Origin: Actinomycetota bacterium
Lineage (GTDB): Bacteria; Actinomycetota; Geothermincolia; Geothermincolales; RBG-13-55-18
Length of the DNA: 64,000 bases
Assembly: GCA_014360645.1 (NCBI GenBank)
Contig: JACIXD010000016.1
Coordinates: forward strand, 12,395-76,394
Reading direction: 5' to 3'
Shown: positions 1 through 64,000 of the stretch, piece after piece
How positions within the stretch are numbered: position 1 is the first letter of the stretch
How the letters are laid out: each line of letters opens with the position of its first letter
The notes under the pieces: model-generated
Told to the model about the DNA's origin: nothing
The model's input: only the letters and a program-made list of their open reading frames with translations
Database searches by the model: none
Made by a program: the position numbers and the translations under genes

Positions 1-1
1 T

Positions 2-1021
2 TGCCGCCAGCTCGCCGGGCTGGGGCCCAGGCTGCTCCTCATGCTGGACAACGACGAGACGGCGCTGTTCGAGATGGAGCACGAACTGGCGCGCCTGCAG
101 AGCCCCTGTCCCTTCCACGCCGTGGTGGCGGACGTGCGCGACTTCGACCGCCTGCTCTCGGTGTTCCGGCGCTACCGCCCCCAGGTGGTCTTCCACAGCG
201 CGGCCTTAAAACATGTGCCCATGATGGAGTTCCACCCCTCGGAGGCGGTGAAGAACAACGTGCTGGGCACGCGCAACCTGGCGGAGGCCTCCATCTATTT
301 CGGGGTGGAGCGGTTCATACTCATTTCCACCGACAAGGCGGTGCACCCGGTGAACGTAATGGGGGCCACCAAGCGGGTGGCGGAGATGCTCATAAAAAGC
401 TACTCGGGCATCATCCACACCCTCTTCGCCGCGGTGCGCTTCGGCAACGTGCTGGGCTCGCGGGGGAGCGTGGTGCCCACCTTCATGCGCCAGATCGAGA
501 AGGGGGGCCCGGTGCTGGTCACCCACCCCGAGGTCACCCGCTACTTCATGACCGTGGAGGAGGCGGCGCAGTTGGTCATCCAGGCGGGGGCTTTCACCAA
601 GGGGGGCGACACCTTCATCCTGGACATGGGGGAGCCGGTGCGCATCATCGACCTGGCGCGGGAGCTCCTGCGCCTCATGGGCAAGGAGAAAGAGGTGGAG
701 ATAAAGGTCACCGGGCTGCGGCCGGGGGAGAAGCTGCACGAGGAGCTCGCCTTCCCCGTGGAGGAGCTCATGCGCACCCCCCATCCCAAGATAGACAAGG
801 TATGGCACGAGAAGGAGCTGCGCACCGACTTCGTGCAGCTCCTGGACCGCCTCATCGGGGCGGCCGCCTGCGACGATGAGGACAAGGTGCGGGAGCTGCT
901 CTCGGCGCTGGTCCCCTCGTACAAGCCCTCCGTCCCCGTGTCGGCGTCGCCGCGCGGCGGCCTGCGGGTGCTGCATACCGAGGCTGCGGCCGGGCAGGCG
1001 GTGGAGGCGAGCGAAGCGTAA
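2..1021 (+). CDS. Polysaccharide biosynthesis protein, CapD/WbpM-like nucleotide-sugar 4,6-dehydratase (C-terminal part; 5' end lies outside the window)
   Basis: Frame 2 is open from the window edge. The translation (…ISTDKAVHPVNVMGATKRVAEML…VRFGNVLGSRGSVVP…) matches the CapD/PglF family extended-SDR core. Confidence 0.75.
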   Translation, partial: CRQLAGLGPRLLLMLDNDETALFEMEHELARLQSPCPFHAVVADVRDFDRLLSVFRRYRPQVVFHSAALKHVPMMEFHPSEAVKNNVLGTRNLAEASIYFGVERFILISTDKAVHPVNVMGATKRVAEMLIKSYSGIIHTLFAAVRFGNVLGSRGSVVPTFMRQIEKGGPVLVTHPEVTRYFMTVEEAAQLVIQAGAFTKGGDTFILDMGEPVRIIDLARELLRLMGKEKEVEIKVTGLRPGEKLHEELAFPVEELMRTPHPKIDKVWHEKELRTDFVQLLDRLIGAAACDDEDKVRELLSALVPSYKPSVPVSASPRGGLRVLHTEAAAGQAVEASEA

Positions 1022-1023
1022 GC

Positions 1024-1052
1024 GGGGTCGTATCTTCAATCTTCGATGCCGG
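1024..1052 (+). repeat. REP1 copy (GGGGTCGTATCTTCAATCTTCGATGCCGG)
   Basis: First of more than 30 copies of a ~28-bp GC-rich repeat family seen on both strands in intergenic DNA. A degenerate second copy lies at 1090-1117. Confidence 0.7.
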
Positions 1053-1272
1053 TGACTTACGTGGCCACGTGCTGCCCAGCCGCCCGGGAGGTCCTCGATC
1101 TTCGATCAGGGTGACCCACAGGGGCAACCCCGAAGCTGCCGATCAGCCAACCCCCATGGCCTGGGCGGGGCCCCCATTGCGGCAGAACCCATTGCACCGT
1201 CGCTGCACGACAAAGGGAGAAACCATGTCGCTTCGAATAATTATCATGGGGAAAGGCAAAGGAGGTGGAAGA

Positions 1273-2697
1273 ATGGCGAAGGTTATCGGCCTGTCAGGTC
1301 CCTTCGGGGCTGGCTGCTCCACCGTAGCGGGGATATTAAAAGACGAGGGTTACCAGGTCATCAAGGCAAGCGCCTTCATCACGGAATGGGCCGAGCGGAA
1401 CGACGTTGGATTCGCGGTTCCAGAGGGGGACAGCACGGAAAGGAGGCATGCCCTACAGGTTGCCGGCAATATCCTCAGGATGCATGAAGGCAGTGATGCG
1501 ATCGCCAGGCTTGCGCTGGACTACATCAGAGAGCAAGAGGGGAGGAGCGAGCATCCCGAGAGCTTACGGTTCGTCATCGACAGCCTGAAAAACAGGGCGG
1601 AGACAGACTTTCTGCACGAACAACTGGGCGATCGCTTTACGGCGGTTTCCGTCTATTCGTCCGTCCAGAGCAGGGAGAAGAGGAGCTGCGTTGAAAACAG
1701 CTACAGCGGCAACCTGTGGCTGATGAAAAGAGATGACCGGAGAGACAGGGACGAATTCGGCTCCGACGTGGAATGGGGCCAGCAGGTCCTGCAGTGCGAC
1801 GTAGCCGCGGATATCTCCATCGATAACGATGAAAACGTCGAGACCAAAGAGGCGTGGGATTACAAGCTGGCCAACGCCGTTTCGCAATATGTCCTGAACG
1901 AGCATCCAGAGATCGATGCGAACACCCTTTTCATGTGGCGGGCGGAGCTGGAGGCGGCGAATTCCAGGTGCGGCAAGAGAAAGGTCGGAGCCTGCCTTGC
2001 AAAAGAAGAGGAGATAATCTCGGTAGGGTGGAACCGTGCTCCCGATGGCGTGGATGGATGTCTCGAGCACAAGGACTACAGGACCTGCTATCGCGACCAC
2101 CTTCGGTCGCAGAAGGAAAGAGATGATGCGGGCAGGGAGATAGACTGGGGCGATCTAGAGCTGGATGAATACGAGCGTGCGCTGATAAATGAGATCGATG
2201 ACGATGCGGAGAAGCGGAGGTATATCAGCCGCGTTGTCCTGGATGCCATCGACGGGTACTATTATGACTTCAAGACGTTGGAGGCGTGCAGGGCCCTACA
2301 TGCGGAGGAAGCAGCGATTCTTGCCGCTCTGGAGAGGGGAGCGGATATAAGGGAGGCCACCCTGTACACGACTACCTATCCTTGCATGGCCTGCGCCAAG
2401 AAGATCGCGCAACAGGGGATAAAGGAGGTCTATTTCATCGAGCCCTATCCCATCGAGGGGGCGAGGAAGCTTCTGGACGAAAAGGGCGTGAGGCAATACC
2501 GGTATCAGGGCTTGAGGTTGCGGTTTGCGCCACGCATACTTGATGACATGAGCGAAAGCACTAGGGGCAGGCTGGGAAGAATGAGCGGGAAGGATCTCGA
2601 GCCGGGGGAGGTGTATGACAGTGCATTTCAGATGTTCGCGCTGCAAAAAACAGTCAATGCAATACTCGGGCGGTGCGGGGAAGCTGATCTGCTATAA
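1273..2697 (+). CDS. AvcD-like P-loop-kinase / dCMP-deaminase fusion (putative anti-phage deoxycytidylate deaminase)
   Basis: The N-terminus MAKVIGLSGPFGAGCST resembles a CoaE/CMP-kinase P-loop, but the Walker-A Lys is replaced by Cys. The C-terminus has the dCMP-deaminase zinc motifs KRKVGACL…SVGWNRAPDG…C.E and HAEEAAILAA…PCMACAKKIAQQGIKEVYF. RBS GGAGGTGGAAGA precedes the ATG at 1273. An alternative start at 1225 (MSLRIII…) also has an RBS. Confidence 0.6.
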   Translation: MAKVIGLSGPFGAGCSTVAGILKDEGYQVIKASAFITEWAERNDVGFAVPEGDSTERRHALQVAGNILRMHEGSDAIARLALDYIREQEGRSEHPESLRFVIDSLKNRAETDFLHEQLGDRFTAVSVYSSVQSREKRSCVENSYSGNLWLMKRDDRRDRDEFGSDVEWGQQVLQCDVAADISIDNDENVETKEAWDYKLANAVSQYVLNEHPEIDANTLFMWRAELEAANSRCGKRKVGACLAKEEEIISVGWNRAPDGVDGCLEHKDYRTCYRDHLRSQKERDDAGREIDWGDLELDEYERALINEIDDDAEKRRYISRVVLDAIDGYYYDFKTLEACRALHAEEAAILAALERGADIREATLYTTTYPCMACAKKIAQQGIKEVYFIEPYPIEGARKLLDEKGVRQYRYQGLRLRFAPRILDDMSESTRGRLGRMSGKDLEPGEVYDSAFQMFALQKTVNAILGRCGEADLL

Positions 2698-2842
2698 CTG
2701 CGGGCTGGCCATAAGATGCAGCAATGCGGACAAGCTGTGGGATATATTGGGAAGCGATGACTTCGCCTTCATGGAGAGCTGGGAAAAGGACCTGATCCTG
2801 AGCGTGCACCAGGTCAATCACGGCACGAGCATGGCGGGATAG
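2615..2842 (+). CDS. Small Zn-ribbon protein (CxxC…CxxC) overlapping the 3' end of the deaminase gene
   Basis: RBS GGGGGAGGTG lies 4 nt before the ATG. The translation is MTVHFRCSRCKKQ…ICYNCGLAIRC. It overlaps the upstream gene by 83 nt in another frame. Confidence 0.4.
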   Translation: MTVHFRCSRCKKQSMQYSGGAGKLICYNCGLAIRCSNADKLWDILGSDDFAFMESWEKDLILSVHQVNHGTSMAG

Positions 2843-2882
2843 GCGCGCGGGGTGGCGGAACCCGTCCCCGTGGGGTCAGATC

Positions 2883-2911
2883 TTCGATCTTCAATGCCTG
2901 GAAAACGGGTG
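2883..2911 (+). repeat. REP1 copy
   Basis: GGGGTCAGATCTTCGATCTTCAATGCCTGG. Confidence 0.7.
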
Positions 2912-3033
2912 GGGATGGGAGCATGATTTCTGAATTCGGATTTCGTTAAGCGAGCCCCCGCCCCAGTGATTCCTTATCCTCTCTGAACTCATGGGCTTGA
3001 TAGGTTGACTGTATTTATCATTCAGGCGTCGTT

Positions 3034-3099
3034 GGGGTCATATCTTCATTCTTCGATCCCAGCCGTGGGTGGGGTCATATCTTCATTCTTCGATCCCGG
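3034..3099 (+). repeat. Two tandem REP1 copies
   Basis: GGGGTCATATCTTCATTCTTCGATCCC appears twice. Confidence 0.7.
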
Positions 3100-3215
3100 T
3101 AGTATTGGCCAAAGCGACTACATAAATCTCGAGTCATCGCCGAACTCCGGAAGCCCCTCTATTGGCCGCATCACATCAACACTTGTTGAATTCCGAAGAG
3201 CCCTGTATTGCCCGC

Positions 3216-3265
3216 AGCGAAGATCGAAGATACGACCCCATTAAGAAGATCGAAGATACGACCCC
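3216..3265 (-). repeat. Two tandem REP1 copies (reverse orientation)
   Basis: GAAGATCGAAGATACGACCCC appears twice. Confidence 0.7.
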
Positions 3266-3379
3266 ATTAACTATTGCATAACTTATCTATTTGTAATAAC
3301 ATAACGATATTATGCTGACGGTCGGAGAGTGGCGTAAGCGGTGGAGGAGCTATACAGCATCCATGCGAAACCGAACCCG

Positions 3380-3466
3380 GGGGTCACATCTTCGATCTTC
3401 GACTCCGGTAACTTATGGCCTGGTCAAGTTAAGTAAACTTGCATCGAAGATCGAAGATACGACCCC
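3380..3466. repeat. REPIN (inverted REP1 pair) immediately upstream of the RAYT gene
   Basis: REP1 (+) lies at 3380-3408 and REP1 (-) at 3442-3466, separated by a ~33-bp spacer. Confidence 0.65.
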
Positions 3467-3495
3467 ATCATTCCGCGGAGGTCAGTGCGAAAGCC

Positions 3496-4452
3496 ATGGC
3501 AAGACAGCTCAGAATCGAGTTCCCGGGCGCCCTATATCATGTCTTCTCCAGGGGCGTCGCCAAGCAGCCCATCTTCGAGTCGGATGAGGACCGCGCCAGG
3601 TTCCTGGACATCCTGGGCAAGGTGGTGGAGCGGCATAACTGGATAATCCACGCCTACTGCCTTATGGGGAACCACTACCACTTGCTGGTGGAGACGCCGG
3701 ATCCCAACCTCTCCCGGGGCATGCAGCTGCTGAACGGCGTCTACGCCCAGCGTCACAACGCCGAGCACGGACGGGTTGGCCATCTCTTCCAGGGGAGGTA
3801 CGGCAATACCCTCGTCGACAAGGAAGAGTACTTCCTCGTCGCGGCGTGCTACATCGTGCTCAACCCGGTGAGGGGAGGACTGGTGGAACACCCTTCCGCC
3901 TATCGCTGGAGCAGCTATAGAGCCACAGCTGGGGCTGAGAAGGCGCCGTCTTTCCTCCACATCAGCAGCATCCTGCTCTGCTTCGCGCCCGACCTGCACA
4001 TGGCGCAGAGGCTTTACCGTGAGTTCGTCGACGGAGGCATAGACGAGGAGACAGCACGGCGACTAGAGTCGGGCGGGGTCTGCGGCGGGGAGGTATTCCA
4101 GGCCTGGGTGGGCGAGATAGTCGAGGGGAGGAAACGGATACGGGAGATACCCCGCAGGCAGAGATACGTGGGGAGGCCGTCCCTGGCGCGTATACTCGAT
4201 GGGTGGGCGGACCAGCGGGAGAGGGACGAGAACATAGCGCGGGCGGTGCAGGACTTCGGGTACACCCAGAAGGAGGTCGCCGACCACCTAGGCCTTGCCC
4301 CCTCCACCGTGAGCGTCATCATGAAGAGGGTCGGGCAGGGATCGAGTGGTGCCCCGGGCGGGGTCAGATCTTCATCGGGCGGGGTCAGATCTTCATTCTT
4401 CGATCCCGGCAGTATTGAGCAGAGCGGGCAGAGCGATCTCGAATCCTATTGA
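3496..4452 (+). CDS. REP-associated tyrosine transposase (RAYT; IS200/IS605-like Y1 HUH transposase, TnpA_REP) with a C-terminal HTH
   Basis: The translation MARQLRIEFPGALYHVFSRG…MGNHYHLLVETP carries the HuH motif, and the catalytic Tyr region RWSSY follows. The C-terminus has an HTH (DFGYTQKEVADHLGLAPSTVSVIMKRV). The gene is flanked on both sides by REP1/REPIN copies. The last ~35 codons read through REP sequence. Confidence 0.75.
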   Translation: MARQLRIEFPGALYHVFSRGVAKQPIFESDEDRARFLDILGKVVERHNWIIHAYCLMGNHYHLLVETPDPNLSRGMQLLNGVYAQRHNAEHGRVGHLFQGRYGNTLVDKEEYFLVAACYIVLNPVRGGLVEHPSAYRWSSYRATAGAEKAPSFLHISSILLCFAPDLHMAQRLYREFVDGGIDEETARRLESGGVCGGEVFQAWVGEIVEGRKRIREIPRRQRYVGRPSLARILDGWADQRERDENIARAVQDFGYTQKEVADHLGLAPSTVSVIMKRVGQGSSGAPGGVRSSSGGVRSSFFDPGSIEQSGQSDLESY

Positions 4453-4479
4453 ATTCCGAAGCATCGGGCGGGGTCAGAT

Positions 4480-4696
4480 CTTCATTCTTCGATCCCGGCA
4501 GTATAGTCAGAGCGAGCACGTCGATTTCTAGCCATCTTTGCCCGCATCGAAGATCGAAGATGTGACCCCAGATTTCCTCATCGGGCGGGGTCAGATCTTC
4601 ATTCTTCGATCCCGGCAGTATAGTCAGAGCGAGCACGTCGATTTCTAGCCATCTTTGCCCGCATCGAAGATCGAAGATGTGACCCCAGATTGTTAA
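4480..4696. repeat. Two tandem copies (period 117 bp) of a REPIN: REP1(+) – 46-bp spacer – REP1(-)
   Basis: REP1(+) copies lie at 4480-4508 and 4597-4625; REP1(-) copies at 4555-4579 and 4672-4696. The two ~100-bp units are near-identical. A further REP1 and a half copy lie at 4370-4419. Confidence 0.75.
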
Positions 4697-5007
4697 TATG
4701 AATTCGGGAAGGCCTGTGCGATCAATGCAAGGGGATGATGGAAGCTGGATCGTGAAGCGAATGGCAAGGTCAACTTCCCGCCTCGCTGCCGGCTGATGCG
4801 CGAGCCCGCGGAAGCGGAGGAAGGCGGCTGGCGGGAAGCGGTGGTCTCTGCGGGTGATCACCTCAAGCGCGTCCTCGACGAGTACGTGGAGCTCGGCTTC
4901 GAGTGCCTGCTGGAGGAACTGGACGCCGAGGCCACCCCCGGATGCTCCGAGTGCTTCAAGTCCGGGGGAGAACGCGTCTACCGCGTCTATGTGCGGAGAA
5001 AGGGCGA

Positions 5008-5063
5008 AGGGGGTCGTATCTTCGATCTTCAATCGTAGGGGGGTCGTATCTTCAATCTTCAAT
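5008..5063 (+). repeat. Two tandem REP1 copies
   Basis: GGGGGTCGTATCTTCGATCTTCAATCG appears twice. Confidence 0.65.
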
Positions 5064-5172
5064 CCATCGAAGATGGTTGTGTCTTCAATCCAGGTAAGTG
5101 AGCATGCGCGGCAACATTGGTTGGGGAGCAAACATGGCGCTTCCGGGTTCTGCGGACCTCGCTGAGCCAAGC

Positions 5173-5244
5173 CATTCACATTGAAGAATGAAGATACGAC
5201 CCCAAAAGGAAGCTATTCACATTGAAGAATGAAGATACGACCCC
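5173..5244 (-). repeat. Two tandem REP1 copies (reverse) within a 40-bp tandem unit
   Basis: TTCACATTGAAGAATGAAGATACGACCCCAAAAG appears twice. Confidence 0.65.
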
Positions 5245-5415
5245 AAAAGTCGCGTGCCCGCTTGGGAACGCGGGGTCCTCCTCGCCGGGACGGGACCGCC
5301 CGGGAGCGGTCCCAGGGGTCGTATATTTAGCTCAGCCCTTTCCGTCCGGACCCCGGGAGCGCCGATAATGGTATTCCAATATATGGAAAGTAATTCAAGA
5401 TGCAAGACCTGACCC

Positions 5416-6207
5416 CTACATGAAGGCGCTGTAGACCATGGCGGCAATCCCCCCCAGGGCGAGGATGGCGGCGAAGGCGTATTGCAGGGCGGAGGAGCGC
5501 CTGATCTTCCGGGACAGCTCGGCCTCCATCTTGTGGCTGATGATGAAGGGGCTGTCCCCTTTGCCCACCGCCGCGACCTCGCCCGAGCGCTGGGCGGTCC
5601 CCAGGACGTAGACGGGCTGGCCGACGCGGATGAGCGATTCGGTTATCCTGTATCCCAGCACATCCTCGTAGTCGTCGTCCAGGGCGCTGAGGACGCTCTC
5701 CAGGATCGCTCCTCCCACTCCGGAGGATTCCAGGTAGTCGCGCCCGCGCCCGCGCCCCTCGTGGGTCCGGGTCTCGGCGATGTAGTCGGCGCCATCCGGG
5801 TAGACCAGGCACCGGCCGCTGGAATCGCTCACGTAGAAGGGGATCTCCTCCTTGCGGTCGTCGACGGTGTCCCAGAATTCGCTGGTCTTCATGGTGCCCG
5901 TCCGCTCGTCCCTCTCCCGGCGCTGCTTGCGGTGCTCCAGCTTGTAGCGGTAGTAGACGCAGGGGATCTGCGAGGTGGGGGAGAGCAGGGGCTCGTCCGC
6001 CTCCACCACCCCCACGAGCTCCACCCCGGCTCCGGGTGCGGAGAGCGCCATCTTGGACGCGTCGGCGGCGTTCACCGTGGGGGTCGCCTCCATGACCTCC
6101 AGCTTCTTCCTGCCGCGGTAGCCCAGGAAGGCGAGGACGACCCCGATGACGAGGGCGGCTCCGCCGATGCCCAGCACCACCCACTGTGAATTATCCACGG
6201 TCGCCAC
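5416..6207 (-). CDS. Membrane protein with N- and C-terminal TM helices (possibly GIDE-domain-like)
   Basis: Clean 263-aa ORF with hydrophobic termini (VVLGIGGAALVIGVVLAF… and …AFAAILALGGIAAMVYSAF). An SD overlaps the GTG start; an alternative GTG start lies 9 nt downstream. Confidence 0.5.
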   Translation of the reverse strand: MATVDNSQWVVLGIGGAALVIGVVLAFLGYRGRKKLEVMEATPTVNAADASKMALSAPGAGVELVGVVEADEPLLSPTSQIPCVYYRYKLEHRKQRRERDERTGTMKTSEFWDTVDDRKEEIPFYVSDSSGRCLVYPDGADYIAETRTHEGRGRGRDYLESSGVGGAILESVLSALDDDYEDVLGYRITESLIRVGQPVYVLGTAQRSGEVAAVGKGDSPFIISHKMEAELSRKIRRSSALQYAFAAILALGGIAAMVYSAFM

Positions 6208-6395
6208 CTCCTGCTCCGGCGTCGCCGGACGTCCGCATCGTCAAACAACCCGGCCCGGGGAGCTGCCGGGTCGGCCGGGGCGAATCGTGTCGGCGGAGCG
6301 AGGCCGGCCCTCATCTCCCTGGCCGTAGACCCTTCACTTCATGGCGTCGGATACGGCACCGGTCCTTTCGCGATGCGAACAGCCGCTTGCCAGAT

Positions 6396-8051
6396 TCAGG
6401 CTTCGCCCTTGGCTTCCTTCTGCCTGGCGATCTCCTCCTCGCGCAGGGCGCGGCGCAGGATCTTGCCCACCATGGTCTTGGGCAGCTCAGGCCGGAACTC
6501 CACCATGCGCGGCGCCTTGTAGGGGGCTAGGCGCTCGCGGCAGAAGGAGATGATCTCCTCTTCCGTGCACTCCTCGCCAGGCTTTAGCACGATGTACACC
6601 TTCACCGTCTCGCCGCGGTACTCGTCCGGGATGCCCACCGTCACCGCCTCTTGCACTTTGGGGTGTTCGTAGAGGACCTCGTCCACCTCGCGGGGATATA
6701 TATTAAACCCGCCGGCGATGATCATATCCTTCTTGCGGTCCACGATATAGAAATAGCCGTCCTCGTCCATGGTGGCGATGTCCCCGGTATACAGCCAGCC
6801 GTCCCGCAGGGTCTCCGCCGTCTCCTCCGGCTTCTCCCAATAGCCCTTCATCACCTGGGGTCCGCGGATGATCAGCTCGCCGGGCTCGTTTGGGCCCAGC
6901 TCCTGCTTCCCCGTCTCCACGTCGACGATCTTCGCCTCGGTATCCGGGAAGGGGATGCCGATGGAGCCCACCTTGCGCATGCCCATGATGGGGTTGGAGT
7001 GGGTCACCGGCGAGGCCTCTGAGAGCCCGTAACCCTCGCAGAAGATACCCCCGGAGATGCGGCTGAACTGCTTGATCACCTCCACGGGGATGGGGGCGGA
7101 CCCGGAGTTGCACAGCCTCAGCTTGTCCACGCCGTAGTTGAGCGCCTCGGGGTGGCTGAGGATGGCCACGTAGAGGGTGGGGACCCCGGGGAAGAAATTG
7201 GGGCGGTACTTCTGGATGGCCTGCAGCATCATGTTGATCTCGAACTGCGGGATGAGGACCATGGTCGCGGCGTTGGCGATGGCAGTGTTCATGCCCACCG
7301 TCTGTCCGTAGGAGTGGAAGAAGGGGATGACGTCCAGGTAGATGTCCTTGCCGCGCTCGGTGAACTCCTTCGCCCACATGGAGCACTGCATGGCGTTGGC
7401 CAGCAGGTTGCGGTGGGTGAGCATGACCCCCTTTGGCAGTCCGGTGGTGCCCCCGGTGTACTGCAGGGCCGCGAGGTCGTTCTCGGGGTCGATCTCCACC
7501 TCGGACACCTCCGGCTCGGCGTCGGCGATGACCTCCTTGAGGTAGTAGGTGGAGGAGTCTTTCTCTACGTTGGGGTTGACCGGCGTCTCCATGTAGTCGG
7601 TGATACTGGAGGCAATGATCCGCTTGAGGGGGGAGTTCCCCTTCACCGCCTGGATGCGCGCGTCGAAGAGGTCGAGGTAGATGAGGGTCTCCGATCCCGA
7701 GTCGTTGAACTCGTATTCCAGCTCCCGCTCAACGTGCAGGGGGCTGATGTTGACCACCGTCGCCCCCGCTTCCAGCACGCCGTAATAGGAGATGATGAAC
7801 TGGGGGCTGTTGGGGAGCATGATGGCCACGCGGTCGCCCTTCTGGACCCCCATCCCCCGCAGGGCGGTGGCAAAGCGGCGGACCTGGTCCCGGATCTGCC
7901 CGTAGGTGAGCTGCTGGTCGAAGAAGATAGTGGCCACGTGCTCGTCATACTTCACGCAGGTGAGTTCCAGTAACTGGTAGAGAGGTATGTTTGGGTAACG
8001 TATGGTCTCGGGGACGAAATAGTCGTAGTTCTTGAGCCAGACCTTTTCCAT
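6396..8051 (-). CDS. Long-chain-fatty-acid–CoA ligase (AMP-binding family)
   Basis: AMP-binding motifs YTGGTTGLPKGV and TGD…GGFNIYPRE…GK are present. RBS GAAGGAGGGGG precedes the ATG. Confidence 0.85.
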   Translation of the reverse strand: MEKVWLKNYDYFVPETIRYPNIPLYQLLELTCVKYDEHVATIFFDQQLTYGQIRDQVRRFATALRGMGVQKGDRVAIMLPNSPQFIISYYGVLEAGATVVNISPLHVERELEYEFNDSGSETLIYLDLFDARIQAVKGNSPLKRIIASSITDYMETPVNPNVEKDSSTYYLKEVIADAEPEVSEVEIDPENDLAALQYTGGTTGLPKGVMLTHRNLLANAMQCSMWAKEFTERGKDIYLDVIPFFHSYGQTVGMNTAIANAATMVLIPQFEINMMLQAIQKYRPNFFPGVPTLYVAILSHPEALNYGVDKLRLCNSGSAPIPVEVIKQFSRISGGIFCEGYGLSEASPVTHSNPIMGMRKVGSIGIPFPDTEAKIVDVETGKQELGPNEPGELIIRGPQVMKGYWEKPEETAETLRDGWLYTGDIATMDEDGYFYIVDRKKDMIIAGGFNIYPREVDEVLYEHPKVQEAVTVGIPDEYRGETVKVYIVLKPGEECTEEEIISFCRERLAPYKAPRMVEFRPELPKTMVGKILRRALREEEIARQKEAKGEA

Positions 8052-8334
8052 ACAGGACCCCCTCCTTCTTGCGAGCGGGCGGACGCCCGCGCTCTACGGA
8101 CCATCCTGGTTCCCTCTCCGCTGCGCGGCGAGCGGAAGTCAGGCGAGCGCACGGCGCGGAAGAGTGCGCTGGCGCTGCCTTTCCGGGCTCATTTCCCCGT
8201 TCCTTTCTAGCCCCGCGCCGGGATGCGAGCATCTCCGGGGATGCGGGGCGCTGCTCTATCGCGAAACCTGACAGCCGACTTGTTAACCATTTTGCATTCG
8301 ACGACCAACCAAGTCAACCACCATGGGGTCGTGT

Positions 8335-8446
8335 CTTCAATCTTCGATTCACTAACACCATGGGGTCGTTCAATGAACTGGGGGTCAGATCTTCAATCTT
8401 CGATTCAATAAGGGGAACTGGAGGTCGGAACTGGGGGTCGGAACTA
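8335..8446 (+). repeat. REP1 copies and fragments plus GGGGGTCGGAACT x2 mini-repeats
   Basis: REP1 copies at 8335-8360 and 8381-8407, with partial copies between them. Confidence 0.6.
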
Positions 8447-8593
8447 GGGGTCAGATCTTCAATCTTCGATTCAATAGCGATTGGTGGTGTTAGTGGCGGG
8501 GTTTTCATTCAGAATATGCCTATGGCAGGTTCCACTAGCTGACCCCACAAGCGGTTGAGACCTGCCGGCATCGAAGATCGAAGATGTGACCCC
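8447..8593 (+). mobile_element. MITE-like element (~147 bp) bounded by inverted REP1 sequences; left copy
   Basis: REP1(+) at 8447-8473, a 96-bp spacer, then REP1(-) at 8570-8593. It is about 95% identical to the reverse complement of 11026-11172. Confidence 0.7.
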
Positions 8594-9038
8594 ATTATCT
8601 GTACCGAGCCCCGGCTACCTCTCCGACCTCATAGGCGAGTGGGAGCGCGAGCACGGGGCGGTGCTGCCGCGCCGGGGCACCGTGCACGACCTCGGGCCCT
8701 CGCTTACCCACAAGGCGGCCATCTGCCGCAAGGCCGTGCTGGAGGGCAAGCAGACCCCGGAGATCGCCCGGGAGACCCACCACAGCCCGGCCAGCGTGGA
8801 CCGCTACCTGCTGGACCTGGAGCGGGTGGCCTACGCCATGCTCAAGCACGGCATGAGCCTGGGCGAGATATGCTTCACCACCCAGATGTCCGAGGGTCTG
8901 GTCCGCCAGTATGCCCAGCTCGTTACCGAACTCGGGCTCTCGGAATCAAGCCCTTACCGAAAGGAGGTGGGCGCCAAACTTCCCATTGATTCAAGGTCCG
9001 CAACGACCAATGCCCAGCGGACCCAGCATACCCGATAG
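8586..9038 (+). CDS. Hypothetical DNA-binding protein with two HTH-like motifs (possibly a truncated IS-associated gene)
   Basis: The ORF begins inside the MITE-like element, so the true start is uncertain. The motifs QTPEIARETHHSPASVDRYL and MSLGEICFTTQMSEGLVRQY resemble resolvase/IS-OrfA-type HTHs. Confidence 0.35.
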   Translation: MTPLSVPSPGYLSDLIGEWEREHGAVLPRRGTVHDLGPSLTHKAAICRKAVLEGKQTPEIARETHHSPASVDRYLLDLERVAYAMLKHGMSLGEICFTTQMSEGLVRQYAQLVTELGLSESSPYRKEVGAKLPIDSRSATTNAQRTQHTR

Positions 9039-9091
9039 GATGGATGTCATATGACACAGCTATAGATACGACCCCAACGCTGACCTGCCGG

Positions 9092-9115
9092 CATCGAAGA
9101 TCGAAGATGTGACCC
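9092..9115 (-). repeat. REP1 half-site with flanking sequence matching the right arm of the MITE-like element
   Basis: CTGACCTGCCGGCATCGAAGATCGAAGATGTGACCC. Confidence 0.6.
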
Positions 9116-9123
9116 AATACAAA

Positions 9124-9156
9124 ATTGAATTATAATTGAATTATAATTGAATTATA
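9124..9156 (+). promoter_or_regulatory. AT-rich 11-bp direct repeats (TTGAATTATAA x3) upstream of the ligase gene
   Basis: Island of under 15% GC in a 65% GC genome, about 80 bp upstream of the 9233 start. Likely a promoter or binding site. Confidence 0.4.
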
Positions 9157-9232
9157 ATAATATAATGGTCGCGGATGCGATAGTTATCAGCGGGCTGCAG
9201 GATCGGGCTTGAGTTCGAGGGAGGGACATTCC

Positions 9233-11020
9233 ATGACCGATTTCCGGCATTTCTACGATGACATACTCGCGTCTTTCGCCAGGTACCCCGCTATCATCCA
9301 TGGAGATGAGGTCATCACCTACAGGGAGCTGGATGAGCGCACCAACCGCCTCGCCCACGCCATGCTGGAACTGGGGATTAAACGCGACCACAACGTGGGC
9401 ATAGCGGAATATAACACCCCCGCGTTCCTGGAGGTGGTGGCTGCCGCCTTCAAGGTGACCGCGCGTGCCGTGACCCTGAACTTCAAGTTCAAGGAATGGG
9501 AACTCAAGCATGTCATAGAGGACGCAGGCATGGAGACGGTGTTCTTCAACGAGGACATAGCCGACCGCATGGTGAACCTGCGCCCTGAGCTGCCGGGGGT
9601 GAAGAACTACGTCATCATCGGCGAGCGCCGTGTCGAGGGCATGCTCAACTATTCCGAGATCGTACGGGGTAGGCCGTCCACTGCCCCCACCCCGCCATGG
9701 CCAGAGTTCAGCGGCGACGACGTGGTGGTGCTCATGTACACCGGGGGCACAACCGGGTATCCGAAAGGAGTGATCTACACCCATGACCAGGTGTTAAGCG
9801 CGCCACTCGAGGCGATGATCCGCAATTTCGCGGGCGGACTGAGAGACCTCTCCAAGGCACCACCCCAGGTCTTCAAGGGCATCGAGAAGACCCTGAGAAT
9901 CCCCGGCGCCGCGCGCACCCTCCCTTGGCTGCTCTCGCGTGAGGCCACCCGCAGGGCGCTGATAGTCGTGGGCAAGAAGGCAGGCCCCTTCATCATCAAG
10001 GCCCCGGACCCCCTGATCAGGGCGATACTCTTCCTCAACGCCAGGCTCACGGGAGGGAAGGTGAGGATGCTGTTGGCCAGCCCCATGATGCACGCCTGGG
10101 CCTACAACCACGCCCTCATCGGCATGATCGGAGGTTTCACCAGCATCCTCCTGCCCTCCAAGAGCTTCGAGGTCTCGGAGATGATCTCGGCCATAGAGAA
10201 GCACCGCGCCAACGTGCTGGTGGCGGTGGGCGACGGGCAGTGCCGGCCCTTTGCCGATGAGCTCGACCGCGCCGCCGCCGAGGGGAAGCGTTACGACCTG
10301 GGTTCTCTCCTGGTTGTGCTCTCCAGCGGCATGGCACTCTCCGTAGACGTGAAGCGAAGGCTGCTCGAGCACCTCCCACAGCTCATCATCCTGGACGTGC
10401 TGGCCTCAACGGAGGGGCATTACATCTCCGTCACTCCCTACACCGCCGCGGACCGTGAGCTGGAGAAGACCGTCTTCAGGGTGAGCGACATGGTCAAGGT
10501 CATAACCGAGGATGGGAGGGAGGCCCGGCCGGGCGAGATCGGGGAGGTGGCGGTAGCCCGCGAGCACCAGGGCTCCTCGGGATATTACGGCGACGCCGAG
10601 AAGACGGCGCGCACCTACCGCAAGGTGGGCGGCAAGACCTACATCTTCACCGGCGACATGGCCTCAGTGGACGAGAAAGGACACATACACCTCATAGGCA
10701 GGGGATCCGGCTGTATCAACACTGGGGGCGAGAAGGTGTTCCCTGAGGAGGTGGAGGAGGTGCTCAACCGCCACCCCGCGGTGGAGCTCTCGGGTGTCAC
10801 CAGCGTTCCCCATCCCCGCTGGGGAGAGGCGGTCACGGCGGTGATACAGTTAAAGCCGGGGGAACAGGCCGACGAGGAGGAGATAAAGGCGTGGTGCAAA
10901 GAGTATCTGGCTGATTACAAGGCCCCCAAATACGTGCTCTTCGTGGACGAGCTGCCGCGCCTGATCACCGGCAAGGTACATTACCGCGAGATCAAGCAGT
11001 TGGTACAGGAGAAATTCTAG
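9233..11020 (+). CDS. AMP-dependent synthetase/ligase (acyl-CoA synthetase family)
   Basis: Motifs YTGGTTGYPKGV and TGD…GSGCINTGGEKV…GK are present. RBS GGAGGGA lies 6 nt before the ATG at 9233. An alternative ATG lies at 9209. Confidence 0.8.
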   Translation: MTDFRHFYDDILASFARYPAIIHGDEVITYRELDERTNRLAHAMLELGIKRDHNVGIAEYNTPAFLEVVAAAFKVTARAVTLNFKFKEWELKHVIEDAGMETVFFNEDIADRMVNLRPELPGVKNYVIIGERRVEGMLNYSEIVRGRPSTAPTPPWPEFSGDDVVVLMYTGGTTGYPKGVIYTHDQVLSAPLEAMIRNFAGGLRDLSKAPPQVFKGIEKTLRIPGAARTLPWLLSREATRRALIVVGKKAGPFIIKAPDPLIRAILFLNARLTGGKVRMLLASPMMHAWAYNHALIGMIGGFTSILLPSKSFEVSEMISAIEKHRANVLVAVGDGQCRPFADELDRAAAEGKRYDLGSLLVVLSSGMALSVDVKRRLLEHLPQLIILDVLASTEGHYISVTPYTAADRELEKTVFRVSDMVKVITEDGREARPGEIGEVAVAREHQGSSGYYGDAEKTARTYRKVGGKTYIFTGDMASVDEKGHIHLIGRGSGCINTGGEKVFPEEVEEVLNRHPAVELSGVTSVPHPRWGEAVTAVIQLKPGEQADEEEIKAWCKEYLADYKAPKYVLFVDELPRLITGKVHYREIKQLVQEKF

Positions 11021-11025
11021 GCGTT

Positions 11026-11172
11026 GGGGTCACATCTTCGATCTTCGATGCCGGCAGGTCTCAACCGCTTGTGGGGTCAGCTAGTGGATCCTGCCATGGG
11101 CATATTCTAAATGAAAACCCCGCCACTAACACCAACAAACGCTATCGAATCGAAGATTGAAGATCTGACCCC
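11026..11172 (-). mobile_element. MITE-like element, inverted copy of 8447-8593
   Basis: Its reverse complement aligns over ~147 bp to the left copy. Together they bracket the 2.4-kb segment 8594-11025. Confidence 0.7.
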
Positions 11173-11175
11173 CAA

Positions 11176-11427
11176 TTAGGGATTGAGGGGGCGGCGCCCG
11201 GCCGTGACCCGGATGGCGTTCTGGGCGCAGGCGGACAGACACTCCCCGCAGCCGTCGCAGAACGACACGAAGCGGGGGACGATGCGGTATCGGGGGTTCT
11301 CCCCGTGCCGGTCGTGGTCTTTTTCCCTGGGTACGGCGAGGAAGACACCGTGCGGGCAAGCCTCCTGGCAGCGGCGGCCACAGGCCTCGGCATCGCAGTC
11401 GGCGACCCTGACGCGGTAACGGGGCAT
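11176..11427 (-). CDS. Ferredoxin, 2x[4Fe-4S]
   Basis: The translation MPRYRVRVADCDAEACGRRCQEACP…CDGCGECLSACAQNAI shows two cluster motifs. RBS GGAGGTGG precedes the ATG. There is a 2-nt gap to the upstream gene. Confidence 0.7.
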   Translation of the reverse strand: MPRYRVRVADCDAEACGRRCQEACPHGVFLAVPREKDHDRHGENPRYRIVPRFVSFCDGCGECLSACAQNAIRVTAGRRPLNP

Positions 11428-11429
11428 CG

Positions 11430-12245
11430 TTACCACCTCCCCGCCGCCGCAGGAACGGTCTCTCGTCCCGCCAGGGACAGGGCTCCGCGCGGGCAGACGC
11501 CGCGGCACAGGCCGCATCCGAAGCAGTCCCCCGCGTGCACGTGCACCCGTCCAGCCTCGGGATCGTAGTGCAGGGCTCCGAAGGCACAGCGGGAGACGCA
11601 GACGGGTTCCTCGCAATAGCGGCATAGCAAGCGATCCACCACGCAGACCTCGTGGCCCTTGTAGATAGCCGCCTCTACGTTATTGGCCCAGCGCTGCTTG
11701 AGCGAGGTGCAGTAGCGCGCGTCGCAGTTGCAGATGCAGATGGGGAAGGGGACCTTGGCGTAAAGCACCTGGTGGAAATGGCCACGCTCCTCGCTGCGCC
11801 GTACCACTTCCTTGGCCTCTTCCAGGGTGATCTCCTCCATGGGTCCCTGGGGCATGTGGCGCCTCTGCAGTTCCTTCACCGGACCGAAGTTGAGACATAC
11901 CATGTCGTCCCGGTTCCCCACCAACTTGCGGCAGGCGCAGGGCAGGAGCACGAAATCCCGGGCGTATTCCAGCAGCGCGAGGGAATCCTCGAGGGAGACC
12001 ACCTGCCCGCCGTGCTCGTTGGGGGCCATGCGGTTGATGGCCGCCTTCACCGCCTTGCCGATCACCGGCAGGTTGACCAGCCGGGTCATGCGGGAGGTGA
12101 AGTCGATGTAGTAATCGATCCCCCAGCCCGCCACCTTCTCCAGGGTCTTCACGCGCTGGGGATCCTCCATCATCTTCTCGGAGAAGTTCTCGGGATTGAG
12201 GTACCAGCGGTTGCCCTGGCCGTGTTTCTCGCAGAACTCGCACAT
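11430..12245 (-). CDS. Fe-S cluster protein with a C-terminal 4Fe-4S dicluster domain
   Basis: N-terminus MCEFCEKHGQGNRWY…; C-terminus CVSRCAFGAL…CFGCGLCRGVCP. RBS GGAGGCG is present. Confidence 0.55.
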   Translation of the reverse strand: MCEFCEKHGQGNRWYLNPENFSEKMMEDPQRVKTLEKVAGWGIDYYIDFTSRMTRLVNLPVIGKAVKAAINRMAPNEHGGQVVSLEDSLALLEYARDFVLLPCACRKLVGNRDDMVCLNFGPVKELQRRHMPQGPMEEITLEEAKEVVRRSEERGHFHQVLYAKVPFPICICNCDARYCTSLKQRWANNVEAAIYKGHEVCVVDRLLCRYCEEPVCVSRCAFGALHYDPEAGRVHVHAGDCFGCGLCRGVCPRGALSLAGRETVPAAAGRW

Positions 12246-12313
12246 GAAGACGCCTCCAACACCGAAGATGCCCGCCGGGAGCTTTTATATTTTAACACAA
12301 CGGATCGCGTAAC

Positions 12314-12493
12314 GGGGTCAGATCTTCGATCTACGATACCAATATATGGGTAATATTCGTGATTTAAACGGCCAACGGCTACCTGATCGCATTGAAAAAG
12401 TAAGGGGTCAGATCTTCGATCTACGATACCAATATATGGGTAATATTCGTGATTTAAACGGCCAACGCTACCTGATCACATGATCACATTGAA
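12314..12493 (+). repeat. Two tandem copies of a 90-bp unit (REP1 plus an AT-rich segment CCAATATATGGGTAATATTCGTGATTTAAACGG)
   Basis: REP1 copies at 12314-12340 and 12404-12430. The units are near-identical. Confidence 0.7.
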
Positions 12494-12744
12494 AGAGAGG
12501 ATCGGGATCTCATTGAAAACGAAGATCCAAAATAATGCCTATGGCACTTTATCTATAATAACGAGGTCAAATTCTCGACGACGGCGACTTATGCTTTAGC
12601 AACTGAGCTGTGGGTACCCGTCTTATCCCCAACCCCGAGCGCAGCGCCTGTGCCTTGTAAGTAAAGCAAAATTGATGCCAGACCCCCGTTTGGCGTTGGC
12701 GCTGGCCGCGTCGATGTTCGGAGAGAACTCGATTGGCAGACAAT

Positions 12745-12944
12745 GCATCGATGATCGAAGATCGAAGATCTGACCCCATCGGGGAATGCATCGATGATCG
12801 AAGATTGAAGATCTGACCCCATCGATCATCTGACCCCATCGGGGAATGCATCGATGATCGAAGATCGAAGATCTGACCCCATCGAGGCCCCATCGAGGCC
12901 CATCGAGGCGCGTCAATGTGTCGAAGATCGAAGATCTGACCCCA
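12745..12944 (-). repeat. Array of four REP1 copies (reverse) within ~50-bp tandem units
   Basis: ATCGATGATCGAAGATCGAAGATCTGACCCCATCG is repeated. The last copy forms the 3' end of the downstream dehydrogenase ORF. Confidence 0.7.
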
Positions 12945-14106
12945 TGGTTACCATGCGCCGCAGCAGGGGAGGGGGGAGGAACGCGGGGCTCTTCGTCTCT
13001 TCGTACAGGCGCGAGGCCTCCGCGAGCACCGTGTCCAGCCCCAGGTTGTCGGCCATCTCCAGCTGCCCCATGGGCAGGTTGAACCCCAGGCGGGAGGCCC
13101 TGTCCACGTCCTCAGCTTCCGCTACCCCAGCTTCCACCACCCTTATCGCCTCCAGGATGCCGGGAAGCAAGAAGCGCATCAGGAGACCCTGGGAGTCACC
13201 TCTCTCCCCGGGGCCGCGCCTGGGCGCGGGGAGCATGTAGCTCTCCCTCTTCCCGCTTGCGTAGTCGTAGAAGCCGCGGCCGCTCTTGCGTCCCAGCAGG
13301 CCCGCGGCCACCATGCGCCGCAGCAGGGGAGGGGGTAGGAAACTGGGGTCGCGCGTGTCCTCGTAGATGGCCAAGGCGGCGCTGAAAGCCACCTCCAGTC
13401 CGGCGTTATCCATGATCTGCAACGGGCCTACCCCGGCCTCGAAGCCTCCCGTGGAACGGTCTATCTCCTCTGGCGTCGCCAGGCCCTCGTCCACCATGCG
13501 CACCGCCTCTATGGAGGAGGGGATATTCACGCGGTTGGCCACGAAACCGGCGTGGTCCTTCTGTACCAACACCGTCTCCTTACCCAGGCTGCGCGCCCAG
13601 GCGTCGGCGGATTCCATGGTCTCCTGCGAGGTGAGTAGGCCACGGATGATCTCCACCAGGCGCATGAGCGGCACCGGCCCGAAGAAATGCACCCCAACCA
13701 CCCGCTCCGGCCGGGAGGTCGCGGCGGCCAGGGAGGAGATGGGGATGGCCGAGGTGTTGGTGCCCAGGAGGGCATGCGGAGGACAGATGCCGTCCAGGAC
13801 GCGGAAGACCTCCACCTTGAGGGAGAGGCTCTCGGGCACCGCCTCGATGACCAGGTCCGCCCTGGAAGCCTCGCCCAGTTCGGTGGTGGTGGAGATGAGC
13901 TCCAGGGCGCGACCCGCACGCTCCTCATCCACCCTTCCCTTGGACACTAGCTTCCGCAGCGAGCTTCGGATGTTTTCCGTTCCCGCCCGCAGGGCCTCTT
14001 CGCTGACGTCGCAGAGAGTCACGCGGTAACCGGCCAACGCCGAGACCTGGGCGATGCCGTGTCCCATGAAGCCCGCTCCCACCACGAAGACGTTCTCTAT
14101 GCCCAT
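12913..14106 (-). CDS. 3-hydroxyacyl-CoA dehydrogenase (NAD-binding domain plus duplicated 3HCDH C-terminal domain)
   Basis: N-terminus MGIENVFVVGAGFMGHGIAQ, with RBS GGGAGGAGG. The C-terminal domain repeats (DPSFLPPPLLRRMVAAGLLGRKSGRGFYDY, then SPAFLPPPLLRRMVTMGSDLRSSTH). The second copy ends inside REP1. Confidence 0.8.
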   Translation of the reverse strand: MGIENVFVVGAGFMGHGIAQVSALAGYRVTLCDVSEEALRAGTENIRSSLRKLVSKGRVDEERAGRALELISTTTELGEASRADLVIEAVPESLSLKVEVFRVLDGICPPHALLGTNTSAIPISSLAAATSRPERVVGVHFFGPVPLMRLVEIIRGLLTSQETMESADAWARSLGKETVLVQKDHAGFVANRVNIPSSIEAVRMVDEGLATPEEIDRSTGGFEAGVGPLQIMDNAGLEVAFSAALAIYEDTRDPSFLPPPLLRRMVAAGLLGRKSGRGFYDYASGKRESYMLPAPRRGPGERGDSQGLLMRFLLPGILEAIRVVEAGVAEAEDVDRASRLGFNLPMGQLEMADNLGLDTVLAEASRLYEETKSPAFLPPPLLRRMVTMGSDLRSSTH

Positions 14107-14149
14107 GGCCTCCTCCCTTGCCGGTGGCCGGTTGCCCGATTTGTGGTCG

Positions 14150-14290
14150 CGCGCCGCGTCCGCCGGGCGCGCACATCCCGCGCCGCGTCCGCCGGGTGCG
14201 CATATCCCACCGCCGTCCGCCGGGTGCGCATATCCCACCGCCGTCCGCCGGGCGTGCAGCCGCCGTCCGCCGCGGCGCTCCGGTTCGGCA
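14150..14290. repeat. Tandem ~29-bp repeats (CGCCGYGTCCGCCGGGTGCGCATATCCCAC, 3 full and 2 partial copies)
   Basis: Read directly from the sequence. The repeats sit in the divergent promoter region between the dehydrogenase gene and the MBL-fold hydrolase gene. Confidence 0.7.
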
Positions 14291-14349
14291 TCCAGATTAG
14301 TATAATCGGGGTGGAGATGTCATCTGTTGCTGGGGAGAGGAGGGGAAGC

Positions 14350-15084
14350 ATGGCTTGCAGTGCCGCCATCGCGGGGGAGGTGGCCGGATCGCGGATCGTG
14401 ACCATCCGGACCGCCACCGCCAACTGTTACCTGGTGTTGGGTCCGAGGCCTTACCTCGTGGACACCAACACCCCCAAGGCGAAGACGAGGATAATGCGCG
14501 CCCTGGACGCCGGCGGTCTCAAAGTGGAGGACCTGGAATACATCATCATAACCCACCACCATTACGACCACACCGGCTGCCTGGCGGAGCTCAAGCGCCT
14601 CTCGGGTGCGCGGGTGGCCTCGGGGGCAGGGGACGCCCCGGTGATCACGGGTGACCAGGAGCCGCCGGGTCCGGGAGATATCAGCCCTGCGGGAAGGCTG
14701 CTGCGGAGGCTGCCCGCCTCCTGGCTGCAGAGCTATCAGCGTTTCGAGAGATGCGCGGTGGACCTGGAGCTAGTGGACGGCCAGGAGATCGAGGAGCTCG
14801 GCCTGGAGGTTCTGGAGCTCCCGGGGCACACCGAGGGAGGCATCGCCCTCTACAGCCGCTCCGAGAGGCTGGCCTTCATCGGGGACATGGTGAGCAACAT
14901 CATGGGCCGTCTCGGCCCGCCCTTCCTCTCCTTCAGCTATGATAAGGCGGCCATCCTCGCCTCCATGCGGCGCCTGGCGTCACTCGACCTGGACTATGCC
15001 TATCCCGGGCACGGCGCGGTCATCGGCCCCGACGCCGGGTCGAGGATCGGTGAGCTGGCCGATAAGCTCGCCCGCAGATGGTAG
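14350..15084 (+). CDS. MBL-fold metallo-hydrolase
   Basis: Metal-binding motifs THHHYDHTG and GHTEGG are present. An RBS precedes the ATG. Confidence 0.8.
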   Translation: MACSAAIAGEVAGSRIVTIRTATANCYLVLGPRPYLVDTNTPKAKTRIMRALDAGGLKVEDLEYIIITHHHYDHTGCLAELKRLSGARVASGAGDAPVITGDQEPPGPGDISPAGRLLRRLPASWLQSYQRFERCAVDLELVDGQEIEELGLEVLELPGHTEGGIALYSRSERLAFIGDMVSNIMGRLGPPFLSFSYDKAAILASMRRLASLDLDYAYPGHGAVIGPDAGSRIGELADKLARRW

Positions 15085-15127
15085 CACGGGGGGAGGGGAA
15101 AGGGAGGGAAAAGGGGCCGTGGCGTTC

Positions 15128-15168
15128 ATAATATATATTTATAATTAATATAATGATATATTATATTA
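15128..15168 (+). promoter_or_regulatory. Very AT-rich promoter-like segment directly upstream of the tRNA-like gene
   Basis: TTCATAATATATATTTATAATTAATATAATGATATATTATATTA. A TATATT hexamer ends 7 nt before the first G of the acceptor stem. Confidence 0.5.
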
Positions 15169-15257
15169 GGGAGCACGAGACTGGTGTCTCCCGCGGGCTG
15201 CAAACCCGTTGGCCGGCTCTGAAAAAGTCGGGGTGGGTTCGATCCCCACTGCTCCCC
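15169..15257 (+). tRNA. tRNA-like gene with a class-II-like long variable arm and anticodon loop CUGCAAA (GCA)
   Basis: Acceptor stem GGGAGCA/TGCTCCC (7 bp). T arm GTGGG-TTCGATC-CCCAC. D arm GAGAC-TGGT-GTCTC (5-bp stem, 4-nt loop). Anticodon stem GCGGG/CCCGT with loop CTGCAAA. The variable arm is ~22 nt (CCGGC…GTCGG). The discriminator is C and CCA is not encoded. Confidence 0.5.
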
Positions 15258-15334
15258 TCCAGCCATCTTCACCACCTCACGCTCTCCGGCCCCGAAAAGC
15301 GGTGGTGGCGGCGACCCGTTGCCGCTTATCACGG

Positions 15335-15880
15335 CCTTGCGTGTTCCTCCCACGTCACGCCCGGCTTACTTGAAAGATCCTCCCGGAAGTGAAAGTGACG
15401 GGTGCGGCATAGCGTGTTCCTCCCACGTCACGCCCGGCTTACTTGAAAGATCCTCCCGGAAGTGAAAGTGACGGGTGCGGCCTCGCGTCTTCTTCCCACG
15501 TCACGCCCGGCTTACTTGAAAGATCCTCCCGGAAGTGAAAGTGACGGGTGCGGCATAGCGTGTTCTTCCCACGTCACGCCCGGCTTACTTGAAAGATCCT
15601 CCCGGAAGTGAAAGTGACGGGTGCGGCATAGCGTGTTCCTCCCACGTCACGCCCGGCTTACTTGAAAGATCCTCCCGGAAGTGAAAGTGACGGGTGCGGC
15701 CTCGCGTCTTCTTCCCACGTCACGCCCGGCTTACTTGAAAGATCCTCCCGGAAGTGAAAGTGACGGGTGCGGCATAGCGTGTTCTTCCCACGTCACGCCC
15801 GGCTTACTTGAAAGATCCTCCCGGAAGTGAAAGTGACGGGTGCGGCATAGCGTCTTCTTCCCACGTCACGCCCGGCTAAC
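15335..15880. repeat. Tandem array of a 73-bp unit (8 copies of the core CACGTCACGCCCGGCTTACTTGAAAGATCCTCCCGGAAGTGAAAGTGACGGGTGCGG) with a 3-unit higher-order period
   Basis: Read directly. Unit variants A, B and C recur in the order A-B-C-A-B-C-A-D. There are no unique spacers. Confidence 0.85.
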
Positions 15881-15941
15881 CGCCGGCGGGTAGAGGAAAG
15901 GGGCCGGGTCTCCCCGGCCCCCCTAAACGCCCGAGGCGTTT

Positions 15942-16445
15942 CTACTTGATAATCTCGAAGTACTCCACGTCGTGGATGCTGCCGGTGCGGTTCTCCGCCC
16001 ACACGGCGCGCATGCGCATCCCCACCTCCAGCTCTTTCTCGTCGTAGACGTTGCAGAAGTGCATCATGCGCGTGTTGGCGCCGTCCAGGGTCACCCATAT
16101 GGAGGTGAAGGGGACCTGCTTCATGCCGCCGTTGTTGGCGTCTATATAGGGGAAGCGCACGATGGTGAAGCCCTCGAGGACGCCCTCGGGTCCCACTTCC
16201 ACCCACTCGTTCATCTCCACGTAGCACTTGCCGCAGACCTGGCGGGGAGGCATATACACCCAGCCGCACTCCGGGCATTTCACGCCCATGAAGCGCTTGT
16301 TGTCCCGCAGCTCAGCCAGGAACTTGCTCCAATAATACCCGAGGTGCCAGTGGAAGTCGTACTCCAGGTGGCCGGACTCGTGGGTGAGGAGCTCGTAGCC
16401 CTCGGGGGTATGGGTGCGCTTGCGCTTGTCTTCGTAAAGTCCCAT
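15942..16445 (-). CDS. DUF35 OB-fold/Zn-ribbon protein (thiolase-associated)
   Basis: Zn-ribbon motif CPECGWVYMPPRQVCGKC plus an OB-fold. RBS AGGAGG lies 8 nt before the ATG at 16445. Confidence 0.8.
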   Translation of the reverse strand: MGLYEDKRKRTHTPEGYELLTHESGHLEYDFHWHLGYYWSKFLAELRDNKRFMGVKCPECGWVYMPPRQVCGKCYVEMNEWVEVGPEGVLEGFTIVRFPYIDANNGGMKQVPFTSIWVTLDGANTRMMHFCNVYDEKELEVGMRMRAVWAENRTGSIHDVEYFEIIK

Positions 16446-16460
16446 AGTTCTCACCTCCTC

Positions 16461-17615
16461 CTATGGCAGGTCCGCGCCCAGGATCATCACGTCCGACCAG
16501 CTGCAGCCGCCGAACCCCGTGGCCAGCGCTTTTTTGGCGCCCTCAACCTGGCGCTCGCCGGCCCTTCCCATGATCTGCCAGGCGGCCTCTCCGATGCGGA
16601 TGAGGGCGGTGGCGCCGATGGGGTTGGTGGAGATGACCCCGCCGGAGGGGTTGATGGGCAGCTCGCCGTCCATCTCGAAGGTGCCCTTGCGGATGAGGGC
16701 GGGAGCGCCGCCGTGCTCGCAGAACCACAGGGAGTCCATCCACTTCACCCCGCAGGTGGAGGCGGGGATGTAGAGCTCGGCCACGTCGAATTCCTTGAGC
16801 GGGTTGGTTATCCCCGCCAGCTTGTAGGCCGCAGCCGACGCCCTCTCCAGGGTGGGCATGAACTTCCACTCCAGGTCCCCGAAGTGGGTGTAGTCGTGTC
16901 GAACCACCGAGGCGTGCACCCATGCCGGTTTAGGGCAGAGCTTCTTGGCCTTCTCCTCGCAGGCGAAGATCACCGCGCAGGAGCCGTCGGAGCGCGGGCA
17001 CATGTCCAGGAACTTGATGGGGTAGGAGAGCATTGGTGAGTTGAGCACGTCCTCCACCGTCACCGCCTGGCGCGAATGCGCGTAGGGGTTGCGCAGGGCG
17101 TTGTTGCGGTCGCGCGCCGCCACCATGGCCGCGTCCTCCTCGGTGGCACCGAAGGCCTTCATGTACATGGAGTACTCGGTGGCCAGGGGGCCGATAGCTC
17201 CCGCGAAGGGGTCCCTCTCAAGGGTGGGGTTGGCGCAGGTCGAGATGGCGGCTTGGGTGTCGGACTCCGAGTTCTTCTCCCAGCCCACCGCCAAGACCAC
17301 GTCGAAGAGGCCGCTGGCGACGTGGTAGTAGCCGCAAGCGCCCACGGTGGTACCGGTGGTCCCGCCGGTGGTCACCTTGAACACCGGCTTCATGCATGCT
17401 CCAAGCCCGTCCACCGCCCACATGTCCACGTAGTTGATGTTCTCGAAGTGGTCCATGTTGCCGATGACGATGGCGTCGATGTCCTTGATGGTGAGCTGCG
17501 CGTCGTCCAGAGCCCGGGACACGGCCTCGGCGATGAGCTCGACGCCGGAGGCATCCAGGCGCTTGGCGGCGTGGTGGGTCTGGCCTACTCCGATGATGCC
17601 TACTCTTTTACCCAT
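16461..17615 (-). CDS. Thiolase-like protein (SCP-x / archaeal-type acetyl-CoA C-acyltransferase family)
   Basis: N-terminus MGKRVGIIGVGQT, and a C-terminal GG…SGG thiolase fold. Confidence 0.8.
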   Translation of the reverse strand: MGKRVGIIGVGQTHHAAKRLDASGVELIAEAVSRALDDAQLTIKDIDAIVIGNMDHFENINYVDMWAVDGLGACMKPVFKVTTGGTTGTTVGACGYYHVASGLFDVVLAVGWEKNSESDTQAAISTCANPTLERDPFAGAIGPLATEYSMYMKAFGATEEDAAMVAARDRNNALRNPYAHSRQAVTVEDVLNSPMLSYPIKFLDMCPRSDGSCAVIFACEEKAKKLCPKPAWVHASVVRHDYTHFGDLEWKFMPTLERASAAAYKLAGITNPLKEFDVAELYIPASTCGVKWMDSLWFCEHGGAPALIRKGTFEMDGELPINPSGGVISTNPIGATALIRIGEAAWQIMGRAGERQVEGAKKALATGFGGCSWSDVMILGADLP

Positions 17616-17629
17616 TTCACGTCACCTCC

Positions 17630-18772
17630 TTATCTCCCCAGCACCCAGACACAGTGCGACTGCCCGCACATGCCGTTGATGCCGTGCACCAGCGCGGTCT
17701 CCACGCCGTCGAGCTGGCGCTCGCCCGCCTCGCCGCGAAGCTGCAGCACCGCTTCGGCCATGGCATAGAGGCCCGCGGACTGCACGGGATTGGCGGAGAG
17801 GCGCCCGCCGGAGACGTTCACCGGGAATTTTCCGTCGGCGTTGAACCAGCCGCGCTCCAGGTACTCGCAGCCCTTGCCGTCATCGCAGATCCCCAGCCCC
17901 TCCAGCCACAGCGGCTCCATGTAGGAGAAGGCGTCGTAGACCTCGGCGAAATCGATCTCCTTGAGGGGGTCGGAGATGCCCGCCATCTCGTAGGCGCGCT
18001 TGGCGGCCTTCTTCAGGGCTCGCATGTCGGCGAGGTCGCGGTCCCCCAGGCGGAAGGCGTCGGAGCAGTGGCCCACGCCCTTCATCCACACCCTCTTCTT
18101 GTTGGTGGTGAGTTTCTTGGCCTGCCTTTCCGCCGCCAGGATGAGGGTGCAGGCCCCGTCGGTCACCGGGGAGCAGTCGAGCACCTTGAGGGGGTCGGCC
18201 ACCTTGCGGGAGTTCATGACGTCCTCCACGGTGATGTCCATGGGGAGGAGCGCGATGGGGTTCTTCTTGGCGTTGCCGTGGTTCTTCACCGACACCAGGG
18301 CGAACTGCTCTTCCAGTAGGCCGTACTTGCTCATGTAGCGGCGCGCCTGTAGTGCGGCGGAGGACACGGCGTCCAGCCCCAGCTTGCGCTCAACCAGGGG
18401 GTCGAAGGCGCAGTTGGTGATGCCGTTCATGTTGCTCTCCGTGCCCTTGTGGTGGGCGCAGACGATGGAGACCCCGAAGGAACCCGAGAGGATGCGCATC
18501 ATGCCGTAGAGAGCGCCGAAGGTGCCGTCGCCTTCCACGGTGGTGATGTCCTTGCCGTAGGCTCCCGAAGCGTCGGAGATGGCCATGCTGGAGATGGTGC
18601 GCCCGTCCCAGAAATCGCTGGAGACCGAGACCACGTTGTCCACCTCGTCGCGGGTGATGCCCGCGTCCTCCAGGGCCTTGGTGGTGGCCTCGAAGACCAT
18701 CTCCGCGAAGGTCAGGGGGCTGTTCTGCGCGTACTTGGTATAGCCTACACCGATGATCGCCACTTTTTCCAT
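17630..18772 (-). CDS. Thiolase-like protein (second paralog)
   Basis: N-terminus MEKVAIIGVGYTKYA. RBS GGGGTGA precedes the ATG. Confidence 0.8.
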   Translation of the reverse strand: MEKVAIIGVGYTKYAQNSPLTFAEMVFEATTKALEDAGITRDEVDNVVSVSSDFWDGRTISSMAISDASGAYGKDITTVEGDGTFGALYGMMRILSGSFGVSIVCAHHKGTESNMNGITNCAFDPLVERKLGLDAVSSAALQARRYMSKYGLLEEQFALVSVKNHGNAKKNPIALLPMDITVEDVMNSRKVADPLKVLDCSPVTDGACTLILAAERQAKKLTTNKKRVWMKGVGHCSDAFRLGDRDLADMRALKKAAKRAYEMAGISDPLKEIDFAEVYDAFSYMEPLWLEGLGICDDGKGCEYLERGWFNADGKFPVNVSGGRLSANPVQSAGLYAMAEAVLQLRGEAGERQLDGVETALVHGINGMCGQSHCVWVLGR

Positions 18773-18790
18773 GTATCTCACCCCGCTTCC

Positions 18791-19264
18791 CTATGCCAGG
18801 GGACGGAAATGCCTGATGTCGAGGATGTTGCCCTCGCGCTCATCCTCGAGTACCGCCTCCACGCGCATGCCCACCTTGACCTGTTCCGGGTCCACGTCTC
18901 CGATAAAGTGGACTATGCCGGTGTCGGCGCCGTCCATCTTGATCACGCCGTACACGAAGGGGGCCTTGCGGGGGTGCATAGACGGCTCTTCATAGCGCAC
19001 CACGGTATAGGTCTCCACCGTGCCCGTGCCCGGGAGCTCCACCCAGTCGTGCGGCTCCTCGTAACAGTTTATGCACTTGATCTTCGGGGGAACGAAGGTC
19101 GTCCCGCAGCTCGGACAGCGGTTGGCCCAGATCTTGCCGTTGTCCCGCAGTTCGCAGTAGAAGCGGCTGAGCGTGCTTCCCACCGTCCAGGAATAAGGGA
19201 CGCTGATCTTGCCCTCGTGGACCAGTATCTCCACATCGTCCTTCCAATCAGACAACTGCTTCAC
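18791..19264 (-). CDS. DUF35 OB-fold/Zn-ribbon protein (second copy)
   Basis: Zn-ribbon motif CPSCGTTFVPPKIKCINC. The start may instead be the TTG 9 nt downstream, which has better SD spacing. Confidence 0.75.
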   Translation of the reverse strand: MKQLSDWKDDVEILVHEGKISVPYSWTVGSTLSRFYCELRDNGKIWANRCPSCGTTFVPPKIKCINCYEEPHDWVELPGTGTVETYTVVRYEEPSMHPRKAPFVYGVIKMDGADTGIVHFIGDVDPEQVKVGMRVEAVLEDEREGNILDIRHFRPLA

Positions 19265-19722
19265 CTCCCTTTACCTGACCCTGCTGCCGATAAGTGGTAC
19301 GTTCGCCGGAACCTCCATCCATCACCTCCTCACGGGGGCCGGATACCCTCCAGGACGTTGTCCGCCGTGCATCCCTCCTGGGGTGCGGCCGATGCCTTAC
19401 TATTTCCCGACTCAAGCCCCTTTTGGTCGTGTCCGCCGTCCGGGTCCTTGCGGGTAAAGACGACGGTGCCGTGACGTTTGGAAGAAAAATTCCTCACGGA
19501 GACTCCAATCGCGTTACGTCTCATCCCTCTACCCGAGCCGGCGGGCTGGCCGCACGTGGCCGTTTGCCGGAACAGATGCCCGTGTCCAGGGGCCGTGCCA
19601 ACAGATGCTTCGTAGCGTCGGGGCGCGCCCTCCTCCGCGCCCCCGAGCCGGCGCATAAAGCTTGTATTAAGCGAGCGTTAATATTCTATTACTTTTGCCG
19701 CCGTAAATAAATGGGGTCAGCC

Positions 19723-19817
19723 CCGGACATGGGACATTGTCGTTGAACATCTTTATCCAGGGTCAGCCCCGGACATGGGACATTGTCGTTGAACATCTTC
19801 ATCCAGCGCCACCGGAC
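19723..19817 (+). repeat. Two tandem copies of a 48-bp unit containing REP2 (GGGGTCAGCCCCGGACATGGGACA)
   Basis: Read directly. The copies lie in the 750-nt region upstream of the DUF35-thiolase operon. Confidence 0.75.
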
Positions 19818-19987
19818 ATCCGGTCCAAGCGTCTTTTCACCCCGTCCTGGAGAGACTCGTGAAACATACCGAGAGATATCGGTGCCGTGATCTTCCGGGG
19901 TTCCGGGCGACGGGTGATCGGCCGCTGCCCGCCGAGGAAGCATCTCGCTGACGGCGGAAAGATAGCGCGAGGGAAAGCGCTGCTTTT

Positions 19988-20011
19988 TGTCCCATGTCCG
20001 GGGCTGACCCC
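19988..20011 (-). repeat. REP2 copy (reverse), inverted partner of 19723-19817
   Basis: TGTCCCATGTCCGGGGCTGACCCC. Confidence 0.7.
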
Positions 20012-20012
20012 A

Positions 20013-21878
20013 TTATAGGTGGTTGGCGACGTCGCCGAGGCCGTATTTCTCGAGCGTCTCCCGGGTGGGAATGCCGTCCGGGGTCATGCCGCGGTACTCG
20101 TAGAACTCCCGCAGCATGGTGTCCATGTCCGGCACCGACCCGGCGATACCGCCGTCCTCCACCGGGGTCATGATGCGTTGCCCGATACGGTCATCGGCTC
20201 CGGTGGCTCCCCAGATGTGGCCCAGGCAGCGCTGCAGGAACCACACCCGCGCGCCCGCCTCCATCATCTTGGCCACGTCCCAGCCGTATCCCGCCACCGC
20301 GTTGAAGAGCTCCGCCCACTGGGTGACGGAATAGGCGGTGCCCGGGAACTCGCACCAGCAGGCGGAGTTCATGATGCAGCCCAGGTCGGCGGTGAGGGCC
20401 ACCGCCTCCGCCTTGTACTCCGCTGACTGCGGCATGTAGTTCTTGTCCAGGCCTATCTCGGGGTACTCGACGGCGCCCCATTCCAGGAGGAAGGTGAGGT
20501 TGGACACGTGGCAGGCACCGCGGATGGAGACGGCGTAGGCGAGGCCGTCGCCCCAGTTGCAGCGCGGGTCGTGCATGGGAGCCTCCAGCCCCTTGGAGTC
20601 GGTGAGGTAGGCTTCCGCCCCTCCACCCACCTCCTCCGCGGCGGCACGCGACCCCTTGGCCAGGAGAGAGGCCAGCCTGCCCTGCCTGGCCACCACGCTG
20701 GGCAGGAGCTCGATCACCGCGTCCACGTCGCCCCATTCCAGCTTCATGCCATCGTATTCCTCCGGCTTGAGGATGCCCACTTCGAAGCAGTCCATGGCCC
20801 AGGCGAAGGTGGCCCCCATGGTGATGGTGTCTATGCCGGCGCGGTTGCAGAAATCGTTGATCTTGCACAGAGCGGCCAGGTTGTCGTTCATGATCAGGGT
20901 GCCGAAGGCGGCCTGGGTCTCGTATTCCGGTCCCGGCCCGGGCCTGGCCATGGCGTAAGGGCCTTCCTTGACCTCCACCACCGGCTTGCAGCGCACCGCG
21001 CAGCCGCGGCAGCTGGCGTGGTCCACGACGAAGTTGTCGGCGAGGGCGATGCCGGAGAGCTTCTCCGCCCCCTCTTCCCATAACCCCCGTCCCCAGTTGC
21101 GGGTGGGGACGTCTCCCTCGAACATCTTGGCCTCCATGTTGGCGCCGGTGCCGAAGGCGGAGAGGGCGCCGCAGAAGATGTTGTCCTTGATCATCTCGCG
21201 GTGCTCCTCCTGCATGGCCTTGACCTTCTCGGGGTCGGCGAACTCCATTTTCTTGTTGCCCTCGCCCACAATGGCTTTGAGCTGCTTGGAGCCCATCACC
21301 GCCCCCATGCCCGCGCGGCCGAAATGGTGGCCGTAGTCGTTGGCTATGCTGGCGAAGGGGATGAGGTTCTCGCCCGCCGGCCCGATGGCCAGCACCTTGG
21401 CCCCCTTGCCGTAGCGCTCCTTGAGGACGTCGGTGGTCTCGTAGGTGTCCATGCCCCAGAGGTCGTCGGCGGGAAGGAGGTCCGCGGAGTCCTCGCCCAG
21501 CAGCAGGAACACCGGGCTCGCCGCCTTGCCCTTCAGGATCACCGCGTCATAGCCGCACCGCTTGAGCTCGGGGCCGAAGTTGCCCCCGCAGGAGGCCTGT
21601 CCCCAGATGCCGGTGAGGGGAGAGCGCGCTCCCACCGTGAGGCGGCTGGAGCCGGAGAAGCCGATGCCCGTGAGAGGACCGGCGGCGAAGATGAGCAGGT
21701 TGTCCGGATCCAGGGCTCCCGCCTCCAGGTTTCCCCGCTCGAAGAGCAGCCTGGCCGCCAGGCCCGCCCCACCGATATAGTCACGGTAGGTCTGCTCGGG
21801 GATCTCTATCTCCTGTGTGGACCCGGTCGAGAGGTCCACCTCCAGGACCTTCCCCATGTTGCCGAAAGCCATGTGCAT
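20013..21878 (-). CDS. aor: Aldehyde:ferredoxin oxidoreductase (tungsten-containing AOR family)
   Basis: Full-length match to AOR N-terminal and catalytic domains (MAFGNMGKVLEVDLSTG… and the …CRGCAVRC… Fe-S motif). RBS AGGAGGGGA is present. Confidence 0.85.
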   Translation of the reverse strand: MHMAFGNMGKVLEVDLSTGSTQEIEIPEQTYRDYIGGAGLAARLLFERGNLEAGALDPDNLLIFAAGPLTGIGFSGSSRLTVGARSPLTGIWGQASCGGNFGPELKRCGYDAVILKGKAASPVFLLLGEDSADLLPADDLWGMDTYETTDVLKERYGKGAKVLAIGPAGENLIPFASIANDYGHHFGRAGMGAVMGSKQLKAIVGEGNKKMEFADPEKVKAMQEEHREMIKDNIFCGALSAFGTGANMEAKMFEGDVPTRNWGRGLWEEGAEKLSGIALADNFVVDHASCRGCAVRCKPVVEVKEGPYAMARPGPGPEYETQAAFGTLIMNDNLAALCKINDFCNRAGIDTITMGATFAWAMDCFEVGILKPEEYDGMKLEWGDVDAVIELLPSVVARQGRLASLLAKGSRAAAEEVGGGAEAYLTDSKGLEAPMHDPRCNWGDGLAYAVSIRGACHVSNLTFLLEWGAVEYPEIGLDKNYMPQSAEYKAEAVALTADLGCIMNSACWCEFPGTAYSVTQWAELFNAVAGYGWDVAKMMEAGARVWFLQRCLGHIWGATGADDRIGQRIMTPVEDGGIAGSVPDMDTMLREFYEYRGMTPDGIPTRETLEKYGLGDVANHL

Positions 21879-21982
21879 CACTCCCCTCCTGGATGGCCGG
21901 GAGCGGACGCCCGCCGGCGGCGCGCCCCGGCTTTCTCACTCACTGCAAACCGTTGCCGGCCCCTCTGCCGTCGAGACGGGGT

Positions 21983-22399
21983 TCAGTTCAGGGACATGAT
22001 CTTGGTGAGCCTGGTAAGGGCTCCCAGGTGCGTGAACATCCCCTTGATCTTCAGCTCCCGCTTGAGGAGCTTCTTCACCACCGCCATGCCCGTCTCGTCG
22101 AAGTACCAGGGCATGCCGTACTTGATGTTGATGTTGGCCAGGTCGAGCAGGGAGGCGGCGTCGGTCTCGATGGAGAGGTCGGGGGTGCCTTCCCTGCCGC
22201 CGTAAACGGTCAGGCTACCCCGGTTGAAGTCCATGGTGATCTCCGTCTCCGCGTCCACGGCGTGGATATAGACGCGCGCCTTGAGCCGGTTGAACTCCTT
22301 GAGCTTCTCCGGTTTCTCGATGTTGGCCTTGAGCATGTCCGAGAGCATCACCGCCATGGCCACCTCGTCGGCGCCGGGCGCTAGCTTGACATCCGCCAT
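21983..22399 (-). CDS. SCP2 sterol-binding domain protein
   Basis: C-terminal SCP2 signature …LKIKGMFTHLGALTRLTKIM. RBS AAGGAGGT is present. Confidence 0.7.
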   Translation of the reverse strand: MADVKLAPGADEVAMAVMLSDMLKANIEKPEKLKEFNRLKARVYIHAVDAETEITMDFNRGSLTVYGGREGTPDLSIETDAASLLDLANINIKYGMPWYFDETGMAVVKKLLKRELKIKGMFTHLGALTRLTKIMSLN

Positions 22400-22461
22400 C
22401 TGTTTACCTCCTTTTCAGGTCAAGCGGCGGGACCGCGGCCGAAAGTCCGCGCGGGTTCCGC

Positions 22462-23625
22462 TCAGAAAGCCTTCTTGTACACCTCCATCACCTGCTCCGC
22501 CTCGAAGATCATCTTGGGGTTGTAGACGATGGAGCCGTCGCAGAGGGCCATGTCCGAGGCCTCGGCGAGCCCCTCCTCCTCCACGCCCACCTCGCGCAGC
22601 GACTGGGGCATACCGATCTTTTTGGTGAGCTCGAACACGGCATCCACCGCCGCGCCGGCCGCCTCCTCGTCGCTCATGCCCCTCTCCCTGACTCCCATGG
22701 CCTCGGCCACGAAGGCGTAGCGGTCGGCGCATTCGTCCATGTTGTACATCATCACGTGGGGCAGCAGGATGGAGTTGGCCACCCCGTGGGGCACCTTGTA
22801 GAGGGCGCCCACGCAGTGGGCCATGGCGTGCACCAGTCCGACCTGGGCGTTGGAGAAGGCGATGCCGGCCATGGTCGCCGCGATCTGCTGCTGTCCGCGC
22901 GCCACCAGGTCGGAGCCGTTCTCCACGCAGATGGGGAGATACTGCATGATGAGGCGTATGGCTCCGAAAGCAAGGGTGTCGGAGATGGGCTCGGCCTGGA
23001 GGGCGTGGATGGCCTCGATGGCGTGGGTGAGGGCGTCCATGCCCGTCATGGCGGTGATGCGCGGCGGCATGGTCGCGGTCATCTCCGGGTCGAGGATGGC
23101 GGTGTTGGGCATGAGGTAGTCGTCCCCGTAGAGCAGCTTCTGGTTCTTCTCCCAGTCTTTGATCACGAAGGCGTAGGTGACCTCGCTCCCGGTACCGGCG
23201 GTGGTGGGGATGACCACGTGAGGGGTGATGGGATGGGTGAGCATCTGGAACCCCTGGTAGTCCTGTAGGTTCCCGCCCTCAGAGACGATGATGGCCATGC
23301 CCTTGGCGGTGTCGATGACGCTGCCGCCGCCCACGCTCACCAGGCAGTCGGCGCCCTTTTCGCGCGCGATCTCGGCGGCCTCGTTGACGATGTGGTACCC
23401 GGAGTCCTGGGGCACGCCGTCGAAGGTGCCCACGTGGCGGTTCCCCAGGGCCTTTTCCACCTTCTCGACGAGCCCCGCCTCCACCAGGCCTTTGTCGGTG
23501 ACCACGAAGGCACGGGAGCACTTGAGGTGGTCCACCTCCGCTCCCAGGTCCTTCACCGCCCCGACGCCGAACACCAGCCTGGTGTAGTTCTTGTAGATGA
23601 AGGAGAGGTCCTTATCGTAGGCCAT
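22462..23625 (-). CDS. Iron-containing alcohol dehydrogenase
   Basis: Fe-ADH signatures GGGSVIDTAKG and …HAMAHCVGALYKVPHG. RBS GGAGGTGA is present. Confidence 0.85.
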   Translation of the reverse strand: MAYDKDLSFIYKNYTRLVFGVGAVKDLGAEVDHLKCSRAFVVTDKGLVEAGLVEKVEKALGNRHVGTFDGVPQDSGYHIVNEAAEIAREKGADCLVSVGGGSVIDTAKGMAIIVSEGGNLQDYQGFQMLTHPITPHVVIPTTAGTGSEVTYAFVIKDWEKNQKLLYGDDYLMPNTAILDPEMTATMPPRITAMTGMDALTHAIEAIHALQAEPISDTLAFGAIRLIMQYLPICVENGSDLVARGQQQIAATMAGIAFSNAQVGLVHAMAHCVGALYKVPHGVANSILLPHVMMYNMDECADRYAFVAEAMGVRERGMSDEEAAGAAVDAVFELTKKIGMPQSLREVGVEEEGLAEASDMALCDGSIVYNPKMIFEAEQVMEVYKKAF

Positions 23626-24114
23626 GCATATCACCTCCGGTCTGGTTCCCGGGGACCGGCGCCCCGGGGTCATCGGGTATTCATGCGCCGCTGGTGCGGC
23701 CGCTCTCTACCTCCAAGTCTCGGCGTCCGCAGGCAGGGAGCGGGCCGCCTGCCATCATGCCCGTTGCACTCCGGTGACGCCGTGATCGATCTGCTCTGCT
23801 CCGAAAACCGCGGGTGGAAGAGAATGCCTCCCCGCCGCGGCATGCAGGTCGCGATCGCGGTGGCGGACTCTTCCGGGCCGCTCTCCTCGCCGGGCGCCGG
23901 CCTCCGGGACGGGATGCTCGCCCGCGCGCACCGTGCGCGCGGGCGGGATTCCCTTTGCTCCCGCGCCTCGCGCTGCCTGCCGCCCTCTCTCCGTGACGGC
24001 TTCCAGCGAATAGCGCCTTACCGTCACGCCACGGGAGGAAGCCTCTTCCTGCGCGGGCTCCAGGTCTCGGTTCCGAAAGCCCGTCTGAAAGCGAAAGGCT
24101 ACCAGCTGCCCCGG

Positions 24115-24678
24115 CTATATCCCCAACTCCTCCTCGGCCCGCTTGAGCAGCGCGCGCAGCTCCTCCTTGCCGGCATCGTCCAGTTCGTCGGGGAAGCGTG
24201 GGTTGGTGGAGGCGGAGAGGTCCACGAGGCGGGAGGCCGCCTTCACCGCACGCACGATGGTGGGGAGGTCGCCCTTGAGCTTGAGCTTACCCTGCATCAT
24301 GCCCTTGACGGTGTCCAGCTCCTTGGCCATGACCGCCTTCCAGCGCTCGTACTCGCCGGTGATGACGTAATCCCCGGCCTCGCCCACCTCGGCGGGCACG
24401 ATGCGCACGTAGTTGCAGTCGCCGTGCCAGAGGTCCATGAACATGTAGAGGTCCTTGTCCAGCCCTATCTCCGGCTTGGCGAGGATCTTGATGACCACCG
24501 AGCCTTCCCAGGTCTTGGCGGCCTCCTTGTACTCGGCGTCGTTCTGGATGAGCTCCTCGTACTGCTTCACCCACTCCGGGGTCCCCATGATATAGGGGGG
24601 TGACTGGCTCTCCATCCTCTCCTTTACGATGTTGTTGTAGGCCTCAACCCATTCGTCGGTGCCATACGGAATTGCCAT
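24115..24678 (-). CDS. SCP2-domain protein (second copy)
   Basis: Translation MAIPYGTDEWVEAYN…GKLKLKGDLPTIVRAVKAASRL. RBS AGGAGGGAA is present. The annotated 652-aa ORF on this strand is an antisense shadow; only this C-terminal part is coding. Confidence 0.6.
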   Translation of the reverse strand: MAIPYGTDEWVEAYNNIVKERMESQSPPYIMGTPEWVKQYEELIQNDAEYKEAAKTWEGSVVIKILAKPEIGLDKDLYMFMDLWHGDCNYVRIVPAEVGEAGDYVITGEYERWKAVMAKELDTVKGMMQGKLKLKGDLPTIVRAVKAASRLVDLSASTNPRFPDELDDAGKEELRALLKRAEEELGI

Positions 24679-25122
24679 ACCATTCCCTCCTCTGACTAGT
24701 CGAGTCGCCCAGCAGTGTCTCGCCGGAGGCAGGCGCACGAGGCACGAGTCTACCGGCATGAACAATATAATTAGTTTGCATACGATTATGCAACCGATCC
24801 GGCTTGGCCCCGGCGCATGCGGGCGCGGGCCGAAAGCCGCACCCCCGCCGCGCAAGGGCGTCCTCGGTTCCCGGCGCGTGCGGGCGCGGGGGGAAGAGCA
24901 GACTTTCAAGCGCGACGGGGAGGGAGGGGTCCGCGACGCGCGCGGGCGTCTGGGTAGGGGATGGTCAAGCCGGCGCGGACCGGCCTCTCGAAGGGCGCCG
25001 GGGAGGCGGTGCGCTACCCCGCAGCCCATTCGCACAGCTCCTGAGGGGCTTGCCGCGCGGGCGTTGGGAGGCCGGTTGTGATAGATTATGGGCATAGGCC
25101 TCAGAAAAAAAGGAGGGAGAGG

Positions 25123-26112
25123 ATGTTCGAACGGGATAAATGCGACCTTTGCGGAGACTGCGTCTTTCTGTGCCCCTACGTGGACTACGACCGCGAGCAG
25201 TCCATAGAGCAGTTCCGGGCCCTCAAGGAGGGCGGCACGCCCGAGATCGTCAGCCAGTGCGTCACCTGCGTGGCCTGCAACCAGTTCTGCGAGAAGGGCG
25301 CCAACCCCTTCGACCTCATCCTGAAGCGCCAGGAGGAGACGGGGGTGCTGAACATCCCGGAGCAGAACACCGAGGTCTTCCGCAACCTCCCCAAGGCCCC
25401 GAGCCAGGTGATAGCGGGAGAGCCGGGCAGGCCGACCCTTTCCCTCTGCAGTGTGGGGGACTTTATCCCCGGCCTTTTCGAGGGACCGCTCTTCCAGGGG
25501 ATGACGGTGCTCAAGGGAGGCGATTATTTCTGCAACGTGGGCTGGGTGCACCTGGGTTACGAGACGCCGGTGCGCGAGGGAGCGCGGCGGGTGGTGGAAA
25601 ACCTCGCCGCCACGGGGGCCTCGGAGATCATCTTCTACCACGACGACTGCTACGCTCTCCTGGCCTCCATGGTCAAGGAGTACGGCATAGAGGTGCCCTT
25701 CCGTCCCGTGCACATCATAGAGTATCTGCTGGAACAGGTCAGGGAGCGGAGGGACGAGGTCAAGCCCTTGAACATGAAGGTAGCCTACCAGCAGCCCTGC
25801 GCCTCGCGCTATACGCCCTGGAAGGACGAGCAGCTGGACGAGCTCTTCGAGCTCATCGGGGTTGAGAGGGTGGAGAGGAAGCACGACCGCAGGTTCGCCC
25901 TCTGCTGCGGGTCGCCCATGATGCCCCGCGACCGCGACAAGGCCATGGAGATAAAGAGGCGCAACATCGACGACGCCGTGGAACACGGAGCCCGGGCCAT
26001 GGCCTATCTCTGTCCCCTCTGCGTGCTCAACCTGCGCAAGGTGGCCGACGCCGCCGGGCTGGAGGGCTATCACATCATCGAGCTCACCAGGAAGGCCCTG
26101 GGTTATGCATGA
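25123..26112 (+). CDS. Fe-S oxidoreductase, HdrD/GlcF-like (4Fe-4S dicluster plus cysteine-rich CCG domains)
   Basis: Motifs CDLCGDCVFLCP…CVTCVACNQFC, then …QQPCASRY…ALCCGSP…YLCPLC. RBS AAGGAGGGAGAGG is present. Confidence 0.7.
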   Translation: MFERDKCDLCGDCVFLCPYVDYDREQSIEQFRALKEGGTPEIVSQCVTCVACNQFCEKGANPFDLILKRQEETGVLNIPEQNTEVFRNLPKAPSQVIAGEPGRPTLSLCSVGDFIPGLFEGPLFQGMTVLKGGDYFCNVGWVHLGYETPVREGARRVVENLAATGASEIIFYHDDCYALLASMVKEYGIEVPFRPVHIIEYLLEQVRERRDEVKPLNMKVAYQQPCASRYTPWKDEQLDELFELIGVERVERKHDRRFALCCGSPMMPRDRDKAMEIKRRNIDDAVEHGARAMAYLCPLCVLNLRKVADAAGLEGYHIIELTRKALGYA

Positions 26113-26506
26113 GACCCCGGGCGTTGCTGCTGATGTTCCGAGAGACCCTTATCGGCTCGATTCCCGGGGGTCGCGGGCATGTCCGGCGGGGGGCGGGACG
26201 CGTGCCGCGATGCGTGGTCGGCGGAGACGGGCCGGGATGCCGGTACGCGGGATAAAGAAAGATCATCGGGCATGTGACGGGAAGTTGACCCCCGAATTGT
26301 AATAATTGTAATGACACCGGCGGGGGCCTTGTCGGCACGCGGGTTGCTCCGTGAGGGTTGGGGAAAAAGCCTGGCGGTCGGGATGCCTGCGAAGGCCGTT
26401 TTGAGATTCCCGCCCGGTATCTCTCGCACCATGCACCATATATGCCTTTGCCTTCTACATGAACGGGATGCCGCCGTGGACGGCTTGCGGCCGGCGTGCC
26501 CCCGCG

Positions 26507-27166
26507 TTAAAGACCCCCACGTGCCTTTCCGATCAGGGACCCGATGAGGGAGGGGGCCCCGGCGGCGCTCTCCCCGTAGCCGTCGGCCCCCATGTCGGCG
26601 GCCACGTCGGAGGAGAGAGGGGCTCCTCCCACCACGATGACGGGCCGCGGCTCCAGGGACCGCGCCAGCTCCACGGTGCGGCGCATGTTGGGCAGGGTGG
26701 TGGTCATCATGGTGGAGAGGGCAAGTACCCCGGCGCCGCTGGCCCTGGTCTCGTCCAGGAACCTCTGGGGCGGCACGTCGTAGCCGAGGTCGATGACCCT
26801 GTATCCCTCGGCCTCGAGCATGGCCGCCACGAGGTTCTTCCCTATCTCGTGGACGTCTCCCTCCACCACGCCCAGCACCACCGTCTCGCCCGCGTCAAGG
26901 GCACCGGACTCCCGCAGGGAGGGAAGCACAGCGCGCATGCCGGCGTGCATGGCCTCGGAGGCCATGAGCAGCTCCGGAAGGAAGTACTCGTGGCGCTCGT
27001 AGAGATCCCCGGCCTCCCGCATGCCCCGGCAGAGACCGTTCTGGATGATCTCCCGCGCGGCAACCCCCCCGGCCAGGGCTTCCTCGCACCGCGACGCGGC
27101 CACTTCTTCCGCGCCGTCCCTCACCGCCGCTGCTATGGACGACAACACCAGGTCTTTTTCTCCCAT
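26507..27166 (-). CDS. Cobalamin (B12)-binding corrinoid protein
   Basis: B12-binding_2 helical bundle followed by a Rossmann-like B12 domain (…VVLGVVEGDVHEIGKNLVAAMLEAEGYRVIDLG…). It abuts the methyltransferase gene. Confidence 0.75.
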   Translation of the reverse strand: MGEKDLVLSSIAAAVRDGAEEVAASRCEEALAGGVAAREIIQNGLCRGMREAGDLYERHEYFLPELLMASEAMHAGMRAVLPSLRESGALDAGETVVLGVVEGDVHEIGKNLVAAMLEAEGYRVIDLGYDVPPQRFLDETRASGAGVLALSTMMTTTLPNMRRTVELARSLEPRPVIVVGGAPLSSDVAADMGADGYGESAAGAPSLIGSLIGKARGGL

Positions 27167-27177
27167 CTTGCTCACCC

Positions 27178-28326
27178 TCACTTTATCGGGTATTTGCCGT
27201 AGATCTCCGCCGCCCGCACCACTGCCAGGGCGTTGACCAGCTCGATGTTGGGCGGGTACTCGCAAGCCGGCGCCAGGACGTAGCCGCCCCCCGGCGCCAG
27301 CGCCCTGATCTGCTCCCGGGCGAGTTCCATGATCCTGGCGGGCGGCTCCATGAGGATGCTCTGGGTGGGGATGAGGCCGGCGATGGCCGTTCTCTTACCA
27401 TAATTTACCTTGAGCTCCGCCAGGCTCTCGCAGTCGTCCGGAAGGTCAGCGAGGGATACCATGAGCGGCTCTATGTATTCGAGCTGCAGGTCCAGATAGG
27501 GCCTGGTGCCGCAGTTATGAAGGGCCACCAGGGCGCCGTTTCGCCTGATCTCTTCCGCGATACGCCGGACATAGACCCCTTCCATCTCCACCCAAAGCTC
27601 GCGGGATATACCGGACTGCGAGGCGAAGAGGGTGTCCAGCATCACCGCGTCCACGCCGGTGTCGCAGAGGGCCCGCGCGTAATCCGTGAGCACCTCGGTG
27701 ATGACCTCCAGGGCGGCCTTGACCTTCTCGGGATGTCGCACGCAGTCCACGAACAGCCTCTGGGCGCCGCGCATCATGGAGAGGACCCCCAGGGGGCCGA
27801 AGATGAACCCCATGACCGGGTAGCGTATCCCGGCCTTCCTAGAGAGGATCCTGCCCAGCTTGATGCACATACCCATGCGCGGGGTGCTGCGTGGGTCGAA
27901 GGGCTCGAGGCGCTCGTAATCGTCCACCGTGGCGATACGCGGCCTGCGATAGTCCGGATATGCGGTGCTGTAAGGGGGATATACCATCTCCTGGCCGAAG
28001 TCGGCGGCCTCCACCGAGAGGTCGATGACGGTGTAGAGGACGTCTCCGCCGATGAGCTGGTTGGCGGCGATATAGGCCTCCGCCGCCGCCTCGGGATCGC
28101 GCGAGAACCTCTCGTAGGATATGCCGGTGAGGCGGCGCGCCGCCCCGAGGAGGAAGTGGGTCACCGGCACGCGGTCGGGCTCCTTATGAAAGGCGGCGCA
28201 CAGCACGCGTTCCAGGGGCAGGAGTTCCCCCACCTTCGCGTGCGCGTGGAAGAGGCCGGCGGCGGCGCGCATCATACCCATGGTGGGCCTGATGAGCCTG
28301 CCCCCGACGCGAGGATAGACGGACAT
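27178..28326 (-). CDS. Uroporphyrinogen-decarboxylase-family methyltransferase (MtaA/MtbA-like methylcobamide methyltransferase)
   Basis: URO-D fold throughout (…ALHNCGTRPYLDL…). It lies in an operon with the corrinoid protein. Confidence 0.7.
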   Translation of the reverse strand: MSVYPRVGGRLIRPTMGMMRAAAGLFHAHAKVGELLPLERVLCAAFHKEPDRVPVTHFLLGAARRLTGISYERFSRDPEAAAEAYIAANQLIGGDVLYTVIDLSVEAADFGQEMVYPPYSTAYPDYRRPRIATVDDYERLEPFDPRSTPRMGMCIKLGRILSRKAGIRYPVMGFIFGPLGVLSMMRGAQRLFVDCVRHPEKVKAALEVITEVLTDYARALCDTGVDAVMLDTLFASQSGISRELWVEMEGVYVRRIAEEIRRNGALVALHNCGTRPYLDLQLEYIEPLMVSLADLPDDCESLAELKVNYGKRTAIAGLIPTQSILMEPPARIMELAREQIRALAPGGGYVLAPACEYPPNIELVNALAVVRAAEIYGKYPIK

Positions 28327-28454
28327 TTTATTCCTCACCACCCTTGCTCTGTCTGACTGCGGTGGTGCTATGGTAGCATCCGGAAGCATGATTTGGAAAC
28401 CGAATGCGGAGCCAGACGGCCCGCCCCCTTAAATTCCGTTCGGGATTGACGATA

Positions 28455-31373
28455 ATGTTCATGAAAACCGGTCTTTCGCAAGGGGGCGACTTGCGCGAGT
28501 TGCGACGCATGATGGCCGTGACGGCCTCTATATCGTTTCTCTTACTGATCGCCGCGCCGCCCGCGTCAGCGCTGGGGAGCGCGGCTCGGTCAGATGCCTC
28601 TGTGCCGGGTTCCGGGATGCCTTCGGTCCGGGCCGAGGGCACCGTCTTCTCTCTCCCGGAGGGCCGCGCGGCAGAGGAGGCAGCGGCCCCCGCCGCCACG
28701 CCTTTCACCCCCTCCTCCACCCCCGGCACGGTGGGGGAACGATTCGGGGTGGCCTCCAGCCACATCAAGCTCTACGACGGGGCGACGGTGGAGAGGGAGT
28801 TCGCCGCCGCGGAAGATGCCGGCGCAGCCTGGCTGCGCTGCGACTTCGCCTGGTCGGACCTGGAACCCCTGCCGGGGGTGTGGAACTTCTCCGGGGCGGA
28901 CGCGGTGGTGGAGAGGGCCGGGACCCACGGCGTGAAGCTGCTGGGCATCCTGGGGGCGGCTCCCCCCTGGGCCAACGGGGGACAGGACTGGAGGTATCCC
29001 CCCACGGACCTCGAGGCGTGGCGGGGATACGTGCGCACCGTGGCCGCGCGCTACCGCGGCCGGGTGGCTGCCTGGGAGGTATGGAACGAGGAGAACATCC
29101 ACGCCTTCTGGATGCCGGAGCCCGACCCGGAAGCGTACCTGGAGCTGCTGGCCGCGGCCTCCGCTGAGATCCGTGCCGCCGATCCCTCGGCCGCGGTGGT
29201 CATGGGCGGAGTGGCGGGCCTGGGCCCAGACTACCTGGACGCCTGCCTCTCCCTGGGTGCGGCGGAATATATAGACGCCATCGCCTACCATCCCTACGCG
29301 GAGACCGTCGGGGAGGAGGGGCAGCCGCCGGAGGACACCTACCGTCCCAAGGAGAGGCTCTGCCGTAACCTGGTGGCCTTCGTGCACTGGCTGGTCTCGC
29401 TGTACACGGCGAAGGACCTGCAGGTCTGGATAACCGAGGTGGGCTGGCCCACCAGTCCCGAGGCACCGAGCGGGGTGGACGAGGACACCCAGGCGGACTA
29501 TCTGCTGCGCACCCTCATAAACTACGCCTCCACCGACGTGGACCGCGTGATCTGGTTCAACCTGCGCGATACCCACCTCAACGACTGGGACCGCTACGGG
29601 CTGCTCAGGCGTGACTTCACCCCCAAGGCCTCGTATGCCTTCTACTCCACCTTCACGCGGGTGTTGGGGGCGGCTGCCGGGATAGACAACGCCACGGTCT
29701 CCTTTTCCTGTTCCCGGCCCCAGACCCTGGAGGCGCACTGTTTCCGCATGGCCGGCGGCGGACTGGCGCTTTCGGCCTGGAAGAGCGACGACGCGGCCGA
29801 TTCCCTCTCCTTCACGGTCAACGACCCTGACTACGCGGACCCGCAGCGCGTGGATCCCTTGAGCGGCGCGACCTCCGCCCTGGCGGGGACGTCGCGGGAC
29901 GCCGCGGGAAGGATCACGGTGAGCGGGCTCCCCGTGGGGAAGAGGCCGGTCATCGTCACCCTCGAGAGGGGAGCCCCAGAACCCGGGCCGGAGCCGGGCC
30001 CGCAGCCGCCGGAGGGAGGCAGCACTTTCTACTTCGCCGAGGGCTACACGGGAGAGGGTTTCCAGGAGTACCTCTGCGTGGGGAACGTGGACGAGGCCGA
30101 GGCGGAGGTCGAGGTGGATTTCCTCTTCTCCGATGGCTCATCCTCCGTACAGCGGTTCAGGGTGCCGCGAGGCTCGCGTTTCACCCTCGACGTGAACGCG
30201 GCGGTGGGTCCGGGCAGGGAGGTGTCCATGGCGGTCACCTCTGAGCGGAGGGTGGTCGCCGAGCGCCCCATGTATTTCACCTACGGGAAGGGGTGGACGG
30301 GGGGTCACGCGGTCATGGGGGCGCGGGGTCCCGCGCGGGAGTGGTATTTCGCCGAGGGCTACACGGGAGAGGGTTTCGATCAGTGGCTGTGCGTGATGAA
30401 CCCGGGAGGTGAGGCCGCGGAACTGACCTTCCGTTTCCAGACGGAGGAGAAAGGGGAGGTGGTGGTGGATAGGCTCGGGGTGGCCCCGCGCTCCCGCGCC
30501 ACCTTCCGGGTCAACGAACTGCTCGGCGACGGTTTCCAGAACTCCTGCGCGGTCCAGGCCTCCGTGCCGGTGGTGGTAGAGCGGCCGGTATATTTCGATT
30601 ACCTGGGAACGGGTTCGCATCATTGGGAGGGGGGCCACTGCGTGATGGGGGCCACGTCCACCGGGCGCCGCTTTCTCTTCGCGGAGGGCTCCACGCGGGA
30701 GGACTTCGAGGAATGGATAACCCTCCAGAACCCCAACCCTTTCCCCATCGAGGTCTCGGCCCTCTACGTGTTCGGGCCGGGACAGGGGGAGCCGCTGGGC
30801 CGTACCTACCGCGTGGAGGGCGGGAGGAGGTCCACCATATTCGTGCCCGCGGAGGTAGGCCAGGACAGGGACGTGTCGGTGGAGCTGACCTCAGGGGACG
30901 GGTTCCTCGCGGAGCGGCCCGTGTACTTCTCATATGGCGGGGCGGGGGCTGACGGATGGGAGGGCGGGCACTGCGTCATCGGTGCGGGCGTCGGGGCGGA
31001 CGAATGGCGGTTCGCCGAGGGATACACTGGAGAGGGCTTCCATAACTGGCTGTGCGTGCTGAACCCGGGCGGCGAGGAGGCGGTGGTGGAGGTCGCCTAT
31101 CTCACCCAGGAGGAAGGAGCCCTCGAGCCGCGCACCCTGAACGTGCCGCCGCGTTCCCGCGCCACCCTCTTCGTCAACCAGCACGCCGGCGCCGGATACC
31201 AGCTCTCCTGCCGGCTGCGCGTGCTCGCAGGTCCCGCGGTGGTGGCCGAGCGGCCTATGTACTTCTCGCATGACGGGCGCGACGGCGGGCACGCCGTATT
31301 CCCATGGGGTCAGCCCCGGACATGGGACAATTATTTGAACCCCATGGAGCCGGAGTCTCCGCCTGCACAATAG
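28455..31373 (+). CDS. Secreted glycoside hydrolase (clan GH-A TIM barrel) with four C-terminal ~95-aa FAEG-type repeat domains
   Basis: Signal peptide MFMKTGL…AAPPASA. Catalytic acid-like motif WEVWNEEN and nucleophile-like motif VWITEVGWP. Repeats begin FYFAEGYTGEGF…, WYFAEGYTGEGF…, FLFAEGSTREDF… and WRFAEGYTGEGF…. The last ~23 codons are encoded by a REP2 copy (31306-31329). Confidence 0.7.
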   Translation: MFMKTGLSQGGDLRELRRMMAVTASISFLLLIAAPPASALGSAARSDASVPGSGMPSVRAEGTVFSLPEGRAAEEAAAPAATPFTPSSTPGTVGERFGVASSHIKLYDGATVEREFAAAEDAGAAWLRCDFAWSDLEPLPGVWNFSGADAVVERAGTHGVKLLGILGAAPPWANGGQDWRYPPTDLEAWRGYVRTVAARYRGRVAAWEVWNEENIHAFWMPEPDPEAYLELLAAASAEIRAADPSAAVVMGGVAGLGPDYLDACLSLGAAEYIDAIAYHPYAETVGEEGQPPEDTYRPKERLCRNLVAFVHWLVSLYTAKDLQVWITEVGWPTSPEAPSGVDEDTQADYLLRTLINYASTDVDRVIWFNLRDTHLNDWDRYGLLRRDFTPKASYAFYSTFTRVLGAAAGIDNATVSFSCSRPQTLEAHCFRMAGGGLALSAWKSDDAADSLSFTVNDPDYADPQRVDPLSGATSALAGTSRDAAGRITVSGLPVGKRPVIVTLERGAPEPGPEPGPQPPEGGSTFYFAEGYTGEGFQEYLCVGNVDEAEAEVEVDFLFSDGSSSVQRFRVPRGSRFTLDVNAAVGPGREVSMAVTSERRVVAERPMYFTYGKGWTGGHAVMGARGPAREWYFAEGYTGEGFDQWLCVMNPGGEAAELTFRFQTEEKGEVVVDRLGVAPRSRATFRVNELLGDGFQNSCAVQASVPVVVERPVYFDYLGTGSHHWEGGHCVMGATSTGRRFLFAEGSTREDFEEWITLQNPNPFPIEVSALYVFGPGQGEPLGRTYRVEGGRRSTIFVPAEVGQDRDVSVELTSGDGFLAERPVYFSYGGAGADGWEGGHCVIGAGVGADEWRFAEGYTGEGFHNWLCVLNPGGEEAVVEVAYLTQEEGALEPRTLNVPPRSRATLFVNQHAGAGYQLSCRLRVLAGPAVVAERPMYFSHDGRDGGHAVFPWGQPRTWDNYLNPMEPESPPAQ

Positions 31374-31598
31374 CGCCTTCACCACCTGTCCGATGGCGTC
31401 CGTTCTTCATCTTTCCGGCTCGCCACACGGGGCAGGGGCGGGAGGCGCGGGTGCGTGTGTGGAGACCGGAGCCGTCCCCTTTCCTCCGCACGGTCCCGTC
31501 CGCGGCCCTCGAGACGCACCCCATGGAATTTGCCCTATCCACCCACGGGGAGTAACCTGTAAGCAAGTATGTACAAGGAGACTGCCGTGAGGGTCAGC

Positions 31599-31623
31599 CC
31601 CGGACATGGGACAAAGGCGGGAG
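31599..31623 (+). repeat. REP2 copy
   Basis: GAGGGTCAGCCCCGGACATGGGACA. Confidence 0.7.
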
Positions 31624-31712
31624 GCGCGGGTGTGGGCACGGAGACCGGAGCCGACCCGTCATCACCCCCCGCAAGATCCGACCGCCTGTTCTCGAGACGG
31701 CCACCGCGCGCG

Positions 31713-34700
31713 GTGTCACATCGAGTCGAGGGACCTTGCCCACGGCGCAGGGCTTTCCCGTTCCGGACCGCGGGCGGCAAGCTCGCCCTAGCCTGCGCGG
31801 CGGCGCTGATTCTTTTGGCAATGATTTCCTCTACGGGGAGCATCGCCGGCACGGGCTCCCCCGCTCGGAGCGAGCTGCCGGACACCGCCCGTTTCACGCG
31901 CGATCCCTTCACCGCTCGGACCGGTGAGCTGCTGGTCGGACTTGAGGCCGCGGCGGCAGAGGGGGTCGGAAAGATGCTGGAGGGCGCGGGCGCGGGCCGG
32001 GTGGAGGAGGAGCTGCTGCGTTCGGGAAGGGTGTCCCTGAAGAGGATACGCCTGGACAGCGGCCTCTCGCCGCGTGAGGCGGCGTCGCTTTTGGACGTCC
32101 TACCCCAGGTGCTCTACGCAGAGCCGGACCACGCGGTGCGCATGGATTATTCTCCCGTTGACCCCGCTTACCAGCCCGAGCAGTGGGGCCTCCACAACTA
32201 CGGCCAGCTTATCGGAGGAACGGAAGGCCTTCCCGGGGCGGATATCGGAGCCGAGGAGGCCTGGGACATCGAGCGGGGCCTCTCCAACCCCGTCACGGTG
32301 GCGGTGGTGGACACGGGCCTGGACCTATACCATCCCGACCTGGAGGACAAGATTTGGGTGAACGCGGGAGAGGTGCCGGGGAACGGCGTGGACGACGACG
32401 CCAACGGATATGTCGACGACACGCGGGGGTACAACTGGGCGGGCATCACCCAGGGCCGGTATTACTATTATGATTACGCCGAGAAGAGGTACTACACCAC
32501 CGCCTGGTATTTCGGCTACAGCTTAACCAACCGGTTGCTGGCGCAGTCCATAAGGGGTGCCGGCTGTCCCCTCACCCACGTGGGTATCATCCTGCAGAGG
32601 GTCGGAAACCCGGCGGAGGGCGTCACCGTCTCGCTGCGATCCTCCCTCTCCGGCGCGGACCTGTCATCCCTGTATATCGCCCCCGGTGAGGTGAGCGAGT
32701 CGGGGGGAGAGATCTACCTGCCCCTTTCCGTTCCCGTGAACCTGGCGGAGGGAGCCACCTATTACCTCGTCTTCCGGACCTCCAACCTCGATACCTCGAA
32801 CCATTACTACCTCTACCACAACTTCGTGGACGACCCGCCCGACCCCGACACCGACCAGTACGACCCTTACCTCGACGGCCGCGAATACCGGTGGACTGGA
32901 TCGGCGTGGGAGGAGTTCGGGAGCTGGGACTTCTACTTCCGCACCAACCCCAACCCCCGACCCCGCGACGACAACGGCCACGGCACCCACGTGGCGGGGA
33001 TCATCGGGGCCGAGGAGGGGAACGCGGAGGGAGGGGTGGGGGTCTCCTTCGGTGCCGGGATCATCCCTCTCAAGGTGCTGGACTGCTCGGGCAGCGGCTA
33101 TTACTCGGATATCATCTCCGGCATGAGGTACGCCGCTGACGGCGGCGCCGCGGTGATCAACCTCAGCCTGGGAGGCACGTCGTATTCCGACGCCATGCAG
33201 GAGGCGGTGGACTACGCGCGGGCGAAGGGCGCCGTGGTTCTGGCCGCGGCGGGCAACAGCGGGGACGGCACCGTGCTCTATCCCGCGGGATGCGAGGGGG
33301 TAGTGGGGGTGGGCGCTACCACCAACCGCGATGTGCGCGCCGCATTTTCCAGCTACAACCAGTATGTGGACCTCACGGCGCCGGGTTGGTTCGTCTATTC
33401 CACCATGCCCACCTACCCCGCCGCCCTTAACTCCCTGGGATACGGACAGGGTTACGACTATCTATCGGGCACCTCCATGGCCACCCCCATGGCCTCGGGT
33501 CTGGCCGCCCTGGTGCGTTCCCTGCGGCCGGGTTACGGACCTGACGAGGTGTGGGTCGCCATGCGGGACCACGCCAGGGACCTCGGGCCCCCCGGACGCG
33601 ACGACGAGTACGGCTACGGGCGCATAGACGCCGCCGCCACCCTGGAGAGCATTCAGGTCGCCCCCTACATCTCCTCCCTCGCGCCCTCCCGGGGAAGGGT
33701 GGGGGAGAAGGTGACCATCGAGGGCAGCGCCTTCGGGAGCGTCCGGGGCGCCTCATCCGTCTCCTTCGGCGGGGTGGAGGCCTCCCTCTACGACGCCTGG
33801 TCCGACACCGCCGTGACCTGCTACGTGCCCCCGGGCGTGGCGGGAGTGGTGGAGGTGACCCTGACCACCCCCGGTGGGATCTCCAACGCCCGCGCCTTCA
33901 GCGTCTTGCCTGCCATCTCCTCCCTCGCGCCCTCCCGGGGAAGGGTGGGGGAGAAGGTGACCATCGAGGGCAGCGCCTTCGGGAGCGTCCGGGGCGCCTC
34001 ATCCGTCTCCTTCGGCGGGGTGGAGGCCTCCCTCTACGACGCCTGGTCCGACACCGCCGTGACCTGCTACGTGCCCCCGGGCGTGGCGGGAGTGTTGAAG
34101 GTGACCCTGACCACCCCCGGTGGGATCTCCAACGCCGTGCCTTTCACGGTCGAGGAAGCACCCCCCTCCACCACCTGGTACCTCGCCGAGGGCTGCACGG
34201 AGGGGGGCATGGAGACCTGGGTGCTGGTGCAGAACCCGGGAGACGCCCCCGCCTCCATAGCCATGGATTTCCAGACCGCCACGGGACGGGTGGAAGGCCC
34301 CCGCGAGACGGTGCCCGCCCGCTCCCGCCGCACCTACGAGGTGAGCAGGTACGTCACCGCCTGGGACGTCTCCACCACCGTCACCTCCGACCTCCCGGTG
34401 GTGGCGGAGCGCGCCATGTACGGCGGGAACCGCACCTGGGCCCACGACTCCGTGGGGGTCACCGCCCCCTCCACCACCTGGTACCTCGCCGAGGGCTGCA
34501 CGGAGGGGGGCATGGAGACCTGGGTGCTGGTGCAGAACCCGGGAGACGCCCCCGCCTCCATAGCCATGGATTTCCAGACCGCCACGGGACGGGTGGAAGG
34601 CCCCCGCGAGACGGTGCCCGCCCGCTCCCGCCGCACCTACGAGGTGAGCAGGTACGTCACCGCCTGGGACGTCTCCACCACCGTCACCTCCGACCTCCCG

Positions 34701-34772
34701 GTGGTGGCGGAGCGCGCCATGTACGGCGGGAACCGCACCTGGGCCCACGACTCCGTGGGCTACACGCCCTGA
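31713..34772 (+). CDS. Secreted S8 subtilisin-like peptidase with 2 IPT/TIG-like domains and 2 FAEG-type repeat domains
   Basis: Catalytic triad motifs VAVVDTGLD, NGHGTHVAGII and GTSMATPMASG. Signal peptide …LALACAAALILLAMISS. The start is uncertain: a GTG at 31713 is proposed, and the ATG at 31569 would read through REP2. Two perfect internal tandem duplications are present (33661-34140 as 2x240 bp, and 34141-34740 as 2x300 bp). Confidence 0.7.
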   Translation: MSHRVEGPCPRRRAFPFRTAGGKLALACAAALILLAMISSTGSIAGTGSPARSELPDTARFTRDPFTARTGELLVGLEAAAAEGVGKMLEGAGAGRVEEELLRSGRVSLKRIRLDSGLSPREAASLLDVLPQVLYAEPDHAVRMDYSPVDPAYQPEQWGLHNYGQLIGGTEGLPGADIGAEEAWDIERGLSNPVTVAVVDTGLDLYHPDLEDKIWVNAGEVPGNGVDDDANGYVDDTRGYNWAGITQGRYYYYDYAEKRYYTTAWYFGYSLTNRLLAQSIRGAGCPLTHVGIILQRVGNPAEGVTVSLRSSLSGADLSSLYIAPGEVSESGGEIYLPLSVPVNLAEGATYYLVFRTSNLDTSNHYYLYHNFVDDPPDPDTDQYDPYLDGREYRWTGSAWEEFGSWDFYFRTNPNPRPRDDNGHGTHVAGIIGAEEGNAEGGVGVSFGAGIIPLKVLDCSGSGYYSDIISGMRYAADGGAAVINLSLGGTSYSDAMQEAVDYARAKGAVVLAAAGNSGDGTVLYPAGCEGVVGVGATTNRDVRAAFSSYNQYVDLTAPGWFVYSTMPTYPAALNSLGYGQGYDYLSGTSMATPMASGLAALVRSLRPGYGPDEVWVAMRDHARDLGPPGRDDEYGYGRIDAAATLESIQVAPYISSLAPSRGRVGEKVTIEGSAFGSVRGASSVSFGGVEASLYDAWSDTAVTCYVPPGVAGVVEVTLTTPGGISNARAFSVLPAISSLAPSRGRVGEKVTIEGSAFGSVRGASSVSFGGVEASLYDAWSDTAVTCYVPPGVAGVLKVTLTTPGGISNAVPFTVEEAPPSTTWYLAEGCTEGGMETWVLVQNPGDAPASIAMDFQTATGRVEGPRETVPARSRRTYEVSRYVTAWDVSTTVTSDLPVVAERAMYGGNRTWAHDSVGVTAPSTTWYLAEGCTEGGMETWVLVQNPGDAPASIAMDFQTATGRVEGPRETVPARSRRTYEVSRYVTAWDVSTTVTSDLPVVAERAMYGGNRTWAHDSVGYTP

Positions 34773-34872
34773 GCCCGTACCGCTCCCGCCCGGATGCGGT
34801 CAGGCCCTGAAGGACCCGTTCATTTATAATAGGGGAGGAAACCGGGAGACGGGAGAGGACGGGGGGTGTCGC

Positions 34873-36438
34873 ATGGAAGAAAGATACATCCTGGTCAACG
34901 ACGTGGGTACCACGGGGGTAAGGGCGGTGATCTTCGACCGCGAAACCAACGTGGTGCGGGAGGTCTACCGCGAGATCCCGCAGATATTCCCGCGCCCCGG
35001 CTGGACGGAACAGGACCCCGCCGACCTCTTCGAGGGATGCGTAGAGGTAACCCGGACGGCCCTGGAAGAATCAGGCATCAGGCCCGTGGAGATAGCGGCC
35101 ATGGGCATCGCCACCCAGAGGGCCACCAGCATGATCTGGGATTCCGAGACCGGAGAGCCGGTCTATAACGCCATCACCTGGCAGGACACCAGGATGTCCG
35201 ACGAGTGCGAGAGGATAAACCGCAGCGCCATGTTCCGGCTGCTGCATCTCGCCGGCGGGGCGTACCAGCGCATCGCGCCCTTGAGCGAGAGGCTGCGCCG
35301 CAACCTGGTGGGGAAGCTGCTCATCACCGCCGCGCATTTCACCGTCACCCCCGCGCAGTCCTCCGCCCATGCCCGCTGGGTGCTGGACAACGTTCCGGGA
35401 GCGGCGGAGAAGGCGGCGGCGGGAAAGCTGCGCCTGGGCACCGTGGACACCTGGCTGGTCTGGAACTACACCCGTGGAGCGGTGCACGCCACCGACTTCT
35501 CCAACGTCAGCGCCACCGGCATGTACGACCCCTTCGGCATGCGTTGGAGCCCCCTCCTGCTCAAGCCCTTCGGGCTTCCCGGCGGCCTGGTGTTGCCGGA
35601 GATCCGCGAGACGGCGGGGGATTTCGGGGTGACCGAGGTATTCGGCGACCCCATTCCCATCAGGTGCGTGGTCGCCGACCAGCAGGCGGCGCTCTTCGGC
35701 GAGGCCTGTTTCGAGAAGGGCAGCGTGAAGTGCACCAACGGCACCGGCTCCTTCATCGACGTGAACACCGGAGATGAGCCCATGGCCTCCATATACCGCC
35801 TCACCCCCCTCATCGCCTGGAAGCTGGAGGGGAAGACCACCTACATGATGGAGGGGATCATCTCCAGCGCCGGCTCCTCCGTGCAGTGGCTGAGGGACAA
35901 CCTCCAGATCATCAGGGACGCGGCGGAATCCCAGGAGCTGGCCCAGGCCTGCGAGGACTGCGGAGGGGTCTACGTGGTCCCCGCCTTCACCGGTCTCACC
36001 GCGCCCTACTGGGACCCCTACGCCCGCGGCACGGTCATCGGCCTCACCCGCGCCACCACCAGGGAGCAGGTGGTGAGGGCGACCCTGGAGTCCATCGCCT
36101 ACCAGTGCAAGGACGTCATCGAGGCCATGCAGAAGGACACCGGTATCGCGGTGAGGAAGATCAAGGCCGATGGGGGAGCATCCGCCAACGATTTCCTCCT
36201 GCAGTTCCTGTCGGACATCCTGGACGCGGAGGTGGAGCGCCCTCAGGTCTTGGAGGCCACCGCCCTGGGGGCCGCATTCTTCACCGGCATCGCGGCGGGG
36301 ATCTGGAGATATCCCGACGATATCTTGCGCATCCGGCGCGTGGACCGCGTCTTCAAGCCCGCCATGGACGCGGAGACGCGCGAGAGGCTATACGCCGGCT
36401 GGAAGAAGGCCGTGGAGCGCGCCTCTCGCTGGGCCTAG
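34873..36438 (+). CDS. glpK: Glycerol kinase-like FGGY family carbohydrate kinase
   Basis: FGGY N- and C-terminal domains (…ILVNDVGTTGVRAVIFD…, …GGASANDFLLQFLSDILDAEVERP…). Confidence 0.75.
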   Translation: MEERYILVNDVGTTGVRAVIFDRETNVVREVYREIPQIFPRPGWTEQDPADLFEGCVEVTRTALEESGIRPVEIAAMGIATQRATSMIWDSETGEPVYNAITWQDTRMSDECERINRSAMFRLLHLAGGAYQRIAPLSERLRRNLVGKLLITAAHFTVTPAQSSAHARWVLDNVPGAAEKAAAGKLRLGTVDTWLVWNYTRGAVHATDFSNVSATGMYDPFGMRWSPLLLKPFGLPGGLVLPEIRETAGDFGVTEVFGDPIPIRCVVADQQAALFGEACFEKGSVKCTNGTGSFIDVNTGDEPMASIYRLTPLIAWKLEGKTTYMMEGIISSAGSSVQWLRDNLQIIRDAAESQELAQACEDCGGVYVVPAFTGLTAPYWDPYARGTVIGLTRATTREQVVRATLESIAYQCKDVIEAMQKDTGIAVRKIKADGGASANDFLLQFLSDILDAEVERPQVLEATALGAAFFTGIAAGIWRYPDDILRIRRVDRVFKPAMDAETRERLYAGWKKAVERASRWA

Positions 36439-36455
36439 GCGGTCGGTTCCGGGCA

Positions 36456-36510
36456 GCGCCTCTATAGGCGCCTTCACAAGCGCCTTTATGCAAGCGCCTC
36501 TATAAGCGAC
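36456..36510 (+). promoter_or_regulatory. Hairpin GCGCCTCTATAGGCGC followed by direct repeats AAGCGCCTYTAT x3
   Basis: Read directly. It may be a terminator for the kinase gene and/or an operator. Confidence 0.3.
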
Positions 36511-36751
36511 TTCTCAGGAGTTCGTTTGCCTGCCGCCCGGCCTGCATATAGAGCGCGCGACCGGGACGCGGCGCCCTCTCTTTCGAACCGCCACCCGGTT
36601 CGTGCGAGGGTTTTCCGGTCCTTCCGCCGGCGGCCAAGGCCCCACCTCTTCGTTGTGTGCACGCGGAGGAAAGAAAGAACCACGCGAGCGGAGTCGCCGC
36701 AGGAAGCCCGGCTCGTTGACAATTCGCGACCGGGGGCCATAATATTATCGG

Positions 36752-36779
36752 TATGACGTTAACGTAAACGTCATACCTT
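36752..36779. promoter_or_regulatory. Palindrome GGTATGACG-N10-CGTCATACC (inner ACGTTAACGT) upstream of the acyl-CoA dehydrogenase operon; candidate MerR/TetR operator
   Basis: Perfect 9-bp inverted arms, about 115 bp upstream of the 36895 start. Confidence 0.45.
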
Positions 36780-36894
36780 GGGGGCGGCCGTCAAGGTCCA
36801 TATTTCCCATGCAGCCACACGAGCGCCCGACCCCGGCATGGCCGACGGTGCCGCCACGGAGAGTCGCGGTGGCGGCGGATAAAGGAGGAATGCC

Positions 36895-38532
36895 ATGTCC
36901 CTGCCGGACAGGAACAACCCCTACAGCTTCAACCCCTACCTGGAGTGGCGCAGCAAGGTCGATTACTATGCCGACGACCCCTTCCTCCAGGCCATGGTGC
37001 GCGCCTTCGCGGGCGAGGAGGCGGAGGAGGTGGACCGCGAGGCGAGGGAGTTCTCCAGGAAGGCCTCCTTCCGCTGGCGCGACTTCGCCGAGCGCATCGC
37101 CGCGCCGGAGAGACGCCCGTACATGATGCACTACGACGGTCACAAGAACCGCATCGACCGCATCGTCAGGCCCTACGAGGTCGAGGTCATGGAGAAGGAG
37201 GTCTTCTCCGAGGCCCTCTTCTCCCCACGCACCTCGCCCTGGACACGCTTCATCAAGATCGCCCTCCTGAGCCAGAACTCCGAGGCCGGGATACTCTGCC
37301 CCGTAGCCTGCACCTGGGGGCTGGTGGCGCTGCTGGAGAAATACGCGGACACCCCGGAGACCCTGCGCATCCTGGAGCACGCCAGGGACGGCATCGACGG
37401 CGACTTCGCCATCGGGGCGCAGTTCGTGTCCGAGATCCAGGGCGGCTCCGACGTCCCCGCCAACCTCGTGGAGGCGGTGCAGGAGGAAGGAGGCTGGCGC
37501 CTTTACGGCAACAAGTTCTTCTGCTCCGCGGCCCACGCGGACTACGCCGTGGTCACGGCCAAGCCCCGGGGCTCGGAGAGGGTGGGGCTCTTCGTGGTCC
37601 CCATGTGGCTGCCCGGGGACAAGGAGCGGGAGAGGCGCAACGGCTACACCATCGACCGCCTGAAGTGGAAGCTGGGCACGGTGGAGCTGCCCACCGCCGA
37701 GATCACCTTCGACGGCGCCCTGGCCTATCCCACGGGGCCGCTGGACCGCGGCGTGGCCAACGTAGTGGGCATCGTGCTCACCCTCTCCCGCCTGGTGGTG
37801 GGCATCGGCATGAGCAGCGGCATGCTGCGGGGCCTGCGGGAATGCCGGAAATACGCCGAGTTCCGCACCGCCTTCGGGCTGCCCATCGCCTCCTTCCCCA
37901 TGGCGGCGTGGCAGCTGGAGAAGCACGAGCGCCTGGCCCGCCGCAGCGTGGCGGGATGCTGCAAGCTCTACCGCGACTTCATCGCCCTGCCGGGCGGCCT
38001 GGCGCCGGGCCTTACCACCGACGAGCCTCTGGAGATAAAGAGGAAGCGCTTCGACGTGCGGCAGCTGGTGATGCTGCAGAAGATCACCACCGCCGCGGAC
38101 GCCAACGACATGTCGCGCCTGGGCATCAGCGTCTTCGGCGGCCACGGCGTTATGGAGGATTTTTCCAGCATCCCGCGCATGCTGCGGGACGGCCTGGTCA
38201 ACGAGCTCTGGGAGGGGCCGCGCAACGTGCTCCTCACCCAGATGCACCGCGATTTCCAGAGGGTGGCGGAGTGGTATCCCGCCTCCGAATGCGTGGCGAG
38301 CATCCTGCGGGGCGCCGACCCCGAGGTGATCAGAGGATTCGCCGCGGAGATAGAGGAGCTGCTCTCCATCCCGCATCTCTTCGAGATGAACCCCAGGACG
38401 CTGGAGATCTGCGAGCGCTGGGACGATTTCTGCGCCCGCTTCTTCCACGCCTACCAGGATCTGGCCTTGGCGGAGGCGGAGGCGGGGCCGCGGCGGGAAG
38501 AAAAGAGGATAGAGGAACTGGCGAGAAGATAA
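36895..38532 (+). CDS. Acyl-CoA dehydrogenase, long AidB-like form
   Basis: 545 aa with all three acyl-CoA dehydrogenase domains and a C-terminal extension. RBS AAAGGAGGAA is present. Confidence 0.8.
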   Translation: MSLPDRNNPYSFNPYLEWRSKVDYYADDPFLQAMVRAFAGEEAEEVDREAREFSRKASFRWRDFAERIAAPERRPYMMHYDGHKNRIDRIVRPYEVEVMEKEVFSEALFSPRTSPWTRFIKIALLSQNSEAGILCPVACTWGLVALLEKYADTPETLRILEHARDGIDGDFAIGAQFVSEIQGGSDVPANLVEAVQEEGGWRLYGNKFFCSAAHADYAVVTAKPRGSERVGLFVVPMWLPGDKERERRNGYTIDRLKWKLGTVELPTAEITFDGALAYPTGPLDRGVANVVGIVLTLSRLVVGIGMSSGMLRGLRECRKYAEFRTAFGLPIASFPMAAWQLEKHERLARRSVAGCCKLYRDFIALPGGLAPGLTTDEPLEIKRKRFDVRQLVMLQKITTAADANDMSRLGISVFGGHGVMEDFSSIPRMLRDGLVNELWEGPRNVLLTQMHRDFQRVAEWYPASECVASILRGADPEVIRGFAAEIEELLSIPHLFEMNPRTLEICERWDDFCARFFHAYQDLALAEAEAGPRREEKRIEELARR

Positions 38533-38552
38533 GGGCCGGCGAGAAGCGGGAG

Positions 38553-39032
38553 GGGATGCCGATGGGCGGCAAGGGTGGCGGGAGGAAGGCTCGCCCCAAA
38601 ACGACCATCTCCGAGCTGGCGGGGGAGTTCGGCATCACCCCGCGCACCATCCGCTACTACGAGGAGGTGGGCCTGCTCTCCCCCCACCGCGACACCCCCA
38701 CCAGCCAGAGGCTCTACGACGACCGCGACCGGGCGCGCTTGAAGCTCATCCTGCGCGGCAAGCGCTTCGGCTATTCCCTCGCCGAGATCAAGGACATCCT
38801 CGAGCTCTACGACGTGGACCCCACCCAGAGGAAGCAGATCATGCGCACCCTGGAATACGGGCTGCGGCATATCCGCGAGCTGGACGAGAGGATCGAGGAG
38901 CTGCGGGAGATACGCGGGGAGATGCTGGAGTTCGCCGCCGGCTTCCTGCGCATCCTGGAGGAGCGCGGGGAGGACGGGGAGTTCGTGAGCCGTGCCCGCG
39001 AGATCGTGGAGGCGATGGATAGAGGGGACTGA
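38553..39032 (+). CDS. MerR family transcriptional regulator (LiuR-like context)
   Basis: HTH motif ISELAGEFGITPRTIRYYEEVGLL plus a coiled-coil. RBS GGGAGGGG is present. Confidence 0.8.
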   Translation, partial: GMPMGGKGGGRKARPKTTISELAGEFGITPRTIRYYEEVGLLSPHRDTPTSQRLYDDRDRARLKLILRGKRFGYSLAEIKDILELYDVDPTQRKQIMRTLEYGLRHIRELDERIEELREIRGEMLEFAAGFLRILEERGEDGEFVSRAREIVEAMDRGD

Positions 39033-39084
39033 AGGCGGCGGGCGGGGCGGGATGCCCGACGAGACGGGGCAGAGGAGGAGAAAG

Positions 39085-40320
39085 ATGTTCGATTTCATCA
39101 TGAGCGAGGAGCAGAAGTCCCTGCAGCAGGAGGTGCGCGACCTGGTGAGCTGGGTCCCGCGCCAGCTCATCCTGGACATGGACGCGATGATCGCGCCCTT
39201 TCCCAGGTTCTTCCTGGAAGAGGCCGGAAAGCGCAACCTCCTCGGGTTGCGCTTCCCGCCCGCGTACGGGGGGCGGGGCCTGAAATGGGAGGACGAGATA
39301 ATCGCCATCTCCGAGATGTCCCTGGTGGGGGTGCCGCTCACCTGCCTCTACTCCCTGGTGAGCATCGTGGGCGAGTGCATCGTGCAGTTCGGCAACGAGG
39401 ACCAGAAGCAGCGCTTCCTAGTGCCCACCCTTAAAGGGGAGAAGGTGTGCGCCGAGGCCCTCACCGAGCCCCGCGGCGGCTCCGACTTCTTCGGCGCCAC
39501 CTGCACCGCACGCCGCGAGGGAGACCATTACGTGCTGCACGGCCAGAAGCGCTTCATCGTGGGGGCGGAGGGCGCCGACTATTTCATGGTCTACGCGCGC
39601 ACGGATCCCGACGCCCCGCCGCGCGACGGACTCTCCTGCTTCCTGGTGGAGCGCGACGACAGCGTGGAGGTGAAGACGGTCTACGGGCTCATGGGAGCGC
39701 GGGGGAGCGGCACCGGCAGGGTGCTCTTCCGCGACACCCGGGTGCCGGCGGAGAACCTGGTGGGGGAGGAGAACGGCGCCTCCCATATCTTCTACCGCAT
39801 GATGGTCCCCGAGCGCATGACCTCGGCGGCGGGCTGCGTGGGGGCGGCGCGGGAGGCCATCGAGCTGGCGGCCCGCTACACCACGCGGCGCAAGGCCTTC
39901 GGGGTGCAGATAAAGAACTTCCAGGCGGTCTCCTTCATGATCGCCGAGAGCCTGGTCAAGCTGGACTCCATGGCCAGCCTCATCTGGATGACCGCCCGGG
40001 CCATCGACTCCGGGGTGTCCCACGGGCGCATGCGCCGCATGGTCTCGGAGTCCAAGAAGTACGCCACCGAGGCGGTGTGGGACATCGTCTACAACGCCAT
40101 GCAGGCCATGGGGGGCATCGCCTACACCAACGTCTATCCCATCGAGAGGATGCTCCGGGACAGCCGCCTGCTCTCCATCTGGACGGGCACCAACGAGATC
40201 ATGAACCTCATCATCCAGCACGAGTTCTACAAGGAGCTGGAGGAGAAGGTGAGGGGGAAGCGCGACGTGGAGCTGGACGCCCCCGAGGCCTTCAACGAGG
40301 AGGAGAAGATCTACGAGTAG
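39085..40320 (+). CDS. Acyl-CoA dehydrogenase (short/medium-chain type)
   Basis: Motifs …ALTEPRGGSDF…, …GQKRFI… and …YPIERMLRDSRLLSIWTGTNEI. RBS AGGAGGAG is present. Confidence 0.85.
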   Translation: MFDFIMSEEQKSLQQEVRDLVSWVPRQLILDMDAMIAPFPRFFLEEAGKRNLLGLRFPPAYGGRGLKWEDEIIAISEMSLVGVPLTCLYSLVSIVGECIVQFGNEDQKQRFLVPTLKGEKVCAEALTEPRGGSDFFGATCTARREGDHYVLHGQKRFIVGAEGADYFMVYARTDPDAPPRDGLSCFLVERDDSVEVKTVYGLMGARGSGTGRVLFRDTRVPAENLVGEENGASHIFYRMMVPERMTSAAGCVGAAREAIELAARYTTRRKAFGVQIKNFQAVSFMIAESLVKLDSMASLIWMTARAIDSGVSHGRMRRMVSESKKYATEAVWDIVYNAMQAMGGIAYTNVYPIERMLRDSRLLSIWTGTNEIMNLIIQHEFYKELEEKVRGKRDVELDAPEAFNEEEKIYE

Positions 40321-40349
40321 CGGGCGGCGAGTACGGCCGCGCGCCGCCG

Positions 40350-40961
40350 TCAGGGCCGCGGCGCGAGGGAGGCGAGGAAGGGGCGCATGAGGACGGAGAC
40401 GGCTTCCTCGCCCCGGGGGATTAGCCAGTCCTCCTCGTAGGCGAGCATGTACACGAGGAAGAAGTAGATGAGCACCAGGATCCAGGAGACGAAGGAGGTG
40501 TCCAGGGCGGGGTCGAGGGTGCCCTCCTCGATGCCCGCCTGCATGAGCTTCTCGATCTCCTCCGCGCGCTCCGCGAGCAGGCCCTCGATGTTCTCCTGGA
40601 ACCCCCGCGTGGCCGCCTCGGAGATGGTGTTCACCACCACGCGCAGCATGTCCGGGTTTTCCACGCTGAAGCGGAAGTGGCTGCGCATGAGGGCGTCCGC
40701 CAGCTGGTTGAAATTGGAGGCTTCCGGGAGCTCCTTCCAGAGGTGGTCCACGATGGACCCGTACACCTCGTTGCGGACGGCGTAGAAGAGCTCGCGCTTG
40801 CCTGGGAAATAACGGTAGATGGCGCGCTTGGTGATGCCCGCCTCCCTGGCGATGTCGTTCATGGAGGCGCCGTCGTAGTTCTTGGCCGCGAAGGCCTTGA
40901 TGGCGGCGGCGATGATCTGCTGCCTGCGGGCTCCCCCCGACCTGCGTGTCCTCTCCGCCAT
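40350..40961 (-). CDS. TetR/AcrR family regulator
   Basis: N-terminal HTH motif …YDGASMNDIAREAGITKRAIYRYF. Confidence 0.85.
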   Translation of the reverse strand: MAERTRRSGGARRQQIIAAAIKAFAAKNYDGASMNDIAREAGITKRAIYRYFPGKRELFYAVRNEVYGSIVDHLWKELPEASNFNQLADALMRSHFRFSVENPDMLRVVVNTISEAATRGFQENIEGLLAERAEEIEKLMQAGIEEGTLDPALDTSFVSWILVLIYFFLVYMLAYEEDWLIPRGEEAVSVLMRPFLASLAPRP

Positions 40962-40965
40962 CTCC

Positions 40966-41580
40966 TCACCCCCTTCGCTCCGCCGCCCCGGCCGTCGCCA
41001 GCAGCCGGTCGATGAGGTCCAGGTATTCGGCCTTGTCTCGGAAGGGCACCTCCAGGCCGAGGGCGTTGGCGATATAGACGATCTCCACCAGGGAGATGAA
41101 GCTCCAGGCGAAGTCGGCCACCTCGAGGTCTTTTCTCACCGCCCCCTGGCGCTGTGCCTCCTCGAGCATGTAGGACACGGCGTTGTGCAGGCGGTGCAGG
41201 CGCTGCACTGGCGACCTGCGCAGGCCTCCCGAGCCCAGCTCGGGTATGGAGTAATAATAGGCGCGCATCTTACTGCGGTGGCGGACGGTGTAGTCGAAGA
41301 TGGCCTCGGCCGCTTCCCGCAGGCCCTCCAGGGGGGTGCTCCTCTTCAGCACCCGCTTGGTCACATACTTGGAGATGTCCTCCACCGTGGCGTTGCGCAT
41401 GCTCTCCACCAGGTCGGCCTTGTCCCGGAAATGCTGGTAGAGCACGGGCTCGGTGATGCCCGCCTCCGCGGCGATGTCCGCGGTGGTGCAGCTGTAGTAG
41501 CCCCGGCGCGCGAGGCATCTCTCGGCCGCCTTGATGATGCTCTGCTTCCTCTTGTCGGCAGGCAGCCTCTTTCTTCTCAT
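40966..41580 (-). CDS. TetR/AcrR family regulator
   Basis: HTH motif …YSCTTADIAAEAGITEPVLYQHF. Confidence 0.85.
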   Translation of the reverse strand: MRRKRLPADKRKQSIIKAAERCLARRGYYSCTTADIAAEAGITEPVLYQHFRDKADLVESMRNATVEDISKYVTKRVLKRSTPLEGLREAAEAIFDYTVRHRSKMRAYYYSIPELGSGGLRRSPVQRLHRLHNAVSYMLEEAQRQGAVRKDLEVADFAWSFISLVEIVYIANALGLEVPFRDKAEYLDLIDRLLATAGAAERRG

Positions 41581-42062
41581 CTCCCTCGACCTTCGTATCG
41601 ACGCAGCGGTCCCGCGACCGGGCCTCCAGGCCGCTCCCGTTTCGGGACGCCGCGCTTGAGAAAGGCTTCCGCTCCGGCATATAATACCACATCCGAAAGC
41701 CGTTTTCTCGTGGCATGGAATCCCGGAATATCGTTTTCACGGGAGTATATGCGGCAATCTTAGATTAGGGACCGTTTCCTTGCGTTGGGCCAGGGGGGAC
41801 GCCTTCCTCGCCCGCGGGAGGAACGCCGCTCTCGCCATCCCCTGCGCGCCTTTCCCTGGATCTGGCCCGCAGCCAGGCCTTGACGGCGCGCTTCTTGTCC
41901 TCGGGGTCGTCGAGGTCGAAGAGCTCCCCGTCTATCTCCACGCGTCTGCCTTCCAATACCCCACCCTGTCGGCATACGAAAATGGACTGTTTTATCCAGT
42001 TATTCGGAAGCTGCCGATGCTTTCTTGAACCGCGCCTGGCGGGATCGCTCCCGGCCGGGTGG

Positions 42063-42611
42063 TCAGGAACGTCCGGGGGGGAGCCCGAAGCGCTCCTGGG
42101 ACCTTGCCAGCAGCTTCACCACCGCGGGGTACATGCGCAGCTTGATTCCCAGCAGGCTGGTCTGTATGAACTCGAGGATGACCCCCACCGATTCCCGGGT
42201 GTCCAGGTACGCATAGTCGATGCGCATGCCAAGGCGCTTGAAGGTGCCCTCCTGCAGGATCTCGATACCCGCCTCGCGGCAGGCCCGCACCCGCTCCTCG
42301 AGGTCGCTCACCTCGAAAGCCAGGTGGTGCAGGCCTTCTTCGCGCCCGCCCAGGGTGTCAAGGTACACGTTGGGGCCCTCCAGCACCTGGATCAGCTCAA
42401 GCTGGACCTTGCCTGAGAAGGCCACGCCGATCTTGGACTTGAGCTTGGCCTTGCAGCCCTGGTACTCGCATCGCCTGGCCTTCATGGTCTGTACCAGCCA
42501 GGGCCCGATGCCGAACACCTCCTGGTAGCGGGCGATGGTCCTGTCCATGTCCTTGACGTAGATGCCTACCTGGGAGAGGCGAGGCATGCGCAGGCGGTCT
42601 CCCCTGGACAT
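42063..42611 (-). CDS. VOC (glyoxalase/bleomycin-resistance/dioxygenase) family protein
   Basis: Two β-α-β-β-β modules (…LSQVGIYVKDMDRTI…, HHLAFEVSDLEE…). The ATG at 42611 has an upstream SD; the annotated upstream extension is unlikely to be coding. Confidence 0.65.
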   Translation of the reverse strand: MSRGDRLRMPRLSQVGIYVKDMDRTIARYQEVFGIGPWLVQTMKARRCEYQGCKAKLKSKIGVAFSGKVQLELIQVLEGPNVYLDTLGGREEGLHHLAFEVSDLEERVRACREAGIEILQEGTFKRLGMRIDYAYLDTRESVGVILEFIQTSLLGIKLRMYPAVVKLLARSQERFGLPPGRS

Positions 42612-42627
42612 CGTGATCCCCCTTTCC

Positions 42628-43254
42628 TCACGAAGCTGTCCGGGCCGGGAGCCGGGAGAGGATGGCGGAGATGGCATCCACCAGGCTCTGTTCGTACTTC
42701 TCCGGCGGGCGGTCCTTGTTGTTCATCCAGTAGGTGACCGTGGACTCCACCATCCCGATGAGGATCACCGCCAGCACGTCGATGTCCTCCCTGGATACCC
42801 TGGCGGTGTCGGTGTAGGAGGCCACCACCCCAGAGACGACCTCGATGATGCTCTTGCGTATCTGGATCACGCGCTCCCTGGCTTTTGCGTCCACGTTGAG
42901 GTCGGTGTCGTAGATGAGGCGGAAGGCCGCCTCCGACCTGGTGACGAACTCGAAATAGGCGTGTACGCTGTGGCGGATGGAGGTGCGCCAGTCCATCTCC
43001 GACGGGTTGGGAAGGAGGAGGGAGGAACGCAGCTCATCTCCCGCGTTGTCGATGATGGCCAGCAGGAGGTCGAGCTTGCTGGAGAAATGGCGGTAGAGGA
43101 TGGGCTTGGTGACCTCGGCCCGCTCCGCTATGGTGTCCATGAGGGCTCCGTGATAGCCGAACTCTACGAAAGCGCTCAGGGCGGCGTCCAGGATCACCTT
43201 CCGGCGTTCCGCGGCCGGCAGGCGCCGCTTGCGATTCTCATCCGCTTCCTTCAT
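42628..43254 (-). CDS. TetR/AcrR family regulator
   Basis: HTH motif …YHGALMDTIAERAEVTKPILYRHF. RBS GGGGTGA precedes the ATG at 43254. Confidence 0.8.
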   Translation of the reverse strand: MKEADENRKRRLPAAERRKVILDAALSAFVEFGYHGALMDTIAERAEVTKPILYRHFSSKLDLLLAIIDNAGDELRSSLLLPNPSEMDWRTSIRHSVHAYFEFVTRSEAAFRLIYDTDLNVDAKARERVIQIRKSIIEVVSGVVASYTDTARVSREDIDVLAVILIGMVESTVTYWMNNKDRPPEKYEQSLVDAISAILSRLPARTAS

Positions 43255-43384
43255 CTCATCACCCCGCAACATATTAGCATCAAAGACTCCGCGCCGAGAA
43301 GTGCGCGAGCGATGCGAGCAGGCTCGATGCCGGATGCTCTCCTTTTGTCTGGAAGGCGGTCCCGCGTCCGTTTCCGCGTAAAGA

Positions 43385-45577
43385 TCATCGAGAGGCCGCG
43401 GGGATGGTGAAGAAGAAGGTTGTGCCCTTTCCGGGCTCCGATTCCACCCAGAGTCGCCCGCCCCAGCTCTCCACCGCCCTGGCGGACATGGCCAGCCCGA
43501 TGCCCAGGCCAGGCGCCGGGGTCGATCCCCGCCGGTAAGGGAGGAACAACTCCTCCTGGAGCTCGGGCGGGATGCCGGGCCCGTCGTCGCGGACGAAGAC
43601 CACCGTCTCGCCGTCTCCCCGCATGGAGCCGGCCTCCACGCTGGGGTCATGGGGACCCAGGTGATGCTTGAGGGCGTTGTCGAGGAGGTTTGCCATGCAC
43701 CTGCGCAGAAGCTCGGGATCGGCAAAGGCCTCGCGCACCCGGAAGGACATCTCCAGGCGGGGGTGAAGCCCGGGGAAAGAGGGGAGGAGCTCCTCCCAGA
43801 GCTCCCGCGTCATCGCCTCGAGGTCCACGCTTTCCTCGCCGCGGCCTCCGAGGTCCCGGCGTGCGAGATCCAGCAGGGAGCCTATGAGGCGCTCCATGTT
43901 CTCGCAGGCCGCGGAGCAGCGGTCCAGGCATTCGGCCTCCTCCGCGTCCAGCTTCCCCGCCGCCGACTCGCGCAGCAGATGGAGGTAACCGCCCATGCTG
44001 GTTAGGGGGGCACGGAGCTCATGGGAGAGAGTATGGGCGAACGTCTCCAGCTCCACGTTGCGGCGCCGCAGCTCGGCCTCCAGCTCCATGCGGGGGGTGA
44101 TGTCGATGTCCATGCAGAAGGCCTCAACGCTCCTGCCCTCCACCACCAGGGGGAAGAGGGTGGAGAGCACCCACCGCACGTTGCCCGCGCGGTCGCGGGT
44201 ATGCCACTCCCGGGGGGAGGAGGGACGCGACTCCCGCCATACCTCGGAGAGGAGCGCCCTGAACTCCGAAGCTCCCTCCTGGTCGAGGATGAGCTGATCC
44301 AGGGTCTTGCCCAGCGCCTCCTGCCGCGAAAACCCGTAGAGCTCCTCGGAGGCGCGGTTCCAGTAGGTGACGCGCCCTTCGGCGTCATATCCCTGCACCG
44401 CGACCAGGGGTGCCTGGTCGATGGCGAGCTTGAAGCGTGTGTCCGCCTCCTCGGCGATGCGCTTATCCACCTCGCTTTCGCCCTGTCCGGGCAGTTCCGT
44501 GACCAGCCCCAGCATCAGCCTGCGCTCCCCGAGGTCCACCGGGGTGCCGGTTACCGCGCATCGCTTGAGGGTGCCGTCCTTGCACCTGCCGGTGCCCACG
44601 AAGCCCTCGAACTCCCCGCGGCGGAGCTTCTCCAGCTCGCTCTCCGAGAGCTGCCGCTCCTCGGGGACGTGCAGGTCCTGCACGTACATGGAGCGCAGCT
44701 CCTCGAGGCTGTAGCCGGTGAGGCGGGAGGCGGCGGGGTTGGCCTCCAGGATGCGGCCGTCGAGCTCGCTCAGGATGATGGCCTCGTTGGCATGCTCGAA
44801 GACGAGGCGGAAGAACTCCTCCGCCTCGCGCTCCCTGGTCACGTCCCGCATCACCGCCAGGGTGGCGATGCCCTGGGAGTCCTCGATGACCGAGGCGGTG
44901 AGCTCTAGGGTTATCTCCCGCCCGTCCCTGCGCCTGACCCAGATGTCGTAGGTCTCCGGGATGCTCTCGCCCGCCCGCCGCCGTCGGTAGCGTTCCGCGA
45001 TGATGTCGCGGGAGGCCGGGGAGGCGAAGTCCAGGAAGGGACGGGAGGTCAGCTCCTCCTCGTCGTAGCCGAGGATCTCGCACAGCTTGGGGTTCACGTA
45101 CACGAAACGGTCGCCGCGCGCCAGGGCCAGGCCAGCGTTCATATGTTCCACCAGGTGACGGTAGCGCCCCTCGGCCTCCTCCCAGCCGCGCTGCGCCCGG
45201 TGTGCCTCCCACTGCTTACGCAGGGTCATGGCCATGCGCTTGAACTGCAGGGAACCCGAGCGCTTGATGAAGTAATCGTTGGCCCCCTCGTGCAGGGCAT
45301 GGGAGGCCACCTCCTCGTTCCCCTGCCCGGTGAGGAAGATGAAGGGTATGGCGGGGTCGCGCCGGCGCACCTCCCGCAGCAGGGCGAGGCCGTCCATGCC
45401 CCCGCCCAGTGCGTAGTCGCTGAGCACCAGGTCTATATGTTCCTCCGCCATGATACGTAGCGCCTCCTCGGCGCTCGCGGCGCCCAGCACCTCCAGCTCG
45501 GGGTCCTGCATGGCCAGGCCCCGCCGGATGAGCAGGGCGTGGTCCTGGTTGTCCTCCACGTGCAGAATGCGGATCAT
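43385..45577 (-). CDS. Hybrid sensor histidine kinase: N-terminal receiver, three PAS domains, then HisKA and HATPase
   Basis: Receiver D-box …DLVLSDYALGG. HisKA motif …HELRAPLTS. HATPase motif …DDGPGIPPE…GLGIGL. Confidence 0.85.
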   Translation of the reverse strand: MIRILHVEDNQDHALLIRRGLAMQDPELEVLGAASAEEALRIMAEEHIDLVLSDYALGGGMDGLALLREVRRRDPAIPFIFLTGQGNEEVASHALHEGANDYFIKRSGSLQFKRMAMTLRKQWEAHRAQRGWEEAEGRYRHLVEHMNAGLALARGDRFVYVNPKLCEILGYDEEELTSRPFLDFASPASRDIIAERYRRRRAGESIPETYDIWVRRRDGREITLELTASVIEDSQGIATLAVMRDVTREREAEEFFRLVFEHANEAIILSELDGRILEANPAASRLTGYSLEELRSMYVQDLHVPEERQLSESELEKLRRGEFEGFVGTGRCKDGTLKRCAVTGTPVDLGERRLMLGLVTELPGQGESEVDKRIAEEADTRFKLAIDQAPLVAVQGYDAEGRVTYWNRASEELYGFSRQEALGKTLDQLILDQEGASEFRALLSEVWRESRPSSPREWHTRDRAGNVRWVLSTLFPLVVEGRSVEAFCMDIDITPRMELEAELRRRNVELETFAHTLSHELRAPLTSMGGYLHLLRESAAGKLDAEEAECLDRCSAACENMERLIGSLLDLARRDLGGRGEESVDLEAMTRELWEELLPSFPGLHPRLEMSFRVREAFADPELLRRCMANLLDNALKHHLGPHDPSVEAGSMRGDGETVVFVRDDGPGIPPELQEELFLPYRRGSTPAPGLGIGLAMSARAVESWGGRLWVESEPGKGTTFFFTIPAASR

Positions 45578-45865
45578 CTCCGTCCTTTTTCCGTTTGCCG
45601 TATGGAATCTCAGCCGCGGGCTGCGACGGGTTGATGCGGCGCGCCGTCTTCCCGCGGCGGCAGCGGACCTCCTCACGGATGTTTACCCCTTGCTTTACAC
45701 ATTATAGCGCTACGGGCGCGTTTTGGCGCTCTTTAGGCGCGGGAGGCGGCGGGCTCGGTGGGCCGGCTGCCTCGCCGTATCCGCGGAGTCGTGGGGCGGG
45801 CGTGCCCTTTCTCGCCGGCCCGCGTGGCCGGGCGGTGGGGTCACGAGGGCGGAGCGCCCCGTGGG

Positions 45866-45873
45866 GTTTATAA
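45866..45873 (+). promoter_or_regulatory. -10 box TATAAT lying 8 nt upstream of the rnd ATG (leaderless transcript)
   Basis: TTTATAATAGGCGC-ATG. No SD is present. Confidence 0.35.
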
Positions 45874-45880
45874 TAGGCGC

Positions 45881-46996
45881 ATGACGGATTTCAGGTACGT
45901 GGACGACCCGGCCGCGCTGGAGGATGCCGTGGAGCGGCTGCGCGGCTGCCGCAGCATCTCCGTGGACCTCGAATCCGACAGCTACCACCATTATGCCGAG
46001 AAGATAGCCCTGGTTCAGGTGTGCGGCGGAGGGGAGATCTTCATCCTGGATCCCCTGCGCGTGGACCTCGCTCCCCTGGCGGACCTGCTGGCGGAGAGGG
46101 GTATCGAGAAGGTCTTTCACGACGTCGACTATGACGGACGCATGCTCCTGACCTACTTGGGGGTGAAGCCGGCTCCCGTCTTCGACACCATGATCGCGGC
46201 GCGGGTCCTGGGGAAAGAGAGGATCGGGCTGGCCGACCTGCTGGCGGAGTATTTCGGCCTGGCCATGGACAAGAGGTTCCAGAAGGCGGACTGGTCCCGG
46301 CGTCCTCTCGGCGTGGGGATGCTGGAATACGCCGCCCTCGACGTTGCCTACCTGGCTTCCCTCCGTGACCGACTCCACGACGAGCTGGTAGGGTGCAGAA
46401 GGGAAGCATGGGCGCGGGAGGAGTTCGAGCGGGCGGTGGAGGGCCTGGAGCCCATGCCCGAGCGCACCGTCGACCTGCGGCGGGTGAAGGGCGCGAGGGA
46501 ACTCTCGCCCCGCCAGCTCGCCGTGCTGCGCGAGCTGATGCGCTGGCGAGAGGAGCGCGCGCGGGAGAGCGACGTCCCCACCTTCAAGATCGTGGGCAAC
46601 GACAGGCTCCTGAAGGTAGCGCAGGCGTGCCCACGCGACCGCGGCCAGCTTGCTGCCTCGGGAGCCCTCTCCGAGAGGCAGATCGCGCGGTTCGGGCCGG
46701 AGATCCTCAAGGCGGTGGGAAGGGGGATGCGGGCGCCTCGCGAGGACCTGCCCTCTATGCCCGTCCCCGTACATCAGAGGCGCGACCTGGCGGCGGAGAA
46801 GATCCTGCGAGAGCTGAAGGCTGCACGCGACCGCAAGGCTGCCGAGCTGGGCATGGACCCCGGCTTCCTCCTCCCTAACGCCGTCTTGAAGGCCGTGGCC
46901 CGCCTCAAGCCCTCCGGAACCGCCGAGCTCGAGGAGAGCGGCCTGCTGAAGGGTTGGCGGCTGAAGATCATGAAGGATATACTCACCAGCGGATGA
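45881..46996 (+). CDS. rnd: Ribonuclease D (DEDDy 3'-5' exonuclease plus HRDC domain)
   Basis: Exonuclease motifs DLESDSYHHY, …FHDVDYD… and …YAALDVAYL, with a C-terminal HRDC domain. Confidence 0.8.
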   Translation: MTDFRYVDDPAALEDAVERLRGCRSISVDLESDSYHHYAEKIALVQVCGGGEIFILDPLRVDLAPLADLLAERGIEKVFHDVDYDGRMLLTYLGVKPAPVFDTMIAARVLGKERIGLADLLAEYFGLAMDKRFQKADWSRRPLGVGMLEYAALDVAYLASLRDRLHDELVGCRREAWAREEFERAVEGLEPMPERTVDLRRVKGARELSPRQLAVLRELMRWREERARESDVPTFKIVGNDRLLKVAQACPRDRGQLAASGALSERQIARFGPEILKAVGRGMRAPREDLPSMPVPVHQRRDLAAEKILRELKAARDRKAAELGMDPGFLLPNAVLKAVARLKPSGTAELEESGLLKGWRLKIMKDILTSG

Positions 46997-47120
46997 CCCG
47001 CCGCCGCAAGCCGTGGAGCACTGATCTCGACGGGGCATCTTCCATAATATTCCTCCACCGCACGCGCATGAACCGGCTCCCGCGGTCCCGTACCCGAAAC
47101 CGAGGGCGGGCCCCAGAGCT

Positions 47121-48077
47121 TCATGCGTGGGGCGTACCGCACCGGCGGCAGAACCGCTCCTGCGCCGATGCCCGGGGATGGCCGCACCTGCGGCAGTAAA
47201 GGGGCGTGGGCGCGGCGCCGCTCGCCTGGCCGCCGGGGATGTCGCCACCGGCTTCTGTCCCCATACCCCCATCGCCGGTCTCCGGGGCGGTGCCCGCGGC
47301 CGCCGGGGGCATGGGCTCGCCCGCGCCGGCCTGCGCGGCGGGCGGAGCATGAGGCGTCAGGGAGGCGGGAGCCCTGAAGGGAGCGGCCCGGCGGGTGAGC
47401 AGGAAGAGCAGCAGGAGCAGGGACACCGCCATGAGCAGGGAGAAGACGAGGATCAACAGGGTCTTGTTGGCCGCCAGGAAGCCTTTCTCCGCCTTCGCCG
47501 GGGGCAACCTGTAGGTGAGGGTGCCGGAGCTCTCGTCGAAACGGGCTTCCCGCGCGCCCGCAGGCAGGTCGATCACCACCCTCTCCTCCAGCCCCATGGT
47601 CTCGAAGAGGGTCCACTCGTTGTTGAGGGTCCAGTACGCCTCCAGGACCACCTCGTCGTCGCTCTCCCTGTCGAGGGCGTAGCCCGCGTATCCGAAGACC
47701 GTCCAACCGTCCTTGAGGTTATAGGCCAGGCCCGGGGTGCGGAAGGAGATGGTCACCGTGGCCTTGCGGGCATCCACCTTCACCTCGAAGTCCTCCACCT
47801 CCCCCACTCCGCTGTCGGAACGGTAGCGGCGGGAGAGGAGGCCGGGGTTCTCTTCGAACAGGTAACCGTACTCGTCAAACCAGCCCCGGTCGTAGGTGAT
47901 CACGTCGGTGATGCGGGCGTCTCCCACCTCGTCTATCTCCATCCGGTATTCCTCCCGGAGGCTGAACTCTCCCTCTTTGCCCAGTTCCTGCGCCGCCGCC
48001 CCCGGGGCGTAGGGAATGAGCAACGCGCACAGGAGCGCGAGGGGGAAAAGCGCGCGCAGGACCCTGCTGCCTACCAT
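47121..48077 (-). CDS. Secreted/membrane-anchored protein with a C-terminal TM helix and a cytoplasmic Zn-ribbon (CRRCG…CRRCG)
   Basis: Signal peptide, a mid/C-terminal TM helix, and a cysteine pair at the C-terminus. It overlaps the upstream gene by 7 nt. Confidence 0.5.
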   Translation of the reverse strand: MVGSRVLRALFPLALLCALLIPYAPGAAAQELGKEGEFSLREEYRMEIDEVGDARITDVITYDRGWFDEYGYLFEENPGLLSRRYRSDSGVGEVEDFEVKVDARKATVTISFRTPGLAYNLKDGWTVFGYAGYALDRESDDEVVLEAYWTLNNEWTLFETMGLEERVVIDLPAGAREARFDESSGTLTYRLPPAKAEKGFLAANKTLLILVFSLLMAVSLLLLLFLLTRRAAPFRAPASLTPHAPPAAQAGAGEPMPPAAAGTAPETGDGGMGTEAGGDIPGGQASGAAPTPLYCRRCGHPRASAQERFCRRCGTPHA

Positions 48078-49186
48078 ATCGGCATCACCCCCCGGCGCCA
48101 GGCATCCTCGATGTCGATGAGTATGTAGCTGCCTCCCTCTATCGCTTCGGCGATCTCATCCGCGGCGATGGTCACGCATTCCTCGGCGGTCACCTCGGGG
48201 CTCGTCTCCCCCGGGAAATGGCTCAGGGCATAATCCCTGTCCACGAAGGTCGATTCGATGGCGAAGAGTTCCCCGCTGCCGGGCAGCTCGATTACCGGTA
48301 TGGCGTGGCCGGGGATCAGGGCCACGAAGGAGCGGATGCCTATGGCCTCCATGAGGGCGGCCATGCATATGGCCAGGTCCAGGCAGGTGCCGGAGGCGCG
48401 CTCCAGGGTCTCGTGGGGATACTGCACGTACTGAGCCGTGCGCGACGACCAGTAGCTCAGCGGCTCCTGGATATACCTGACCCCGAGCTGGCGCATGACC
48501 TCGAAACAGCGCAGGAAGGCGGTATAGACGTCCTCGTCGCTGGTATTGGTCTCCAGCCCGGATCCGACGGCGTTGGCGACGCTCTTCACCGTCTCCTGGT
48601 TGGGGGTGACGAAGGCGGCGATCATGGGGTAGTTGTCGAAGGCGTCGGAGAAGGTGATGATGTCCTCCTCGGCGAGGTCGGTGAACACGAAGTCGTTGCG
48701 GCCTAGGAGGTAGATCTTCTCCGTGTCCTCCACGGGCTTGTCCAGGCCTTCGTATTCGTAGCGCATGGTGAGCTCGGCCGGGGTCTTGGAGGTGATGCCC
48801 TTCATCTTCTCGTCGTCGAGGTTGGGCCAGCAGTAGTCCCTCACCGTCTGGCCGGGCAGGATCTCGGGATATATCTCCGTGGAGGTCCAGTCGCAGTAGC
48901 CCTCTATCCTGTAAGAGATGCGGAAGTCGCGCACCGGGGTATCGCCGACGTTTTTGATCAGGGCCTTCGCGGCCCAGAAGTTCTGGTTGTCGTCGCCGTA
49001 GATCTTGTAGGCGGCGGTGAGGAGCTCCTCCCGGACGTGCAGCCTGACGTCGAGCTTCGCCTCCCCGCTCTCCCCCTTTTCCCCGGCGGTGAGGGCGAGG
49101 ACCAGCCCGGCTGTGGAGCCCAGGAAGATAAGAGCGAGGAGGAGGGAGAGAATCGTTCTGGCGGGCTTGCTCATAGTGTATCCCAT
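48071..49186 (-). CDS. Secreted transglutaminase-like (papain-fold) protein
   Basis: Signal peptide, then the core motif GTCLDLAICMAALMEAIGIRSFVALIPGHAIP. Confidence 0.55.
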   Translation of the reverse strand: MGYTMSKPARTILSLLLALIFLGSTAGLVLALTAGEKGESGEAKLDVRLHVREELLTAAYKIYGDDNQNFWAAKALIKNVGDTPVRDFRISYRIEGYCDWTSTEIYPEILPGQTVRDYCWPNLDDEKMKGITSKTPAELTMRYEYEGLDKPVEDTEKIYLLGRNDFVFTDLAEEDIITFSDAFDNYPMIAAFVTPNQETVKSVANAVGSGLETNTSDEDVYTAFLRCFEVMRQLGVRYIQEPLSYWSSRTAQYVQYPHETLERASGTCLDLAICMAALMEAIGIRSFVALIPGHAIPVIELPGSGELFAIESTFVDRDYALSHFPGETSPEVTAEECVTIAADEIAEAIEGGSYILIDIEDAWRRGVMPIW

Positions 49187-49267
49187 TCCCGTGCTGCTAA
49201 CGCAGCGCTCTTGGCCAACATCCTTCGACCAGCATTATACCCCGGGCGTGTGATAAAATCTCACTCT

Positions 49268-50338
49268 ATGGAACTGAAAGGGTTGATTCTTTCCGGGGGA
49301 GAGGGGACGCGCCTGCGCCCCATCACCCATACCAGCGCCAAGCAGCTGGTGCCCGTGGCCAACAAGCCCATCCTCTTCTACGGCCTGGAGGCCTTGAGGG
49401 ACGCGGGCATAAGCGACATCGGCATCATCGTGGGGGATACCGAGGCGGAGATAAGGGCGGCGGTGGGCGACGGCTCGGCCTGGGGGGCGCGGGTGACCTA
49501 TATACGGCAGGAGGCGCCGCTGGGCCTGGCCCACGCCGTGCTCACGGCGGCGGATTTCCTCGCGGACACGCCCTTCGTCATGTACCTGGGCGACAACCTC
49601 ATCAAGGAGGGGATCACCGCCTTCGTGGAGGAGTTCCGGAGCAAGGAAGTGGAGGCCCTCATCCTCCTCGCCCATGTGGAGGAGCCCCAGCGCTTCGGGG
49701 TGGCCGAGCTGGAGGGTAGCAGGATCGTCAGGCTGGTGGAGAAGCCCAAGGAGCCCCCCAGCGACCTGGCCTTGGTGGGGGCCTACATGTTCCGCCCCTC
49801 CATCATCGAGGCCTCCCGCGCCATCAAGCCCTCCTGGCGCGGGGAGCTGGAGATAACCGACGCCATCCAGCACCTCATCGACGTGGGGATGCGGGTGGAG
49901 GCGCACGTCATCAACGGCTGGTGGAAGGATACCGGGCGCCTGGAGGACCTCCTGGAGGCCAACCGCATGGTCCTGGAGGGCATCGCCTCCCGCTGCGAGG
50001 GGAGCGTGGACGGTGAGTCCAGGGTGGACGGCCGGGTGGTCATCGAGGAGGGGGCGGAGATCGTGCGCAGCGTGCTCAGGGGCCCGGCGATGGTGGGCAG
50101 GGGCTCGCGGGTGGTGGACTCCTTCGTCGGCCCTTTCACGTCCATATATTACGGCGTGACCCTGGAAAGGAGCGAGATAGAGCACTCCATCGTGTTGGAG
50201 AACAGCCGCATCTCCGATATCCCGGGGCGCATCGAGGACAGCCTCATCGGCAAGAACGTGGAAATCTCCAGGTCCGGGGCGCGCCCCAGCTCCTTCCGCT
50301 TCATGCTGGGAGACAATTCCAGGGTGGGACTGGTCTGA
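49268..50338 (+). CDS. rfbA: Glucose-1-phosphate thymidylyltransferase, long form with a C-terminal left-handed β-helix
   Basis: N-terminal signature GLILSGGEGTRLRPITHTSAKQLVPV. An extended -10 (TGTGATAAAAT) lies upstream. Confidence 0.8.
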   Translation: MELKGLILSGGEGTRLRPITHTSAKQLVPVANKPILFYGLEALRDAGISDIGIIVGDTEAEIRAAVGDGSAWGARVTYIRQEAPLGLAHAVLTAADFLADTPFVMYLGDNLIKEGITAFVEEFRSKEVEALILLAHVEEPQRFGVAELEGSRIVRLVEKPKEPPSDLALVGAYMFRPSIIEASRAIKPSWRGELEITDAIQHLIDVGMRVEAHVINGWWKDTGRLEDLLEANRMVLEGIASRCEGSVDGESRVDGRVVIEEGAEIVRSVLRGPAMVGRGSRVVDSFVGPFTSIYYGVTLERSEIEHSIVLENSRISDIPGRIEDSLIGKNVEISRSGARPSSFRFMLGDNSRVGLV

Positions 50339-50498
50339 GCCGGGCGGGCCCGGTCGCGACGGGCCCGTGTGGGACGGAAGGACGCTCTCCAGCCCTTGCG
50401 GCCCGCGGGGGCATCCGTCGGCAGGGCCGTCGGAGGGCGGAGATGGAGACGGAGGTGGAAACCTGTGTGGGAGAAGCGTGGCATCCCGGGGAGGTCTC

Positions 50499-50933
50499 GT
50501 GATAGCGGGGGTTGAGATCAGGGAACTGGACACGGATCTGGATGCGGCGGGGGCGACCACGGCGGTATGGGCCGAGGGAGCCGCGCCCCGCCTCTCCTCC
50601 CTGGACGTGAGGCGCCTCTTCCCCGGGGTGGTGGAGGCCTGGACGCTGCGCGAGGAAGCGGCGGAGCGGGTGTTCTGTCTGCAGGGGATGATCAAGCTGG
50701 TGCTCTGCGACCGGCGCGAGGGGTCGCCGACCCGGGACGAGGTCATGGAGCTCTTCCTCGGGGAATACCGCCCCCGCGAGGTGCTCGTCCCCCCCGGCGT
50801 GCTCAGGGGATGGAAGGCGGTGGGAGGACGGGAAGCCATGGTGTGCCTGGCCCTGGAGGGCGGCGGCGGAGCCCGCACCTTGTCCCGGGAGGAGGCGCGG
50901 GTGCCCTACGACTGGGAGATCGTCATGCGCTAG
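50499..50933 (+). CDS. dTDP-sugar 3,5-epimerase-like cupin (RmlC-like)
   Basis: Cupin strands …LVLCDRREGSPT…VLVPPGVLRGWKAV. A GTG start with RBS GGGGAGG is proposed. Family assignment is tentative. Confidence 0.45.
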   Translation: MIAGVEIRELDTDLDAAGATTAVWAEGAAPRLSSLDVRRLFPGVVEAWTLREEAAERVFCLQGMIKLVLCDRREGSPTRDEVMELFLGEYRPREVLVPPGVLRGWKAVGGREAMVCLALEGGGGARTLSREEARVPYDWEIVMR

Positions 50934-50982
50934 TCCGCGCGGGGCGCAGGGCGCGGGGAAAAGAAGGGAAGCGAAAGAGGAT

Positions 50983-51981
50983 ATGCGCCTGCTCGTGACC
51001 GGAGGCTGCGGGTTCATCGGCAGCAACTTCATACGCCTGGTGCTTCGGGAGCACCCGGAGGACGAGGTGATCAACCTGGACAAGCTCACCTACGCCGGCA
51101 ACCCCATGAACCTGAAGGAGGTGGAAGGGGATTCCCGCTACTCCTTCCTCAAAGGCGACATCTGCGAGCCCTCCGACGTGGGGGCGGCCTTCTCGCGCGA
51201 GCCGGACGCGGTGGTGAATTTCGCCGCCGAGACGCACGTGGACCGCTCCATCATCTCGCCCGAGGATTTCGTGCGTACCGACGTCCTGGGGACCTTCCGC
51301 CTGCTGGAAAAGGCCAGGGAGAGCGGCGTCAGGATGCTGCAGGTGAGCACCGACGAGGTCTATGGGAGCATCGAGGAAGGATCCTTCCGCGAGGACAGCC
51401 CGCTTCAACCCAACAGCCCTTACGCGGCCTCCAAGGCGGGGGCCGACCTCCTGGTGCGCTCCTACGTGCGCACCTACGGCTTGGACGCGGTCATCGTGCG
51501 CAGCTCCAACAACTACGGGCCCTTCCAGTACCCGGAGAAGGTCATCCCGCTCTTCGTGACCAATATCCTGGAGGGAAGGAAAGTGCCCCTCTACGGGGAG
51601 GGGAGGAACGTGCGCGACTGGCTTTTCGTGGAGGACAACTGCCGCGCCATCGACCTGGTGTTGCGGAAGGGAGAGGCGGGAGGCATATACAATATCGGGG
51701 CTGGACAGGAGAGGACCAACCTGGAGCTGACCCTGGCTATCCTGGAGATCATGGGGGCGGGAGAGGAATGCATCGAGTACGTGGCCGACCGGCCGGGCCA
51801 CGACCTCCGCTACTCCGTGGACAGCTCCAGGGTGAGGGCGCTGGGGTGGAGCCCGCGCCGGGATCTCATAGAGGGGCTGCGGGAGACGGTGCAGTGGTAC
51901 CGCGATCACCGCGATTGGTGGGAGCCCATCAAGAGCGGCGATTTCCGGCGCTATTACTTGGAGAAGTACGGCGATATCTGA
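50983..51981 (+). CDS. rfbB: dTDP-glucose 4,6-dehydratase
   Basis: Rossmann motif GGCGFIGSNF. Catalytic motifs YAASKAG and …PGHDLRY. Confidence 0.9.
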   Translation: MRLLVTGGCGFIGSNFIRLVLREHPEDEVINLDKLTYAGNPMNLKEVEGDSRYSFLKGDICEPSDVGAAFSREPDAVVNFAAETHVDRSIISPEDFVRTDVLGTFRLLEKARESGVRMLQVSTDEVYGSIEEGSFREDSPLQPNSPYAASKAGADLLVRSYVRTYGLDAVIVRSSNNYGPFQYPEKVIPLFVTNILEGRKVPLYGEGRNVRDWLFVEDNCRAIDLVLRKGEAGGIYNIGAGQERTNLELTLAILEIMGAGEECIEYVADRPGHDLRYSVDSSRVRALGWSPRRDLIEGLRETVQWYRDHRDWWEPIKSGDFRRYYLEKYGDI

Positions 51982-52059
51982 GGTCGCGGCCTCGGTGATG
52001 AAGAGGGCACGGGAAACCACGGCCGCGCACGGAGTCCGAGAACGGGGAGTGGTGGACAG

Positions 52060-52746
52060 ATGAAGCTTTCCATCGTCATACCGGTGTTCAACGAGCGCAA
52101 CACCATCAAGGAGATCCTGCGCCGCGTGAGGCAGGTCGACCTCGGAGACCTAGAGCGGGAGATCGTCGTCGTGGACGACGGCTCAACCGACGGCACTCGG
52201 GACATCCTGGCCATGGAGGAGAACTCCATGACGCGGGTCATCTATCACCCCCAGAACCGCGGCAAGGGAGCGGCGGTGCGCACCGGCTTCGACGCCGCCA
52301 CCGGCGACCTCGTCCTCATCCAGGACGCGGACCTGGAGTACGACCCCGAGGACTACCCCAGGCTGCTGGAGCCGGTGCTCAAGGGGAAGGCGCAGGTGGT
52401 GTACGGGTCGCGCTTCACCGGACCCCGCAAGAACATGCTCTTCTGGCACTTCGTGGGCAACCGTTTCCTGGCCCTGGTGACCAACATCCTCTACAACACC
52501 ACCCTCTCGGACATGGAGACCTGTTACAAGCTCTTCACCCGCGAGGCCCTGGAGGGCATCGAGCTCAAGTCCGACCGGTTCGATATCGAGCCGGAGATCA
52601 CCGCCAAGATACTGAAGAAGAGGATAAGGATCTACGAGGTCCCCATCTCCTACACCGGGCGCGAGATGGAGGAGGGTAAGAAGATAAGCTGGCGAGACGG
52701 CATCCCCGCCCTCTGGGCCCTCATCAAGTACCGCTTCACCGACTGA
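52060..52746 (+). CDS. Family-2 glycosyltransferase (Dpm1/GtrB-like)
   Basis: Motifs IVIPVFNE, …VVDDGSTDGT and …DADLEYDPED. Confidence 0.85.
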   Translation: MKLSIVIPVFNERNTIKEILRRVRQVDLGDLEREIVVVDDGSTDGTRDILAMEENSMTRVIYHPQNRGKGAAVRTGFDAATGDLVLIQDADLEYDPEDYPRLLEPVLKGKAQVVYGSRFTGPRKNMLFWHFVGNRFLALVTNILYNTTLSDMETCYKLFTREALEGIELKSDRFDIEPEITAKILKKRIRIYEVPISYTGREMEEGKKISWRDGIPALWALIKYRFTD

Positions 52747-52922
52747 CGGCGCCGGCACCTGCGTCCCTGGGGGGAGGAGGCGACGGAGCCCGGGGACGCG
52801 CGTATCCGGCGCGCGAGGTGAGTGGGGGCATGCAGGGGGATGCCGCGACGGAGCCGGGCCTTGAAGCGGGGCAGCGGAACAAGGCGGCCCATCCGGCCAT
52901 GACGGCGTGAAGGAGGAAGGAT

Positions 52923-53393
52923 ATGGAAGAGTGCCGCGGAACGGAGCCGCGGAGCCCTTGGCCGCCCTGGGTCTCCTTCCTGACCACGGCGTCGGCTCTT
53001 CCGGCAGCGGCCCTGGGGACGGTCTCGCTCTGGCGGGGCGGGAGGGGCAAGCTCCTCCCCTGGGCGGGGGCCTGGGGCCTCTTGACCACCGTCTCCCGCC
53101 GCTATATATGCGCCCGCTGCCCCTATTACGGCGAGCACTGCTCGACCCTCTTCGGCAGGTTGACCCCCCTGATGTGGGAGCGCGACGAGCGGCTCCTCAC
53201 CACGCGCTCCTTCTACTGGGATATCGCCCTGGCGCCTATCCTCTTCGTCCTGCCCGCGCCGGACGCCTACCGCGTCTCCAAGCGCCTCTTCATCGCTTAC
53301 CTCGCCGCCTGGGCCCTTTTCCTGGGCACCTTGCACACCCTGGGTTGCCGGCGCTGTCCTCTCACCGTGTGTCCCTTCAATCCCTCCCGGTGA
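52923..53393 (+). CDS. Cysteine-rich membrane protein (hypothetical)
   Basis: Three or four predicted TM helices. Cysteine motifs CARCPYYGEHC and CRRCPLTVCPF. Confidence 0.4.
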   Translation: MEECRGTEPRSPWPPWVSFLTTASALPAAALGTVSLWRGGRGKLLPWAGAWGLLTTVSRRYICARCPYYGEHCSTLFGRLTPLMWERDERLLTTRSFYWDIALAPILFVLPAPDAYRVSKRLFIAYLAAWALFLGTLHTLGCRRCPLTVCPFNPSR

Positions 53394-53441
53394 TCGGAGG
53401 GATGACCGTATCCGGACGATACCCGGCTCGCGCCGCCAAGG

Positions 53442-53726
53442 TCACTTCAGGCTCTCGATGAAGGAGTCCACGTCGATGGCCGGCAGGGTCATGATGCGCA
53501 CCGTGCCGCGCGAGGAGAGCTGCACCGAGATCTTGGCGATGGTCTCGTTGTTGGGGGCCTCCACGATGTTGATGAAATCGTACTGACCCAGGATGACGTA
53601 CTGAGAGAGCACCTTTCCGCCCATGGCCTCGACGTCCTTGTTGACCTCCTTGATGCGGTCCGGATTCTTGGTCAAGGTGGCGCATCCCTCGTCGGTGAGG
53701 CTGCTGATGAGGATGTAGGTAGCCAT
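53442..53726 (-). CDS. GYD domain protein
   Basis: Translation MATYILISSLTDEGCATL…GQYDFINIVEAP. Confidence 0.7.
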   Translation of the reverse strand: MATYILISSLTDEGCATLTKNPDRIKEVNKDVEAMGGKVLSQYVILGQYDFINIVEAPNNETIAKISVQLSSRGTVRIMTLPAIDVDSFIESLK

Positions 53727-54004
53727 GCCGTTCTCCTTTCTCTCGCCCCGTTTCCGGGTGAAGACTACACCTGGACGATATAGAAATCTACCCCTCCGGG
53801 AGGGAACCTAAACTGGTGCTGGAGCCCCGCCGCAGGGATCCGCCGCTCGCGGCCTCCTCGCGGCGCCTCTCACCCCGTGCACGTGACCGCCGAGCCCGGC
53901 GGTTGATGGAAGACGATGGCAGGGGGGGTGGTATGGGTTATACTCGTCTCGAAGGGGGCGTCCAGGCCCCTCGCCCGGGATCGCGGTGAACTTGCGGGGA
54001 GGTG

Positions 54005-54877
54005 ATGGGCTTGACGGAGGAGAGCGGTGGTACGTCCGGTGTTTACAGGGTTGCGGTGGTCTACCACCCCGATTTCTCCACCCGGGGATATCCCGCCCTC
54101 AAGGGACGCGTGGCGCCCGCTTTCCAAGAGCTGGAGTCGCGCGGCCTGCTGGAGCTGGAGGGAGTGCGGGTCCTGGAGGCGGAGCCGGCCGACGAGGAGC
54201 TGGCCGCCGAGGTGCACAGCGATTCCCACCTCCGCGGGGTGAGGGCCAGCGGTCATTACGATATCGCACTGCTCTCGGCGGGGGCGGTGATCCGCGGGGC
54301 CCGCGAGGCGGGGGAGGGGAGAGCGCTGGCTTCCTTCTGCTTCACGGGGGCGGCTGGGCACCATGCCTCCCACGACGGATTCTGGGGGTTCTGCTTCCTC
54401 AACGACGTGGCCATGGCGGTTACACACCTGAGGGAGGACGCGGGCTTGCGGCGCTTCGCGATCATAGACATCGATCCCCATTACGGGGACGGGACCAGGG
54501 ACATCCTCGGGCCGGACCCCGAGGTGCTGCACGTGAACTTCCATTCGGGTCCCGGCATGGGAAGGAACGGAGGTCCCCACAACCTGGACATCGCCCTTCC
54601 CCATGACGCGGACGACCGCCGCTTCCTGGCGGGGGTGGAGGAGGCCTTGGAGGCCGTGCGGGGGTTCGAGCACGACCTCCTCTTCATCATCTTCGGGCAT
54701 GACGGCCACCGCGACGATTACGGCGCCTTCGAGCTGGGAGACGAGGCCTACGCCTCCTTCGCGCGCAGGGTGAAGGAGGTCTTCCCGGAGCGCGTGTGTT
54801 ACGTGCTCTCGGGCGGCGCGGACGCCCGGGTGGCGCGCCGTGCGGTGGGGGACGTGGTGGAGGTGCTGGCGCGGTGA
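54005..54877 (+). CDS. Histone-deacetylase-family protein (AcuC/HDAC-like; arginase/deacetylase fold)
   Basis: Metal-binding motifs …HHASHDGFWGFCFLND… and …DIDPHYGDGT. Confidence 0.8.
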   Translation: MGLTEESGGTSGVYRVAVVYHPDFSTRGYPALKGRVAPAFQELESRGLLELEGVRVLEAEPADEELAAEVHSDSHLRGVRASGHYDIALLSAGAVIRGAREAGEGRALASFCFTGAAGHHASHDGFWGFCFLNDVAMAVTHLREDAGLRRFAIIDIDPHYGDGTRDILGPDPEVLHVNFHSGPGMGRNGGPHNLDIALPHDADDRRFLAGVEEALEAVRGFEHDLLFIIFGHDGHRDDYGAFELGDEAYASFARRVKEVFPERVCYVLSGGADARVARRAVGDVVEVLAR

Positions 54878-56832
54878 ACGCCGGGCGCTCGCCGCGGAGG
54901 GGACGAAAGAGGGACAAGGCCGCATCGCTCCTCCTGGTCGCCGCCCTGTCCCTTGCCGCCGTCCTCTGTCCCGGAGGTATGCCTGCCGGGGAGAGGGCGG
55001 CCGCCTCTTCCTCTCCCCGCGCCGTGCTCACCTTCGACGACGGCTACGGGTTCGACCACCGCATCCTCGACTTCCTGTCCTCGCGGGGCATCGCCGCCTC
55101 CGCCTTCGTCATCGGCTCCTGGGCGCAGCGGAACCCCGAGCTGCTCAAGGAGATGAACGCTCTGGGGTGGGACATCTGCAACCACACCCAGAACCACCCC
55201 TGGCTCACCAGGCTCACCGACGACCGGATACGGGCGGAGCTCAACGCCTGCCAGGCGGCGATCGCCTCCATCACCGGACAGAACCTCCCCGTCTTCCGCC
55301 CCCCCGGGGGCTTCATCGACGCCAGGGTCACCGCCGCGGCGGCCTCGGTGGGCCTCTCCCCGGTGATGTGGGACTTCGACAGCATGGACGCCCTCAACAC
55401 CTCCCTCTCGGTGCAGGAGCGCGTCAACCGTATGGTGGCCTCGGCCCGGGACGGCAGCATCATCCTCTTCCATTTCGGGGGACGCGGCACCATCGACCTG
55501 GTCACCGGAGTGGTCGAAGGCCTGCGCCGCAGGGGCTTTACCTTCGTGACCCTGAGCGAGCTATATGGATGGAAGAAGATGGTGCGGGGCGGAGAGGCCG
55601 GTCCCGGGGCCAGGGAGCCGGCCTTGCGCCAGGTCTTCGCCGAGGGCACCACGCGAGAGGGCTTCGAGGAATGGCTGCTGGTCTTCAACCCCAACCCCGA
55701 CCCGGCCGCCCTGCATGCCAGCTATTATGCCGGGGAGGAGTGGGTTCGGAAAGAGTACGAGGTACCGGCGCGGGGCCGCCTCTCGGTCGCCGTGAACCGG
55801 GAGGTGCCCTGGAGAGGGGACGTGGCGGCGGTGCTGGAGGCCTCTCTCCCCGTGGTCGCGGAGCGGAGCATCTATTTCAACCGCGGGGGCGGTTGCGGGG
55901 GCGGCACCACCGCCCTGGGGGTGGCGGAGGGCGCCACTGTCCACTATCTCCCCGAGGGCACGGTGAGGCTTGGATTCGAGGCCCACCTTGCCCTCTTCAA
56001 CCCGGGAGCGAGGACGGCGGCGGTGAGGGTGGCGCTGCACGGCGCGGCAGGAGAGGCCTGGTCCGGCGAGCTGGAGTTGAGACCGCTCATGCGCCTCACC
56101 CTGCGCCTCAACGACCTCGTGCCGGAGGGCGATTATTCCGCCACCGTGCACGCCACCGAGAAAGTGGCCGTGGAGCGCTCCCAGTATTTCGTCTACGACG
56201 GTTTCTGCCCGGGGGCGAGTTGTTCCCCGGGGATGACGGAGCCGGCCACGAAGCTCTGTTTCGCCGAGGGCACCACCCGCGAGCGGTGCGATTCCTACCT
56301 GGCCCTCTTCAACCCCTGCGCCTACGCTACGTGCCTGGTGCTGAGGATGCATGTGTCGGACGGCAGCGTGAGAGAGGAGAGGATGTGCCTGGGGGCGGGG
56401 GAGCGAAAGACGCTGCGCCTCGACCGCTATCTGCCGCCCGGCTGCGACTACTCCCTGGAGGTCCTTAGCCTCCTGCCAGTGGCCGCGGAACGCGCGGCCT
56501 ACTTCCAAGACCACAACCTCGCGGGAGGGTTCTGCGACGTGGGGGTGGCGGACCCCTCGCGGCGGTGGATCTTCGCGGAGGGAAGCACGGGGCCGGGGTT
56601 CAGGCAGTGGCTTATCCTCTTCAACCCCAACCCTCGAGAGCTGGCGGCTTCGGTCACCTATCTCTGCAGCGGGGAGGAGCTGGCGCGCGAGTACCCGCTG
56701 CCGCCGGGAGGGAGGGTCACGGTGGACGTGGGGGCGGAGGTCGGGGAACGTCCCGAGGTGGCCATGGAGGTCTCCTGCGAGGAGGGGATAGCGGCGGAGC
56801 GCGCCCTGTATTTCGACCGCATGATGCCTTGA
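54874..56832 (+). CDS. Secreted polysaccharide deacetylase (CE4 NodB domain) with four FAEG-type repeat domains
   Basis: The GTG start overlaps the upstream TGA (GTGA). The signal peptide has an R/K-rich n-region. NodB motifs TFDDGY, …HTQNHP… and …FRPPGG. Repeats begin VFAEGTTREGF…, HYLPEGTVRLGF…, LCFAEGTTRERC… and WIFAEGSTGPGF…. Confidence 0.75.
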   Translation: MNAGRSPRRGRKRDKAASLLLVAALSLAAVLCPGGMPAGERAAASSSPRAVLTFDDGYGFDHRILDFLSSRGIAASAFVIGSWAQRNPELLKEMNALGWDICNHTQNHPWLTRLTDDRIRAELNACQAAIASITGQNLPVFRPPGGFIDARVTAAAASVGLSPVMWDFDSMDALNTSLSVQERVNRMVASARDGSIILFHFGGRGTIDLVTGVVEGLRRRGFTFVTLSELYGWKKMVRGGEAGPGAREPALRQVFAEGTTREGFEEWLLVFNPNPDPAALHASYYAGEEWVRKEYEVPARGRLSVAVNREVPWRGDVAAVLEASLPVVAERSIYFNRGGGCGGGTTALGVAEGATVHYLPEGTVRLGFEAHLALFNPGARTAAVRVALHGAAGEAWSGELELRPLMRLTLRLNDLVPEGDYSATVHATEKVAVERSQYFVYDGFCPGASCSPGMTEPATKLCFAEGTTRERCDSYLALFNPCAYATCLVLRMHVSDGSVREERMCLGAGERKTLRLDRYLPPGCDYSLEVLSLLPVAAERAAYFQDHNLAGGFCDVGVADPSRRWIFAEGSTGPGFRQWLILFNPNPRELAASVTYLCSGEELAREYPLPPGGRVTVDVGAEVGERPEVAMEVSCEEGIAAERALYFDRMMP

Positions 56833-56914
56833 GCGCCCGGCGGGCGTAGAAATGCGAGCACGTTCGGGTATAATGTATGGGACGACAGGATCGACCAAGA
56901 AGGAGGTTGCATCG

Positions 56915-57145
56915 ATGGCGAACGAGAAGGACGAACTTCTGCAAAAGGAGATAGCGGGCTACGAGGAGGAGCTCAAGGTCCTGGCGGGGAAACTCCAGGA
57001 GCTGGCGGGCGTGGACTGCTCCTTCGGGGCCTGCGTCTTCGATCCCGAGATGCAGGACGTGGAGTCCAAGCTGGCGGAGATCGAGAAGAGGAAGAAGGTC
57101 CTCGCCGAGGTGATGGAATCCCTCAAGCAGTGCGGCATCGAGTAG
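56915..57145 (+). CDS. Small hypothetical coiled-coil protein with CxxxC
   Basis: RBS GGAGG precedes the ATG. Translation MANEKDELLQKEIAGYEEELK…CSFGAC…. Confidence 0.45.
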   Translation: MANEKDELLQKEIAGYEEELKVLAGKLQELAGVDCSFGACVFDPEMQDVESKLAEIEKRKKVLAEVMESLKQCGIE

Positions 57146-57195
57146 GAACCAGCCGCGGCCGGCTCCGTCTTTGACGGCCGGGAGCAAGGAAATAA

Positions 57196-57226
57196 GAAGG
57201 CTTCCCCTGGAAGCCTTTTCCTTTTT
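57196..57226 (+). terminator. Rho-independent terminator (AAGGCTTCC-CCT-GGAAGCCTT, then TTCCTTTTTG)
   Basis: Perfect 9-bp stem with a 3-nt loop and a T-run. It lies between convergent genes and may act in both directions. Confidence 0.6.
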
Positions 57227-57306
57227 GCGACGTTTACCCTCGCCCGCGTCACCCGCGGTGGGGGGCACGGGCGCCTCATTCCTCCGAGCGCAAACGGCGA
57301 CCGTAC

Positions 57307-57804
57307 CTATTCCACCTCGAAGAACTGGTCCTCGGGCGCGCCGCAGATGGGACACTTCTCGGGGATGACGTCGTCGGCCACGTACCCGCACACGCCGCAC
57401 ACGTAGTAATTCGGGATGCGGTCGGCGACCATGTGCTGCAGGGCGCCCTCGTAGAGCTTGGCGTGCCTCTCCTCCACGTCCCGCGCGTAGGCGAACATGG
57501 TGGCGGCCGCCTTCTCGCCCTCCGCCTCCGCCTCGGCGATGAAGGAGTCGTAGCCCACGGCGGCTATCTTCTGCTCGCTGGCCAGGGCCTCCTCCAGGTT
57601 GGTCTCGGTGTCCTTGATCTCCCGCAGCAGGCGCAGGTTGTTGAAGGCATGCACGGCCTCCGATTCCGCCACGGCGCGGAAGAGCTTGGCCACGCCCTCG
57701 TATTCCTCCTCCTCCGCTTTTTTCGCGAAGGCCTTTAGCCTGACCACCGCCTTGGACTCGCCGGTGTAGGCATCGTATAGGTTCTGTCTCGTCTTCTCTC
57801 CCAT
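57307..57804 (-). CDS. rbr: Rubrerythrin
   Basis: Ferritin-like di-iron domain (E…EAVH pairs) plus a C-terminal rubredoxin-like CGVCGY…CPICG. Confidence 0.9.
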   Translation of the reverse strand: MGEKTRQNLYDAYTGESKAVVRLKAFAKKAEEEEYEGVAKLFRAVAESEAVHAFNNLRLLREIKDTETNLEEALASEQKIAAVGYDSFIAEAEAEGEKAAATMFAYARDVEERHAKLYEGALQHMVADRIPNYYVCGVCGYVADDVIPEKCPICGAPEDQFFEVE

Positions 57805-57999
57805 ATCGCCCCCTTCATCTCCGGGCCGCGGCGCATGCCGCGGCGATCGACGTCTTGGTTCCGCACAGACTCCTTCTCCCGGATCACCTATAGATTACCA
57901 GCACTCTCCGGCACGCGCACGCTGCCCTGCCCCGTTTCGGGCGACTCGAGGCCCGCCCGTGACCGGGCGCCGGGAAAACGCGAGAGCTGGCCGTGTCCC

Positions 58000-58230
58000 T
58001 CATCCCTTTTTTCGCACGAATACGTGGTATTCGCCTTCCCGCTCCTCGATGCCCAGGAACTCGTGGCCGGTCTTTTCGCACCACGCGGGCATGTCGCTCT
58101 TTATGCCCCTGTCGTCGGCGATCACCTCCAGGATCTCCCCTTCCCGCAGCTCCTTTATCTCCTGGGAGGTCTTGACGATGGGCATGGGGCAGTAAAGGCC
58201 CACGCAGTCAAGGGTCCTGTCCGCCTTCAT
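58000..58230 (-). CDS. tusA: TusA-like sulfurtransferase (SirA/YedF family)
   Basis: Translation LDCVGLYCPMPIVKT. RBS GGAGGTG is present. Confidence 0.85.
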   Translation of the reverse strand: MKADRTLDCVGLYCPMPIVKTSQEIKELREGEILEVIADDRGIKSDMPAWCEKTGHEFLGIEEREGEYHVFVRKKG

Positions 58231-58451
58231 GTCCGCACCTCCTCTCCGCCGTCCTCACATCTCCGGTCTCTGCCTCTTACTGAAACGCCCGGCGGTACCG
58301 GAAAAAACGGCTCGGTGGGAGGCGGCCCCCACCTTTTCCCGCGCCGTCCTCCCGGCCCGTCGGCGGCGGCCCGCCCGCCGCCGCGACCGGGGTTCCGCGT
58401 CCGCGTGCCCGGAACGGCGTGCGCCGCGTGTGAGACCCGGAACCCCGCCTC

Positions 58452-58937
58452 CTAGATGAAGAGGTTTATCTTCGACCCCGCGGCCTTCTCCACGTAGGTG
58501 GCGGCGCCGGCGAACTCCTCCACCTCGGGGATGAAGTCCCCCTCCTCCAGCCCCATGAGGGCCATGGAGGTGGTGCAGGCGATGAAGCGCACCCCCAGCT
58601 CCCTGGCCATGGAGATCATCTCCTCCAGGGAGGGCATGCGGTACTTCTTCATCAACGACTTCATCGCTGCCCTGCCGCCCCCCAGCATGTCCAGGCGCGA
58701 CAGCCTGAGGCGTCGGGCGCCGCCCCGGTTCATCAGCCCCAGCATCCTCTGCAGAGGGCTCCTGCCGCTTCCTCCGGCTCTCTCCCTGGCCACCACGTTG
58801 AGCCCCCAGAAGGTGAAGAACATGGTCACCTCCATTCCCATGGAGGCCGCGGTGGTGGCGATGTTGAAGGCCGCCAGGGCGCGGTCGAGCTCGCCGCTGA
58901 AGACCACTATGGTCGCGCGCTCTCTTTCCTCTCCCAT
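58452..58937 (-). CDS. DsrE/DsrF-like sulfur-relay protein
   Basis: Translation …IVVFSGELDRALAAFNIATTAASMG…FFTFWG… and …RFIACTTSM…. Confidence 0.8.
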   Translation of the reverse strand: MGEERERATIVVFSGELDRALAAFNIATTAASMGMEVTMFFTFWGLNVVARERAGGSGRSPLQRMLGLMNRGGARRLRLSRLDMLGGGRAAMKSLMKKYRMPSLEEMISMARELGVRFIACTTSMALMGLEEGDFIPEVEEFAGAATYVEKAAGSKINLFI

Positions 58938-58958
58938 CTCCTCTGTGCCTCCTCGAGG

Positions 58959-59147
58959 TCAGGGTTTTCCCCCGCAGGAGGGGCAACTTTCGGCCCCCTC
59001 CCTCACCGAGGCTCCGCAGCTCCCGCAGGTCACGATGACCACCTCGCAGGGCACGCATGCCTGCGGCATATCGGCACAGAGCGCCGTCTCCTCGTCGCAG
59101 TACGGGCAGTTGCAGGAACCCTCGCTCCGCTTCTCCTCTTCCTTCAT
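58959..59147 (-). CDS. Small cysteine-rich (metal-binding) protein
   Basis: Translation …CNCPYCDE…CVPCEVVIVTCGSCG…CPSCGG. An SD-like sequence lies upstream. It is 4 nt from the IscU stop. Confidence 0.45.
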   Translation of the reverse strand: MKEEEKRSEGSCNCPYCDEETALCADMPQACVPCEVVIVTCGSCGASVREGAESCPSCGGKP

Positions 59148-59536
59148 CGCTCCCCACCCCTTCCCTTTCTATCCAGGTAGTCCTCGATGGCCTTGTGAAG
59201 CGCGTCCGCACCCAGGTTGGAACAGTGCATCTTCTGCTTGGGGAGTCCTCCCAGCTCCTTAGCCACATCGTCCCGGGTGATCTCAAGGGCTTCCTCCACC
59301 GTCTTTCCCTTGGCCATCTCGCTCACCATGCTGGAGACGGCGATGGCCGCCCCACAGCCGAAGGTCTTGAACTTCACGTCCTCAAGTCGCCCGTCCTCTC
59401 CGACCTTGATATAGAAGGTCATCATGTCCCCGCATACGGGGTTGCCCACTTCCCCCACGCCGTCGGCGTCCTCGATCTCGCCCACGTTGCGGGGGTTGGT
59501 GAAGTGGTCCATGACCACGTCGCTGTATTGCGCCAT
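59144..59536 (-). CDS. iscU: Fe-S cluster assembly scaffold IscU/NifU N-terminal domain
   Basis: Translation MAQYSDVVMDHFTNPRNVG…GNPVCGDMM…KTFGCGAAIA…HCSNL. RBS GGGGGT is present. Confidence 0.85.
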   Translation of the reverse strand: MAQYSDVVMDHFTNPRNVGEIEDADGVGEVGNPVCGDMMTFYIKVGEDGRLEDVKFKTFGCGAAIAVSSMVSEMAKGKTVEEALEITRDDVAKELGGLPKQKMHCSNLGADALHKAIEDYLDRKGRGGER

Positions 59537-59541
59537 GTCCC

Positions 59542-60720
59542 TTACCCCCTTTCCTTGATGTACCTGGCATAAAGCGGCGACATCTGCCGCAGCCTCTCCA
59601 CGATGGGAGGAAAGACCTCCAGCACGTGATCCACGTCCTCCATGGTGTTCTGGAGGCCGAAGCTGAAGAGTATGGACCCTTGGGCCCGCTCCGCGGGTAT
59701 GCCGCAAGCGGCGAGCACGTGGGAGCCCTTGAGGGCGCGGGAGGTGCAGGCGGAGCCGCTGGACACCGCCACGCCCTTCTGGTCCAGGAAGAGGAGCATC
59801 CCCTCGCCCTCGATGAACTCCACCGCGAAGCTGGCGTTCCAGGCCAGCCGCTCGGTGGGATGTCCCGTGAGGTAGAGGTGGTCTATCCTCTCCGGCAGGG
59901 CGGAGATGAGGGCGTCGCGCAGGGACGAAAGATGCGCGCTCCTCTCCGCCATATCCCGTTTCGCGGCCTCCGCCGCCACCCCCATGCCCACGATGGCCGC
60001 CACGTTCTCCGTGCCTCCCCGGCGGCCTCCTTCCTGTACCCCGCCGTCTAACAGGGGGATGAGGCGTAGCCCCCGTTTCACCCACAGCGCCCCCGCTCCC
60101 TGGGGGCCGTACAGGAGATCGGAGGCGACGGTCAGGGCGGAGACCCCCAGCCCCTTCACGTCTAAGGGCAGGGTGCCCGCCGCGGCCACCGCGTCGGTGT
60201 GGAAGGGCACCTCCTTCTCGGCGGCGATGCGGGCGGCAGCGGCGATGGGCTGGATGGTACCGATCTCGCCGTTGGCCGCCATCACCGAGACCAGCACGGT
60301 GTCGTCTCCGATGGCCACCTCCAGCTCCTCTAGGTCTATCCTGCCCGCGGCGTCCACGGGCACCAGGGTCAGCTCGTAGCCCTGTTTCTCGAGGGACCGG
60401 GCGGCATGCAGCACGGAGAAATGCTCGATGGCCGAGACCACGATATGTCTGCCCTTGCGCCGCGAGCCCGCCGCGATCCCCTTCACCGCCAGGTTGTTGG
60501 CCTCGGTGCCGCTGGAGGTGAAGATGATCTCCTCCGGCTCCGCGCCCAACAGGGCGGCGACCCTTTCCCTCGCCTCCTCGACCGCCTCGCGGGCGGCGTC
60601 CCCGCGGCTGTGCAGCGAGGAGGGGTTGCCGAAACGCTCTCCCAGGAAGGGGAGCATGGCCTCCCGCGCCTCGGGCAGAAGGGGCGTCGCCGCGTAGTTG
60701 TCGAGGTACACCTCCCTCAT
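59542..60720 (-). CDS. iscS: Cysteine desulfurase (NifS/IscS)
   Basis: Motifs …TSSGTEANN… and …SSGSACTS…. The PLP lysine region is present. Confidence 0.9.
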   Translation of the reverse strand: MREVYLDNYAATPLLPEAREAMLPFLGERFGNPSSLHSRGDAAREAVEEARERVAALLGAEPEEIIFTSSGTEANNLAVKGIAAGSRRKGRHIVVSAIEHFSVLHAARSLEKQGYELTLVPVDAAGRIDLEELEVAIGDDTVLVSVMAANGEIGTIQPIAAAARIAAEKEVPFHTDAVAAAGTLPLDVKGLGVSALTVASDLLYGPQGAGALWVKRGLRLIPLLDGGVQEGGRRGGTENVAAIVGMGVAAEAAKRDMAERSAHLSSLRDALISALPERIDHLYLTGHPTERLAWNASFAVEFIEGEGMLLFLDQKGVAVSSGSACTSRALKGSHVLAACGIPAERAQGSILFSFGLQNTMEDVDHVLEVFPPIVERLRQMSPLYARYIKERG

Positions 60721-60721
60721 C

Positions 60722-62554
60722 TCAACTTCCTCCTCCTTTGACGAAGCGCGCCTGTACGCCCTGTCCAGCGGCGCGCGTTACCCCGTATCCCGCGTGCGCA
60801 CGGGGATGGATCCCCAGCGCCTCCCTTAACGCTTCCGGCGAGACGGCTCGCAGGACGCATCTGTCCCTGGTGCAGAGCTCCGCCTCAGCCTCTATTGTTC
60901 CCGTTCCCCCCTCGGTCATAATCATCGTCCGCGCCCTGGAGGAGAGAGCGGCGGTCGCCAGCAGGGCGTCTCCCGCGGAGGACCCCGTGCCCCTCAGGCG
61001 CACCATCAGGGGTCCCCGCAGGTAGAGGTTGACCGCCAGGGCGAAGGGGGCGGCCAGAAAACCGTAGGCCGGCGCGTCGTCCGCCACGGCCTCGAGAGCC
61101 CGACCGGCCAGCTCGCGCCATTCCTCCCTGCCCCCGCAGGCCCATGCCGCGAGCATGGCGGAGGCGGCGCGCGACTGCGCCGGGAGCTCGGCGGGACGCG
61201 GCTTGAGGCCGGGCAGCTCCCACCCTGGCGCCACGTCCAGGAAGAGGCCGCGTTCCTCCGACCAGTGGCTTCCCGCCATCAGCTCCGCCAGCGTCTCCGC
61301 TCGCTCCATCCACCTGCGTTCGCCGCTGTATCCGTATGCCGCGAGGAACGCCGTCAGGGCTTCCGATGCGTCTTCCAGGAGTCCCCAGCGGTGCGCCCGC
61401 CCCTCCTCGTCCAGATAGTGCGCCATGCCCTCTCCGGCGAGGAAGGCCCGCGACCAGAGGTGTTCCAGGGCGGCCAGGCCGAGGCTCACGTATTCTCCTT
61501 TCCCAAGAAGGGAGCCCGCCTGAAGGAAGGACGCCGCGGCCTGCGCGGCCAGGTCGGTGTACACGGTGCGGTCGACGGGGGGCGCCTCCGCCTTCGCCCT
61601 CCCGGCGGCGGGGAGGAGGTAATACTCCTCGTCTGCGTCCTGGCTGCCGAAGAAACGCGCCTCTCCGTCGCTCAAGGTGCGGTAGATAAAGGCGGCGGTC
61701 TCGGAGGCCGTGAGCCTGAACACCTCCTCGCCCGTCAGGGCGTAGGCCCTGAGCAGCACCCGGATCAGGCCGGCGTTGTCGGCCAGCATCTTCTCGTAAT
61801 GGGGGACGGACCAGTCGCGGGTGGTGGAGTAGCGGAAAAAACCTCCCTCGACCCGGTCCAGGATGTTGCCCCGGATCATGGCCTCCAGGGTGGTGCGCGC
61901 GAACAACAGGTACTCGTCGATGCCCTCGTCGGAGTAGAGATCGAGGGCCAGCTCCAGGGCCTCCACCTGAGGGAACTTGGGCTCCCTGCCCAGCCCCCCG
62001 TGGACTCGGTCCCAGGCGCGCAGCAGGGCGGCCCCCGTCTCCTCCACCAGCGCCAGGTCCAGTCCCGGCCGGCGGACGGCGGCAGTCGGCAGCTCCACAT
62101 CCCTGCCGCCGAGGTCCACCTCGCGGTCGCGGTACAGCTCCGCGATCCTCTGCAGGGCGGCGCGCATGGTCTCGGGAGGGATGTAGGTGGCGCCCGCCAG
62201 GAGGTTTCCCTGCCCGTCCAGGAACGCGGTGGTGGGCCACCCCCCCTGGTTGTAGCGCCGGTTGATGTCGGGGTTGCGGTCGCTGTCCACGCGCACCGGC
62301 ACGTAGAGGCGGTTCACGAGGTCGATCACCGCGGGGTCAGAGTAGGTGGTCTCGTCCATGACATGGCACCAGTGGCACCAGACCGCGGAGATGGAGAGCA
62401 GCACGGGTTTTCCCTCCGCATCTGCCCGCCGGAAGGCCTCCTCGCCCCAGTTCATCCAGTCGATCTCCGCGGCGCGGTTGGGCCGGGGAGAAAACCTGAA
62501 GGGCTCCCTGAGGCCGGGTTCCCTCACGCCCGAAGCATCCTTTCCGCTTTCCAT
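60722..62554 (-). CDS. Thioredoxin-domain protein of the YyaL/DUF255 family (thioredoxin plus six-hairpin glycosidase-like fold)
   Basis: Thioredoxin motif …VWCHWCHVM…, then an N-acylglucosamine-2-epimerase-like region. The ATG at 62554 has better SD spacing than the annotated GTG at 62563. Confidence 0.8.
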   Translation of the reverse strand: MESGKDASGVREPGLREPFRFSPRPNRAAEIDWMNWGEEAFRRADAEGKPVLLSISAVWCHWCHVMDETTYSDPAVIDLVNRLYVPVRVDSDRNPDINRRYNQGGWPTTAFLDGQGNLLAGATYIPPETMRAALQRIAELYRDREVDLGGRDVELPTAAVRRPGLDLALVEETGAALLRAWDRVHGGLGREPKFPQVEALELALDLYSDEGIDEYLLFARTTLEAMIRGNILDRVEGGFFRYSTTRDWSVPHYEKMLADNAGLIRVLLRAYALTGEEVFRLTASETAAFIYRTLSDGEARFFGSQDADEEYYLLPAAGRAKAEAPPVDRTVYTDLAAQAAASFLQAGSLLGKGEYVSLGLAALEHLWSRAFLAGEGMAHYLDEEGRAHRWGLLEDASEALTAFLAAYGYSGERRWMERAETLAELMAGSHWSEERGLFLDVAPGWELPGLKPRPAELPAQSRAASAMLAAWACGGREEWRELAGRALEAVADDAPAYGFLAAPFALAVNLYLRGPLMVRLRGTGSSAGDALLATAALSSRARTMIMTEGGTGTIEAEAELCTRDRCVLRAVSPEALREALGIHPRAHAGYGVTRAAGQGVQARFVKGGGS

Positions 62555-62673
62555 CTCCTTCACCTTCCTTTCGAGCCGGGAGCTTCCTTCTCCCTCCGTC
62601 GCCTGACAGTTCCCGGTTCAAATACGTGAGGGGCGGGTGTTCCGCCCCTCACCGCCTTTCAGGCCTGGATGAA

Positions 62674-62818
62674 CTAGTTCTTCTTGCCGCGCTTTACCTG
62701 AGCCGCTATCTTCTCGCCTTTCCGCATCTGCTTTTCCATGGTCACGCAAGGATACTTGGAATCCGCGCAGTGGGGGCAGCAGAGGCCTCCCCTTTCCGTC
62801 GTTTCTTTTTTAGCCATT
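62674..62818 (-). CDS. 47-aa zinc-finger-like protein (MAKKETTERGGLCCPHCADSKYPCVTMEKQ…), absent from the supplied ORF track
   Basis: A strong RBS, AAAAGGAGGATAA, lies directly before the ATG. Four Cys are arranged as CCxHC…C. Confidence 0.5.
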
Positions 62819-62990
62819 TATCCTCCTTTTTATGCTCGCTTCGCCTTCCGACACGACTATAGCCCGCCCCGCGGGGAAAGCAAATGACCTATATCAAGAC
62901 CGGGATCATGACCCGCATCATGGCCGCCGGAGCCGCTTTCCTCCGGGGAGGAGGCGTTTTTACATCGCCACGCGGCGTCGCCGGCTTCCG

Positions 62991-63669
62991 TCAGATCCCG
63001 TCGAAGTAGGCGAGGAGGGCCTCCTTGTCCCTTACCACCAGCAGCTTGCCGTCGCTGGCCATGATGCCTTCCTTCTTCAGGCGGCTCATGATGCGGGAGA
63101 CCGTCTCCTCGGTGGAACCCACCAGGCCGGCGATGTCCCGGTTGGTGAGGGGGGTGTCGATGACCAGGCCGCACTTGTCGCTGATCCCGATCTCGTCCAC
63201 CATCTTCAGCAGCACGCAGGCGATGCGCTTCTCCACTTTTTCCCCCGCGATGCAGCGTTCCTTGTAGTAGGCCTGGTCCAGTTTCTCCACCACCAGCCTC
63301 ATGAGGTGCAGGGCGAAGAGCTGGTCGCGGGAGACCAGCCACTGCAGGTCGTCCCAGCTTATCCTCCAGGTGCGTGCAGGCTCGCGGGCCACGGCGGAAT
63401 AGGAGTAGATGCCGTCTTCGTGGAGGGCGCCCTCCCCGAATACGCCGCCGGGGTATAGGAAGCCGAGGATGAAGAGCTTCCCGTCCCCGTGCACGATGTT
63501 GGCCTCCACCGTGCCCTCTTCAACCAGGTAGAGGTGGGTGGCCTCCTCCTGGTCTATGAAGATGTACTGCTCGCGCTCGTGCCTCTCCGGCCGGAAGAGC
63601 TCGCGCGCTTCCTCGCGCAGCCCCTCCTCGAGATGGTTGAGGAACTCCCGCAAGTGGTGGTCCTCCAAG
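62991..63669 (-). CDS. Crp/Fnr family transcriptional regulator
   Basis: cNMP-binding β-barrel (…GTVEANIVHGDGKLFILGFLYPGGVFGEGAL…) plus a C-terminal HTH (TNRDIAGLVGSTEETVSRIMSRL). A TTG start at 63669 with RBS GAGGAGG is proposed, and TATAAT lies just upstream. Confidence 0.7.
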
Positions 63670-63781
63670 CTCGCCTCCTCGTTCGAAGGTATGTTTCGCG
63701 GCCTTTCGATTATAGCAACTGGGGAACGGAAAGAGCATGGCCTCCGTTTCGGGGACGTGGTCCTGTGGTGAGCGGGCCTCC

Positions 63782-64000
63782 TCATTCCCGGACATGGATG
63801 CCCTTGATGAGGTCGATGCGCGTGACCACCCCCACGACCTTACCCTCCTCGTCCACCACCGCCAGGAAACGGGTCTGGTCGGAGAACATCTTCATGATCG
63901 CGGCTTGGATGGTCGCCTTCGGGTCGATGGTCAGCGGGGGAGCGAACATGATGTCCTCCACCGTGCGGTAGGTGGGGGAGGCGGGGTCCCTGCGCGCGAA
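63782..64000 (-). CDS. CBS-domain protein (C-terminal part; start lies beyond the window end)
   Basis: Translation …TVEDIMFAPPLTIDPKATIQAAIMKMFSDQTRFLAVVDEEGKVVGVVTRIDLIKGI*. Confidence 0.6.
   Translation of the reverse strand, partial: FARRDPASPTYRTVEDIMFAPPLTIDPKATIQAAIMKMFSDQTRFLAVVDEEGKVVGVVTRIDLIKGIHVRE

Follow-up and report, generated by a model that had tools for sequence, protein, structure and literature searches.

A 73-bp tandem array downstream of a selC*-type tRNA in an uncultured Geothermincolia-like actinobacterium, probably a young and lineage-restricted minisatellite

Introduction

Actinomycetota are well known to carry intergenic minisatellites with 40-100 bp units, the MIRU-VNTR loci of Mycobacterium tuberculosis being an example; these are head-to-tail arrays of non-coding units, present in one to several copies, and they have been hypothesised to be transcribed within polycistronic operons (PMC3635867). 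The array described here, located in a 64-kb window (the whole stretch of 64,000 nucleotides analysed), resembles them in its intergenic head-to-tail arrangement, in an apparent difference in copy number between assemblies of closely related genomes, and in belonging to the same phylum. MIRUs, however, are interspersed at dozens of loci, whereas only one locus with the 73-bp unit was detected in the sequence searched, and no sequence similarity exists between the two. From the work of Supply et al. 1997, MIRUs are said to be able to carry short ORFs, and they reportedly lie between the genes of operons, with the small ORFs overlapping the neighbouring stop and start codons; by contrast, the array occupies a convergent gap, where it follows a tRNA and lies past a terminator, and its mini-ORFs do not touch the flanking genes.

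Other repeat systems were also compared. REP/REPIN elements are likewise short intergenic repeats, and a RAYT-like gene (3439-4452) is present in the same window together with 31 copies of a REP-like motif, TCGAAGATCGAAGATNYGACCCC, some of them tandemly duplicated. None of these copies lies inside the array, whose unit lacks the motif and does not align to it significantly (Smith-Waterman, 162/200 shuffles scoring at least as high) and which, unlike REP/REPIN elements, is not dispersed and consists of head-to-tail units instead of inverted doublets. CRISPR arrays share with the locus the presence of regularly spaced direct repeats in non-coding DNA. Centromere-like and iteron arrays share tandem identical units that each contain an inverted repeat, as do the 12 units of 43 bp in sopC of the F plasmid. 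Finally, the neighbouring tRNA recalls selC* tRNA-Cys, which has been listed in Firmicutes, Thermodesulfobacteria, Nitrospirae, and Proteobacteria, but not in Actinomycetota (Mukai et al., Nucleic Acids Res 2017, PMC5389517); no word beginning with "repeat" occurs in the main text of PMC5389517.

Results

Organization of the array

A head-to-tail tandem array with a 73-bp unit, to which no strand is assigned, was found at positions 15332-15877 (TRF: 7.5 copies, 96% matches, 0 indels, score 1008), and the repeat search gave a unit spacing of 73 nt throughout. The first-pass annotation had reported eight copies; the array itself is real by both methods, but it comprises seven full units, starting at 15332, 15405, 15478, 15551, 15624, 15697, and 15770, followed by a 35-nt partial unit (15843-15877). 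According to the unit listing, their order is A'-A-B-C-A-B-C-D(partial), and not A-B-C-A-B-C-A-D as had been proposed. The 219-bp higher-order period was confirmed: units 2-4 at 15405-15623 recur without any change as units 5-7 at 15624-15842, a lag-219 mismatch count being used as well, so that 15405-15842 consists of two exactly identical copies of a three-unit A-B-C block.

A 54-nt core occurs seven times in the array with 0 mismatches (0 expected from shuffles), and these are its only copies in the window. Variation is confined to four columns (5, 7, 12, and 16) of a 5' patch, CGGC[A/C]T[A/C/T]GCGT[G/C]TTC[C/T]TCCC, the remaining 69 columns being invariant in all copies. All four lie in a 12-nt stretch, a clustering with a P of about 0.011, and the patch has five alleles in the window and six across all assemblies. 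As previously noted, the inverted repeat CGTCAC...GTGACG is found in every full unit. Two CCTCCC motifs per unit had also been claimed, which holds for units 1, 2, and 5, but the other units carry CTTCCC plus CCTCCC; ten CCUCCC motifs were counted from the unit listing on the plus strand.

A coding sequence was discarded, as no ORF crosses the array: no ORF of at least 70 aa spans it, the listed ORFs only clip its edges, and 73 is not a multiple of 3. No internal promoters or terminators were detected within the units at the scan thresholds. The locus shows two features of a minisatellite or VNTR, namely head-to-tail units in the range of about 10-100 bp and non-coding DNA with no long ORF through the array. 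The earlier exclusion of a CRISPR array was corroborated by the lack of unique spacers: repetition extends over the full 73-bp period, only the four columns vary, and a repeat-plus-spacer layout is missing. In addition, no Cas-related Pfam families were detected among the 30 window ORFs scanned, and a DGR-like reading was rejected since no reverse transcriptase appeared among the scanned ORFs.

Genomic neighbourhood

The array lies in a convergent gap, delimited by an MBL-fold hydrolase gene and then a selC*-type tRNA on the plus strand and by the DUF35/thiolase operon on the minus strand; in agreement with the first description, it follows the tRNA-like gene and abuts the 3' end of the operon. 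The tRNA (15169-15261, plus strand), detected by ARAGORN and Rfam at 15169-15257, scores 59.2 bits against Rfam tRNA-Sec (gathering score 47). It exhibits the features of the selC* type, i.e., a tRNA-Sec-like cloverleaf, a long variable arm, and an anticodon of the GCA/UCA kind, in this case GCA (Cys). Its 3' end is ...TGCTCCCC-T-CCA, which resembles selC* tRNA-Cys in having U73 and an encoded CCA if an 8-bp acceptor stem with an A1.C72 mismatch is assumed, whereas a 7-bp reading leads to C73; the homologue in locus L109 has a clean 8-bp stem followed by T and CCA. Homologues were found in L019-L021, which belong to another species, and in three JGI metagenome contigs (L109-L111). A SelB-like ORF follows the homologue in L110; in six-frame translations of the window, the EF-Tu-type G1 motif expected of a SelB-like gene was not found.

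Directly upstream of the tRNA, an AT-only stretch (15125-15167, plus strand) contains the promoter-like sites TTCATA-18-TATAAT and TTTATA-18-TATATT (two sites in the promoter scan vs. 0.2 expected). This stretch is conserved together with the tRNA (15128-15261 is 89.6% identical to L019 by blastn), and there is no consensus terminator between the tRNA and the array, the tRNA being the likely source of plus-strand transcription into the array. A replication origin made up of the AT block and the repeats was rejected, as there is no GC-skew inflection near 15 kb and the AT block corresponds to the conserved tRNA promoter region. Between the tRNA and the array lies a unique 70-nt spacer (15262-15331, plus strand), predicted to fold into two small GC hairpins (CACCACC...GGTGGTG and GGCGGC...GCCGCT), which is neither a degenerate unit nor related to the unit (Smith-Waterman, 42/500 shuffles). 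Two weak, sub-threshold Rfam matches on the minus strand, Xoo2 (15294-15344) and sR28 (15312-15336), fall mostly in this spacer and clip the first bases of unit 1.

On the other side, the array is bounded by a GC hairpin on the minus strand (15896-15925), GGGGCCGGG-TCTC-CCCGGCCCC followed by TTTCCTCT, with homologous hairpins in the sister-species loci L010, L018, and L108. This hairpin is the putative terminator of the DUF35/thiolase operon, a function that we infer, as the hairpin was missed by the scan for consensus terminators. The repeat search also detected an imperfect direct repeat of 18 nt (15/18 matches, no strand; 15102-15119 and 15889-15906), which brackets the AT-rich stretch, the tRNA, and the array, and its right copy coincides with the left half of the terminator.

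These repeats would represent a target duplication if the array were the cargo or the end of a mobile or integrated element whose relic persists beside the tRNA, with the left copy corresponding to the left half of the ancestral terminator. Such an origin would be in line with the finding that the tRNA module is an indel between two 92%-identical genomes (L010 and L019), as well as with the RAYT-like transposase and REP-like repeats of the window. Nevertheless, it appears very unlikely: the 3' end of the tRNA is not duplicated anywhere in the window, for which reason an attL/attR pair was rejected, no integrase or transposase is adjacent, and the unit resembles neither the REP-like motif, nor any entry of the phage, plasmid, and viral collections, nor the DNA that follows the tRNA in L019. 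Moreover, a 15/18 match in purine-rich sequence could be due to chance.

Variation among assemblies of the species

The length polymorphism that the first-pass annotation suggested looking for is apparent when the window, with 7.5 units, is compared with GCA_030018255.1 (a MAG about 99% identical to it), which contains 3.5 units in the order A'-A-C-B, although both are metagenome assemblies, which can collapse or mis-order arrays, and the difference is thus no proof of biological polymorphism. The array, at least its units A' and A, was found in every dataset of the species examined (six to seven assemblies), indicating that it is stably maintained. The window, L001, and L003 also differ from one another in the patch of the terminal partial unit.

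Copy number and the A-B-C/A-B-C order could be products of repeat resolution by the metagenome assembler, the true array being shorter or reordered. Short-read contigs do break within the array in six independent assemblies: four Logan contigs end after the first 36-37 nt of unit 1, the point at which coexisting A' and A units would be expected to split a k=31 graph, and two more, coming from the opposite flank, also end within the array. In addition, the two assemblies of 99%-identical genomes disagree, and several other exactly duplicated tandem blocks are present in the window. On the other hand, these breaks require a real repeat of at least 2-3 units with distinct patch variants, the same variants offer anchors to the assembler, and L001 independently yields 3.5 units with flanks identical to those of the window. 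An artefact of this kind, which has only a small chance of being the explanation, would bear on the copy number alone and leave untouched that the array exists and what it is.

Variation of this type is not peculiar to the locus. The two assemblies also disagree on the copy number of other intergenic tandem repeats, including a 46-bp repeat at 19714, a 90-bp repeat at 12309, and 43/60-bp and 54-bp repeats. Strain-variable intergenic tandem duplications are abundant in this genome.

Distribution of the unit and of the array

The orthologous gap between the MBL and DUF35 genes, retrieved mainly by the protein-database route (homologues of the MBL protein in genome contigs comprised one true orthologue, on the same contig as L010, and distant paralogues), varies widely in length: 98 bp in L018, 145 bp in L105, 344 bp in L014, 367 bp in L102, 513 bp in L108, 519 bp in L010, and more than 748 bp in L019. 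The 73-bp unit is absent from this gap in all seven other species or populations fetched, where unrelated tandem duplications are often found (26x2 and 41x2 in L102, 134x2 in L010). Likewise, no comparable array is located 3' of the tRNA in L019-L021 or of the related tRNAs in L109-L111; a general link between selC*-type tRNAs and arrays was discarded, as the three JGI metagenome tRNAs have no downstream tandem repeat. Absence from the orthologous site and from the vicinity of similar tRNAs means that nothing about the array is conserved.

Exact searches with 29-mer, 26-mer, and 27-mer cores gave 0 matches in genome, metagenome, and viral contig collections, which shows only that the unit is not widespread, and blastn of 15259-15960 with 'distant' settings against plasmids and phages gave no match. 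Among 111 loci, the unit matched only L001 and L004, which represent the same locus. Thus, within the sequence searched (the window, the contig collections, and the 111 loci), the unit is locus-specific, as had been surmised. Outside this species, the roughly 620 kb of fetched loci contained no further array with a period of at least 30 and at least 2.8 copies; such arrays are, on this baseline, uncommon and not exceptional. The search for a progenitor yielded no significant similarity of the unit to the tRNA, the spacer, or the flanks (Smith-Waterman), and, in the orthologous gaps of the seven species, only a 12-nt exact match in L010 (5/300 shuffles as high, not significant after seven tests) that is missing from its sister L019.

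The data on neighbourhood and distribution also bear on a role of the array as protein-binding DNA, either centromere- or iteron-like or as a landing pad for a nucleoid protein or regulator, in which each unit would bind one putative dimer through its core and the CGTCAC/GTGACG arms. Consistent with this are the invariant core alternating with a variable linker patch, the inverted repeat in each unit, and a period close to an integral number of helical turns (about 7 by arithmetic). However, the arms are only 6-8 bp long and 38 bp apart, and, in contrast to centromere-like and iteron arrays, the locus lies amid chromosomal metabolic genes: its neighbours are of the beta-oxidation type, and only metabolic, regulatory, and surface proteins were identified (Pfam on 30 window ORFs; L001 annotation), with no par, rep, or other partition, replication, or mobile-element genes in the flanks. 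The absence of a GC-skew inflection, of plasmid or phage similarity, and of conservation at the orthologous site further makes a binding role quite unlikely.

Folding of the array RNA

One unit, two units, and the whole tRNA-to-terminator transcript were folded together with shuffled controls. On neither strand was folding better than in the shuffles (z-scores of +0.05, +0.31, -0.75, +0.56, -0.58, and +0.86), and the 6-bp inverted repeat conferred no unusual stability. This result argues against the structured 3' UTR or terminator array put forward initially. Among the variable columns only column 12 is paired, and the G12->C variant breaks the predicted pair with no compensating change. Hence, neither an energy below that of shuffles nor pairs kept by compensatory change, as would be expected of a structured RNA, was observed. 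In Rfam 15, no match with E<=10 was found inside the units, and only the tRNA passed the gathering score.

A reiterated regulatory RNA could still be envisaged, in which the array would be co-transcribed with the tRNA as a long RNA or as processed units of about 73 nt, the CCUCCC motifs pairing with SD sequences or titrating an RNA-binding protein. The promoter-like site and the lack of a consensus terminator before the array would allow it, the ten plus-strand motifs and the invariant core with its short variable patch are compatible with it, and the MFE fold places one CCUCCC motif in a 7-nt hairpin loop. Against this, G12->C breaks the very hairpin that presents the loop, and the loop motif is CUUCCC in most units. 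Given also the folding and Rfam results, the lack of conservation in other species or beside other selC*-type tRNAs, and the different copy number in the two assemblies, a regulatory RNA is unlikely.

Minus-strand mini-ORFs

The SD+ATG mini-ORFs reported on the minus strand were recovered in part. The sequence scan identified five identical 14-codon mini-ORFs (MPHPSLSLPGGSFK, stop TAA) within 15366-15848 (15848-15804, 15775-15731, 15629-15585, 15556-15512, and 15410-15366), but GGGAGG-N7-ATG precedes only those at 15629 and 15410, the other three, in C and D units, having GGGAAG. Unit B lacks the ATG, as had been observed, and so does unit A', with the result that the start codon is missing in 3/8 units; the sister assembly retains only two mini-ORFs. 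All polymorphic columns of the unit fall on the start signals of the mini-ORF (SD, spacer, and ATG).

If the array were to encode up to five copies of this 14-residue peptide, each with its own SD and ATG, expression would depend on read-through from the thiolase/DUF35 operon, with which the mini-ORFs share orientation. The identity of the five ORFs and the two good SD sequences favour such coding. However, the start signals are the only variable columns and are lost in three of the eight units, which argues against a selected peptide array. Furthermore, the mini-ORFs lie downstream of the conserved terminator hairpin of the operon, no minus-strand promoter-like site was found, nothing is conserved outside the species, and only the antisense of the tRNA and of the MBL gene follows on the minus strand, all of which renders a peptide-coding function very improbable.

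Discussion

The best explanation for the array is a young, lineage-restricted, non-coding minisatellite (VNTR locus), to which we assign a probability of roughly 0.6. The array is real and locus-specific, differs in number and order of units between assemblies, and is absent from sister species; it has no structure, coding signal, or database matches. Its presumed lack of function is read only from this lack of conservation and of signal. According to the proposed scenario, a 73-bp segment would have been duplicated first, and the array would then have grown and shrunk by replication slippage or by out-of-register homologous exchange between units. The exact doubling of A-B-C may be the footprint of a single event with a three-unit offset, and the same exchange process would homogenise the core of the units. 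Changes in copy number would be tolerated because the array (15332-15877) interrupts no gene and lies upstream of the operon terminator (15896-15925). Most likely, the array is passively transcribed as a 3' trailer that is removed when the tRNA precursor is processed, the SD+ATG mini-ORFs and the CCUCCC motifs being incidental to the sequence that was amplified.

Some observations do not fit easily with a minisatellite, among them the stable presence of the array in every dataset of the species examined. The 69 invariant columns, together with the clustered variation, could reflect constraint on the core and not homogenisation alone, and a good minus-strand SD-ATG plus ten CCUCCC motifs exceed what a typical random 73-mer contains. 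As the core is invariant and only a 12-nt patch varies, a functional, fast-evolving appendage of the selC*-type tRNA may be conceived, acting either through a multi-copy, CU-rich (CCUCCC) RNA that would be released from the tRNA precursor to pair with SD sequences or to titrate a translation factor, its dose being tuned by the copy number, or through a dosage-variable 14-residue peptide from the minus strand; its probability is very low. The putative functional readings, whether an anti-SD sponge or a peptide array, are unsupported, and the sequence gives no indication that the array has a conserved function as an RNA, as a peptide, or in protein binding. If one of them were true, which is unlikely, the locus would offer a rare example, among bacteria, of a regulatory RNA or a peptide that is reiterated in tandem and joined to a recoding-type tRNA.

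Understood as a minisatellite, the array is real but a fairly ordinary non-coding tandem repeat, and its initial description as highly unusual for a bacterial genome was overstated, given that 40-100 bp intergenic minisatellites are well known in Actinomycetota (PMC3635867) and that other strain-variable tandem duplications abound between the genes of this genome. Its neighbours, a selC*-type tRNA(GCA) in a phylum unlisted by PMC5389517 and a RAYT-like gene with REP-like repeats, probably merit more follow-up than the array itself. The significance of the array would go little beyond its use as a strain-typing marker for this uncultured Geothermincolia-like actinobacterium, the warning that the locus breaks short-read assemblies, and what it illustrates about the evolution of gaps: the convergent gap in this lineage collects species-specific insertions and tandem duplications, and the array is an example of how such duplications build up in the convergent intergenic gaps of the lineage.

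Organization and setting of the 73-bp array

A head-to-tail array of 73-bp units was found at 15332-15877 (7.5 copies, 96% matches, no indels, score 1008 in Tandem Repeats Finder), with by far the highest copy number among the arrays of the window. A repeat search of the window gave a constant 73-nt spacing throughout, and in-register alignment resolved seven full units followed by a partial eighth unit of 35 nt. A 54-nt core occurs seven times without mismatch in the 64-kb window, always inside the array, and in none of 100 shuffles. Variation between units is limited to four columns (5, 7, 12, and 16), which define the variants A' (CTTG/G/C), A (ATAG/G/C), B (CTCG/C/T), C (ATAG/G/T), and D (ATAG/C/T), arranged in the order A'-A-B-C-A-B-C-D. 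Units 5-7 are an exact copy of units 2-4, bearing out the 219-bp higher-order period proposed in the first-pass annotation, whose count of eight units and order A-B-C-A-B-C-A-D were slightly off. The inverted CGTCAC/GTGACG arms that it described are present in every full unit, but the two CCTCCC motifs ascribed to each unit were recovered in units 1, 2, and 5 only.

The array follows an MBL-fold hydrolase gene (plus strand, ending at 15084), a 40-nt pure-A/T stretch with two promoter-like sites in a promoter scan, a tRNA gene (15169-15257, plus strand), and a unique 70-nt spacer. On its other side lie a hairpin, GGGGCCGGG-TCTC-CCCGGCCCC (15896-15925), followed on the minus strand by a T-rich tail, and the minus-strand DUF35 (ChsH2-like) gene (stop codon at 15942), the last gene of a thiolase-like operon. 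Since the tRNA side is on the plus strand and the operon terminator side on the minus strand, the array occupies a convergent gap. No consensus terminator was detected between the tRNA and the array on the plus strand, and on the minus strand the array lies past the operon terminator. An 18-nt imperfect direct repeat (15/18; 15102-15119 and 15889-15906) brackets the AT-rich stretch, the tRNA, and the array. Its left copy matches the left half (GAAAAGGGGCCG) of the operon terminator, conserved in the related-species loci L010 and L018; the pair may have been left behind by an insertion into the terminator, or may be due to chance.

The neighboring tRNA is of the selC* type

ARAGORN assigned the tRNA to Cys(GCA) and Rfam to tRNA-Sec (59.2 bits). 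This tRNA-Sec-like fold, the GCA anticodon, and a long variable arm fit the selC* tRNA-Cys class of Mukai et al. (PMC5389517). The 3' end reads TGCTCCCC-T-CCA, that is, U73 and an encoded CCA if the acceptor stem has 8 bp with an A1.C72 mismatch. The hosts named in the original paper are Firmicutes, Thermodesulfobacteria, Nitrospirae, and Proteobacteria (PMC5389517), so that Actinomycetota (Geothermincolia) would extend the list by one phylum.

The module formed by the AT block and the tRNA (15125-15261, plus strand) recurs in three loci of another species, L019-L021 (4775-4910 in L019; 89.6% identity over 135 nt by blastn), where unrelated sequence, homologous to the gap of L010, comes after the tRNA. 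The module is missing from L010, which over 4.5 kb shares 92% identity with L019. A gapped-pattern search recovered three more tRNAs of this type in JGI metagenomes (L109, L110, and L111). One of them (L110) is followed by a SelB-like ORF and another by an MvhD-like ORF, and none of the three by a tandem array. No SelB-like G1 motif was found in the window.

The array arose within the lineage of the window

Homologues of the MBL protein were named Actinomycetota, ‘Candidatus Solincola tengchongensis’, or Geothermincolia. The convergent arrangement of the MBL gene and the DUF35/thiolase operon was conserved in all relatives fetched, whereas the gap between them is hypervariable across species, from 98 to >748 bp. 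The terminator hairpin is conserved as well. The shortest gap (L018, 98 bp) contains little besides the hairpin; those of L105 (Solincola, 145 bp) and L108 (513 bp) gave no tandem repeat calls, and that of L014 (344 bp) has only a short 11-bp repeat. Others carry repeats of their own: 26-bp x2 and 41-bp x2 in L102 (3715-4081, 367 bp), 134-bp x2 in L010 (4742-5260, 519 bp), and, in L019-L021 (>748 bp; L019, 4736-5483), unrelated repeats beside the tRNA module, including in L019 a direct repeat whose copies are spaced by about 231 bp. The 73-bp unit was absent from all these gaps by blastn and by Smith-Waterman with shuffles. Absent both here and beside the other tRNAs, the array neither goes with the tRNA nor belongs to the conserved part of the locus, and its origin is within the window's own lineage.

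Across ~620 kb of loci fetched from many genomes, no comparable array was found outside the window's species; such arrays are thus uncommon, though not exceptional, and the first-pass description of the array as highly unusual is overstated. Collection scans used exact patterns, which unit relatives diverged to less than about 90% identity would escape. Sequence comparison rejected a derivation of the unit from the tRNA, the spacer, or the flanks, and likewise from the REP-like motif abundant in the first 13 kb.

Unit count and order vary from one assembly to another

The thiolase and MBL proteins were found at 100% identity in the MAG GCA_030018255.1, one JGI contig, and several Logan contigs, and the array was present in every dataset of the window's species. 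Over 21 kb, the MAG contig (L001) matches the window at 97-99.8% identity. Its array has 3.5 units in the order A'-A-C-B, compared with 7.5 in the window, both copy numbers coming from metagenome assemblies, and the patch of the terminal partial unit is different in each of the window, L001, and L003, a further locus of the species. Four Logan contigs end 36-37 nt inside unit 1, which, we infer, coincides with the branch point expected in a k=31 graph if A' and A units coexist; two other contigs break within the array from the opposite side. The MAG array and the Logan and JGI contigs indicate that the repeat is genuine, while its copy number and order vary between assemblies, through either biological variation or mis-resolution of the repeat by assemblers. 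That the copy number as such is an assembly artefact, as the contig breaks might suggest, is considered improbable.

A variable patch and an invariant core

All array polymorphism within and between assemblies falls inside a 12-nt patch holding columns 5, 7, 12, and 16 (e.g., 15409-15420; P ~0.011). Six patch alleles occur across assemblies, namely those of A', A, B, C, and D plus CTCG/G/T, and outside the patch the unit is invariant in all assemblies compared. In the minus-strand 14-codon mini-ORF, the four columns coincide with the SD, spacer, -1 base, and ATG; its start signals are thus less conserved than any other part of the unit. This ORF (MPHPSLSLPGGSFK), annotated with an upstream SD, does exist in five copies, but GGGAGG precedes only two of them, the other three having GGGAAG; the ATG is absent from three units. 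An array of reiterated peptides therefore appears unlikely.

Also doubtful is a regulatory CU-rich RNA. Folding was no better than that of dinucleotide shuffles on either strand for one unit, two units, the core, or the tRNA-to-terminator transcript (z -0.75 to +0.86), and the only variable column with a partner in the MFE structure, G12, becomes C without a matching change in that partner. No Rfam match at E<=10 lies within the units; two weak sub-threshold minus-strand matches over the spacer clip only the first bases of unit 1. Scans revealed no promoter-like or terminator-like sites inside units, and no ORF crosses the array.

The clustered variable columns, the invariant core, and the presence of the array in every dataset of the species fit pure neutrality less comfortably, and leave room for a putative constraint on the core, which would act as an RNA or bind a protein. 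Homogenization together with one multi-nucleotide event could explain the clustering equally well, and an array of binding sites is given a low probability. Candidate causes of the patch are constraint on the core, a mutational hotspot at this site, or one multi-nucleotide event with subsequent recombination.

The relic of a mobile element is likewise given a low probability. The array did not resemble plasmids, phages, or viral contigs, there was no GC-skew inflection, and the 30 larger window ORFs scanned included no members of partition, replication, integrase, reverse-transcriptase, or cas families. The array also failed the tests for CRISPR, in agreement with the first-pass annotation, and those for REP/REPIN and Rfam families.

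Other repeats and ORFs in the window

A dispersed motif, TCGAAGATCGAAGATNYGACCCC, occurs 31 times on both strands (0.27 expected) between 1000 and 13000, at intergenic sites such as 3226, 3252, 4360-4686, 8325-8593, and 12314-12943, often as inverted pairs and in some cases tandemly duplicated. It is also present in sister species (L010: AAGATACGACCCC) and looks like a REP/REPIN-type family. The ORF at 3439-4452 (plus strand) encodes an IS200-like Y1 transposase domain (Pfam Y1_Tnp); its best NCBIfam match, ‘REP-associated tyrosine transposase’, scored 70.8 bits, below the 80-bit cutoff. As the GAAGAT...GACCCC motif is found on both flanks, it is likely a RAYT with its REPs.

The subtilase/TIG/DUF5719 surface protein ORF (31569-34772) contains two in-frame tandem duplications, 33668-34143 (246 bp x1.9, 98%; 82 codons) and 34162-34759 (303 bp x2.0, 100%; 101 codons), explained either by very recent duplication of domains or by artefacts of the assembly. 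A second short motif, GGGTCAGCCCCGGACATGGGACA, has four copies (19714-19805, 31307-31352, and 31591-31636), two in tandem at 19714, where the sister assembly L001 has one, and two flanking the start of the subtilase gene. The large ORFs 28404-31373, 31569-34772, and 54796-56832 share DUF5719-type repeats (period ~315-330 bp) and make up a repeat-rich protein family, secreted or on the surface, headed by glycosyl hydrolase, subtilase, and polysaccharide deacetylase domains. Six consecutive long minus-strand ORFs (318-547 aa; 45710-52020 and 53870-54925) had no Pfam matches at E<=1e-5.

A probable young minisatellite

The simplest account, to which we give a probability of about 0.6, is that the array is a young minisatellite (VNTR), remodeled by slippage or recombination, tolerated, and probably transcribed with the tRNA trailer. 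Slippage or out-of-register recombination would have generated and remodeled it, the exact three-unit duplication being the putative visible footprint, and transcription would probably occur only as part of the tRNA 3' trailer. The array may be tolerated because a tRNA and a terminator flank it and because the gap it occupies is, in this lineage, a hotspot of such events. It qualifies as a bacterial minisatellite and works like one. Among named systems, the MIRU-VNTR loci of Mycobacterium, with intergenic units of 40-100 bp (PMC3635867), come closest to the array and share its unit size class, intergenic site, and phylum; unlike the MIRU-type family, it occurs at a single locus in all sequence available and is not placed between operon genes. 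The alignment between window and MAG is also interrupted at other intergenic tandem repeats, with unequal copy numbers there, which makes variable tandem duplication look habitual throughout the genome of this organism.

Follow-up and report, generated by a model that had tools for sequence, protein, structure and literature searches.

ASRAH was described by De Souza, Iyer and Aravind in 2009 (PMC2739507) as a domain that is predicted, from context, to bind sugars and that occurs in dyads or tetrads; in their family 2, found chiefly in Roseiflexus, Chloroflexus and Herpetosiphon, the tetrads are described as always fused to amidases. ASRT, the sole experimentally studied member, is reported to interact with a rhodopsin and to bind and loop DNA (PMC8660804), which counts against a glycan role. 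The domain, its dyads and tetrads, and secreted amidase-fused tetrads are already known from the 2009 study; what is new here is that tetrads are common in metagenomes, that in MAGs of Geothermincolia-like Actinomycetota they are joined to at least 45 partner families among the sampled loci, that the glycosidase-type array is a fixed four-unit cassette, and that the peptidase-type units probably evolve in concert.

An ASRT-like domain on three secreted enzymes

The window, a stretch of 64,000 nucleotides, holds ten copies of an "FAEG" unit, and a unit HMM run against its six-frame translation finds no copy beyond these. They lie in three long ORFs of high GC3 on the + strand, four in a glycosidase, two in an S8 peptidase and four in a CE4 deacetylase. 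The initial annotation had proposed one common β-rich module on these three secreted enzymes, and both this proposal and its motif (W-Y-F-A-E-G-x-T ... N-P ... R-x-T-x-x-V-N ... V-A-E-R-P-x-Y-F) are borne out. The length of about 95 residues given there is too short, however, since the structural unit is the entire period of 101–111 residues, and the W-x-G-G-H-x-V-x-G "linker" is β-structured and lies inside the fold; each period is one complete ASRAH domain. Units are 25–54% identical pairwise, except for the two peptidase units (100%), and E7, G8, N22, R53, E81, R82 and Y85 are invariant.

The first host gene (28404..31373, +) encodes a secreted glycosidase of the PslG-like GH39 type (clan GH-A), which has Pfam matches to GH39, GH10 and GH42 and PslG as top PDB match (4zn2/5bx9, E=6.5e-30). 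Translation likely starts at M36 (28509), and the signal peptide (MMAVTASISFLLLIAAPPASA|LG) comes next; the alignment with the ortholog in MAG Ch49 (71% identity) begins at M36. The C-terminal tetrad, delineated by HMM, consists of r1 (residues 540–644, 30021..30335, AF2 pLDDT above 95), r2 (645–754, 30336..30665), r3 (755–865, 30666..30998) and r4 (866–965, 30999..31298, also supported by Pfam and AF2), after which comes a 24-residue tail, partly of low model confidence. The third host gene (54874..56832, +, in an ORF open from 54796) encodes a secreted CE4 polysaccharide/peptidoglycan deacetylase (Polysacc_deac_1, E=7.3e-33; PdaB/PdaA/PgdA-like NCBIfam matches under their cutoffs). Its GTG start at 54874 overlaps by 4 bp the stop of an upstream HDAC-like gene, and the gene adjoins an NDP-sugar/GT2 cluster. 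Four divergent units identified by HMM close the protein, at residues 280–384 (55633–55947), 385–487 (55948–56256), 488–588 (56257–56559) and 589–678 (56560–56829), numbered from 54796.

The initial annotation named no family for the module, but the three proteins score 56.1, 33.1 and 44.5 bits against DUF5719 (PF18986; gathering cutoff 26.2), the last of these being the deacetylase over profile positions 48–238, and r2 of the glycosidase gives a match to ASRT (PF07100; residues 660–725, 41 bits, cutoff 25). A profile of nine units matches TM1070 (1NC7, E=1.7e-5) and ASRT (2II7, E=2.8e-3), with WYFAEGY paired with WFFPDGY and LCVMNPG with LCIMNTG. Structure prediction and profile comparison, proposed as checks with the initial annotation, lead to the same folds: AF2 models of the glycosidase tetrad (pLDDT 94.5, pTM 0.91) and the peptidase dyad (pLDDT 95.9, pTM 0.89) match confidently, at Foldseek probability 1.00, only 1NC7 and 2II7–2IIA, and superpose on 1NC7 with TMt 0.78–0.80, the dyad at 0.78, and rmsd 2.0–2.6 Å over 112–115 columns. 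The ASRAH hallmarks (PMC2739507), i.e., an invariant Asn ending strand 2, a Trp ahead of strand 1, and dyads or tetrads, are present. The "FAEG" repeat is thus almost certainly the ASRT-like (ASRAH) eight-stranded β-sandwich. Where the initial annotation had allowed for a known family with an established role, the family is indeed known and its role is predicted, not established.

The His and Cys of the TM1070 pocket motif SHEshChhN are only partially retained in the secreted units, which also speaks against a sugar ligand: in the glycosidase-type array, r1, r2 and r4 retain the Cys and r3 has Thr in its place, and peptidase-type units have Leu there. The polar invariant set E7, T10, R53, E81, R82 and Y85 could have a structural or interface role instead of binding a ligand. 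The consecutive domains, four per array and two in the peptidase, are predicted from the models to form one rigid body without flexible linkers, and the covalent tetrad may have a tetramer-like geometry, the high pTM speaking for a fixed arrangement, not for which one.

Tandem repeats in the peptidase gene

The second host gene (31569..34772, +) encodes an S8 peptidase of subtilisin/mycosin-like type that is secreted and is built up as prodomain, S8 domain, TIG, TIG, ASRAH, ASRAH (Peptidase_S8, E=8.5e-56; two TIG domains, E=1.7e-29; DUF5719, 33.1 bits; a mycosin-like NCBIfam match is under cutoff). The S8 domain holds an insertion of about 150 residues, and the ASRAH units occupy residues 866–966 and 967–1067. 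Offset comparison and TRF define a TIG duplication at 33668..34136 (+; 33668–33890 repeated at 33914–34136; TRF score 922) and an ASRAH-unit duplication at 34162..34759 (+; 34162–34456 repeated at 34465–34759; TRF score 1196). The TIG copies agree at 221 of 223 nucleotides (two mismatches) and the unit copies at all 295 (no mismatch), both in frame. The near-perfect intragenic duplications first described are confirmed, with periods of 246 and 303 bp instead of 240 and 300 bp, and the assembly copy-number risk attached to them stands.

They had been read as very recent duplications or a risk of assembly collapse. A syntenic ortholog in another MAG has an identical TIG-TIG-unit-unit-stop layout followed by glycerol kinase (kinase 91% identical), and its two units are identical to each other at 284 of 295 nucleotides and only about 84% identical to those of the window, which argues for concerted evolution of tandem repeats and against a one-off event. 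A unit pair of at least 70% identity is found in 34 of 108 peptidase-type arrays vs none of 112 glycosidase-type arrays, and contigs of 241–259 kb contain fourfold arrays, 4.0 x 303 bp and 4.0 x 312 bp, with 98–99% nucleotide identity. We consider it probable that the identical ASRAH units and near-identical TIGs reflect such concerted evolution, in which gene conversion or unequal crossing-over would homogenise the repeats.

These long-contig arrays also lend weight to mis-assembly, either as a spurious duplication or, more plausibly, as a collapse of four near-identical units and extra TIGs to two. Repeats of 295 and 223 bp that are 99–100% identical exceed short-read k-mers, four units are present in 108 of 119 relatives of the peptidase C-terminus and two in only 3, many database relatives are contig-end fragments (one, P0388, with frameshift debris), and the contig of the ortholog itself breaks within the TIG repeat. 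A spurious duplication is nonetheless unlikely, as both repeats are in frame, the first unit ends in a normal inter-unit junction (VGVTAPSTTW) and the second in a normal C-terminus (VGYTP-stop), both canonical as in homologs. Further against mis-assembly, the ortholog comes from an independent MAG and its two units are distinguishable (11 differences in 295 nucleotides), and ASRAH dyads are a known arrangement (PMC2739507). Mis-assembly in either form is a minority possibility, and the peptidase may carry two units or a collapsed four.

Distribution and proposed role of the arrays

Among metagenome clusters, 8,388 representative proteins match the module at E<=1e-3. In the best 150 of these, 137 have exactly four units and eight have eight, N-termini are signal-peptide-like in nearly all, and the array ends within 40 residues of the C-terminus in 134. 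That these 134 arrays stop 9–15 residues short of the protein end and have GGHDVVGYxP as a conserved tail would suit a signal for secretion or sorting at the C-terminus, which an export or attachment machinery would recognise and cleave off, as with the T9SS C-terminal domain. About 430 residues is very large for a signal, however, tetrad-only proteins occur, and a tetrad at the N-terminus, directly behind the signal peptide, is common (about 12 of 80 loci, plus M23 and amidase fusions), so that we regard a sorting role as very improbable.

At 80 genomic loci, 79 partner regions represent 45 different Pfam families, a lower bound given that loci were sampled, including TIG, PD40, Ycf48/BNR, GH39-like, GH17, GH5, β-helix, S8, β-lactamase, Amidase_3, PGA_cap and Ice_binding; among the partners of peptidase-type arrays, the peptidoglycan hydrolases Peptidase_M23 and Amidase_3 are frequent, and CAP is another. 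All of the best 80 loci from the genome collection belong to Actinomycetota MAGs, with 5–9 loci per MAG, a taxonomic picture biased by the search patterns. The 30 nearest relatives of each glycosidase unit are units at the same array position (r1 with r1, r2 with r2, etc.) with other partners, and because of this positional correspondence the glycosidase-type array acts as a cassette: the tetrad travels as a fixed set of four units. The array is a portable module on Sec-exported proteins of unrelated activity in Geothermincolia-like Actinomycetota, and the lineage specificity first assigned to it applies to this particular tetrad cassette only and not to the domain itself.

A surface-anchoring or binding role for the module is plausible. 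The tetrad may bind an envelope glycan, i.e., peptidoglycan or a wall-associated polysaccharide, and would thereby keep the attached glycosidase, protease or deacetylase on the cell surface, in the manner of the SLH, CWB2 or LysM repeats of other Gram-positive bacteria, the covalent tetrad replacing the homotetramer of solo TM1070 and ASRT. We give such glycan-mediated retention on the envelope, the likeliest of the roles considered, about even chances. The array might instead be a carbohydrate-binding module that attaches to the polysaccharide processed by its enzyme (chitin, peptidoglycan or exopolysaccharide), raises the local concentration of substrate and does not anchor the protein to the envelope of its producer. 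The cleft of the TM1070 β-sandwich, the sugar-binding prediction (PMC2739507) and the many glycan-active partners (GH39-like, GH17, GH5, CE4, Amidase_3, M23, SpoIID) are in agreement with this, and for peptidoglycan hydrolases anchor and substrate are one polymer. Yet the cassette, 50–68% identical, is also carried by proteases, β-lactamase-like proteins, β-propellers, Ycf48/BNR, β-helix, ice-binding-like and TIG-only proteins, which share no glycan substrate, and the module matches none of the curated CBM families; substrate targeting is accordingly improbable.

Slightly less probable still is a structural or oligomerising scaffold with no glycan ligand, which could serve as a rigid stalk, form an S-layer-like lattice or dock proteins to one another. 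TM1070 and ASRT are homotetrameric (PMC2739507), the tetrad is predicted as a single rigid body (pTM 0.91), E7, R53, E81 and R82 possibly form inter-domain salt bridges, and eight-unit arrays occur; but a pure spacer has no need of a position-specific, strongly conserved four-unit cassette, and the frequent peptidoglycan-hydrolase fusions in either orientation are typical of wall-binding modules. Weighted together, domain identity, concerted evolution and glycan-mediated retention form a joint reading that we moderately favour.

Comparison with known systems

TM1070 (1NC7) and ASRT (2II7–2IIA) share with the present units the eight-stranded β-sandwich (Foldseek probability 1.00, TMt 0.65–0.83), a detectable sequence homology, with W-x-F-[AP]-[ED]-G at the start and an L-C-[VI]-x-N turn, and a functional assembly of four domains. 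They are, however, cytoplasmic proteins of one solo domain each that assemble non-covalently into homotetramers, whereas the window units are covalently linked, secreted and enzyme-fused, lack the His of the SHEshChhN pocket and are set apart by the invariant polar residues E7, T10, R53, E81, R82 and Y85. The amidase-associated tetrads of Chloroflexi (family 2, PMC2739507) are, by description, likewise secreted and consist of four tandem domains beside a cell-wall enzyme; tetrads of the peptidase-type units are found on Amidase_3 and M23 proteins as well, and peptidoglycan or sugar binding is proposed for both. The present arrays, in contrast, belong to an actinobacterial lineage, and their partner families number at least 45.

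DUF5719 (PF18986; family 3, PMC2739507) is a lipoprotein on the cell surface of actinobacteria that contains two ASRAH domains. The window proteins exceed its gathering cutoff, public relatives carry the title "DUF5719 family protein", and location (extracellular), phylum (Actinomycetota) and the dyad of the domain are shared. The N- and C-terminal extensions of DUF5719 are absent here, since matches span only profile positions ~47–238 of 319; unlike that lipoprotein, the window proteins have no canonical lipobox, and its WhiB, glycosyltransferase and inactive-zincin neighbourhood was not found among the scanned flanking genes. The window arrays are also enzyme-fused and, in two of the three proteins, have four units instead of two.

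SLH triplets, CWB2 triplets, LysM and GW repeats retain proteins non-covalently on wall polymers. Their folds are unrelated to ASRAH, for whose tetrad wall-polymer binding is putative, and they are functional analogues only; like the arrays described here, they are tandem arrays of small, fixed copy number, placed at one terminus of many unrelated proteins that a single organism secretes, and are often found on peptidoglycan hydrolases.

A C-terminal module shared by three secreted enzymes

Three genes on the forward strand end with tandem copies of the FAEG module. The first (ORF 28404–31373, probable start 28509) encodes a catalytic domain of clan GH-A (Pfam GH39, GH10 and GH42) behind a signal peptide; among solved proteins, PslG, an exopolysaccharide hydrolase of family GH39, is its nearest relative (E = 6.5e-30), and four units, r1–r4, follow the domain. 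The adjacent gene (31569–34772) encodes an S8 peptidase (Pfam S8, E = 8.5e-56) with two TIG domains and two units, and the third, 20 kb downstream (ORF from 54796, probable GTG start 54874, to 56832), encodes a CE4 deacetylase (Pfam, NCBIfam) with four units; the latter is closest to the peptidoglycan deacetylases PdaB, PdaA and PgdA, with scores below the NCBIfam cutoffs. When the window was translated in six frames and searched with an HMM of these ten copies, no further one was detected. This confirms the observation in the initial annotation that one module terminates three secreted enzymes, and the motif given there agrees with the unit alignment. Identity between units is 25–54%, with the exception of the two S8 units, which are identical; E7, G8, N22, R53, E81, R82 and Y85 are invariant in all ten. 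No NCBIfam name applies to any of the C-terminal arrays, and an exact-sequence look-up returned no record for the S8 protein.

A Tyr-rich insertion (YYYYDYAEKRYYTTAWYFGY) is located inside the S8 catalytic domain (approximately 32460–32950, residues ~300–460 of the protein); since the Pfam match extends over 443 residues on a profile of 288 positions, the insertion amounts to ~150 residues. Upstream of the CE4 gene, the stop of an HDAC-family deacetylase gene (54002–54877, forward strand) overlaps the probable GTG start by 4 bp, which suggests that the translation of two distinct deacetylases is coupled.

Functional coupling of the glycosidase, peptidase and CE4 deacetylase was considered and rejected, because only the first two genes are adjacent and the neighbors are unrelated metabolic genes. 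The glycosidase and peptidase genes are accompanied by genes for a URO-D-like methyltransferase, a corrinoid protein and glycerol kinase, and the CE4 gene comes after the HDAC-like gene and an NDP-sugar/GT2 cluster. The latter (49037–52746, forward strand) encodes an NTP_transferase, a weak dTDP-sugar-isomerase-like ORF, an NDP-sugar dehydratase/epimerase and a GT2 enzyme, and may produce a wall polysaccharide that bears on the ligand proposed below. Beside the glycosidase gene, an anaerobe-type metabolic block on the reverse strand (20013–28389) comprises aldehyde:ferredoxin oxidoreductase, an Fe-alcohol dehydrogenase, a B12-binding corrinoid protein, a URO-D/MtaA-like methyltransferase and two SCP2-domain proteins, one of which has 652 residues and no other Pfam match. 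Elsewhere in the window, a 318-residue ORF with high GC3 (47121–48077, reverse strand) has no Pfam match at E ≤ 1e-5, and a tRNA gene at 15169–15256 (forward strand) is assigned to selenocysteine by Rfam (RF01852, 59.2 bits, cutoff 47) and to an 89-nt tRNA-Cys(gca) by ARAGORN, i.e., the tools disagree.

Assignment to the ASRAH superfamily

The module is almost certainly the ASRAH domain of De Souza, Iyer & Aravind 2009 (PMC2739507). All three proteins pass the Pfam gathering cutoff of DUF5719 (PF18986; 56.1, 33.1 and 44.5 bits, cutoff 26.2), and the glycosidase also passes that of ASRT, the Anabaena sensory rhodopsin transducer family (PF07100; 41 bits, cutoff 25). A nine-unit profile searched against the PDB retrieved TM1070 (PDB code 1NC7; E = 1.7e-5) and ASRT (PDB code 2II7; E = 2.8e-3); the 1NC7 alignment pairs the unit start WYFAEGY with WFFPDGY, and the strand-2 turn LCVMNPG with LCIMNTG. 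AlphaFold2 models of the glycosidase tetrad (pLDDT 94.5, pTM 0.91) and the S8 dyad (pLDDT 95.9, pTM 0.89) gave convincing Foldseek matches only to TM1070 and ASRT (probability 1.00, TMt 0.65–0.83, r.m.s.d. 1.7–4.3 Å), and these predicted models had no low-r.m.s.d. match to any fold beyond 1NC7 and 2II7. The models show an eight-stranded β-sandwich superposable on 1NC7 (TMt 0.78–0.80, r.m.s.d. 2.0–2.6 Å), and because 112–115 columns are matched, the whole period of 101–111 residues, including the W-x-G-G-H-x-V-x-G segment, makes up a single domain, with no flexible linker between units. The models have high pTM values, a sign that the inter-domain geometry is fixed, and resemblance to the TM1070 tetramer is a candidate for that geometry.

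The initial annotation gave no matching family for the module. The shared module and the tandem duplications it described stand, but its statement on the family does not, given the DUF5719 and ASRT scores above cutoff, the profile and Foldseek matches to 1NC7 and 2II7, and the description of ASRAH in 2009. A novel unnamed fold is thus rejected on the Pfam, PDB and fold matches. The same holds for the alternative of a known carbohydrate-binding or Ig-like family, since the Pfam matches of single units are limited to DUF5719 and ASRT, with no significant match to a curated CBM, Big, fn3 or PKD family and Malt_amylase_C as next best (E = 0.13).

The Asn residue that ends strand 2 is present in all ten window units and in 99% of 1,438 units, with Pro next to it in 91%. 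Strand 1 starts with Trp in five of the ten (glycosidase r2 and r4, both S8 units and CE4 r4; F, L, Q or H in the others), which is the majority residue in the consensus of the 1,438 units, across which A6, E7, G8, T10, N22, P23, G39, R53, S69, E81, R82 and Y85 form an invariant, family-specific set. Exactly four units were counted in 112 of 113 and 108 of 119 relatives, as well as in 137 of the best 150 of 8,388 proteins (eight units in a further 8), which fits the rule that non-solo ASRAH domains always occur as dyads or tetrads (PMC2739507).

Array types and homogenization of the peptidase units

Those 8,388 proteins were retrieved at E ≤ 1e-3 (3,350 at E ≤ 1e-30) when 1.84 billion cluster representatives were searched with a unit profile, and the annotation of most of these at least 8,388 module-carrying representatives is 'hypothetical' or 'DUF5719'. 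Queries with the glycosidase tetrad and the S8 C-terminus retrieved 1,537 and 828 relatives, respectively; the named sources are Actinomycetota MAGs, Candidatus Geothermincolia, Ca. Solincola and Ca. Anoxymicrobiaceae, under the protein name 'DUF5719 family protein', and a look-up of cluster members added almost no taxonomy. With each species represented by one genome, a scan located at least 567 loci. The best 80 among them are all from Actinomycetota MAGs, with five to nine array loci in single MAGs, and 45 Pfam families were found on 79 partner regions from these 80 loci.

Arrays akin to the glycosidase tetrad behave differently from those akin to the S8 C-terminus. In the glycosidase type, the 30 nearest relatives of each unit share its position in proteins with other partners, and whole tetrads are 50–68% identical across partners, compared with only ~40% between units of a tetrad; the four units thus travel as a fixed hetero-tetrad cassette. 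Position-specific residues are consistent with this, i.e., the Cys residue of the TM1070 pocket is retained in r1, r2 and r4, and replaced by Thr in r3; the pocket His is not retained. The glycosidase tetrad (30006–31370) has five nearly invariant Cys residues, three at these pocket positions and two in GGHCV segments after r2 and r3. The CE4 tetrad is divergent, with 31% identity to the glycosidase tetrad and no clear positional correspondence. The peptidase type is more uniform: 34 of 108 arrays hold a unit pair with at least 70% identity, and 6 of 108 one with at least 90%, as against none of 112 glycosidase-type arrays at 70% or above.

The S8 gene itself contains two such repeats. Tandem Repeats Finder reports a TIG repeat at 33668–34143 (period 246, 1.9 copies, 98%) and a module repeat at 34162–34759 (period 303, 2.0 copies, 100%). 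Compared base by base, the TIG copies (33668–33890 and 33914–34136) differ at two positions, 33849 and 33852, and the module copies (34162–34456 and 34465–34759) at none. Both duplications are in frame, comprise exactly one domain each, and are adjacent but separate. A single duplication of a TIG-module block is rejected because the periods differ, leaving two adjacent tandem events. The first module copy closes with the usual inter-unit junction and the second with the usual C-terminus of homologs, VGYTP-stop; a spurious assembly duplication is rejected on these canonical junctions and on the same layout in a syntenic ortholog.

This ortholog (P0400, in MAG Ch49, GCA_013178005.1) is the closest relative of the S8 C-terminus, with 76% identity, and has the order TIG-TIG-unit-unit-stop followed by a glycerol kinase gene, as in the window; the kinases of the two genomes are 91% and the glycosidase orthologs 71% identical. 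The two P0400 units match each other at 284 of 295 nt and are only ~84% identical to the window units. A layout common to both genomes, with copies closer to each other than to their orthologs, argues for concerted evolution, which very probably accounts for the identity of the S8 units.

The S8 gene holds at least two units, and that four near-identical units were collapsed to two in assembly is possible, if rather doubtful. Extreme homogenization is seen at two loci of the collection (L082, 2562–3799, and L083, 2614–3814; sample ERZ25039527), where four units of the S8 subfamily have 98–99% nucleotide identity; one array makes up a tetrad protein by itself and the other is fused to Amidase_3. 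These arrays of 4.0 units, in 241-kb and 259-kb contigs that we suspect to be long-read assemblies, imply that homogenized arrays are real and not merely short-read artefacts. In another relative (P0388, 569 residues), a frameshifted, Arg/Pro-rich sequence between near-identical units takes the place of the second unit, and is probably an assembly or base-calling error within a homogenized array. Near-identical repeats within genes also mark a recurrent source of broken contigs and wrong copy numbers in the MAGs of this group.

Proposed role and comparison with known ASRAH groups

The array partners include glycosidases, proteases, deacetylases, peptidoglycan hydrolases, β-lactamase-like domains, propellers, β-helices and enzyme-free proteins. 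They have location, not substrate, in common, which favors a retention module: by analogy, the array may bind an envelope glycan, a reading to which we give about even weight, and such binding would keep the attached enzyme at the cell. A substrate-targeting CBM is unlikely, as partners this diverse lack a common substrate, and a ligand-free scaffold appears slightly less likely still. Among the best 150 proteins, almost all have a signal-peptide-like start, and in 134 fewer than about 40 residues separate the end of the array from the C-terminus. Peptidase-type units are often found on Peptidase_M23 and Amidase_3 proteins, where the tetrad is N-terminal and follows the signal peptide; with N-terminal placement this common, a C-terminal sorting signal is highly improbable, and an obligatory one is rejected.

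In a more far-reaching and rather less likely reading, the position-specific hetero-tetrad would be the main surface display of Geothermincolia-like Actinomycetota and a fourth major non-covalent wall anchor beside SLH, CWB2 and LysM, in which a covalent pseudo-tetramer mimicking the TM1070 homotetramer would bind a lineage-specific wall glycopolymer, with a second subtype, on peptidoglycan hydrolases and the S8 peptidase, homogenized by gene conversion. The present analysis provides the module, which marks a very large number of secreted proteins in a deep-branching, as yet uncultured class of actinobacteria, with a name and a fold, and with a role open to test. Should the tetrad indeed anchor proteins to the wall, the surface proteome of these organisms could be read directly from sequence, there would be a handle to label or capture cells that are not yet culturable, and what was predicted in 2009 for ASRT-like domains of a single amidase family would extend to display in general.

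Three ASRAH groups have been described, i.e., cytoplasmic proteins with a solo domain, secreted four-copy amidase fusions of Chloroflexi, and two-copy actinobacterial lipoproteins, now DUF5719; sugar binding was predicted, with a small molecule or sugar in a cleft at the dimer interface (PMC2739507). We found no literature on 'DUF5719' and the 2009 paper alone on 'ASRAH', and the only experimental work found on the superfamily concerns ASRT itself, in DNA looping (PMC8660804). The solo ASRT family is single-domain, lacks a signal peptide and carries the motif SHEshChhN, whereas the window proteins are multi-domain and secreted, with [DEQ]-[EQT]-W-[LV]-[CTL]-[VL]-x-N at this site. DUF5719 proper has a lipobox and two ASRAH domains between N- and C-terminal extensions, and its genes lie near those for WhiB, a glycosyltransferase and an inactive zincin. 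The window matches cover only profile positions ~47–238 of 319 and the N-terminal parts are GH39, S8 and CE4 domains; the [LVI][ASTVI][GAS]C lipobox is absent from the three proteins, and none of 20 neighboring proteins scanned is of the WhiB or zincin type. The Chloroflexi tetrads, compared by description, likewise are secreted and have four ASRAH domains, but their amidase partner is absent in the window; Amidase_3 does occur in S8-type relatives (P0384, P0469 and P0483). The scale of the expansion, the cassette behavior and the concerted evolution have no description in the literature searched, and nothing here is categorically new: the window arrays add a new set of members to a known superfamily with a predicted function, and the fusion contexts are new.
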